Source: an uncultured Clostridia bacterium (lineage in GTDB: Bacteria > Bacillota > Clostridia > Christensenellales > Aristaeellaceae). From it: 24,681 bases of DNA. Every line of letters starts with the position of its first letter. Position 1 is the first letter of the stretch. The notes under the pieces were generated by a model that had not been told where the DNA came from, did no database searches, and saw only the letters and a list, made by a program, of their open reading frames with translations. The stretch is taken from contig CAMMGP010000001.1 of NCBI GenBank assembly GCA_946496415.1, positions 1 through 24,681 on the forward strand, read 5' to 3'. A program made the position numbers and the translations under genes. Below are positions 1-24,681 of the stretch, one piece after another.

Positions 1-119
1 TGATGGGCATCGACTCCTGCGGCATGATCATCAGCGCCATCCACCACGAGGAAGGCCAGGAGCGCCTGAACCTCCTGATGGTGGACGACCACATCCCCGC
101 CGGCGCGAAACTTTACTAA
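1..119 (+). CDS. 3' end (partial) of a protein with a C-terminal tRNA-binding (Trbp111/EMAP II-like OB-fold) domain; likely an aminoacyl-tRNA synthetase (LysRS or MetRS type fusion)
   Basis: Frame from position 3 reads MGIDSCGMIISAIHHEEGQERLNLLMVDDHIPAGAKLY, stop TAA 117-119. The GxxSxGM...PAGAK pattern is typical of tRNA-binding domains. Not in the ORF track because it is truncated by the window edge. Confidence 0.7.
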   Translation, partial: MGIDSCGMIISAIHHEEGQERLNLLMVDDHIPAGAKLY

Positions 120-223
120 AACGAGACGCGCGCATTTTCTGCGCTTGAGAATTTCGGAATTTCTACCGGCCGGCGCCGGAAAATGCGCGGAGCCAGGAAA
201 ATTGCCTATCGTACACAGGAAGC

Positions 224-260
224 GGGCAGCCCCAAAGGAAAAGGGGCTGCCCATTTTTCA
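224..260 (+). terminator. Rho-independent terminator after the tRNA-binding-domain gene
   Basis: Perfect 10-bp stem GGGCAGCCCC (224-233) / GGGGCTGCCC (243-252), 9-nt loop, followed by ATTTTTCA. Confidence 0.75.
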
Positions 261-679
261 TTGCCGCATTCAAGGTTCGCGTAAGAACAGATATCCGTGC
301 GTTTTTTCGGAAATCCGGCCGGGCAAGATGCGCCCGTTTCCGGGCGGAGGCCAGGCAATGCATCATGTGGGAACGGAGGGCGCGCTCGCGGTTGTTCTTC
401 ATTGAAAGAACACCACGTTCGTCAATCTGCGCAGATGCGCATTTAAACGCGGCAAAAGCATGCGCCATGAGGCATACTCTGGAATCTGGAAAAACACCTC
501 TGGCGCCTCCTGCAGCCCCTGACGTCCGCTCCATCTTCTGCTTCCAGAAAATCATGGGCAGTTTCCCGCCCTGTGTGGGCGCCGTTCTGACAGATCGCAA
601 ACAGTTTTTTGCATAATTCTTGACCGCACGGATCCTCCGGTTTTCAAATCAATTTAATCAATCAGCGAATTATACTTAA

Positions 680-708
680 TTGACGGGAGCAAAATAAATA
701 TGTAGGAT
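680..708 (+). promoter_or_regulatory. Sigma-A-type promoter for the sensor/kinase/regulator operon
   Basis: TTGACG (680-685), 17-nt spacer, TAGGAT (703-708), in an AT-rich patch about 40 nt upstream of the RBS GGAGGGG and ATG 747. Confidence 0.6.
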
Positions 709-746
709 AAAAATTGGGATGGTATACCGATCAGCGGAGGGGTCCT

Positions 747-1685
747 ATGAAGAAAAAATGCATGACGGTCTTAACGGTGCTGTTGCTGCTGAATACGGCC
801 ATGGCGCAGACGCGCGTTGCGATTTCCATGAACGATCTTTCCACAGCGCGCACGGTGGCCGTGGCGTCCGATGTGATGGCCGAATTGCAGGCCGAAGGCT
901 TTGAGGTGGAGATCCGAGACGCGGGTATGAGTCTTTCGCAACAGACGGAGGATATTCGGGAACTTGCCGCCGCGGGGCCGGAATATCTGATTATCGCGCC
1001 GGCAAGGTCGATTGGGCTGCGCGATGTCATTCAAGACGTCGCTGCGCAGGGGATCAAGGTTATTATGATCGACCGCCAGACCACCGACGCGCGCGCCACG
1101 GATGTGCTTGCCAACCTCTGCATGGACGCGGAGTGGGCAGGACGGCAATGCGCGCAAATTTTGGCGGAGTATTTTGACGGCCGCGACGCGAAGGTGCTCG
1201 AGTTTCAAGGAGAGGCCGCTTCCTGGAGCACTTATTATTTTACAAAGGGCTTTCGGGACGCCCTGTGCGCCTATGAGAACATGCAGATCTGCGCGGTGTT
1301 GTATGGCGAAGACGACCGCCAGGTATCGCAACAGGAGTTGCTCAAATATATCGAGGAATCCGAAGTGGCGGGAGAGGGAAGGGGTTTCGACGCGATATTC
1401 GGCCACGGGGACGAGGAAGCGCTGGGCGTGATCAACGCCTATCTGTCCATACGCGGTATGGAAGGCGAACGGGCGCCGATCGTGTGCATCGGCGGAGAAG
1501 ACGACACCATAAGCGCGCTGGCGGCGGGGCAGATGTTGGCGTGCGTTTGTATGCCGACGGAATATGGCAGCCTTGTCGTGGAAACGATCCGGCGGGACAT
1601 GGCCGGCGAGGCGGTGGAGCGCGAAGTGCTGTTGCGCGGCGAAGTGATCACGGCGCGGGAAGCCGCGGATATGCGGGGATATTGA
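747..1685 (+). CDS. Periplasmic-binding-protein type I (RbsB/YtfQ-like) sugar-binding protein, probably the sensory partner of the adjacent kinase
   Basis: Signal peptide MKKKCMTVLTVLLLLNTAMA; PBP1 motifs (LIIAP, VIMIDR, AIFGHGDEEALG, IVCIGG). Start moved from 714 to ATG 747 on RBS GGAGGGG (736-742). Stop is 1 nt from the kinase start. Confidence 0.8.
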   Translation: MKKKCMTVLTVLLLLNTAMAQTRVAISMNDLSTARTVAVASDVMAELQAEGFEVEIRDAGMSLSQQTEDIRELAAAGPEYLIIAPARSIGLRDVIQDVAAQGIKVIMIDRQTTDARATDVLANLCMDAEWAGRQCAQILAEYFDGRDAKVLEFQGEAASWSTYYFTKGFRDALCAYENMQICAVLYGEDDRQVSQQELLKYIEESEVAGEGRGFDAIFGHGDEEALGVINAYLSIRGMEGERAPIVCIGGEDDTISALAAGQMLACVCMPTEYGSLVVETIRRDMAGEAVEREVLLRGEVITAREAADMRGY

Positions 1686-1686
1686 C

Positions 1687-3525
1687 ATGAATGGGCGGCG
1701 TGTATCGATCCAGGAACGGCTCAAGCGCTACTTTTCGCTGATGTCCGTGATCCCGGCGCTGATCCTCTCCATCGCCATGACGGCCTATGTGACGTTCAAC
1801 GTCTATAATCGCAGCCGCGAGATGCTTTCTGGCAATGTCGAGCGGGCGCAGGCGGAGTTGAATCAGCTGTTGGAGGAAGCCTATCAGGTCGGCAGATCGG
1901 TAGAGGAAGATGGCGAGATCAGAAACGCGCTGGAGGAAACTTATGCCTCCGAACAGGAAAGGCGCATGGCGGAACTCACCGTCAACAACGAACTGAGCTA
2001 CATTTCGCGCTATTTCGACGCGCGCATTGAAGTGTACATCATCGCGGAAAACGGTATGCTGGTCAAAAACGGTCGCTTTTCGTTTCTTGACGAAGATTTC
2101 CGGCAAAACGACTGGTATCAGGCGGTGATGCAGGACAACGAGGCCACGTGGTTCCCGCTCAGCGTCTATTCCCGCGTGGTGCGCAGCGTGGAGGGCAGCT
2201 ACGCGACGTTGGGCATTCCCTTGCGCACCAAGGGAGACGCGCGCAAATTGGGCGTGTTGCTGGTGGAGGTGCAGGTGGCGGACGTGCTGCGCGATATGGA
2301 GCGCAGCGGCAGTCATTTTTATATCATCGCGCCGGATCTGGAAATGCGCATCGTAGACGAGCGCGTGGAGCAATACGAAAACGACGTGATCACACTGCTG
2401 GACGACCGCGATATACAGACGCTCTATCGGGAAGACGACAAACCGAATTACGTGGAGAACACGGTTGGAAGTATCACCTACTGGCGGGAGGATTTTGAGC
2501 CGGTCGCGCTGCGCAATGCCGGTGGTTACGTGTTGTCTTATGCCGTGGTGGATACGAATCAGTGGATACTGGTAAACTGCGTGTCGTATATGGAGTTATA
2601 CGGAGTGCCGATCCTTGTGTGCGGCCTGTCCCTGTTGGGGATCGCGCTGCTGACGGTGATCATGCTGTGGGCGTCGGATCGCACGGCGCACGCGGTCACC
2701 AATCCCATCAAGCGGCTCAACGAATCGGTACACATGGTCGGCGACGGCAATTTTGATCTTGACATCCGCAAGACGCACGATGACGAGATCGGCGATCTGT
2801 CGGATCAATTCGCCCGCATGGTACGCAAGATCCGGGAACTCATGGCGCGCGTCATCGAGGAGCAGCGCATCCAGCGCAAATATGAGTTGCTGCTTTTGCA
2901 GGCGCAGATCAACCCTCATTTTCTGTACAATTCTCTCGACTCCATCGTTTGGCTGGTGCGCATGCGCAAAAACGACGATGCGGAGATCATGCTCTCCGCG
3001 CTTACGCAGTTTTTCAAGACCGGTTTAAACAGGGGCAACGACACCCTGTCCCTGGCGCAGGAGATCAGAAATGTGCAGAGTTACATGACGATACAGACCT
3101 ATCGCTATCGCTCGAAATTGTCCTTTGAAACGGATCTGGATGAGCGCGCGATGGATCTGGAGGTGCCCAAGCTGATCTTGCAGCCGTTGGTGGAAAACGC
3201 CATTTATCATGGCGTCAAGGAAAAGGACGGCCCGGGAAAGGTCGCGTTGCGCTGCCGCGAGGAAGCGGGGCAGGTGGTCATCGAGATCAGCGACGACGGT
3301 CCGGGCATGGACGCCTGTCAGTTGGAGCGGCTGAACGCGCAGCTTCGCGATGACGACGTGCGCAGCAGAAGCAGTTATGGCATTTTGAACGTGCAGGAAC
3401 GCCTGCGCCTGTTCTTTCATGAGAACTGCGTCATGACGATCAAAAGCACGCAAAATGTCGGGACTTGCGTGACCATACGGATTCGCGTGGAGGGAGAGCG
3501 CAATGCTGAACCTGATAATCGTTGA
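1687..3525 (+). CDS. YesM/LytS-type sensor histidine kinase (two TM helices, extracellular domain, HAMP, His_kinase, HATPase)
   Basis: H-box LQAQINPHFLYNSLDSI, QPLVENAIYHG, ISDDGPGM, SYGILNV; HAMP HDDEIGDLSDQFARM. Confidence 0.92.
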   Translation: MNGRRVSIQERLKRYFSLMSVIPALILSIAMTAYVTFNVYNRSREMLSGNVERAQAELNQLLEEAYQVGRSVEEDGEIRNALEETYASEQERRMAELTVNNELSYISRYFDARIEVYIIAENGMLVKNGRFSFLDEDFRQNDWYQAVMQDNEATWFPLSVYSRVVRSVEGSYATLGIPLRTKGDARKLGVLLVEVQVADVLRDMERSGSHFYIIAPDLEMRIVDERVEQYENDVITLLDDRDIQTLYREDDKPNYVENTVGSITYWREDFEPVALRNAGGYVLSYAVVDTNQWILVNCVSYMELYGVPILVCGLSLLGIALLTVIMLWASDRTAHAVTNPIKRLNESVHMVGDGNFDLDIRKTHDDEIGDLSDQFARMVRKIRELMARVIEEQRIQRKYELLLLQAQINPHFLYNSLDSIVWLVRMRKNDDAEIMLSALTQFFKTGLNRGNDTLSLAQEIRNVQSYMTIQTYRYRSKLSFETDLDERAMDLEVPKLILQPLVENAIYHGVKEKDGPGKVALRCREEAGQVVIEISDDGPGMDACQLERLNAQLRDDDVRSRSSYGILNVQERLRLFFHENCVMTIKSTQNVGTCVTIRIRVEGERNAEPDNR

Positions 3526-4621
3526 CGACGACGAGACGTTGTTGGAGGGCCTGAGCACGGCGGTGGATTGGGAAGCGCTGGGCTATCGCGTAAGCGGCAC
3601 GGCCAGAAACGGCAAGGAGGCGTTGCAGGTTCTTGAGACGCGTTCCTGCGATGTGCTTCTGACGGATATACGCATGGGGCAAATGGACGGATTGCGCCTG
3701 ACGGAGGAGATCTCCAAGCGCTTTGCGGACGTGCGCGTGGTGATCATGAGCGCTTACGACGACTTCCGCTACGCGCAACAGGCCATCCGCCTGGGAGTGG
3801 ACGATTATCTGCTCAAGCCCATCGACATAAAGCAACTGCACGCTGTTATGAACAAGCTGTCGCAGACGATCCAGGCGCGGCGCCTCCAGGAGCAGCGTTA
3901 TCACGCCCTAAAGCAGCGCGTTGAGGAGTTGGGCGATCAGGCGACGGAGAAATACGCGCGCACCAGCGGCGCGTTGAACGTTGGGCTGTGCGAATACCTG
4001 TGCAAGGCGGTTCTGCTGGGCAACGCGGAATCCGTGCAGAAGAACATGCTTCGCCTGCGCGAGCACGTGCAAAGCGCGGGCGACGGTTCGTTTCTGTTCA
4101 CCGTTTCGGCCATCAACCTCTTGGCGGTGCGCTTGGAGGCCAGCGGAGAGTTGACGGAGAAACAGGCAAAGAGGCTTCAAGCGTCGCGACGCGCGGCGCT
4201 GCTGTGCGGCCGCTCCGAAGAGGCGCTGGATGGCGTTTGTGCGCTGCTGGAGGCGATCACCGAGGAAAAGGCCGCCGAGGCGGGCGACATATCGAGCATC
4301 ATACTGCGCGCCCGCGCCTATGTGGACGCGCACTTTGGCGAGTCCGCGCTCCGCATCCGGGAGGTGGCAGCGCACGTGGGCCTGAGCGCCAGCTATTTCA
4401 GTACGATGTTCGCCAAGCATGTGGGCGAGAGTTTTTCTGATTATCTGACGGGCGTGAGGATGCGCGAAGCGCAGCTGCTGCTCAGCAATACCAGCCTGCG
4501 CACCTATGAGATCGCCGCGCGCGTGGGCTACGACAATCCGGCGTACTTCAGCACGCTCTTTAAAAAATACACGGGAATGACGATCTCTCAGTACCGAAAG
4601 GCTTTTCAAAATGGCTACTAA
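3503..4621 (+). CDS. YesN-type response regulator (receiver + AraC HTH)
   Basis: Receiver IIVDDD, LLTDIRM, SAYDDF, YLLKPI; C-terminal AraC motifs SASYFSTMFAKHVG and IAARVGYDNPAYFSTLFKK. Overlaps the kinase 3' end by 23 nt. Confidence 0.92.
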   Translation: MLNLIIVDDDETLLEGLSTAVDWEALGYRVSGTARNGKEALQVLETRSCDVLLTDIRMGQMDGLRLTEEISKRFADVRVVIMSAYDDFRYAQQAIRLGVDDYLLKPIDIKQLHAVMNKLSQTIQARRLQEQRYHALKQRVEELGDQATEKYARTSGALNVGLCEYLCKAVLLGNAESVQKNMLRLREHVQSAGDGSFLFTVSAINLLAVRLEASGELTEKQAKRLQASRRAALLCGRSEEALDGVCALLEAITEEKAAEAGDISSIILRARAYVDAHFGESALRIREVAAHVGLSASYFSTMFAKHVGESFSDYLTGVRMREAQLLLSNTSLRTYEIAARVGYDNPAYFSTLFKKYTGMTISQYRKAFQNGY

Positions 4622-4658
4622 ATAAAATCATAACAATAGATGTTGAAATGAGATTGAA

Positions 4659-4687
4659 TTGTCGGGCAAAGAGGGGGAATGTATAAT
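4659..4687 (+). promoter_or_regulatory. Sigma-A-type promoter for the ribose-type ABC operon
   Basis: TTGTCG (4659-4664), 17-nt spacer, TATAAT (4682-4687). Confidence 0.7.
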
Positions 4688-4725
4688 AAATTTAGCCAAA
4701 TTAAGTAGAAAGGCGGTTCTTGTTT

Positions 4726-5700
4726 ATGAAGAAGGTACTGGTTTTGTTGTTGGCGCTTTGCCTTATCCTGGGCCTGGCGGGCGGCGCGCTGGCGGAGGAA
4801 GAGATCACCGTCGGCTACACCGTGCAGAGCATGGAGAACGCTTATTTTGTGTCCATCGTGGACGGCATGAAGGCCGCCGCCAAGGATCGCGGCATCAACC
4901 TGATCGTCTCCGACGCGGCTGCGGACGCGTCCAAGCACATCAACCACATTGAGGACTTCATCGCGCAGGGCGTGGATGCCATCATCATCAGCCCCGTGGA
5001 TCAGGAAGCCCCGGTAGATGCGGTGAAGCAGGCGCAGGAAGCCGGCATCCCGGTGATCAGCCTTGACCAGGAAGTCAGCGGCAGCGACGCCGTGTTCTGC
5101 ATCAGCGAGCATGCGTACGGCTATATGGGCGGCCAGATTGCCGGCGAGTGGCTCAATGAGAAGGAAGCCGATGGAACCATCGAAGACGTGCTTTCTGAAA
5201 GCGGCACCATCGAAGTCGTCGTCGTGCGCTATGACATGATCAAGTCCGTCATCGAGCGCGCGCAGGGCCTGAAGGACGGCCTGCTCGAAACCTATACCGG
5301 CGATCATGAGATCGACATCGTCTATGAGCAGAACGCGGCCAACGCGGATGAAGGCTTCAACCTGGCCGAGACGGCGCTGACTGCCAATCCGGACATTTCC
5401 ATCTTCGTGTGCATCAACGACTCCGGCGCTCTGGGCGTTTACGAAGCCTGCCTGCTGCACAAGGAGCACACCCCGGAGAACACCTGCATCGTCGGCCTCG
5501 ACGCGCTGGAGGAGCCGCTGCGCCTGATCTCTGAGGACACCATGTATAAGGGCACGGTCGACATCCAGCCCGCGCAGAAGGGCGCCGAAGTGCTGGACAT
5601 CGTGCTCGACGTTCTGGAGAACGGTCCTATCGAGGAAAAGATCACCTATGAGATGAACCCCGTCACCAAGGCGAATATCGCCGATTACGTGACCGACTGA
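4726..5700 (+). CDS. Monosaccharide ABC transporter substrate-binding protein (RbsB-like, CUT2)
   Basis: Signal peptide MKKVLVLLLALCLILGLAGGALA; TVGYTVQSMENAYF, DAIIISPVD, IPVISLD, IFVCINDSGALG, IVGLDA. Start moved from TTG 4720 to ATG 4726 (RBS AAAGGCGG). Confidence 0.9.
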   Translation: MKKVLVLLLALCLILGLAGGALAEEEITVGYTVQSMENAYFVSIVDGMKAAAKDRGINLIVSDAAADASKHINHIEDFIAQGVDAIIISPVDQEAPVDAVKQAQEAGIPVISLDQEVSGSDAVFCISEHAYGYMGGQIAGEWLNEKEADGTIEDVLSESGTIEVVVVRYDMIKSVIERAQGLKDGLLETYTGDHEIDIVYEQNAANADEGFNLAETALTANPDISIFVCINDSGALGVYEACLLHKEHTPENTCIVGLDALEEPLRLISEDTMYKGTVDIQPAQKGAEVLDIVLDVLENGPIEEKITYEMNPVTKANIADYVTD

Positions 5701-5744
5701 TCCAACAAATCTTAGACATCCGGCAAACGCGGTTTTGCCGGGGA

Positions 5745-5772
5745 GCAGGGCGGGGGCTGACCCCCGCTCTGC
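5745..5772 (+). other. GC-rich stem-loop without U-tract between binding-protein and ATPase genes (probable mRNA-stabilising hairpin)
   Basis: 12-bp stem GCAGGGCGGGGG / CCCCCGCTCTGC (one G.U), loop CTGA; preceded by a second hairpin CCGGCAAA (5720-5727) / TTTGCCGG (5734-5741). Confidence 0.6.
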
Positions 5773-5817
5773 GCGTTCATGAGGCCATGAACGAACGAGC
5801 ATTCTGAAAGGAAGGGC

Positions 5818-7308
5818 ATGCGTATGGATCAGCCGATTCTCGAATTGCGCTCCATTACCAAGAAATACCCGGGTGTCGTCGCCCTGGACGATGTTTCGTT
5901 GAGTTTTTATCGCGGCGAGGTGCACGCCATCGTCGGAGAGAACGGCGCCGGCAAGTCTACGTTTATCAAGGTGATCACCGGCGCCATCCAGCCCACCAAG
6001 GGAGAGATATGGTTCGAGGGCAAAAAGCTTGAAAACAACAATCCGCAAAAGGCTCTGGAAATGGGCATATCCGCGATCTATCAGGAATTGAACCTCCTCA
6101 AGGATCTGACGGTGGCGGAAAACATTTTTTACAACCGCTATATCTACAAACACGGCCTGATTGATTATCGGGCCATCGAGGAAGAATCCCACAAGGTGCT
6201 TGAGCGATTGGGCGTCAAAATCGATCCCAAAACGCTGGTCAAGAATCTGTCAGTGGGCTATCAGCAGTTGGTCGAGATCGCGAAGTCGCTTTCGCGCACT
6301 GTGAAAGTCCTGATTTTGGATGAGCCCAGCGCGCCGCTGACCAACAATGAACTGAAATACCTCTTTGACATCGTGGAGGCCATGCGCAAGGAGAACATGG
6401 CGATCATCTACATCTCCCATCGCCTGGAGGAAGTGTTCCGCCTGTGCGACAAGGTATCCGTATTCCGCGATGGACATTATATTCAGACGATGCACGTCAA
6501 GGATACGAACAAGACCGAACTGATTCGCCTGATGGTCAATCGCGAACTTAATGAATCCTTCCCGGCGCTGCATACGTCCCGCGGCGAAAAAGTTCTGGAG
6601 GTAAAGAACCTTTCTACGAGTCTCCTAAAGGATATAAGTTTTTCCGCGTATCGGGGCGAACGTCTCGGCTTTGCGGGCCTGGTAGGCGCAGGACGCACGG
6701 AGACGGCGCGTGCGGTGTTCGGCGCGGACAAAATCAAATCCGGCGAGATCCTGATTGACGGCAAGCGCATGAAGATCGATTCTCCGTCAGACGCGATTAA
6801 ATGCGGCATAGTCTATCTCTCAGAGGATCGCAAACAGTTGGGGCTGTTTTTGAACATGTCCATCGCGGACAATATACTCTTTTCCTATCTGCCCAAGCTG
6901 CGCAACAAGTTCGGCATCATCAGCAAGGGAAAGGCCTCAAGCGTTTGCGATGCGCAGATTCAGAATCTGGCGATCAAAACGCCGTCGGCGCAGCAGCTGG
7001 TGCGCAATCTGTCCGGCGGCAACCAGCAGAAGGTCGTCCTGGCCAAATGGATGCTGATGAATTGCGACGTCATCTTTTTTGACGAGCCGACCCGAGGCAT
7101 CGACGTGGGCGCAAAGCAGGAGATATACAAGCTGATGAACCAACTCGCGGAAGAGGGCAAGGCTGTTGTCATGATCTCTTCGGAGATGCAGGAATTGCTG
7201 GGCATGTCCGATCGAATCATCGTCATGCACGAGGGAAAGATCGTCGGCGAGTTGAGCCATGAACAGGCCACGCAGGAAGAAGTTCTTAGACTTGCATCGG
7301 GGGTGTAG
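5818..7308 (+). CDS. Monosaccharide ABC transporter ATP-binding protein (RbsA/MglA-like, tandem ATPase)
   Basis: Walker A GENGAGKST, ILDEPS, second domain GLVGAGRTE, LSGGNQQKVVLAKW, FFDEPTRGIDVGAK. Confidence 0.95.
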   Translation: MRMDQPILELRSITKKYPGVVALDDVSLSFYRGEVHAIVGENGAGKSTFIKVITGAIQPTKGEIWFEGKKLENNNPQKALEMGISAIYQELNLLKDLTVAENIFYNRYIYKHGLIDYRAIEEESHKVLERLGVKIDPKTLVKNLSVGYQQLVEIAKSLSRTVKVLILDEPSAPLTNNELKYLFDIVEAMRKENMAIIYISHRLEEVFRLCDKVSVFRDGHYIQTMHVKDTNKTELIRLMVNRELNESFPALHTSRGEKVLEVKNLSTSLLKDISFSAYRGERLGFAGLVGAGRTETARAVFGADKIKSGEILIDGKRMKIDSPSDAIKCGIVYLSEDRKQLGLFLNMSIADNILFSYLPKLRNKFGIISKGKASSVCDAQIQNLAIKTPSAQQLVRNLSGGNQQKVVLAKWMLMNCDVIFFDEPTRGIDVGAKQEIYKLMNQLAEEGKAVVMISSEMQELLGMSDRIIVMHEGKIVGELSHEQATQEEVLRLASGV

Positions 7309-7313
7309 CAACT

Positions 7314-8273
7314 ATGCAGAAGAAAATGACCGGGAAACGGAACATTCAATGGAATGACATGGGCATTATCCTTACGCTGGTCGCGATGATCGTGATCTTC
7401 TCGGTGTTCACGAAATCCTTTTTCAGCCTGCGCAACTTTACGAACGTAGCGCGCCAGATCTCCGTAACGGGGATTTGCGCCGTGGGCATGACCATGGTCA
7501 TTCTCACCGGCGGCATCGACCTGTCCATCGGTTCGCTCATCGGCCTGACGTCCGCATTGGCCGCGGTGATGATGAGCAACGGCTGCCCCATCATCCTGGC
7601 GGTGCTGGCGGCGCTGGCGGTGGGCGTGATTGTCGGTTTCTTTAACGCCACATGTATCAACTATCTCTACATTCCGCCGATGATCACGACGCTCGCCATG
7701 ATGATCTCCCTGCGCGGCGCTGTGTATCTGATTACGGGCGGTATGCCCATCTACGGCATCCCGGAGCAGTTTAAGGTGTTGGGCCAGGGCTCCATCGGCG
7801 CGCTGCCCATTTCCACCATCATCATGGTGATCGTGTTCATCTTCGGCTATATTGTATTGGGGCGCACGCCCTTTGGCCGCCATATCTACGGCATCGGCGG
7901 CAGCGCGGAAACGGCGCGCCTTTCCGGCGTGAACGTAAAGCGCGTGCTGTACAAGATGTATATGCTGGTAGGGCTGCTGGGCGCGCTGGCCGGCCTGATC
8001 CTTACCTCCCGCGTCAATAGCGGTCAGCCCAGTTCCGGCGATGGCTATGAAATGGATATCATTACCGCTGTGGTGCTGGGCGGCGTTTCCGTGTCCGGCG
8101 GCGAGGGCAAGCTTGGCAAGGTCATCATCGGCGTCATCTTCATGGGCGTGCTGGCCAATGGCATGATGATGATGAACATAAACGAGTACTGGCAGCGTGT
8201 CGTTAAAGGCCTGGTATTGCTGGCCGCGGTTGCGGTGGATATCCGGGCGAAGAACAAGGCGAAGGCTGTGTAA
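7314..8273 (+). CDS. Monosaccharide ABC transporter permease (RbsC-like)
   Basis: Hydrophobic; GMTMVILTGGIDLSIGS, FGRHIYGIGGSAETARLSGV, ITAVVLGGVSVSGGEG. Confidence 0.95.
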   Translation: MQKKMTGKRNIQWNDMGIILTLVAMIVIFSVFTKSFFSLRNFTNVARQISVTGICAVGMTMVILTGGIDLSIGSLIGLTSALAAVMMSNGCPIILAVLAALAVGVIVGFFNATCINYLYIPPMITTLAMMISLRGAVYLITGGMPIYGIPEQFKVLGQGSIGALPISTIIMVIVFIFGYIVLGRTPFGRHIYGIGGSAETARLSGVNVKRVLYKMYMLVGLLGALAGLILTSRVNSGQPSSGDGYEMDIITAVVLGGVSVSGGEGKLGKVIIGVIFMGVLANGMMMMNINEYWQRVVKGLVLLAAVAVDIRAKNKAKAV

Positions 8274-8285
8274 CGGGAGGAAATG

Positions 8286-9371
8286 ATGGCAGTATTCTTT
8301 GATCCGCAGTTGGAAAAAAAACCGGATTTCGTCCGATGCATGGAGCGCATATACGCATGGTATGACCATGAAGTACTCGATCGCGTGCCGGTACGCTTTT
8401 CCGCGCACAACGCGGAATTTGATACGGCGGAGGCGATGGATCGCTGGCCCACCTTGAAGGATCGCTGGTATGACACGGAGCATCAGATCCAGAAAGTTCT
8501 GGAGACGGTCGAAAAGGGGAGTTTTTTGGGCGAAACCTTTCCGATGTACTTTCCAAACCTGGGGCCGAACGTCTTTGCGGGCATGATGGGCGCCCAGCTT
8601 GAGTTCGGCGATGTGACCAGTTGGGCCAGACCATGCCTCTCCGGGCCGGAGGATTTGAGCAAACTGGCGTTTAATGCGTCGAGCGAGTATCTTGTCAAAC
8701 TCAACGAACTTACCGATCGCGCGTTGGAGGTATGCGAGGGAAAGTTTCTGGTGGGCTACACGGACATGCATCCGGGGCTCGACTGCGCGGACGCCCTGCT
8801 GGGCACGCAGGAACTCTTTTATCAGATCATGGACGAACCAGATTTTGTAAAAGAGGTAATCCAGCGCTGCGCGGAGCCCTTCCTGGCGGTCATGGATCAA
8901 TTCCACGCCAAGCTTTTTGCCCATGGCCAACTCTCCGTTACGTGGATGCAGATCCCCTCCTACGAGGGCATGCACATCCCAAGTTGCGATCTGGGCGCCA
9001 TGGTTTCGGAAGATACGTTCAATGAATTTGCCCTGCCGTATATTCAACAAGAAGTGAAGCACTTCCGCCACAACATCTTCCACGTCGACGGCAAAGGCGT
9101 GGCGCGCCACCTGGACGCGCTTCTGGCCATCCCCGAGATCCAGGCGTATCAGTGGGTACAGGGCGTCGGCCTGGATCGCCCGATCATGCAGTGGGTGCCG
9201 CTCATCAAGCGCATTCAAGCGGCGGGGAAGAGCGTTGTAGTGGATCTGCATTTGGACGAACTCGAACCCTTTATGGATGCGGTGCGACCGGAAGGCATCC
9301 TTCTATGCATCGACGAATCCGACCCCGAAGTACAGCAGGCGGTTCTCGACAAGCTGCTGAAATGGAAGTAA
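8286..9371 (+). CDS. Uroporphyrinogen decarboxylase (URO-D)/methyltransferase-like TIM-barrel protein, function unknown
   Basis: FPNLGPNVFAG, GYTDMHPGLD, SCDLGAMVSEDTFNEFALPY, IFHVDG, YQWVQG, KRIQAAGKS resemble URO-D-like superfamily proteins. RBS GGGAGG (8275-8280) favours the second ATG (8286) over 8283. Confidence 0.65.
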   Translation: MAVFFDPQLEKKPDFVRCMERIYAWYDHEVLDRVPVRFSAHNAEFDTAEAMDRWPTLKDRWYDTEHQIQKVLETVEKGSFLGETFPMYFPNLGPNVFAGMMGAQLEFGDVTSWARPCLSGPEDLSKLAFNASSEYLVKLNELTDRALEVCEGKFLVGYTDMHPGLDCADALLGTQELFYQIMDEPDFVKEVIQRCAEPFLAVMDQFHAKLFAHGQLSVTWMQIPSYEGMHIPSCDLGAMVSEDTFNEFALPYIQQEVKHFRHNIFHVDGKGVARHLDALLAIPEIQAYQWVQGVGLDRPIMQWVPLIKRIQAAGKSVVVDLHLDELEPFMDAVRPEGILLCIDESDPEVQQAVLDKLLKWK

Positions 9372-9384
9372 GGAAGATGCACGC

Positions 9385-10104
9385 ATGAGAAAGATACGTT
9401 ATGAGGAAATGCTGCCCGCGGAATTTCTGGACGCGGTTCAGCACATGCCGGTATTCATCGTTCCCTTGGGATTGCTGGAATGGCACGCCGATCATCTGCC
9501 GCTGGGGCAGGACGCTTTGAAAGCGCATGGTATCTGTTTGCGCATCGCGGAAAAGCTGGATGGCGGGATCGTGCTGCCGCCGGTCTATTTCGGACGCCCT
9601 GGCTTTTCCACCTATACGGGAACGCTGACGTTTTCGGAAGCGCTGGTGAATCTGATGCTCAGCGAATTGTGCCAACAACTCAAAAAGGTCGGCGCGAAGG
9701 TGATCGTGTTCATGGTCGGGCATTACGGCCCCTTGCAGGAGCAATGTATCGAACGCGCTGCGATGATCCTGGCGCGAGAAAACCCGGATATACGCATCAT
9801 CGCCCACAGAGAGTGCGACGGCGTGGAGATTGACGGCGAAATGCCCTGCGACCATGCGGGAAAATGGGAAACGTCCATGTTCATGAGCATGTATCCAGAA
9901 CTTGCTCATATGGAATTGCTGCGCGATCCGCCCCTGCCGCAAAAACTCTATCCCAACGCTCCCCTTGATTTCTACCGCGAAAGCGCGGACTGGGTCTGGG
10001 AGACGGACGTACACGCCTCGAATCCGGAACTGGGCAGACGGGCCGTGGAAGCGGCGGCGCAGAATTTTGCCGGAGAGATCCTGACTGCGCTGCGGGAACT
10101 TTGA
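9385..10104 (+). CDS. Creatininase-family (creatinine amidohydrolase/MftE/ArfB-like) metallo-amidohydrolase
   Basis: PLGLLEWHADHLPLGQDA, VGHYG and DHAGKWETS carry the E-x-H, D, H, E metal-ligand pattern of the family. Confidence 0.85.
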   Translation: MRKIRYEEMLPAEFLDAVQHMPVFIVPLGLLEWHADHLPLGQDALKAHGICLRIAEKLDGGIVLPPVYFGRPGFSTYTGTLTFSEALVNLMLSELCQQLKKVGAKVIVFMVGHYGPLQEQCIERAAMILARENPDIRIIAHRECDGVEIDGEMPCDHAGKWETSMFMSMYPELAHMELLRDPPLPQKLYPNAPLDFYRESADWVWETDVHASNPELGRRAVEAAAQNFAGEILTALREL

Positions 10105-10128
10105 CGGATCAAGGACGAAGATAGCCGA

Positions 10129-10174
10129 AGGCCCCTTTTGGCAGAGTTTTCCGCCGAAAAGGGGCCTCTTTTTA
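10129..10174 (+). terminator. Rho-independent terminator ending the + strand ABC operon, between convergent loci
   Basis: AGGCCCCTTTT (10129-10139) pairs with AAAAGGGGCCT (10157-10167), extended by GGC/GCC past a one-base bulge, followed by CTTTTTAT. Confidence 0.8.
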
Positions 10175-10267
10175 TGGGAACGAGTGTTTTGCGGTCCGCG
10201 TCCGAGGCGGCGGGCCTTGTTCAGATCTCTGCCGCGGCCATAGTGCGGTTGATGGCACGGAAGCGGC

Positions 10268-11761
10268 CTAGTGGATGCTGCGGCGCAGCGACCAAAGGCG
10301 CAGATCGCGCACGGAGGCTTCGCCGCCCCTTGCCTCGATTTCTATGCCATCCTGTTCTGCGGGCGCGAACACGTTCAGACTCTGGCAGACGCGCCCGCCG
10401 TCGGCAAATATCTCAATGGAATCCATATCGAGGAACACGCGCACCTCCATTGTCTCGCGTCCCTTCATGGGCAATGGCGCCCGGCATGTGCCGCGGCTCC
10501 AACCGTCGGCGTTGTTGCGATCAGCGCGCAATTCTGCGTTGGCAAGGTCGAAAGCGACCTCCACCGCCCTTCCGTTGCCCACGCGCAGGCGCAACAGAAC
10601 GGCGCTTGCCCGCGTGTGGGCAAGATCAAGCGTAAAATCCAATTCCGCTGCCGCGCCACAGCCGACGGCGCGCGCTTCGCCGCCTTTAAGCAGAAGATCG
10701 CAGCCGTCGACCAGCGGCAAGTCGCGCAGCGACTCGACCTCCTGGACAGGGCGGAAAGCCAGCGTATGGTCGGGCAGCATGACGACCTCTCGCGGCAGGG
10801 TCATGGCGCCGCACCAACCCTCCTTGTAGGTCGGTCCCCAATCCTTCCACCAGGGCATCCAGTCCCAGGCGTTCGCCCAACCGATCAGCAGCCTGCGCCC
10901 CTTGCCGTCGAGAAACGATTGTGGCGCGTAGCAGTCAAAGCCCCAATCCGTTTCGCCAGATATGTGATGGGAAAACCTGCCCGTCTTAAAATCCATTTCC
11001 CCGACGAGATAGACCGTTTTGCGTTCGCCCAAGCCCATCGGAGAGAACATCAGCACATACAGGCCTTCATCGCCGAGCGGGAAGAAGTCCGGGCATTCCC
11101 ACATATAGCCCAATTCGCCCCGGCTTTCGGCAAGAACGTTGACAAATTCCCACTGCAGCAGGTCTTCTGAGCGATAGAGCAGCGCCTGCGCCCGTTCGCT
11201 TTTCTTTGCGCCTACCACCATATAGAAAACGCCATCATGGGCAAACACGCGGGGATCGCGGAAGTTGGCGGGATCGTAGCCCGCGGGCGCCGTCAATACG
11301 GGATTCCCGGCATACTTTTCAAAGCGCACGCCATCTTCGCTCCAGGCGACGCATTGCGTCTGTTTGAAGCCGTCTCCCTCGTTGGTCGTACCTGTGTATA
11401 CAAGATACAGCTTGCCATCGTGCTCGATAGCGCTTCCTGAGAAACAACCGCCCTTGGGATGATCGTCGCAGGGCTGGTCAGGGATGAGCGCTGGCGGCAG
11501 ATATTCCCAGTGCATCAGATCGTCGCTGACCGCATGCCCCCAATGCATCATGCCCCAGAAAGCGTCAAAGGGGTTGTACTGAAAAAAGAGGTGATAGCGC
11601 CCGCGAAACCAGATGAGGCCGTTCGGATCATTCATCCATCCGACTTCGGGCATGAAGTGGTAATGTTGGCGCATCGGCGCATCCAACACGCCTTCCCGGG
11701 CCTGTGCGATATAGTCGGTCACGCCTTCGCACGTCTTACGCCTTGCAAGCAATTGGTTCAT
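10268..11761 (-). CDS. GH32 beta-fructofuranosidase / sucrose-6-phosphate hydrolase-like, cytoplasmic
   Basis: Catalytic motifs WMNDPNG, FRDP, WECPDF, plus WGHAVS and CFSGSA. Start moved from 11920 to ATG 11761 (RBS GAGGAGG, 16 nt after the GRE stop). No signal peptide. Confidence 0.93.
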   Translation of the reverse strand: MNQLLARRKTCEGVTDYIAQAREGVLDAPMRQHYHFMPEVGWMNDPNGLIWFRGRYHLFFQYNPFDAFWGMMHWGHAVSDDLMHWEYLPPALIPDQPCDDHPKGGCFSGSAIEHDGKLYLVYTGTTNEGDGFKQTQCVAWSEDGVRFEKYAGNPVLTAPAGYDPANFRDPRVFAHDGVFYMVVGAKKSERAQALLYRSEDLLQWEFVNVLAESRGELGYMWECPDFFPLGDEGLYVLMFSPMGLGERKTVYLVGEMDFKTGRFSHHISGETDWGFDCYAPQSFLDGKGRRLLIGWANAWDWMPWWKDWGPTYKEGWCGAMTLPREVVMLPDHTLAFRPVQEVESLRDLPLVDGCDLLLKGGEARAVGCGAAAELDFTLDLAHTRASAVLLRLRVGNGRAVEVAFDLANAELRADRNNADGWSRGTCRAPLPMKGRETMEVRVFLDMDSIEIFADGGRVCQSLNVFAPAEQDGIEIEARGGEASVRDLRLWSLRRSIH

Positions 11762-11777
11762 CGTATGTTCCTCCTCG

Positions 11778-14021
11778 TCAATTTCGCTGATAGCGCTGGG
11801 CGATCTCCCGCTGCATTTGCGGCTCGAGGTCCACGAAACGGGCGCTGTATCCGCATACGCGCACGACCAGGTCGCCGTGCGCCTCCGGATGGACAAGCGC
11901 GTCGGCGATGGCGGATTCATCCAGCAAGTCGAAGTCCGCGGCGCTTCCGCCCATTTCCAGGAAATAGCGGATCAGATGCTCGCACAAGGCGTCGTCGCCC
12001 TTGCCCAGGGAAAGCGGCAAGGTAAAATACGCCACTGCGGCCTGCGCAAAAGCCGTGAGATCAAGCGCGGAGAATGCGTGGATCATGGCGGCGATGCCCG
12101 TATGCGTGCTCTCCGAAGGATTGATGCCTCTTGAGAGCCGTTCGCCGGCATGACGACCGTTTGCCGAGGCGCCACACGGCTGTCGCATCCATTCATAACC
12201 GTAAAACGACCACACGGAGGCCTCGTAGTATCCGCCGCGCGCGTTTGGCATGTCGGCCATCGCCGTAGCGACGCCGTCGATCATCTGGCGGGCGAAGGCG
12301 TTGATGGAATCGTCGTCGCTGCCGTATTTGTCCACGCGGTTTTGCAGATACGCGCGTTCCGCCTCGAAGCCGGCAAAGTCGGCGCGCAGCATGCGGCAGA
12401 GTTGCTCGAGCGTGAAGCGTTTTTCTTCAAAAACGGTTCTCTCGATGGCGCGCATGGAGTCGATGAACGTGCTCAACCCCACCAGCGCGAAGGAACTGCC
12501 GTTGTAAAGCGCTCCGCCCTGCGTCAGGTCGCGCCCACGCTCCAGGCATTGGAGATTTGTCGCGGAAAGAAAGGGCAGAGGGTTGTTTTGCGGCCAGCGG
12601 CGTTCAAATGTATTGTAGTGCCAGGCGATGGCGTTGATGATCAGCGCCAAACCGCGGAACACTCGGCGGCTGAACTCCGCAAAATCATTGCAGCGTTCCA
12701 ACGTCGGCGGTAGTATGCGCTCCCGCGCGAAGAAACCGTCGTCGTTTTTCAGGAGCAGCATCTCCAGATAGCGGGCGGGGTTGAGATAACAAATGGCACG
12801 GGAATTGAGTTCCGTTTCCGCCAACAGCACTTCCTGACAGCCGCCGTTTACATACAGGCGCGAATCCTCGAGAGCCTTGCCCATGCGTGTCTGCGCCTGG
12901 ATGATCACGCGGTCGTTGAATATGGAAAGTACGTTCAGACCGCTGGAGGCGACGCGGGCAATCAGGGCAAAGTAGGCGTCATCCGCGCCGGGCGCAAAGC
13001 GCGCCTGTAGTTTGGGATTGACCAGCCGCAAGTCCAGATAGGCCGCGCAGATCCATTCCGTTACCGGATTGAACACCGGCGTACCATCGCGGTCGCAACC
13101 GCCGATGTTGATGGAGGTGTTCGTGCCGTAGACGGCATCGTGGAGATCCCATTTCGCGTCTGTAAAGGCGCAAAACCAGTAGAGCAGGTCGCGCGCTTCC
13201 TCCGGCGTGATCTCCCCGCTGGCAAGGTCGCGTTGAAGGTATGGCCAAAGCAGCCTGTCCACATGCCCCAGAATGGCCACGCCGGCCGAATCCAATACGT
13301 TGCCGAGTTCTTTCAGATAGAGGATCGTATTGAGCGCCTCAAAAAAGGTTCTTGCGCCCTCCAGAGGACAGCGGCGCGCGGAAACAGCGATGCGCGCCAG
13401 ACGCGCGCGTATGCTCTCGTCTGTCTCCCGCTCCAGCATTACCTCCGCTTCCTGAGCGAAGCGCTCGCCCAGGCGCGCTACACAATCGCAGGCGGCGATG
13501 GCCGCGCGCAGAAAGTCCGCGTCGCCTTGCCCCGCGGCCAGCGCGGCCTTGGCGCGCTCGCGCATCCCGGCGAAACCGTGGTTGAGAATGGTTTCCACGC
13601 CGGCGGCATTGTGCGCCAGATCTGCGTAAAGCGTCGAATAGAGTATGCCCGCGTCCATCGGGGGCTTGCGAAACGCCTCGAAATCCTCTGCAAGTCCGGA
13701 GCGGTCGCTGCGCATCACCCAGCTTCCCAGGCCGGATACCGGCGGAAACGCCGAGCCGAGCAGATTGCGCGGCGCGCCCGTGACCACCTCGAAATAAAAC
13801 GGATAATGGCGAAAAATCTTAACGGGGCAATTCCCGGCGATCTCCTCATAGACCCAGACCTTGCGCGCAAACGCGTTTGCCTGCGGACAGGCCGTCAAAC
13901 GCGCCTCTAGGCGCGCTTCCTGAGCGGATACGTCCGCGGGATAGAGCGCATACCAGGCGGCAAATTCCGCGCGGAAATCGGCGTATTCGCGGCCAAAGGC
14001 CGTCTTTTTCCAGCTGTCCAT
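11778..14021 (-). CDS. Glycyl radical enzyme (PFL-like superfamily), divergent and uncharacterised
   Basis: C-terminal Gly loop LVVRVCGYSARF (Gly724, nt 11850-11852); Cys loop YVNGGCQEV (Cys395, nt 12837-12839); LGHVDRLLWPY, INIGGCDRDG, ASANGRHAGERLSRGINPS; cognate activating enzyme two genes upstream. Confidence 0.9.
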   Translation of the reverse strand: MDSWKKTAFGREYADFRAEFAAWYALYPADVSAQEARLEARLTACPQANAFARKVWVYEEIAGNCPVKIFRHYPFYFEVVTGAPRNLLGSAFPPVSGLGSWVMRSDRSGLAEDFEAFRKPPMDAGILYSTLYADLAHNAAGVETILNHGFAGMRERAKAALAAGQGDADFLRAAIAACDCVARLGERFAQEAEVMLERETDESIRARLARIAVSARRCPLEGARTFFEALNTILYLKELGNVLDSAGVAILGHVDRLLWPYLQRDLASGEITPEEARDLLYWFCAFTDAKWDLHDAVYGTNTSINIGGCDRDGTPVFNPVTEWICAAYLDLRLVNPKLQARFAPGADDAYFALIARVASSGLNVLSIFNDRVIIQAQTRMGKALEDSRLYVNGGCQEVLLAETELNSRAICYLNPARYLEMLLLKNDDGFFARERILPPTLERCNDFAEFSRRVFRGLALIINAIAWHYNTFERRWPQNNPLPFLSATNLQCLERGRDLTQGGALYNGSSFALVGLSTFIDSMRAIERTVFEEKRFTLEQLCRMLRADFAGFEAERAYLQNRVDKYGSDDDSINAFARQMIDGVATAMADMPNARGGYYEASVWSFYGYEWMRQPCGASANGRHAGERLSRGINPSESTHTGIAAMIHAFSALDLTAFAQAAVAYFTLPLSLGKGDDALCEHLIRYFLEMGGSAADFDLLDESAIADALVHPEAHGDLVVRVCGYSARFVDLEPQMQREIAQRYQRN

Positions 14022-14032
14022 ATCGTTTCCCC

Positions 14033-15055
14033 CTAAAATACCAGCGCGACTTTGCGCCCTGCGCGGCTGCGCACCAGTTCGAATCCCTCGGCATACGCCT
14101 CTACCGGCAAACGATGGGAGACGAACTCCCGCAGATCCAGCTTTTTTTCGCTCACGAGCGAGCAGACGAAATCATGCGCGTCGCGCTCATAGCGGGCGAT
14201 CGGCCACTGCACGGAATGAATATTGAAGTTGTAGGGCGCGGCGTCCCAATCGATGCGGTCGCCGGTGTGCAGGCCAATGCCATAGAGGGCGATTTTTCCT
14301 TCTTCCTTGACCACCTGCATGCCCTGATCGATGATCTGCGCGCGTCCAACGCAGTCGATAAACAGGTCGAGCCCCTGCGGGAACATCGAGCGCAGCGCCT
14401 GCACGGTATCGACCTGCTTGGTATTGAAGGCCGCGTCCGCGCCCAGACGCTCCGCCGCGCGCAGACGATCTTCGTGATGACCGGCGAGCACGACGCGCCG
14501 CGCTCCCATCTGCCGGCTCAGCGAAACCATGGCCAGTCCCACCGGGCCGCAACCTACCACCGCCACATCCATGCCTGGCTGCAGGCCCAGGCGCGCGAGC
14601 GCCCCCGCCACCTCCTTGAGGGTGATGATCATCACCGCGTCTACGGGATCAATGTCTGCGGGGATCACTTGGCGCGTGCTCAGATCGATGTGCGCAGGCA
14701 CGCCATCCGCGATGCATGCGTCATAGTCATCCACAACGCCATACTCGGCAAAGCCTCCCCACCGGCTGTATACGTCCGGCAGGTCCGGCAGCGAGGAGCG
14801 CAACACGCGGTCGCCGACGTGGAAAGAACGCACCTTCGCTCCCACTTCAATCACTTCGCCCACGGCCTCATGACCGAGGACACAGGGGTATCGTGCGAAG
14901 TCGCGTAGCCCGCCGGTAAGCAACTTGAGGTCGGTACCGTTACAGATGCCACAAGCCACATTGCGGCACAGCGCCTGATGATCGCCGATGACAGGCATGG
15001 GCAGATCGTCCCGAAGGCGCAATACGCCGGGCTTTTCAATGACCAGTCCTCGCAT
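14033..15055 (-). CDS. MDR-superfamily zinc-type dehydrogenase/reductase (sorbitol/threonine dehydrogenase-like)
   Basis: CGICNGTD, LGHEAVGEV, GDRV, GGFAEY, GCGPVG. Start moved to ATG 15055 (RBS GGAGG). Confidence 0.88.
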   Translation of the reverse strand: MRGLVIEKPGVLRLRDDLPMPVIGDHQALCRNVACGICNGTDLKLLTGGLRDFARYPCVLGHEAVGEVIEVGAKVRSFHVGDRVLRSSLPDLPDVYSRWGGFAEYGVVDDYDACIADGVPAHIDLSTRQVIPADIDPVDAVMIITLKEVAGALARLGLQPGMDVAVVGCGPVGLAMVSLSRQMGARRVVLAGHHEDRLRAAERLGADAAFNTKQVDTVQALRSMFPQGLDLFIDCVGRAQIIDQGMQVVKEEGKIALYGIGLHTGDRIDWDAAPYNFNIHSVQWPIARYERDAHDFVCSLVSEKKLDLREFVSHRLPVEAYAEGFELVRSRAGRKVALVF

Positions 15056-15082
15056 AAGAAATTCCTCCATCATTCATTTCCG

Positions 15083-15955
15083 TCAAAAGGCGACTTCGAC
15101 GCCCCGACGCTCAAATTCTGCCGCCGCCACGCGCATTTGCGCGTCTGTTGGCGGCGCGTACTCGACGAATTGTCGCCCCAGGCGAACATATTTGCCTTTG
15201 CCCAGGGCATGGTATTTGAGAAGCTCAACGCGCAATTCTCCTGTGAGCGAACTCAGATACTGGGCGATCGCCTTCACTTGGCCAAGGTTGAGTTTTGCTA
15301 CCAAAGGCACGCGCACCACCACGGGGCGAACGCGCAACAAACGGGGCAGGTTTTGCAGTATGCGCGCGTTATCTACGCCCGTTACGCGGCGATGGAGGGC
15401 CGCGTCCATGGCCTTGATGTCGTAGAGAAATAGATCCGTGTCCTCCAACACGGCGTCAAAGCATTCCCAAGGAACGTCGCCGGCGGTGTCGACGGCCGTG
15501 TGCACGCCCTCGGCGCGCAGTATATGCAGAAGTTCCGCCGCAGCCTCCACCTGCAACAGGGGTTCTCCGCCGGAGAGCGTTACGCCTCCGCCGGAGATAT
15601 GGAACAGTTGGCGGTCGCGCAATGCGATGTGGGCGATCTCCGCTGCTTCCAGACGCTGCCCTGCCAGCTGCAAAGCCCCCGTCGGGCAACGCTGCGCGCA
15701 TTTGCCGCAGGCAAAGCATTTCGTGCGGTCGAACTGCGTCGGCCCCGCTGTCCGCGCTGCGCAAAGGCCAACGCAGGCGCCGCAGCCGATGCACTTCGTG
15801 GCGTCAAAGAGTATCTCCGGTTCCATGTGCTGAGACTCGGGATTGTGGCACCAGGCGCAGCGAAGCCCACAACCCTTGAAAAAGACTGTCGTGCGCGCTC
15901 CCGGTCCGTCGTGGAGCGAGAGGCGCTGTATATCAAAGATGGTCGCCTTGCTCAT
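15083..15955 (-). CDS. Glycyl-radical enzyme activating enzyme (radical SAM) with ferredoxin-like insert
   Basis: IFDIQRLSLHDGPGARTTVFFKGCGLRCAWCHNPES (CxxxCxxC); CIGCGACVGLC and CFACGKCAQRC; GGVTLSGGEP; HTAVDTAG; YDIK. Start taken at ATG 15955 (TTG 15964 possible). Confidence 0.93.
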   Translation of the reverse strand: MSKATIFDIQRLSLHDGPGARTTVFFKGCGLRCAWCHNPESQHMEPEILFDATKCIGCGACVGLCAARTAGPTQFDRTKCFACGKCAQRCPTGALQLAGQRLEAAEIAHIALRDRQLFHISGGGVTLSGGEPLLQVEAAAELLHILRAEGVHTAVDTAGDVPWECFDAVLEDTDLFLYDIKAMDAALHRRVTGVDNARILQNLPRLLRVRPVVVRVPLVAKLNLGQVKAIAQYLSSLTGELRVELLKYHALGKGKYVRLGRQFVEYAPPTDAQMRVAAAEFERRGVEVAF

Positions 15956-15973
15956 ATCTCTCAAACATCTTTC

Positions 15974-16002
15974 TTGCGTCCTGACGCAAAATGTGTTATC
16001 AT
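15974..16002 (+). promoter_or_regulatory. Promoter of the LacI-family gene, with extended -10
   Basis: TTGCGT (15974-15979), 17-nt spacer, TATCAT (15997-16002), with TG at 15994-15995 (TGn extended -10). Confidence 0.6.
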
Positions 16003-16050
16003 GGATCGAAAGTGTCGATCTACGGTTTTCCGCGCAGGGGGGTATATTCT

Positions 16051-17064
16051 GTGGTCAAACTCGATGATGTAGCGCGTTTGGCGGGCGTGTCCAAGGGCAC
16101 GGCGTCGCGCGTGCTCAACAACCGGGGCTATATATCGCCGCAAACGCGGCAGAAGGTAAAGCAAGCGATGAAAGCGCTCAATTACTTTCCCAACGAGAAT
16201 GCCCGCAACCTTCTGCGACAGCGTTCCGGCATGATCGGCGTAGTCGTGCCTACGATCACCTATCCGTATTATTCAGAGATCATATCCCATCTGGAGCGTT
16301 GCCTCAAGGAGCACGACTACAAAATGCTCCTCTGCAATACGGCATTCAATGCCGGCAACAACATTGACTATGTGCATACGCTCTCTAAGAATCGCGTCGA
16401 GGGCGCGATCCTGTTCAACTATCAGCTGGAGAACAAGGATTACGATGCGATTCCCTTTCCCATCGTTTCCATCGACCGCTTCGTCAAGGACAGCGTTTCC
16501 TTTGTCGCGTCCAATCACGAGCAGGGCGGCCTGTTGGCGGCCAACCATCTGATCGAGTGCGGTTGTCGGCATGTGATCCAGGTGGGCGGCTCCTTTCAAG
16601 AACTGACGCCTTGGAATATCCGCCATGTCAAATTCCGCGAAACCATGCGCGAAAATGGCATTGAGTGCATCAGTTACGAGCAGGCCTCCGACGACCATGA
16701 TTTCCACGATTATCGGGAGATCGTCCTCCAGCTGTTGCGCCAATACCCCGACACAGACGGCTTTTTCTGCAATGATCTGTGCGCCGCCGCAGCGCTTAAT
16801 GCCGCTACTTCGCTGAGCATACGCGTGCCGGAGCAATTGAAGATCGTCGGCTATGACGGCACCATTCTTTCAGAGATCGTTACCCCGGCCATCACCAGCA
16901 TTTGGCAAGATGTGCAAAAGATCGCCACATCCGCCTGCGAGATCCTGTTTCAGCGCATCGAAGATCCAGACACAACGCCCTGCAATATGCTCATTGGCGT
17001 CAAGTTGCTCAGGCGCGGAAGCACTGTGCCGGCGCGGACGCCCGAGATGCCGCCGAAGCGATAG
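16051..17064 (+). CDS. LacI-family transcriptional regulator (ScrR-like)
   Basis: HTH KLDDVARLAGVSKGTASRVLN, hinge YFPNENARNL, IGVVVP, FCNDLCA, VPEQLKIVGYDG. Start moved to GTG 16051 (RBS AGGGGGG). Confidence 0.93.
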   Translation: MVKLDDVARLAGVSKGTASRVLNNRGYISPQTRQKVKQAMKALNYFPNENARNLLRQRSGMIGVVVPTITYPYYSEIISHLERCLKEHDYKMLLCNTAFNAGNNIDYVHTLSKNRVEGAILFNYQLENKDYDAIPFPIVSIDRFVKDSVSFVASNHEQGGLLAANHLIECGCRHVIQVGGSFQELTPWNIRHVKFRETMRENGIECISYEQASDDHDFHDYREIVLQLLRQYPDTDGFFCNDLCAAAALNAATSLSIRVPEQLKIVGYDGTILSEIVTPAITSIWQDVQKIATSACEILFQRIEDPDTTPCNMLIGVKLLRRGSTVPARTPEMPPKR

Positions 17065-17094
17065 CGTCCGGCGGCATCGTTCTTTGCCGAAAGG

Positions 17095-18438
17095 TCAGCG
17101 GTAGTCCTCGCGCAGCTTTGCGGCGAAAGCCGTATTCAGCGCCGATTCCCGGCGCGCTTTTTCTTCTTTGATGCGGAATTGCGCTTCGCGGCGGGGGCGA
17201 TACTCCTCCCAGCGGCGCTCAAAGGCCTCGCGCGCCTTTTTTTGCTCGGGGGTAAGGTCGGCGCGTGGGTGCGGGGCGGGGATGGGCGCGGGCGTCACCG
17301 GCAGGCGCTGTTCCACCGGCAGTATGCTCATATCCGCCTGCGTGGGCAGAAGTTGATACCAGTAGGCGGTGGAACTCCAATCGTCGCAAAGATGGTTGGC
17401 GTGACCGTGCTCTATGGTCACACGCAGGCTCTTCTCGAAGTATACAGGATCCGTGATATGGAAGCGGTAAGCGACATGGAAGCCGTCCGTATCGCCTTCG
17501 TGCACGATGGTGCCGAAGAAGGGGAAGGCGTTGCGCTGCATGCCCCAGGCGTGGTTGAAGTAGTCCTCCGTACCGGTGCCGTTGAGGCTGGGATACTCCT
17601 CGCCATCGATGAAAAACATGTCGTTGCCCTCGCCCCACCAGCTTCCCTGGAAGTGGCGCACGCTGAGGTTGCAGCCGATGTAGTGCCCCTTGCCCTTTAC
17701 GTCCAGCACCACATAGTTGTCCTCGCCCTTGAGGTTGACCATCGTGTTCACTTCGGGGCTGTTGGTTTGTATATCCGGACCCCAGCCCTTGCAGGGGTTG
17801 GCGCGGTTCCACTTGGCGTGAAAGTAGGCGGTATCCTCCGGCAGCGGATGTTTGTACATTTCATAGTCGATATTGAAGTAGAGGATAAACGGCAGGTCGT
17901 TTTCGTTGATGATCTCGATCTTTGCCTTCTTGTTGAAGGGCATGGGTAGATAGCAGGAAACCGAGCAGGGCGCGCCGTAGCGTCCCGCCTCCTCGGGCTT
18001 GAGCGATACGTTGAACGGCAGCGAGGAGAAATTGCCCGGATAGCAATTGCCGATGCAGAAGAAGTCTCCCAGGGGCGCGAGAACGCTGGGCGTATCCTGG
18101 TCATCCCAGGTCATGCGAATAAGAACTTTGCGGTAGTAGAAGGGATCATAGTCGTCACGAATGACGCCCAGGGCCGGATGAATCTCGTTGACGGGCGCGC
18201 ACAACGCGTTGAGTTCGGGATCAAGTATGCTTGGCCCGTTAACGCGGCGGCAGGACGAGGTCATCCAGATGTGGGTAATGCAAGCGGGGCCTTCAATCTC
18301 GCCCAGCACGATGGTTTCGCCGGCGGGGATCATCCAATAATCCTGGTTCATGCCGCGCTGATCCCAGCTGGCAAGGCGGCCGTTGCGGGCGCTTTTGACT
18401 CTGGTGAGGTCGTTGAACATTCCGGTTATCTGTCCCAT
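17095..18438 (-). CDS. GH172 (DUF2961) glycosidase, likely difructose dianhydride I synthase/hydrolase (alpha-D-fructofuranosidase/alpha-D-arabinofuranosidase)
   Basis: GPACITHIWMT, APLGDFF, PMPFNKKAKIEI, WWGEGNDMFFIDG, NGTGTEDYFNHAW, TIEHGHAN, WSSTAYWYQ. Hand count puts the two Glu at 270 and 291, the numbering I recall for the catalytic pair of Bifidobacterium dentium alphaFFase1. RBS AAGGAGGA; no signal peptide. Confidence 0.88.
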   Translation of the reverse strand: MGQITGMFNDLTRVKSARNGRLASWDQRGMNQDYWMIPAGETIVLGEIEGPACITHIWMTSSCRRVNGPSILDPELNALCAPVNEIHPALGVIRDDYDPFYYRKVLIRMTWDDQDTPSVLAPLGDFFCIGNCYPGNFSSLPFNVSLKPEEAGRYGAPCSVSCYLPMPFNKKAKIEIINENDLPFILYFNIDYEMYKHPLPEDTAYFHAKWNRANPCKGWGPDIQTNSPEVNTMVNLKGEDNYVVLDVKGKGHYIGCNLSVRHFQGSWWGEGNDMFFIDGEEYPSLNGTGTEDYFNHAWGMQRNAFPFFGTIVHEGDTDGFHVAYRFHITDPVYFEKSLRVTIEHGHANHLCDDWSSTAYWYQLLPTQADMSILPVEQRLPVTPAPIPAPHPRADLTPEQKKAREAFERRWEEYRPRREAQFRIKEEKARRESALNTAFAAKLREDYR

Positions 18439-18462
18439 GGTGGTATCCTCCTTGCGATGCGT

Positions 18463-19296
18463 TTATCCCTTGACGGCTCCAGCGGTCATGCCCTCCATAA
18501 CGTTTCTCTGGAAAATGATATAGAGGATCAGTTCAGGAACGATAATCATCACGCTGTACGCGGCGATGCCGGCGTAATCGACGCTGTAGCGGCCGCGCAG
18601 GAAGGCGATGCCGCGCGAGAGCGTGTAGTTGGCGGAATCGTTCAGCATGATCGAGGCGAAGGGATATTCGTTCCAAATATACAGCAGGTTGAAAATAATC
18701 ACCGTCGCCAGCACGGGGCGGGCGATGGGCGCGATCACGCGCACGATGAGTTGCCCCAGCGAGGCGCCGTCGATGATGCAGGCTTCGTCGATCTCCCGCG
18801 GCACTGTGCGCAGATAATTCACGAACAGCAGCGTATTGAACGAAACCGATGTAGAGATATAGGGCATCACCAGACCGATCTTCTCTCGCAGACCAATGAA
18901 ATGGTTGATGCGGTAGATGGGGAAGAGCAGTATGAACGGACTAATCGCCAGACCGATGAGCATGAACGTATACAGCGCCGCGCGCACTTTGCCGCGCTTG
19001 TAGTCCAGGCGCGCCAGGGCGAAGGCGCTGGCAAAAGTGATGGGAATCTCAATGGCAAGCGTCACCAGGGCGACAAGCGCCGTGTTGCGATAGAGCAAGC
19101 CCAGATCCAGCTTTTCCAGCGCTGCGGCATAGTTGGAAAAGCTGGCCGACGCCGGCAGCGACAGGGGATCACGCATAATCTCGGCATTGTCCTTGAGGGA
19201 GATGAATACCAGCCAGATCAGCGGCAATATCACGAGGAAGGTGATGAGCGCCAGGGCGACGTACATCAGCGTTCGTGTAGACCTGTGTGTTACCAT
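18463..19296 (-). CDS. Carbohydrate ABC permease (MalG-like, CUT1)
   Basis: Hydrophobic; EAA loop VPREIDEACIIDGAS, WNEYPFA. Confidence 0.92.
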   Translation of the reverse strand: MVTHRSTRTLMYVALALITFLVILPLIWLVFISLKDNAEIMRDPLSLPASASFSNYAAALEKLDLGLLYRNTALVALVTLAIEIPITFASAFALARLDYKRGKVRAALYTFMLIGLAISPFILLFPIYRINHFIGLREKIGLVMPYISTSVSFNTLLFVNYLRTVPREIDEACIIDGASLGQLIVRVIAPIARPVLATVIIFNLLYIWNEYPFASIMLNDSANYTLSRGIAFLRGRYSVDYAGIAAYSVMIIVPELILYIIFQRNVMEGMTAGAVKG

Positions 19297-19297
19297 G

Positions 19298-20179
19298 TCA
19301 CAGCCTCCTTTCGCCGTGTTCGCGGGTGATAAACATGTAGGCGCCCATGATGACGAAAGAGATCAGGAAAGTCACCGTTGCCAGGGCCATGCCATACCCA
19401 TATTCGCCGCTTGCAAAGGTCATATCGTAGGAATATGTCACCAGCGTTTCCGAATAGTGCGTAGGTCCGCCGCCTGTAAGCTGTTGCACGACTTCAAAGA
19501 TCTTCATCGAGCCGGTGATGATCAGTACGCCTACGGAGATGAACGTGCCCTTCATCATCGGCACGGTGATGCATATCAGCCGCTGCCAGAAGTTTGCCCC
19601 ATCTACGGCGGAGGCTTCGTAGACTTCGGTGGGGATCGTCTTTAGGCCTGCCACATAGATCGCTGCGATATAGCCGACCTGTTGCCAGAAGTAGACCACG
19701 GAGATGCTGTATGGCGAGAGCGTGTCGCCGCCGATCCACTCCAGCGCCAGCGCGTCAAGGCCGATAGAGCGCAAGACGTTGTTGATCAGGCCCGTCACGG
19801 GATCCAGGATATAGCCCCAGATGACGCCGACGATGATGCTGGCGATGATTGCCGGCGAAAACAGCAGCGCCTTGCTGACGTTGGAAAAGCGCAGCCTTTG
19901 ATTGAGCAGCAGAGCCACGAAAAACGAGCCGACGCCCAGCAGAATCAGCGACATCACCAGTATGATGCAGGTGTTTTTCAGGGCGATGCCAAAGCTGGGA
20001 TCGTTAAAGAGGCGAATGTAGTTGTTCCAGCCGTAAAAGCGCGGCTTGCTGATGCCGCTGTAACGCATGAAACTGTAATAAATGGCGATGAATACCGGCA
20101 CGATCAGATATACGATGTAGACCGCCAGCGTCGGCGCCAGAAGGATTACTTTATTTCTCGTCTTGCTAAGCCAACCCAC
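19298..20179 (-). CDS. Carbohydrate ABC permease (MalF-like, CUT1)
   Basis: GWNNYIRLFND, EAA loop IPTEVYEASAVDGAN, GYGMALA; GTG start with RBS AAGGAG. Confidence 0.92.
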   Translation of the reverse strand: MGWLSKTRNKVILLAPTLAVYIVYLIVPVFIAIYYSFMRYSGISKPRFYGWNNYIRLFNDPSFGIALKNTCIILVMSLILLGVGSFFVALLLNQRLRFSNVSKALLFSPAIIASIIVGVIWGYILDPVTGLINNVLRSIGLDALALEWIGGDTLSPYSISVVYFWQQVGYIAAIYVAGLKTIPTEVYEASAVDGANFWQRLICITVPMMKGTFISVGVLIITGSMKIFEVVQQLTGGGPTHYSETLVTYSYDMTFASGEYGYGMALATVTFLISFVIMGAYMFITREHGERRL

Positions 20180-20233
20180 ATGTGCTCACTCCTTCTCGAT
20201 CCTGGTAAGCGTCGCCGCCACGCGCTGGCGGGG

Positions 20234-20276
20234 AAAAGAGCGCCGGCCTACCGGCATGGGTAGCGACCGGCGCTCT
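20234..20276 (-). terminator. Hairpin with a short U-tract after the binding-protein gene (leaky terminator or stabiliser)
   Basis: Outer stem AGAGCGCCGG (20237-20246) / CCGGCGCTCT (20267-20276), inner CTACC/GGTAG; AAAA at 20234-20237 gives UUUU on the - strand transcript. Confidence 0.55.
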
Positions 20277-20332
20277 GGCGCCTGCTTGGGCTGCGGCTTG
20301 AGCAGACGCTGGTGCCTTGCGCGCGGGGATGC

Positions 20333-21622
20333 TTACATCGCTGCCTCCGCGATCGCCGCGTCAATGATTTCCACCGCTTCTTCAGTGGTGATGTTGTTGA
20401 GCATCAGCGAGTTGAGCGCGTCGTAGAACGGCTCGTTGATCGTGGGAGAGAGCGTCGCCACCGGGTTGGCGGCCGTTATGCTGGTGTTGCCGTTGGCGAG
20501 CGCCGCGGCGATTTCCGCGAAGGCGGGGTTGTCGTTGGTGAACTCCAGGTCCTCGTAGTTGGTAGCGGGCATGTTGGAGTTCTCATAGAGAATGGCCGAG
20601 CCTTCCTCGCCGAAGTAGAAAGCCAGGAAGCGATAGACGGCGTCCTTCTTGGCCGCGTCTTCGCCGACGGAGGCGCTGACGACGAACGGAGCGTTGCCGA
20701 ACTGGTTGTTGATGTTCTGCGCGTATTCAGAATCGCTAAATTGCATGCCCCACCAGAAACCTACGTCATCGCCCAGCGCAGTGCCGATTTCAGCGGCGTC
20801 CCACTGGCCGGAGGTGAAGATCGCCGCCTGGCCGGTGGTGAAGAGGTTCTTGGCCTCAAAATAGTCGATGGTGGCCATGTTGGCCGGGAAGGCGCCCATT
20901 TCGCCCATCTCGCCCAGCTTGTCAAACAGCGGGCTGAAAATGGCGCTGCTGGCTTCGCCGGCGGTCAGCGCGTCCACATTCTCCGCGTATCCGTAGCGCA
21001 GCAGGCAGTCCAGCCAACCCCAGACGCTGTAATTGGTCATCGCGCCCTGAGCGAAGGTGGTCATGCCGCCTTCAGAGAAGGTTTCGATCATGGAAAGGAC
21101 GTCTTCGTAGGTGGTGGCATCGCTGGGATACTCTACGCCGTACTCGTCGAAAATCGCCTTGTTGTAGTAGAAGCCCGTCACCAAAGAGGTGTAGGGCAGG
21201 CCGATGATCTCGCCATTTTCGTTGACATAGCAGCTCTTCATGGCGTCAGACAAAGCCCCGCTGACCTCGGGATAGGTTTCGAGGAACTCGTCCAGCGGCA
21301 GCAGGAAGCCGTTGTTGCCGTATTCGGGAACGTCGCCTTCCGTGCACCAGAAGATGTCAGGCAGTTCACCGGTCTGCGCCCACAGACGCATCTGCGTGAT
21401 GTGATCCTCAGAGGCATTCTCGATCAGATCGATGGTTACGTCGGGATTGGCTTCCTGGAAAGCCTGGATCGCCGCATAGACTGCCGGTTCCTGTTCCGCG
21501 CAGTTGGCTACGTGGATTGCCAGCGTGATGGTAACATTTTCTTCTGCGGACGCGACTGCGGCCATGGACAGAAGCAATGCTACGACGGTCAAGAGGGCAA
21601 AAAGCTTGCGTACGGTCAACAT
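20333..21622 (-). CDS. Carbohydrate ABC transporter substrate-binding protein (CUT1, family 1)
   Basis: Signal peptide MLTVRKLFALLTVVALLLSMAAVASA; GELPDIF, LLPLDEF, IIGLPY, FYYNKAIFDEYG, FTTGQAAI, GQWD. RBS AAGGAGGA. Confidence 0.92.
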   Translation of the reverse strand: MLTVRKLFALLTVVALLLSMAAVASAEENVTITLAIHVANCAEQEPAVYAAIQAFQEANPDVTIDLIENASEDHITQMRLWAQTGELPDIFWCTEGDVPEYGNNGFLLPLDEFLETYPEVSGALSDAMKSCYVNENGEIIGLPYTSLVTGFYYNKAIFDEYGVEYPSDATTYEDVLSMIETFSEGGMTTFAQGAMTNYSVWGWLDCLLRYGYAENVDALTAGEASSAIFSPLFDKLGEMGEMGAFPANMATIDYFEAKNLFTTGQAAIFTSGQWDAAEIGTALGDDVGFWWGMQFSDSEYAQNINNQFGNAPFVVSASVGEDAAKKDAVYRFLAFYFGEEGSAILYENSNMPATNYEDLEFTNDNPAFAEIAAALANGNTSITAANPVATLSPTINEPFYDALNSLMLNNITTEEAVEIIDAAIAEAAM

Positions 21623-21715
21623 TCAGATTCCTCCTTATTTTTGCGGTCGTGCCGCGATTGGACGCATGAGAAGTACGTTTCAAATATATTCATCGATAAT
21701 CACATTTTCAAGTAC

Positions 21716-21744
21716 ATTATAACGGCTGCGATGCGCTTTGTCAA
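21716..21744 (-). promoter_or_regulatory. Perfect-consensus sigma-A promoter for the CUT1 ABC/GH172 operon
   Basis: On the - strand: TTGACA (21744-21739), 17 nt, TATAAT (21721-21716). Confidence 0.85.
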
Positions 21745-21852
21745 TGGTATATCTTAATTATATTAGCGAATTCGGGCAAATTATATCCAAATTATAGGTG
21801 TGAAACCATATTTTTTACAGAAACAGCGCACAAAGAATCACGAAATTATATG

Positions 21853-21864
21853 GCAATCGATTGC
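21853..21864. promoter_or_regulatory. Candidate LacI-family operator
   Basis: Perfect palindrome GCAATCGATTGC with the AAnCGnTT core typical of LacI-family sites, about 110 nt upstream of the -35. Confidence 0.4.
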
Positions 21865-21881
21865 TTTATGATGTTGCGGAA

Positions 21882-21919
21882 AGAGCCTGGGGGATGGAAG
21901 AGAGCCTGGGGAATGGAAG
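21882..21919. repeat. 19-bp tandem duplication
   Basis: AGAGCCTGGGGGATGGAAG (21882-21900) and AGAGCCTGGGGAATGGAAG (21901-21919), one mismatch. Confidence 0.8.
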
Positions 21920-21952
21920 AGCACGGCCTGCATGCGCTATATCGCGCGTGAA

Positions 21953-22002
21953 ACGCATAAAAGCCCGCCTCCACGATCTTGTGGAGACGGGCTTTTATGC
22001 GT
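21953..22002 (-). terminator. Long inverted repeat, terminator of the regulator-kinase-PepSY operon
   Basis: 22-bp stem ACGCATAAAAGCCCGCCTCCAC / GTGGAGACGGGCTTTTATGCGT, 6-nt loop. The single mismatch becomes G.U only on the - strand; A/T tracts on both arms. Confidence 0.8.
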
Positions 22003-22065
22003 CCATAGGGGGCTTTTCAAGCGGTCGCGCGGGTTCACAGCAAACGCGCGGGCAGACTGTCCGCG

Positions 22066-22698
22066 CTAATCCCGCTCCCATTCCAGCAGTCTTCCCGTGC
22101 GGGCGTCCAGTTCAAACTCGTACTCCTGTCCGTCCAGCCAGGCGTCGCCCTCGTAGAGCAGCATTCCGTCGTCCTCGTCCATTTCCAGGCTGTCCAGTTG
22201 CGCGCCGGGGCGCAGAAGCGAAAGCGTCTGGCTGGCGCCGGCGAAGGTCAACTGCCCATTCATCAGGAATTGCCCGAAGGAGAGAGAACCGGCGGTGAGA
22301 CGGCCTGCTGGGTCGAACATTCCCCAGCCTGCGGCGGTCTCGCCGACAAACCACAGCTTCGCCGCGCCGTTTCCTTCCTCCGCGCGCAGCACGAGTGCGG
22401 CCACGTCGATAGCTTTGAGCGCCGCCTCCGCCTCGGCGCGGCTTAGAAGCGCGCTTTCCGCGCTTTCGGCTTCGCTGCGCAACGAGAGCGCCCGCCCCGC
22501 CGCGTCCAGTTGCAGCGCCCAGTGGCCGCCGCCCGCCGCGTAGGTGTGCGTCTGGCCCGTCTGCGTATCTTCCGCGGCGACGAAGGCCGCGTCCGCGGAC
22601 AGCCACGCAAGAAAGGCGTCCTCCACCGAAGCGGCGCGCGCCGCGAGGGGGGCGAATATCGTCATCAGGCATAGCGTCAGGGCAAGTATCCTTCGCAT
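22066..22698 (-). CDS. Secreted PepSY-domain protein
   Basis: Signal peptide MRRILALTLCLMTIFAPLAARA; C-terminal LEMDEDDGMLLYEG...YEFELDARTGRLL is PepSY-like. Start moved from 22896 to ATG 22698 (RBS GGAGAGGAG). Confidence 0.8.
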   Translation of the reverse strand: MRRILALTLCLMTIFAPLAARAASVEDAFLAWLSADAAFVAAEDTQTGQTHTYAAGGGHWALQLDAAGRALSLRSEAESAESALLSRAEAEAALKAIDVAALVLRAEEGNGAAKLWFVGETAAGWGMFDPAGRLTAGSLSFGQFLMNGQLTFAGASQTLSLLRPGAQLDSLEMDEDDGMLLYEGDAWLDGQEYEFELDARTGRLLEWERD

Positions 22699-22735
22699 GT
22701 CGTTCTCCTCTCCCGGGCGCGCCCGGCGTCGCTTG

Positions 22736-24091
22736 TCAGGCTTCCTGTTCCTCCCGCGCCAGCGGCAGGGCGATGGTAAAACAGCTGCCTTTGCCCGGTA
22801 CGCTTTCGACCTCCACCTCGCCGCCGTGCAGCCGGGCAATGCGCTGCACCAGCGAGAGACCCAGCCCTGCGCCGCCAGCGTGGTGCGAGCGGTCACCCTG
22901 ATAAAAGCGCTCGAAGATGTGGGGAAGGGCCTCCGGCTCGATGCCGGGGCCGTCGTCCTCCACGATGAGGCGTGCCGTTTCGCCCTCCGCGCGCGCGGCG
23001 ATGCGTATATGCCCGCCCTCGCGCCCGTATTTGACGGCGTTTTCCGCCAGGTTGAGCAGCGCCTGCGTGAGCATGGTCTGGTCGCACATCGCCCACACGG
23101 GGCCGTCCACAGCGCACTCCACCGTCATGCCCCGCGCCGCCGCGCCCTCCTCCACCTGCATGGCGGCAACTTCGGCAATGTCGGCAAGATCCATGCGCTC
23201 CATTTCCATGCGCGTCTGCCCCGCGTCCATGCGCGTCAGCGCCAGCAGGCGGCCGATGAGCGTGGACATCTGCCCCGCGCGCAGGCGGATGTCGCGCAGC
23301 GCCTCCTCCTTGTCTTCCTCATTGGCGATGTCGGAGAGGGCGAAGTCCGCCTGCGCGAGGATGGCGGCCACGGGCGTGCGCAATTCGTGCGAGGCGTCCG
23401 AGGTAAAGCGCCGTTCGCGCTCAAAGGAGCGCTCCAGGCGGTCGAGCATGTCGTCAAACACCCTGGAGAGCCGGTAAAGCTCGTCGCGCGCGCCCTGCAA
23501 GCCGATGCGCTTTTGCAGATCTTTTCCGTCGATGATGCTCTCCGCCGTGCGCGCGATGCGCGTGACCGGCCGGAAGGCGCGGCGGGCGATGAAGTACCCG
23601 CCCACGCCGGCGACCACCACCAGCGCCGGCAGCAGTGCCAGCAGCAGCGTCGGGCTCATGTCGTTCAAATTGGGGGCGGCGTCGGCGGAGATGTAGCAGC
23701 GCAGCCAGATGTCCTCCGCGTCGGGGAAGGACATGCGCGTGTCCAGCACATACCAGCGCTCGCCGGAGCGCTCCGCAGCCGGGCGGATGACATTTTCCTC
23801 AAAGGGCAGGTCAAAGCGCCACTTGCCGTAGATGAGGTCGCCCGATTGCGTGTAGAGCGAAACGCGCACGCTGGGCAGATCGTCTAGATTGCGGTCGATC
23901 TCCAGCTGCCCGTCCTCCATGCGCACATCGTTGAGCGCCAGCTGCGTCGTGCCGACGAGCGCCTCCTCGTAGTAGTTGTCCATCATCCGCTGGGCGCTCC
24001 AAAACAGCGCCCCGGCGGCGAGCAGGGCGATCAGCGCCACCAGAAGCGTGTACCAGAAGGTGACGCGCGCCTTGATCGACAGCCGCTTCAC
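22736..24091 (-). CDS. OmpR-partner sensor histidine kinase (HAMP, HisKA, HATPase)
   Basis: FTSDASHELRTP, NLAENAVKY, VEDDGPGI, IFERFYQGD, GAGLGLS; GTG start overlapping the regulator stop. Confidence 0.93.
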   Translation of the reverse strand: MKRLSIKARVTFWYTLLVALIALLAAGALFWSAQRMMDNYYEEALVGTTQLALNDVRMEDGQLEIDRNLDDLPSVRVSLYTQSGDLIYGKWRFDLPFEENVIRPAAERSGERWYVLDTRMSFPDAEDIWLRCYISADAAPNLNDMSPTLLLALLPALVVVAGVGGYFIARRAFRPVTRIARTAESIIDGKDLQKRIGLQGARDELYRLSRVFDDMLDRLERSFERERRFTSDASHELRTPVAAILAQADFALSDIANEEDKEEALRDIRLRAGQMSTLIGRLLALTRMDAGQTRMEMERMDLADIAEVAAMQVEEGAAARGMTVECAVDGPVWAMCDQTMLTQALLNLAENAVKYGREGGHIRIAARAEGETARLIVEDDGPGIEPEALPHIFERFYQGDRSHHAGGAGLGLSLVQRIARLHGGEVEVESVPGKGSCFTIALPLAREEQEA

Positions 24092-24681
24092 GCTTCCTCC
24101 CGCAGGACATAGCCCGCGCCGCGCACCGTGTGGATGAGTTTGGGCGAAAAGCCCTCGTCGATCTTCTTGCGCAGGTAGCGTATGTAGACGTCCACCATGT
24201 TGGAAGCGCCCTCGTAATCATAATTGAAAATATTCTGCTCGATGCGCTCGCGGGAGAGCACCGCGCCCTGATTGCGCATCAGGTACTCCAAAAGCGCGTA
24301 TTCGCGCCCGGTGAGGGCGATGGGCTTGCCGCCGCGGGTGACTTTCTGCGCCGATGTGTCCACGGAAAGGTCGCAGAGCGTCAAAACGGCGCTGCCCTCG
24401 CTCCTGCCGCGCCGGGAGAGGGCGCGCACGCGGGCCATGACCTCGTCCAGCGCGAAGGGCTTGACGAGGTAATCGTCGCCGCCGGCGTCCAGCCCCTCCA
24501 CGCGGTCGGCCACGGCGTCGCGGGCGGTGAGGAAGAGTACGGGCGTGCGCACCCCCGCCTCGCGCGCGCGGCGCACGGCGCTGAGGCCGTCCTCCACGCG
24601 CATCATGATGTCCATGATGGCCACGTCGTAGTCCGACAGCCCCAGAAGGTCGTAGGCCGCGCCGCCGTCGTGACAGACCTC
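24088..24681 (-). CDS. OmpR-family response regulator, 5' end outside the window
   Basis: Frame is open to the window edge (EVCHDG...YDVAIMDIMM); FLTARD, GGDDYLVKPF, LTGREYALLEYL, NMVDVYIRYLRKKI, IHTVRGAGY. Confidence 0.93.
   Translation of the reverse strand, partial: EVCHDGGAAYDLLGLSDYDVAIMDIMMRVEDGLSAVRRAREAGVRTPVLFLTARDAVADRVEGLDAGGDDYLVKPFALDEVMARVRALSRRGRSEGSAVLTLCDLSVDTSAQKVTRGGKPIALTGREYALLEYLMRNQGAVLSRERIEQNIFNYDYEGASNMVDVYIRYLRKKIDEGFSPKLIHTVRGAGYVLREEA

Follow-up and report, generated by a model that had tools for sequence, protein, structure and literature searches.

In Bifidobacterium dentium, the operon for utilization of the difructose dianhydride DFA I, a caramel sugar, encodes a LacI regulator, the GH32 protein BBDE_2039, the GH172 enzyme alphaFFase1 (BBDE_2040), and an ABC transporter (BBDE_2041-2043); no activase, MDR dehydrogenase, or glycyl radical enzyme (GRE) is listed in the published operon, and, lacking such a radical module, B. 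dentium is still able to grow on DFA I (PMC8605356). Thus, no radical step is required for DFA I itself. In their paper on GH172, the authors also raised [quoted passage not shown]. In gut Clostridia, the Blautia GH91 cluster for DFA III similarly combines import of a difructose dianhydride with its conversion via inulobiose to fructose, with GH32 involved (PMC11538131). Radical chemistry in sugar catabolism is described for anhydroglycolysis in Escherichia coli, which comprises the YbiW/YbiY-FsaA and PflD/PflC-Frw systems (Ma et al. JACS 2024, per PMC13450708 and PMC12441222), and a CxE motif in which Glu serves as the base defines the GRE 1,2-eliminase and isomerase classes (PMC13450708).

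Here, we analyzed a 24.7-kb stretch of a chicken-gut Clostridia genome (in its entirety, the window) containing a nine-gene locus, all genes of which were found where a preliminary description had placed them. Genes for a solute-binding protein (SBP), two permeases, and GH172 lie on the minus strand, followed by lacI on the plus strand and then by activase, MDR, GRE, and GH32 genes on the minus strand:

20333..21622, minus strand: CUT1 ABC solute-binding protein, opens the transporter-GH172 operon (Pfam SBP_bac_1)
19298..20179, minus strand: CUT1 ABC permease, MalF/UgpA-like (Pfam BPD_transp_1)
18463..19296, minus strand: CUT1 ABC permease, MalG/UgpE-like (Pfam BPD_transp_1)
17095..18438, minus strand: GH172/DUF2961 alpha-D-fructofuranosidase/DFA I synthase-hydrolase, alphaFFase1 orthologue (Pfam DUF2961, match to 7v1v)
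16051..17064, plus strand: LacI-family repressor, convergent with GH172 and divergent from the activase gene (Pfam LacI and Peripla_BP_3)
15956..16050, no strand assigned: lacI-activase divergent control region of 95 nt (GATCGA-N5-TCGATC and ATGATAAC element)
15083..15955, minus strand: GRE activase, radical SAM with a ferredoxin-like insert (TIGR02494, CGLRCAWC)
14033..15055, minus strand: MDR zinc dehydrogenase, probably of the sorbitol dehydrogenase/ketose reductase type (Pfam ADH_N and ADH_zinc_N)
11778..14021, minus strand: GRE of a new clade (Pfam PFL-like and Gly_radical)
10268..11761, minus strand: cytoplasmic GH32 beta-fructofuranosidase, at the end of the GRE operon (N- and C-terminal GH32 domains by Pfam)

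Read from the sequence, the gaps between the activase, MDR, GRE, and GH32 genes are 27, 11, and 16 nt long and all three contain a purine-rich ribosome-binding site, and Pfam scans of the other large open reading frames of the window identified no sugar kinase, both as initially described. Based on the position of the helix-turn-helix, a GGGGGG ribosome-binding site, and orthologues of 328 amino acids, lacI probably starts at the GTG at 16051. For GH32, a start at 11920 was rejected; the real ATG is at 11761 and is preceded by the ribosome-binding site GAGGAGGA.

LacI, a cytoplasmic GH32, GH172, and a CUT1 ABC importer occur together in the window, and the locus therefore shares its protein families, its cytoplasmic glycosidases, and its importer type with the B. 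dentium operon. The GH172 protein is ~80% identical over its full length to the characterized DFA I synthase/hydrolase alphaFFase1 of B. dentium, scores 855 bits against PDB 7v1v over residues 1-445, and has catalytic segments (WWGEG and GTGTEDY) identical to those of 7v1v. GH32 scores 367 against TIGR01322 (cut-off 356), contains the nucleophile motif WMNDPNG and the motifs RDP and EC, and consists of an N-terminal propeller and a C-terminal sandwich. In contrast to the published B. dentium operon, the window has activase, MDR, and GRE genes, which are inserted between lacI and GH32; therefore, GH32 ends the radical operon. The Blautia DFA III cluster differs in having GH91 instead of GH172, and neither a radical enzyme nor a dehydrogenase is mentioned for it.

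The GRE has a PFL-like barrel domain (PF02901, 6e-93) and, at the C-terminus, a glycine-radical domain (PF01228, 2e-11) with an RVxG motif, and thus belongs to the PFL-like GRE superfamily. Mapping of active-site positions onto glycerol dehydratase (1r8w) identified Cys395-Gln396-Glu397, Gly724 in RVCGYSA, and His137. The Cys loop, GGC395QE, is invariant among 38 homologues, and Cys395-Gln396-Glu397 conforms to the CxE motif of the 1,2-eliminase and isomerase classes. Nevertheless, the protein scores only ~200 bits against every solved GRE, and it reaches none of the NCBIfam equivalog cut-offs. Specifically, it scores 209 bits against the PflD equivalog NF007437 (cut-off 1109) and is 27% identical to PflD and 25% to YbiW, and by sequence it is not a member of the YbiW/PflD anhydro-hexitol-6-phosphate C-O lyases (NF007437; 8id0/8id7). 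The B12-independent glycerol and propanediol dehydratases (1r8w and 5i2a) share with it the fold, the glycine loop, and the Cys/x/Glu arrangement, and the general-acid His164 of 1r8w corresponds to His137. However, the score against these enzymes is only ~205 bits, the pocket residues H281/S282, D447, and Y339 of 1r8w are replaced by G247/V248, A409, and N301, the N-terminus is ~40-100 residues shorter and divergent, and its gene context includes neither a microcompartment nor an aldehyde dehydrogenase. Judged by sequence, this oxygen-sensitive enzyme belongs to a clade of its own with a GGCQE Cys loop and no characterized GRE close to it. A GRE review of June 2026 contains no fructoside-linked GRE.

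The adjoining activase scores 315 bits against TIGR02494 (cut-off 174), and its CX3CX2C motif, CGLRCAWC, was read from the DNA. Among solved structures, the MDR protein comes closest to sorbitol dehydrogenases (at only ~90 bits) and to an NADP(H)-dependent ketose reductase. Based on an alignment, the catalytic Zn ligands (the Cys of CNGTD, and GHE) are kept family-wide, the structural Zn loop is absent, and Gly replaces the Asp that specifies NAD. MDR is probably a ketose reductase or polyol dehydrogenase using NADP(H).

We compared the surroundings of related GREs in ~32 informative loci. In the Bacillota clade (SH-aLRT 96), GRE always adjoins MDR. GH32, or a glycosidase that combines an N-terminal GH32-like domain with an (alpha/alpha)6 domain in one protein (c7), is present in 26 of the 32 informative loci. 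GH172 is present in 8 of ~32, together with GH32 and in several gene orders. In L001 (GRE 72% identical), all nine genes recur in unchanged order with other flanks. L092, L093, and L094 show three more arrangements of GH172 (73-79% identical to that of the window), GH32, the module, and a kinase; in L094, 11 genes all point the same way and form a single operon. The SBP is 75-80% identical to those of L001 and L084. Because L001 repeats the arrangement and the association recurs in other gene orders, the arrangement in the window is not a chance juxtaposition. Among GREs at least 50% identical, GH32 is present in 13 of 14 loci and GH172 in 7 of 14, arguing against close homologues lying mostly apart from these genes. 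Altogether, gut Bacillota carry the module as a fixed unit, and it has repeatedly been linked with GH172, GH32, or a glycosidase of the GH32-like/(alpha/alpha)6 kind. Of the partnership initially proposed, the tie to GH32 and fructosides stands, but GH172 is not a fixed partner; the constant partners are MDR and the CUT1 transporter.

Most full loci also encode a PfkB kinase and a class II aldolase of their own, neither of which is present in the window; L084, for instance, has two additional PfkB proteins, one fructokinase-like and one divergent, besides an aldolase. The module-linked aldolases are one orthologous group (mutually mostly 61-85% identical) and only 43-47% identical to the other class II aldolase of this genome. 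Because sister loci hold these dedicated enzymes, the pathway continues beyond the content of the window; the kinase noted earlier as missing is indeed absent from the window but not from the pathway. The MAG is 70% complete, and its kinase and aldolase genes may be located outside the window.

Six informative loci (the Diplocloster group, L065, and L086) carry the module without GH32, GH172, or c7, and the Diplocloster-type subclade has no glycosidase at all. Minimal loci consist only of transporter, MDR, GRE, and activase, with or without kinase and aldolase, and often have a Gfo/Idh/MocA oxidoreductase nearby. In L065, a GH31 gene follows the aldolase gene and a serine recombinase gene lies at the flank.

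Upstream of the SBP operon, we identified a consensus promoter and two operator-like sites:

21716..21744, minus strand: consensus sigma-70 promoter of the SBP operon, TTGACA, 17 nt, TATAAT (12/12 consensus positions, best site of the region)
21687..21704, minus strand: operator-like imperfect palindrome with the core TTATCGAT, just downstream of the -10 box (palindromes at the same position in relatives)
21851..21866, no strand assigned: second, distal operator-like palindrome AAGCAATCGATTGCCA (only AATCGATT in the window)

At the position matching 21687..21704, L001 and L084 have palindromes centered on AATCGATT, and L002-L005 have a perfect or near-perfect TGACAATCGATTGTCA. The 9-mer ATCGATTGT is restricted in L002-L004 to the region upstream of the SBP gene and the lacI-activase gap; L005 keeps it in the gap and has a one-base variant upstream of the SBP gene. 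By this sequence comparison, the same predicted LacI operator precedes both operons in the sister loci. In the window itself, the 95-nt lacI-activase gap contains no consensus promoter and no clear operator copy; its ATGATAAC element is conserved with L001 at 17 of 20 positions. Contigs from RNA libraries cover the locus and the neighboring operon equally, so that this coverage may come from carry-over of DNA. The preliminary description held that the GRE operon is tied to the fructoside genes by more than proximity; because the linkage is conserved across GREs 38-72% identical and sister loci have a common LacI operator, we reach the same conclusion.

Neither GRE nor GH172 was found in nine genomes of the same genus or in 35 of 36 genomes of the same family. 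On balance, we consider it probable that the cassette is accessory and LacI-controlled and joins two units. The first would be a B. dentium-type locus for DFA I and alpha-fructofuranosides (CUT1 importer, GH172 alphaFFase1, and cytoplasmic GH32), and the second a three-gene radical module (activase, MDR, and the CQE-clade GRE). Our best guess for the chemistry is that a radical reaction cleaves a C-O bond in a fructopyranose-type, anhydro, or polyol unit and that the product is then reduced, phosphorylated, and split by an aldolase; we infer the order of the MDR and GRE steps. The GRE would abstract a hydrogen beside a C-O bond through the thiyl radical of Cys395 and then cleave this same bond, with Glu397 acting as base and His137 as acid, either in a ring opening as in YbiW/PflD or in a dehydration as in diol dehydratases.

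In this respect, the module resembles the E. coli systems, with which it shares a PFL-like GRE with a CxE Cys loop, a dedicated activase, a downstream aldolase, and, as proposed here, C-O cleavage beside a CHOH group within sugar catabolism; in a pairwise alignment, the conserved His is also present in YbiW. However, the E. coli systems depend on PTS import and an FSA aldolase; in ~35 module loci, an ABC importer, a PfkB kinase, and a class II aldolase take their place. Moreover, the module has an obligatory MDR partner and glycoside hydrolases within the unit. Because import is by a CUT1 ABC transporter and not by a PTS, the substrate is expected to be unphosphorylated, and it would be a fructose-derived unit beyond the reach of the glycosidases. 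A fructopyranoside, an anhydro-sugar, and a polyol, as initially suggested, are all plausible candidates.

Among these, we prefer the beta-D-fructopyranosyl unit that would be left once GH172 opens diheterolevulosan-type dianhydrides; a beta-D-fructopyranose ring has a CH2-O/CHOH arrangement matching that of 1,5-anhydromannitol. Scission of C6-O6 would convert the ketal to a hemiketal and, subsequently, to fructose and 6-deoxy-5-ketofructose, which MDR would reduce to a 6-deoxyketohexose for conversion by kinase and aldolase to DHAP and lactaldehyde. It is possible, but not probable, that the GRE is in this way a radical, non-hydrolytic 'glycosidase' for ketopyranosides, with MDR, kinase, and class II aldolase downstream. 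Here, H5 would be abstracted from a beta-D-fructopyranosyl unit, e.g. of Frup-beta-2,1-Fru made by GH172 from diheterolevulosan II, and collapse of the hemiketal would free the aglycone fructose. If true, no earlier case of a glycosidic linkage cleaved by glycyl-radical chemistry would exist, and the reaction would supply the route still lacking for those dianhydrides of caramel and heated fructans that contain a pyranose. Because six informative loci carry the module without GH32, GH172, or c7, the substrate may also be a directly importable monomer, for which an anhydro-alditol or a polyol is no worse a candidate than a fructopyranoside.

Fructose is the only product common to GH32 and GH172, and in a polyol route MDR would reduce this fructose to mannitol or sorbitol, consistent with its nearest solved relatives. 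The GRE, which keeps the Cys/Glu/His set of diol dehydratases, would act as a hexitol dehydratase yielding 1-deoxyfructose or another deoxyhexose, the product would be split by kinase and aldolase, and the whole would serve mainly as an electron sink in fructose fermentation. CUT1 systems carry polyols, and a polyol-carrying importer would explain the loci without a glycosidase. However, the glycerol dehydratase pocket is not conserved, and a general redox valve is unlikely to be so patchy or bound to particular importers. Moreover, a class II ketose-phosphate aldolase normally requires a DHAP half, which 1-deoxyfructose-6-P cannot give. Altogether, we consider this route rather unlikely.

Quite improbable, in our view, is a route in which the module opens imported ether-type anhydro sugars (1,5-anhydroglucitol, 1,5-anhydromannitol, 1,5-anhydrofructose after reduction by MDR, or sorbitan-type compounds) as an ABC-dependent version of E. 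coli anhydroglycolysis, while the fructosidases are co-regulated only since heated or processed plant food supplies both kinds of compound. YbiW and PflD provide a chemical precedent with the CxE motif and, in YbiW, the aligned His in common, and the gene content of the minimal loci, with the frequent Gfo/Idh/MocA oxidoreductase, fits, as does the GH31 gene of L065. However, 26 of the 32 informative loci encode GH32-type or c7 glycosidases, which yield no anhydro-alditol; no glucan lyase is known from module loci, the aldolase is class II and not FSA-type, and identity to YbiW/PflD is low. Finally, the accessory nature of the entire cassette, the horizontal transfer implied by the similarity of GH172 to the bifidobacterial enzyme, and the recombinase beside L065 could suggest that a functionally unrelated radical module merely co-travels on the same mobile island, but the persistence of the association over at least five gene orders and down to ~40% GRE identity, the close translational coupling of GH32 to GRE in the window, and the common operator in sister loci make such hitch-hiking very improbable.

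To our knowledge, only a few dozen functions of GREs have been described, and each new one has brought to light a distinct anaerobic gut chemistry; examples are the conversion of choline to TMA, the dehydration of hydroxyproline, and anhydroglycolysis. The recurrence of the combination described here in many gut bacteria points to an undescribed anaerobic step in the breakdown of fructose-derived sugars. Similarly, the fixed pairing of the GRE with dehydrogenase, kinase, and aldolase and its repeated joining to GH172/GH32 point to an undescribed branch for fructose-derived compounds, for which we suggest heated or processed food and fructan-rich plants as sources. At least 109 species-level genomes contain a member of the clade, and more than 3,000 sequences fall into a single one of its 90%-identity clusters. 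Cultured human isolates with the clade include Blautia fusiformis, Blautia sp. XA-2221, Ruminococcus sp. AF46-10NS, and three Diplocloster species, making the clade open to experiment at once.

Based on an ORF listing combined with Pfam and NCBIfam scans, the window contains nine genes between 10268 and 21622, confirming the gene arrangement claimed in the preliminary description:

20333-21622, minus strand, CUT1 ABC solute-binding protein (SBP)
19298-20179, minus strand, permease
18463-19296, minus strand, permease
17095-18438, minus strand, DUF2961/GH172 protein
start GTG 16051 (ORF opens at 15991), plus strand, LacI-family gene
15083-15955, minus strand, activase of the glycyl radical enzyme (GRE)
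14033-15055, minus strand, MDR zinc dehydrogenase
11778-14021, minus strand, PFL-like GRE
10268-11761, minus strand, GH32

The lacI start was placed at GTG 16051 because of the HTH position, a GGGGGG ribosome-binding site and 328-aa orthologues, while a long GH32 ORF overlapping the GRE gene was rejected as an artefact of the first in-frame ATG. Direct reading of the DNA bore out the reported spacing of the GRE operon, in which activase, MDR, GRE and GH32 genes are separated by 27, 11 and 16 nt with a purine-rich ribosome-binding site in every gap. As also stated previously, the window encodes no sugar kinase. The lacI gene is inverted within an otherwise co-directional 11-kb run (flanked by 17065-17094 and 15956-16050), and the convergent stops of GH172 and lacI are 30 nt apart (17065-17094), with no convincing terminator seen there.

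The GH172 protein aligns with the Bifidobacterium dentium enzyme alphaFFase1 (PDB 7v1v) over residues 1-445 with 855 bits, and both catalytic Glu segments are identical. The WMNDPNG, RDP and EC motifs are present in the window GH32, whose score exceeds the scrB-family cut-off. On sequence, both glycosidases belong to known kinds. In the paper that defined GH172, the B. dentium operon consists of LacI, GH32, GH172 and three ABC genes, and alphaFFase1 interconverts difructose dianhydride (DFA) I and inulobiose as well as diheterolevulosan II and beta-D-Frup-(2->1)-Fru (PMC8605356). The window has the same gene set; however, it adds the activase, MDR and GRE genes between lacI and GH32. No copy of the GRE or of an alphaFFase1-type GH172 turned up in nine genomes of the same genus or in 35 of 36 genomes of the same family, and the window GH172 is ~80% identical to a bifidobacterial protein, which argues that the cassette was acquired horizontally as an accessory island. 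Near-identical DNA was found in chicken-gut metagenomes of several studies.

The preliminary description proposed that the GRE is tied to the fructoside pathway by more than proximity, and comparative genomics supports such a functional tie. A pattern scan with one genome per species identified 109 GRE relatives, and the ORFs from 80 loci were clustered and the recurrent clusters annotated. A maximum-likelihood tree resolved three groups, one of which is a Bacillota clade (30 rows, SH-aLRT 96); the other two are mixed and consist mainly of Planctomycetota, Verrucomicrobiota, Lentisphaerota and Armatimonadota, but also include four Bacillota rows. Among the three groups, the MDR gene is restricted to the Bacillota clade, where it adjoins the GRE gene in every member with enough flank and a CUT1 transporter is nearly always present. 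Among the 32 informative loci, including seven from metagenome contigs, GH32 or a divergent GH32 occurs in 18, a recurrent protein cluster, c7, in 16, and GH32, c7 or both in 26. GH172 and GH32 occur together in eight loci (the window and the homologous loci L001, L084, L006, L013, L092, L093 and L094); the GH172 proteins of the seven other loci are 66-87% identical to that of the window, and gene order varies. L094 is one co-directional unit (LacI-GH172-GH32-SBP-permease-permease-MDR-GRE-activase-PfkB-aldolase). Near-duplicates (L003/L004, L026/L027/L040 and L002/L005) make independent lineages fewer than loci; despite this, the GRE-fructosidase association recurs in at least four well-separated subclades.

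Outside the Bacillota clade, three loci from Lentisphaerota and Verrucomicrobiota (L058:700-12145, L054:3091-18481 and L064:6197-14678) have three to five tandem GRE-family paralogues with a single activase, and Planctomycetota homologues have sulfatases and AraC regulators as neighbors but no MDR gene. The homologues in these three phyla probably have a different, glycan-related function.

The cluster c7 comprises proteins of ~690-930 aa without a Pfam or NCBIfam match (e.g., L006:14577-17321, and in 15 other loci). A profile built from 12 sequences matched GH32 enzymes in their N-terminal blade (E = 2e-6) and gave a weak match to the C-terminal parts of GH94/GH65. Similarly, in an AlphaFold model (pLDDT 81, pTM 0.83), the N-terminal half resembles GH32 fructosidases and the (alpha/alpha)6 half resembles GH94 phosphorylases, GH78 and GH116. 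Thus, the module's commonest glycosidase partner is also related to fructosidases, although its GH32-like half lacks the catalytic motifs. In L007, L008 and L042, a short c7 (689 aa) is accompanied by a separate gene for a 318-aa GH32-like protein, apparently the unfused form. Because the model combines a GH94/GH78-like (alpha/alpha)6 fold with a catalytically degenerate GH32-like N terminus, we rejected c7 as a GH91 DFA III hydrolase; c7 may represent a novel family of glycoside hydrolases or phosphorylases.

In the window, the SBP gene is preceded by a sigma-70 promoter that matches the consensus at 12/12 positions, while no consensus promoter was found in the lacI-activase gap. Because there is also no convincing terminator between GH172 and lacI, transcription from the SBP promoter may possibly read through antisense to lacI toward the activase operon. 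In L002-L005, in which LacI is 64-65% identical to the window LacI, the SBP promoter is immediately followed by a palindrome, TGACAATCGATTGTCA, that is perfect or nearly so, and the lacI-activase gap holds a related site, TGAnnnATCGATTGTTA. L002-L004 (11-19 kb) contain the 9-mer ATCGATTGT only at these two sites, with ~0.1 occurrences expected by chance; L005 has it in the lacI-activase gap alone, and its SBP site is a one-base variant, ACCGATTGT. In the window, L001 and L084, palindromes centered on AATCGATT are located upstream of the SBP gene. From these sites, the predicted co-regulation of both operons is evident in L002-L004 and has support in L005; in the window it is only suggested, because its lacI-activase gap holds only degenerate TCGAT cores and a ATGATAAC element with 17/20 positions conserved in L001. 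Contigs from chicken-gut RNA libraries match GH32, GRE, MDR and SBP almost perfectly, with the neighboring operon equally covered and DNA carry-over possible. Directly before the SBP ribosome-binding site, three diverged loci have a conserved GC-rich hairpin (GCGGC, 3-4 nt, GCCGC) and, after it, an A-run (window:21632-21660, L001:1935-1955 and L084:135-155), possibly a 5'-UTR stabilizer or regulatory stem.

The window GRE has Gly724 within RVCGYSA and a GGC395QE397 loop. Against each GRE of solved structure, CutC, glycerol dehydratase, HypD and PflD among them, it scores ~200 bits, and its NCBIfam scores are far under all equivalog cut-offs. Relative to glycerol dehydratase 1r8w, His164 (here His137) and Cys433/Glu435 (Cys395/Glu397) are kept, whereas the window GRE has G247/V248, A409 and N301 in place of H281/S282, D447 and Y339. 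G247, A409, His137 and a family-specific Cys309 are invariant across 38 homologues. The Cys/Glu/His set of C-O-cleaving eliminases and isomerases is present. A June 2026 review of the GRE superfamily describes six C-O eliminases and three isomerases, with no fructoside link among them (PMC13450708), and our literature searches for GREs with GH172, difructose, fructopyranosidase or anhydrofructose returned nothing relevant. Membership in the YbiW/PflD group (E. coli GREs that ring-open anhydrohexitol phosphates) was rejected, given scores far below the cut-off, identities of 27% to PflD and 25% to YbiW, and a different context. Altogether, the GRE is best classed as a new clade and pathway variant among C-O-cleaving GREs. 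Its MDR partner has conserved Zn ligands without the structural Zn loop; among solved structures it is closest to sorbitol dehydrogenases and a ketose reductase, and it has Gly at the position where NAD-specific enzymes have Asp.

Most of the complete loci also carry a class II aldolase and a PfkB kinase; the latter falls into two divergent types, which are ~25% identical to each other and to a fructokinase-like PfkB. The module-linked aldolases form one orthologous group (mutual identity mostly 61-85%), to which the other class II aldolase of the window's genome is 43-47% identical. In L084, the exact window cassette is followed by two PfkB genes, one fructokinase-like and one divergent, and then by the aldolase gene. 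The window is one whole contig of a MAG of 1.56 Mb in 285 contigs; a search of this 70.6% complete MAG gave no c7 and, for PfkB, just one weak match. In L065, a large serine recombinase (256-1983) directly upstream of the radical module suggests a mobile element, and a GH31 glycosidase (12105-14099) follows the aldolase. GH31 members include alpha-glucosidases and alpha-1,4-glucan lyases, and this gene may hint at another feed-in sugar in that subclade.

The substrate enters unphosphorylated via the predicted ABC system. Since the conversion of DFA I to fructose requires no radical step, we infer that the module should process something that the hydrolases leave. In a beta-D-fructopyranosyl ring, the ring CH2-O beside CHOH corresponds to the C1/C2 arrangement of 1,5-anhydromannitol, the PflD substrate core, which is in effect 2-deoxy-fructopyranose. 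We speculate that the GRE would abstract H5 of a beta-D-fructopyranosyl unit and break C6-O6, turning the ketal into a hemiketal that would collapse to the free aglycone and 6-deoxy-5-ketofructose; MDR would reduce the latter, the PfkB kinase would form the 1-phosphate of the product, and the aldolase would yield DHAP and lactaldehyde. This route uses every conserved gene and would explain the tie to GH172, which makes Frup-beta-2,1-Fru from diheterolevulosan II (PMC8605356). As a whole, from H5 abstraction to DHAP and lactaldehyde, it is the preferred model, though still a hypothesis that we consider rather unlikely. Alternatively, the GRE could act as a hexitol dehydratase or in an ABC-dependent anhydro-alditol route, and loci without glycosidases fit either alternative at least as well as fructopyranosyl cleavage. 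Cultured carriers of the GRE clade exist, among them Blautia fusiformis CLA-AA-H217 and Diplocloster agilis, D. modestus and D. hominis, making direct testing feasible.

Next to the GH32 gene, a plus-strand unit (window:714-10104) encodes a sensor set (a Peripla_BP_4 protein, a Cache/HAMP histidine kinase and an AraC-type response regulator), then a CUT2 ribose-type ABC system, a 362-aa protein and a creatininase-family hydrolase. The 362-aa protein has no Pfam match and shows weak similarity to URO-D (27% over 109 aa with the URO-D protein of L086); URO-D-family genes adjoin GRE homologues in L030, L031, L059, L063 and L086. At the other end, a histidine kinase/OmpR-type regulator pair (window:22736-24681) had several-fold deeper coverage in four of four runs, with many base differences; this conserved pair is probably common to related organisms.

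Follow-up and report, generated by a model that had tools for sequence, protein, structure and literature searches.

A glycyl radical enzyme of an uncharacterised clade in a chicken-gut bacterium, with a candidate role in fructose-related carbohydrate metabolism

Newly assigned glycyl radical enzymes (GREs) have revealed anaerobic reactions that are relevant to the gut, including the conversion of choline to TMA, hydroxyproline dehydration, sulfonate cleavage and anhydroglucitol glycolysis. Among the closest known systems to the enzyme described here are Escherichia coli YbiW and PflD, the GRE isomerases of 'anhydroglycolysis', which convert 1,5-anhydroglucitol-6-phosphate and 1,5-anhydromannitol-6-phosphate to 1-deoxyfructose-6-phosphate. 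Others are the glycerol dehydratase (GDH) of C. butyricum (1R8W), the propanediol dehydratases (5I2G and 9RCO–9RCR), and CutC and HypD. A locus without an evident GRE is also pertinent: the difructose dianhydride I locus of Bifidobacterium dentium combines the GH172 enzyme alphaFFase1 with a GH32 enzyme and an ABC transporter (PMC8605356).

We analysed a stretch of 24,681 nucleotides (hereafter the window; contig CAMMGP010000001.1 of assembly GCA_946496415.1) from a metagenome-assembled genome (MAG) of a chicken-gut Clostridia bacterium, which consists of 285 contigs and is 70% complete. The window encodes a GRE of 747 amino acids (11,778–14,021, minus strand), identified by its open frame, Pfam matches, motifs, phylogenetic position and AlphaFold model. 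With YbiW and PflD it has in common the GRE fold, a Cys-x-Glu motif, a dedicated activase and a sugar-uptake locus, and the carbohydrate substrate and downstream aldolase of their pathway are likewise proposed for its own. However, YbiW and PflD are only 25–27% identical to it, carry GCIE and GCVE, respectively, instead of GCQE, and have a canonical ELI[IA]G N terminus. They are also fed by a phosphotransferase system (PTS) with phosphorylated substrates and have no adjacent zinc dehydrogenase, whereas the window GRE has such a neighbour and is accompanied by an ABC importer, with no PTS beside it in the window; these differences set it apart from the YbiW/PflD group. The glycerol and propanediol dehydratases are its best matches (E ~1e-60, TM 0.81–0.85) and share Cys-x-Glu and a conserved His (H164 in GDH, H137 in the window GRE), but they are 22–25% identical to it, their diol-binding residues are replaced, and the window GRE is ~40–60 residues shorter N-terminally. 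CutC and HypD belong to the same superfamily and mechanistic class and give comparable HMM scores, but the window GRE stays below their equivalog cut-offs, and their substrates and genomic context are unrelated. The window resembles the B. dentium locus in combining a GH172 protein, which has both catalytic-motif glutamates, with a GH32 enzyme and a sugar ABC importer. PMC8605356 does not use the term 'glycyl radical' anywhere, and its abstract points to neither a radical enzyme nor a dehydrogenase in that locus; in the window locus the conserved core is formed by activase, dehydrogenase and GRE, and it is the glycosidases that vary.

The GRE gene starts with an ATG that is preceded immediately 5' by AGGGGGAAACGAT, and its product matches the Pfam families PFL-like (313 bits) and Gly_radical (44.8 bits, cut-off 22.2). 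The translation of this minus-strand frame contains everything that the original prediction had read from it, namely the length of 747 residues, a Cys loop of GGCQE (residues 393–397, comprising Cys395, Gln396 and Glu397) and a Gly loop of RVCGYS (721–726) with Gly724. A 2026 review (PMC13450708) gives the Gly-loop fingerprint of GREs as RVxG[FWY]x6-8[FL]x4Qx2[IV]x2R, which is matched in full by RVCGYSARFVDLEPQMQREIAQR (residues 721–743). The AlphaFold model is confident (pLDDT 93.3) and aligns with solved GREs, eliminases among them, at Foldseek TM scores of 0.81–0.85; it predicts the ten-stranded PFL-like barrel with a Cys loop that defines the superfamily, and a cognate radical SAM activase gene adjoins the GRE gene. 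Judged from its sequence, the gene encodes an intact, oxygen-sensitive radical enzyme with complete catalytic motifs.

The N terminus departs from the usual pattern, again as originally predicted. Canonical GREs, including PflD and YbiW, have ELI[VIA]G at the position aligned to the FRHYPFYF region, where the window GRE reads KIFRHYPFYF (68–77), or KIFRHYPFYFE if Glu78 is counted (68–78). The Glu and Gly of ELI[VIA]G are kept as E78-V-V-T-G82, directly behind the extra FRHYPFYF, and ~45 residues that follow this motif in canonical GREs are absent, so that the window GRE has 747 residues in comparison with ~790–810 in canonical enzymes. Residue 723 is likewise unusual, being Cys, Ser or Trp in the clade where other GREs have Ala. 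Within the Cys-loop hairpin, with Cys at position 0 and Glu at +2 facing the substrate, the side chain of Gln396 (+1) may pack against the Gly loop instead of binding hydroxyls of the substrate, the role originally suggested for it.

Of 198 GREs placed in a tree, the 112 that carry the N-terminal motif xFRHxPFYFE grouped as a single clade with support 1.0. YbiW and PflD, the only characterised sequences in the tree, fell outside it (for other characterised GREs, PDB and NCBIfam searches served for the comparison). These 112 sequences are representative clusters in the sample analysed, and one cluster of close homologues of the window GRE has more than 3,000 member sequences. GCQE is present in 88 of the 112 and is almost restricted to this uncharacterised clade; sister branches lack the Glu and read GCWD, GCWG or GCWS. 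The window GRE carries all three marks of the clade (xFRHxPFYFE, GGCQE and a length of ~745–750 amino acids) and lies within a subclade of 22 members at 50% identity or more. The clade spans Bacillota (Clostridia), Planctomycetota, Verrucomicrobiota, Armatimonadota, Latescibacterota and Lentisphaerota. Across an alignment of 55 homologues, G393, G394, C395, E397 and G724 were invariant, as was His137, and Q396 was present in at least 90%; Glu397 was kept in all 88 GCQE sequences as well as in all 55 aligned homologues. Conserved as they are across the clade, these features are evidently not the product of chance.

The window GRE is 19–27% identical to every solved or characterised GRE (PflD, 27%; YbiW, 25%; solved GREs, 19–25%), and it approaches none of the NCBIfam equivalog cut-offs: TIGR01774 (PFL2/glycerol dehydratase) scores 290.7 bits against a cut-off of 678, CutC 218 against 1050 and HypD 235 against 1100, and across the CutC, HypD, HpsG/HpfG and arylacetate decarboxylase equivalogs scores of 113–235 bits compare with cut-offs of 1000–1150. 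In seven alignments, the Cys loop reads GCVE in GDH, two propanediol dehydratases, CutC, PflD and A. fulgidus PFL2, and GCIE in YbiW. The literature searched gives no published function for the GCQE/FRHxPFYFE clade, and its full texts link no GRE to GH32, GH172 or hexitols; of its records, only those on YbiW/PflD and the 2026 review bear on the question. Taken together, these comparisons support the placement of the window GRE in a new subfamily without a characterised member. The original prediction of such a subfamily is thus borne out: no characterised GRE exceeds 27% identity, GCQE belongs to the uncharacterised clade and not to an assigned subfamily, and alignment and tree place the enzyme within that clade.

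We then compared active-site positions, by sequence alignment at 22–25% identity, with the diol-binding residues of C. butyricum GDH, which we take to be H164, S282, D447 and Y339 (positions counted in the alignment). Of the four, H164 alone has a counterpart (H137); V248, A409 and N301 stand at the positions of S282, D447 and Y339, respectively, which separates the enzyme from the glycerol and 1,2-propanediol dehydratases. Several GDH-active-site-aligned positions are polar or aromatic (GTNT at 299–302, including N301; R408; E600; W604) and are 95–100% conserved in the close clade, which lends indirect support to a hydroxyl-rich substrate. As an observation against a neutral substrate, the conserved Arg408 and Glu600 could accommodate a charged compound, for instance a sugar acid, just as well.

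The genes around the GRE suggest a sugar catabolic locus. The operon starts with the radical SAM activating enzyme (15,083–15,964, minus strand; Pfam Radical_SAM and Fer4), which scores 315 bits for NCBIfam TIGR02494 (cut-off 174) and has the cluster motif CGLRCAWC (CX3CX2C) at residue 32 and a two-cluster ferredoxin insert. It is followed by a 346-amino-acid zinc-type medium-chain dehydrogenase (14,033–15,073, minus strand; Pfam ADH_N and ADH_zinc_N), 11 nt upstream of the GRE, that resembles sorbitol dehydrogenases and ketose reductases: the PDB structures that match it best belong to sorbitol dehydrogenase, threonine dehydrogenase and ketose reductase, and it reaches none of the NCBIfam equivalog cut-offs. 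This protein has no Cys in the segment that is presumably the site of the structural-zinc cysteines. Directly downstream of the GRE lies a GH32 beta-fructofuranosidase (10,268–11,761, minus strand; 497 amino acids from the ATG at 11,761; TIGR01322, 367 bits, cut-off 356), which begins after a gap of 16 nt from the GRE stop and has a ribosome-binding site, GAGGAGG, and intact catalytic motifs WMNDPNG, RDP and ECP. It is probably cytoplasmic, because inspection of its N terminus by eye found no hydrophobic stretch and no obvious signal peptide.

On the opposite strand to these catabolic genes is a LacI-family regulator (15,991–17,064, plus strand; Pfam/NCBIfam), and beyond it a CUT1-type sugar ABC importer (18,463–21,622, minus strand), with its substrate-binding protein at 20,333–21,622 and permeases at 19,298–20,179 and 18,463–19,296. 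Both CUT1 transport and LacI regulation are characteristic of neutral sugars. The last gene of the transporter operon encodes a GH172 (DUF2961) protein (17,095–18,438, minus strand; 289 bits) with the motifs WWGEG (Glu270) and GTGTEDY (Glu291), a member of a family whose activity is described in PMC8605356. A separate comparison concerned a protein of the adjacent operon (8,283–9,371; no Pfam match) that had been described as URO-D-like; its kinship to the URO-D proteins encoded beside the GREs of environmental clade members gained no real support (BLASTP E = 0.034).

To place this arrangement in context, we mapped 52 related loci, ~35 of which had enough flank to be judged. At GRE identities of 38–56%, a CUT1 importer, a LacI regulator and a sorbitol-dehydrogenase-like zinc dehydrogenase recur beside the GRE. 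The dehydrogenase adjoins it in 21 related loci, homologous transporter genes in ~20 and a LacI gene in most; activase, dehydrogenase and GRE form a conserved core around which the glycosidases vary. GH32, and less often GH172 (three loci), a PfkB kinase (nine) and a class II aldolase (six), accompany the GRE in relatives. In 12 of the 52 loci (~35 judgeable), a GH32 gene lies no more than ~10 kb from the GRE, again at 38–56% GRE identity and including one Armatimonadota genome, and about two-thirds of the related loci are without one; in three (L001, L081 and L082), whose GREs are 55–56% identical to that of the window, it is directly downstream as in the window. Phosphoglucose isomerase is encoded in three loci of Blautia and a Ruminococcus sp. 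(L014, L015 and L023), and a mannitol-dehydrogenase-family gene in another (L007). Cultured carriers include Diplocloster agilis ASD5720, D. hominis CSJ-3, Blautia fusiformis CLA-AA-H217 and Blautia sp. XA-2221. As a caution, the kinase, aldolase and isomerase of these relatives could simply serve ordinary fructose glycolysis and carry no information on what the GRE produces. Searched against the MAG, at its 70% completeness, the PfkB kinase gave weak matches only (28% identity) and the aldolase a 45% identical match on a short contig.

Where GH32 is missing, many Firmicutes loci encode a 915-amino-acid protein resembling six-hairpin glycosidases. Its Pfam hits (six-hairpin, rhamnosidase-like, and DUF4980) are sub-threshold only, NCBIfam gives no match, and an Atlas feature search points towards six-hairpin glycosidases or phosphorylases; no counterpart was found in the 70%-complete MAG. 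In environmental clade members (Planctomycetota and Latescibacterota), sulfatases, URO-D-like genes, rhamnosidases (GH78), fucosidases and sugar-phosphate-isomerase-like barrels adjoin the GRE, with neither dehydrogenase nor activase nearby, which indicates that specificity for fructose does not extend to the entire clade.

We reasoned that the complete glycyl fingerprint, the Cys-x-Glu motif, the adjacent activase and the confident GRE fold together argue for C–O cleavage of the eliminase or isomerase type, in keeping with the chemistry originally predicted from C-x-E. Cys-x-Glu is kept in the C–O and C–N eliminases and the isomerases covered by the 2026 review, in which the Glu is hydrogen-bonded to a substrate hydroxyl (PMC13450708). 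A CUT1 importer in place of a PTS, the LacI regulator and the polar or aromatic active-site positions suggest a neutral sugar substrate; recurrence of GH32 in 12 loci and GH172 in three suggests a link to fructose; and the adjacency of the dehydrogenase in 21 loci, together with its kinship to sorbitol dehydrogenase and ketose reductase, suggests a redox partner. YbiW and PflD, which open anhydrohexitol rings, provide a precedent for GRE action on such substrates. Our best guess for the substrate is a neutral, fructose-related hexitol or anhydrohexitol. With odds that we put slightly above even, the window GRE would be a functional enzyme of its clade that cleaves a C–O bond in such a non-phosphorylated compound by eliminase or isomerase radical chemistry.

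In the mechanism that we propose, the activase would place a radical on Gly724, which would generate a thiyl radical on Cys395. At one of the carbinol carbons of the substrate, this radical would abstract a hydrogen and Glu397 would deprotonate the hydroxyl; a neighbouring hydroxyl (dehydration) or ring oxygen (ring opening) would then leave, and the alpha-keto radical would regain hydrogen from Cys395. The substrate might be imported unchanged through the CUT1 transporter, or it might arise in the cytoplasm from fructose freed by GH32 and GH172 out of imported fructosides or difructose dianhydrides. The zinc dehydrogenase could convert a ketose to the polyol used by the GRE, or reduce or oxidise a carbonyl product, and in relatives the PfkB kinase and class II ketose-phosphate aldolase could feed the product into glycolysis. 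More tentatively, and with the balance tipped against it, the enzyme may found a new functional class of GREs, one that dehydrates or ring-opens a free, non-phosphorylated hexitol or anhydrohexitol derived from fructose, for example mannitol made from fructose by the adjacent dehydrogenase, which would yield a deoxy-ketose.

Several other explanations have to be weighed against this preferred reading. The same C–O cleavage could act on a carbohydrate unrelated to fructose, for instance a charged sugar acid or a sugar fragment that bears sulfate or methyl groups, with GH32 and GH172 as co-regulated passengers. We regard this as unlikely but a serious contender: Arg408 and Glu600, the sulfatase, URO-D-like, GH78 and fucosidase neighbours of environmental members, and the Firmicutes loci with the 915-amino-acid protein instead of GH32 are all compatible with it, but GH32 follows the GRE directly in the window and three related loci, recurs across subclades and phyla at a rate that we estimate to be well above chance expectation, and is joined by transport and regulatory genes that point to neutral sugars. 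Chemistry beyond that of eliminases and isomerases, for example C–C cleavage or sugar epimerisation with Gln396 and Cys723 in an altered radical relay, seems improbable. The clade is deep-branching, its GGCQE contrasts with the usual [IV]GC[VI]E, a thiol adjoins the radical glycine (RVCG), the N-terminal domain is shortened and sister branches dispense with the Glu; against this, the invariance of Glu397 is the mark of eliminases and isomerases that deprotonate a hydroxyl, and no accessory GRE subunits are encoded close by.

More improbable still is a small diol as substrate, glycerol or 1,2-propanediol, as for B12-independent dehydratases, with the dehydrogenase reducing the aldehyde and the sugar genes supplying carbon only. 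A dehydratase with an adjoining dehydrogenase is a classic arrangement, and the best fold matches, Cys-x-Glu and His137 agree with it. Yet identity to these dehydratases is low, TIGR01774 is missed (291 bits against 678), three of the four GDH residues are replaced, the window was searched and contains no microcompartment shell genes, and the dehydrogenase resembles polyol dehydrogenases and not the iron-type 1,3-propanediol dehydrogenase; moreover, the same genome already holds two canonical PFL2-type GREs that pass TIGR01774 (935 and 828 bits). The idea of a decayed, inactive GRE gene or of an assembly error deserves hardly any credence. The MAG is fragmented and incomplete, but the open frame is full-length, catalytic motifs and activase are intact, the model is confident, over a dozen independent metagenome runs of chicken gut contain a near-identical sequence, and short metatranscriptome contigs touch the gene.

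If the more tentative reading of a new functional class is right, gut anaerobes would have a radical pathway for carbon from fructans, caramel and polyols, a counterpart to the PTS-dependent anhydroglycolysis that E. coli uses. The clade is both large and easy to recognise by its signature, and the pairing with dehydrogenase and importer, together with the frequent linkage to fructoside genes, narrows the candidates to a short list: fructans, difructose dianhydrides of heated food, sweetener sugar alcohols and anhydrohexitols. Once assigned, its function would extend the known reactions of GREs by a further one on carbohydrates and would explain the use of such compounds by some gut anaerobes. 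Chicken-gut metatranscriptome contigs, which are short, of low depth and possibly affected by DNA carry-over, overlap the GRE, dehydrogenase, activase, GH32 and binding-protein genes of the locus.

The GRE gene (window 11778-14021, minus strand) encodes 747 residues and has a purine-rich ribosome-binding site 5' of its ATG. A script placed GGCQE at residues 393-397, RVCGYS (containing Gly724) at 721-726 and KIFRHYPFYF at 68-77, and every motif named in the original prediction is thus present. Pfam scored a PFL-like domain at 313 bits and a Gly_radical domain at 44.8 bits, alignments to homologues with at least 56% identity span 100% of the protein, and the C-terminal GRE fingerprint defined in a 2026 review (PMC13450708) is fully matched. 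The GRE is intact, is accompanied by an activase and belongs to a large, coherent clade without an assigned function.

The original prediction also held that a polar Gln beside the thiyl radical may bind a hydroxyl-rich substrate and indicates a new subfamily. Comparison with characterised enzymes supports the new subfamily; the Gln396 side chain may point to the substrate or to the Gly loop. In NCBIfam searches, the protein fell far under every curated cut-off, scoring 291 bits with TIGR01774 (PFL2/glycerol dehydratase; cut-off 678), 235 with the HypD model (1100), 218 with the CutC model (1050) and 202-224 with the sulfopropanediol dehydratase models (1000). The top PDB-sequence matches were CutC, 1,2-propanediol dehydratase (9RCO), glycerol dehydratase (GDH), A. 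fulgidus PFL2 and HypD, all with E values of around 1e-59 to 1e-62, and BLASTP identity to the E. coli enzymes PflD and YbiW was 27% and 25%, respectively. An AlphaFold model built with 55 homologues was confident (pLDDT 93.3, pTM 0.93) and matched solved GREs with TM scores of 0.81-0.85 at just 19-25% identity. Gln follows the catalytic Cys here, whereas Val or Ile takes that position in all the characterised enzymes whose alignments we read (GDH, two propanediol dehydratases, CutC, PflD, YbiW and AfPFL2). On the basis of these NCBIfam, PDB, BLASTP, model and Cys-loop comparisons, we therefore found neither high identity to a characterised GRE nor a GCQE loop that is common in an assigned subfamily.

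GCQE is nearly confined to one clade. A word-indexed search returned 63 homologue clusters, mostly of 745-750 aa; across the alignment of 55 of these, no variation occurs at G393, G394, C395, E397 and G724, and at least 90% share Q396. Searching 1.84 billion representatives exhaustively with HMMER yielded 4,592 GRE relatives, with matches spanning the N terminus reaching down to about 270 bits. In an alignment and tree of 198 sequences (HMMER hits with E. coli PflD and YbiW), the 112 that carry the N-terminal segment form one single clade with support of 1.0. The Cys loop is GCQE in 88 of these 112, and GCHE or GCW[E/D/G/S] in the remainder; outside the clade, it is GCQE in 2 of 86. Where canonical GREs read I-x-I-x-x-ELI[VIA]G, the clade keeps the Glu and Gly (E78-V-V-T-G82) but has an extra FRHYPFYF before them, and it lacks around 45 residues that follow this motif in canonical enzymes. 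The residue before the radical glycine is Cys (53% of GCQE sequences), Ser or Trp in the clade, and Ala or Ser in canonical GREs. In the study protein it is Cys723 (codon at window 11853-11855), and a thiol adjoining the glycyl radical is unusual.

The minus-strand gene order is activase, zinc dehydrogenase, GRE and GH32. The activase (15083-15964) passes TIGR02494 and contains both CX3CX2C and a two-cluster ferredoxin insert. In the dehydrogenase (14033-15073), the Cys and His-Glu motifs for the catalytic zinc and a GxGxxG motif are present, and the segment for the structural-zinc cysteines has no Cys; among solved structures, it is closest to sorbitol dehydrogenases, threonine dehydrogenases and a ketose reductase. 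The GH32 gene begins at an ATG at 11761, 16 nt past the GRE stop, is preceded by GAGGAGG and has all three catalytic motifs; its product is probably cytoplasmic, because no N-terminal hydrophobic stretch was seen by eye. A LacI gene lies upstream of the activase in the opposite orientation, and beyond it are a CUT1 ABC importer and a GH172 with both motif glutamates. A separate plus-strand operon (4720-10104) encodes a CUT2 (ribose-type) ABC importer, a creatininase-family amidohydrolase and a 362-aa protein without a Pfam match.

We fetched 80 genome and four metagenome loci, clustered their ORFs and counted neighbours in 52 gene maps, including that of the window. The zinc dehydrogenase adjoins the GRE in 21 loci, all Clostridia-type, nearly always with an ABC importer and an activase. 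GH32 and a 915-aa six-hairpin-glycosidase-like protein each occur near the GRE in 12, a PfkB kinase in 9, a class II ketose-bisphosphate aldolase in 6 and GH172 in 3; GRE identities in the GH32 loci are 38-56%, and one is from an Armatimonadota genome. The GRE thus sits in a conserved module of sugar import and dehydrogenation, often with fructoside hydrolases. A phosphoglucose isomerase ends the locus in two Blautia and a Ruminococcus sp. (L014:19497-20996, L015 and L023), and a mannitol-dehydrogenase-family gene does so in a Limiplasma MAG (L007:20254-21417), consistent with hexitol or hexose-phosphate intermediates. Among cultured carriers, Diplocloster agilis and D. hominis encode nothing at the locus beyond regulator, importer, dehydrogenase, GRE and activase; in these two, the minimal set suggests uptake of a monomeric substrate. 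The protein of around 915 aa (L002:14577-17321; also L003, L007, L010, L014-L016, L023, L025, L034, L083 and L085) matched no Pfam or NCBIfam family, with sub-threshold six-hairpin (rhamnosidase-like) and DUF4980 matches only, and was not found in the window's own incomplete genome. Probably a glycoside hydrolase or phosphorylase that has yet to be classified, it would point to the pathway substrate through its specificity.

Environmental clade members, from Planctomycetota, Latescibacterota and other groups, have the Cys loop GGCQEN and adjoin sulfatases, URO-D-like genes, GH78, fucosidase and xylose-isomerase-like barrels; the dehydrogenase is absent from these loci. In Latescibacterota, Verrucomicrobiota, Victivallales and Armatimonadota MAGs, a URO-D-family gene follows or flanks the GRE (L017:12291-13232, L084:10686-11627, L039, L038 and L041), and the vicinity contains sulfatases and xylose-isomerase-like barrels but no activase or zinc dehydrogenase. 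Given these environmental and Clostridia neighbours, the clade is carbohydrate-linked in general and fructose-linked in its Clostridia branch. L017 and L084 have a second GRE around 5 kb away, and the 362-aa protein of the window shows only marginal similarity to those URO-D genes (E = 0.034).

What is established about Cys-x-Glu leads us to infer that hydrogen would be abstracted from a substrate carbinol carbon, that Glu397 would deprotonate and that a vicinal oxygen substituent would leave, in a dehydration or ring-opening isomerisation. Gene context points to a fructose-related hexitol or anhydrohexitol that is neutral and non-phosphorylated, in which case the dehydrogenase may interconvert ketose and polyol or handle a carbonyl product. 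We lean slightly towards this general reading, a C-O eliminase- or isomerase-type GRE acting on such a compound; mannitol or sorbitol, 1,5-anhydrohexitols and 2,5-anhydromannitol are each considerably less probable as the single substrate. A different carbohydrate is a competing candidate, given neighbours such as GH78 and fucosidase elsewhere in the clade, with the fructoside hydrolases of the Clostridia loci on the other side.

Small diols are improbable substrates: diol dehydratases are among the closest solved sequences, but the pocket appears to differ. We mapped the functional residues of GDH by hand-counted alignment, at 22-25% identity and without coordinates. H164 corresponds to H137 (invariant), H281/S282 to G247/V248 (the Gly is invariant within the close clade, the Val varies), Y339 to N301 within GTNT 299-302 (100% in the close clade), H446/D447 to R408/A409 (R408 100% in that clade) and Y640 to W604 (95% in that clade); E600, two strand positions ahead of W604, is also 100% conserved in the close clade. 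These equivalences predict a polar pocket with an aromatic platform, like sugar-binding sites. Non-eliminase chemistry is a further, improbable rival, against which the invariant E397 counts. An inactive relic is very improbable, given the intact gene and its activase. Inside the clade, branches with GCWD, GCWG or GCWS (for example, tree sequences P0094, P0106-P0108, P0113 and P0119-P0121) lack the catalytic Glu and others have GCHE; both presumably have different chemistry.

The source MAG comprises 1.56 Mb in 285 contigs and is 70% complete; near-identical sequence occurs mainly in chicken-gut metagenomes. The trait is a patchy accessory one, because, of the 60 genera sampled within the taxonomic family, about 4-5 contain full-length clade members and none was found in the one other same-genus genome (100% complete). 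In chicken-gut sequencing runs X14-X17, short low-depth contigs matched the GRE, dehydrogenase, activase, GH32 and binding-protein genes across window 9300-22300, and the LacI gene body (16244-17111) was unmatched in X16 and X17, the two libraries labelled metatranscriptomic; this hints at in vivo expression in the chicken gut, with DNA carry-over possible. The same genome also encodes two adjacent canonical PFL2-type GREs (C8:1486-8222; 935 and 828 bits with TIGR01774, above its cut-off) and a third, divergent GRE fragment outside the GCQE clade (C176:1998-3581).
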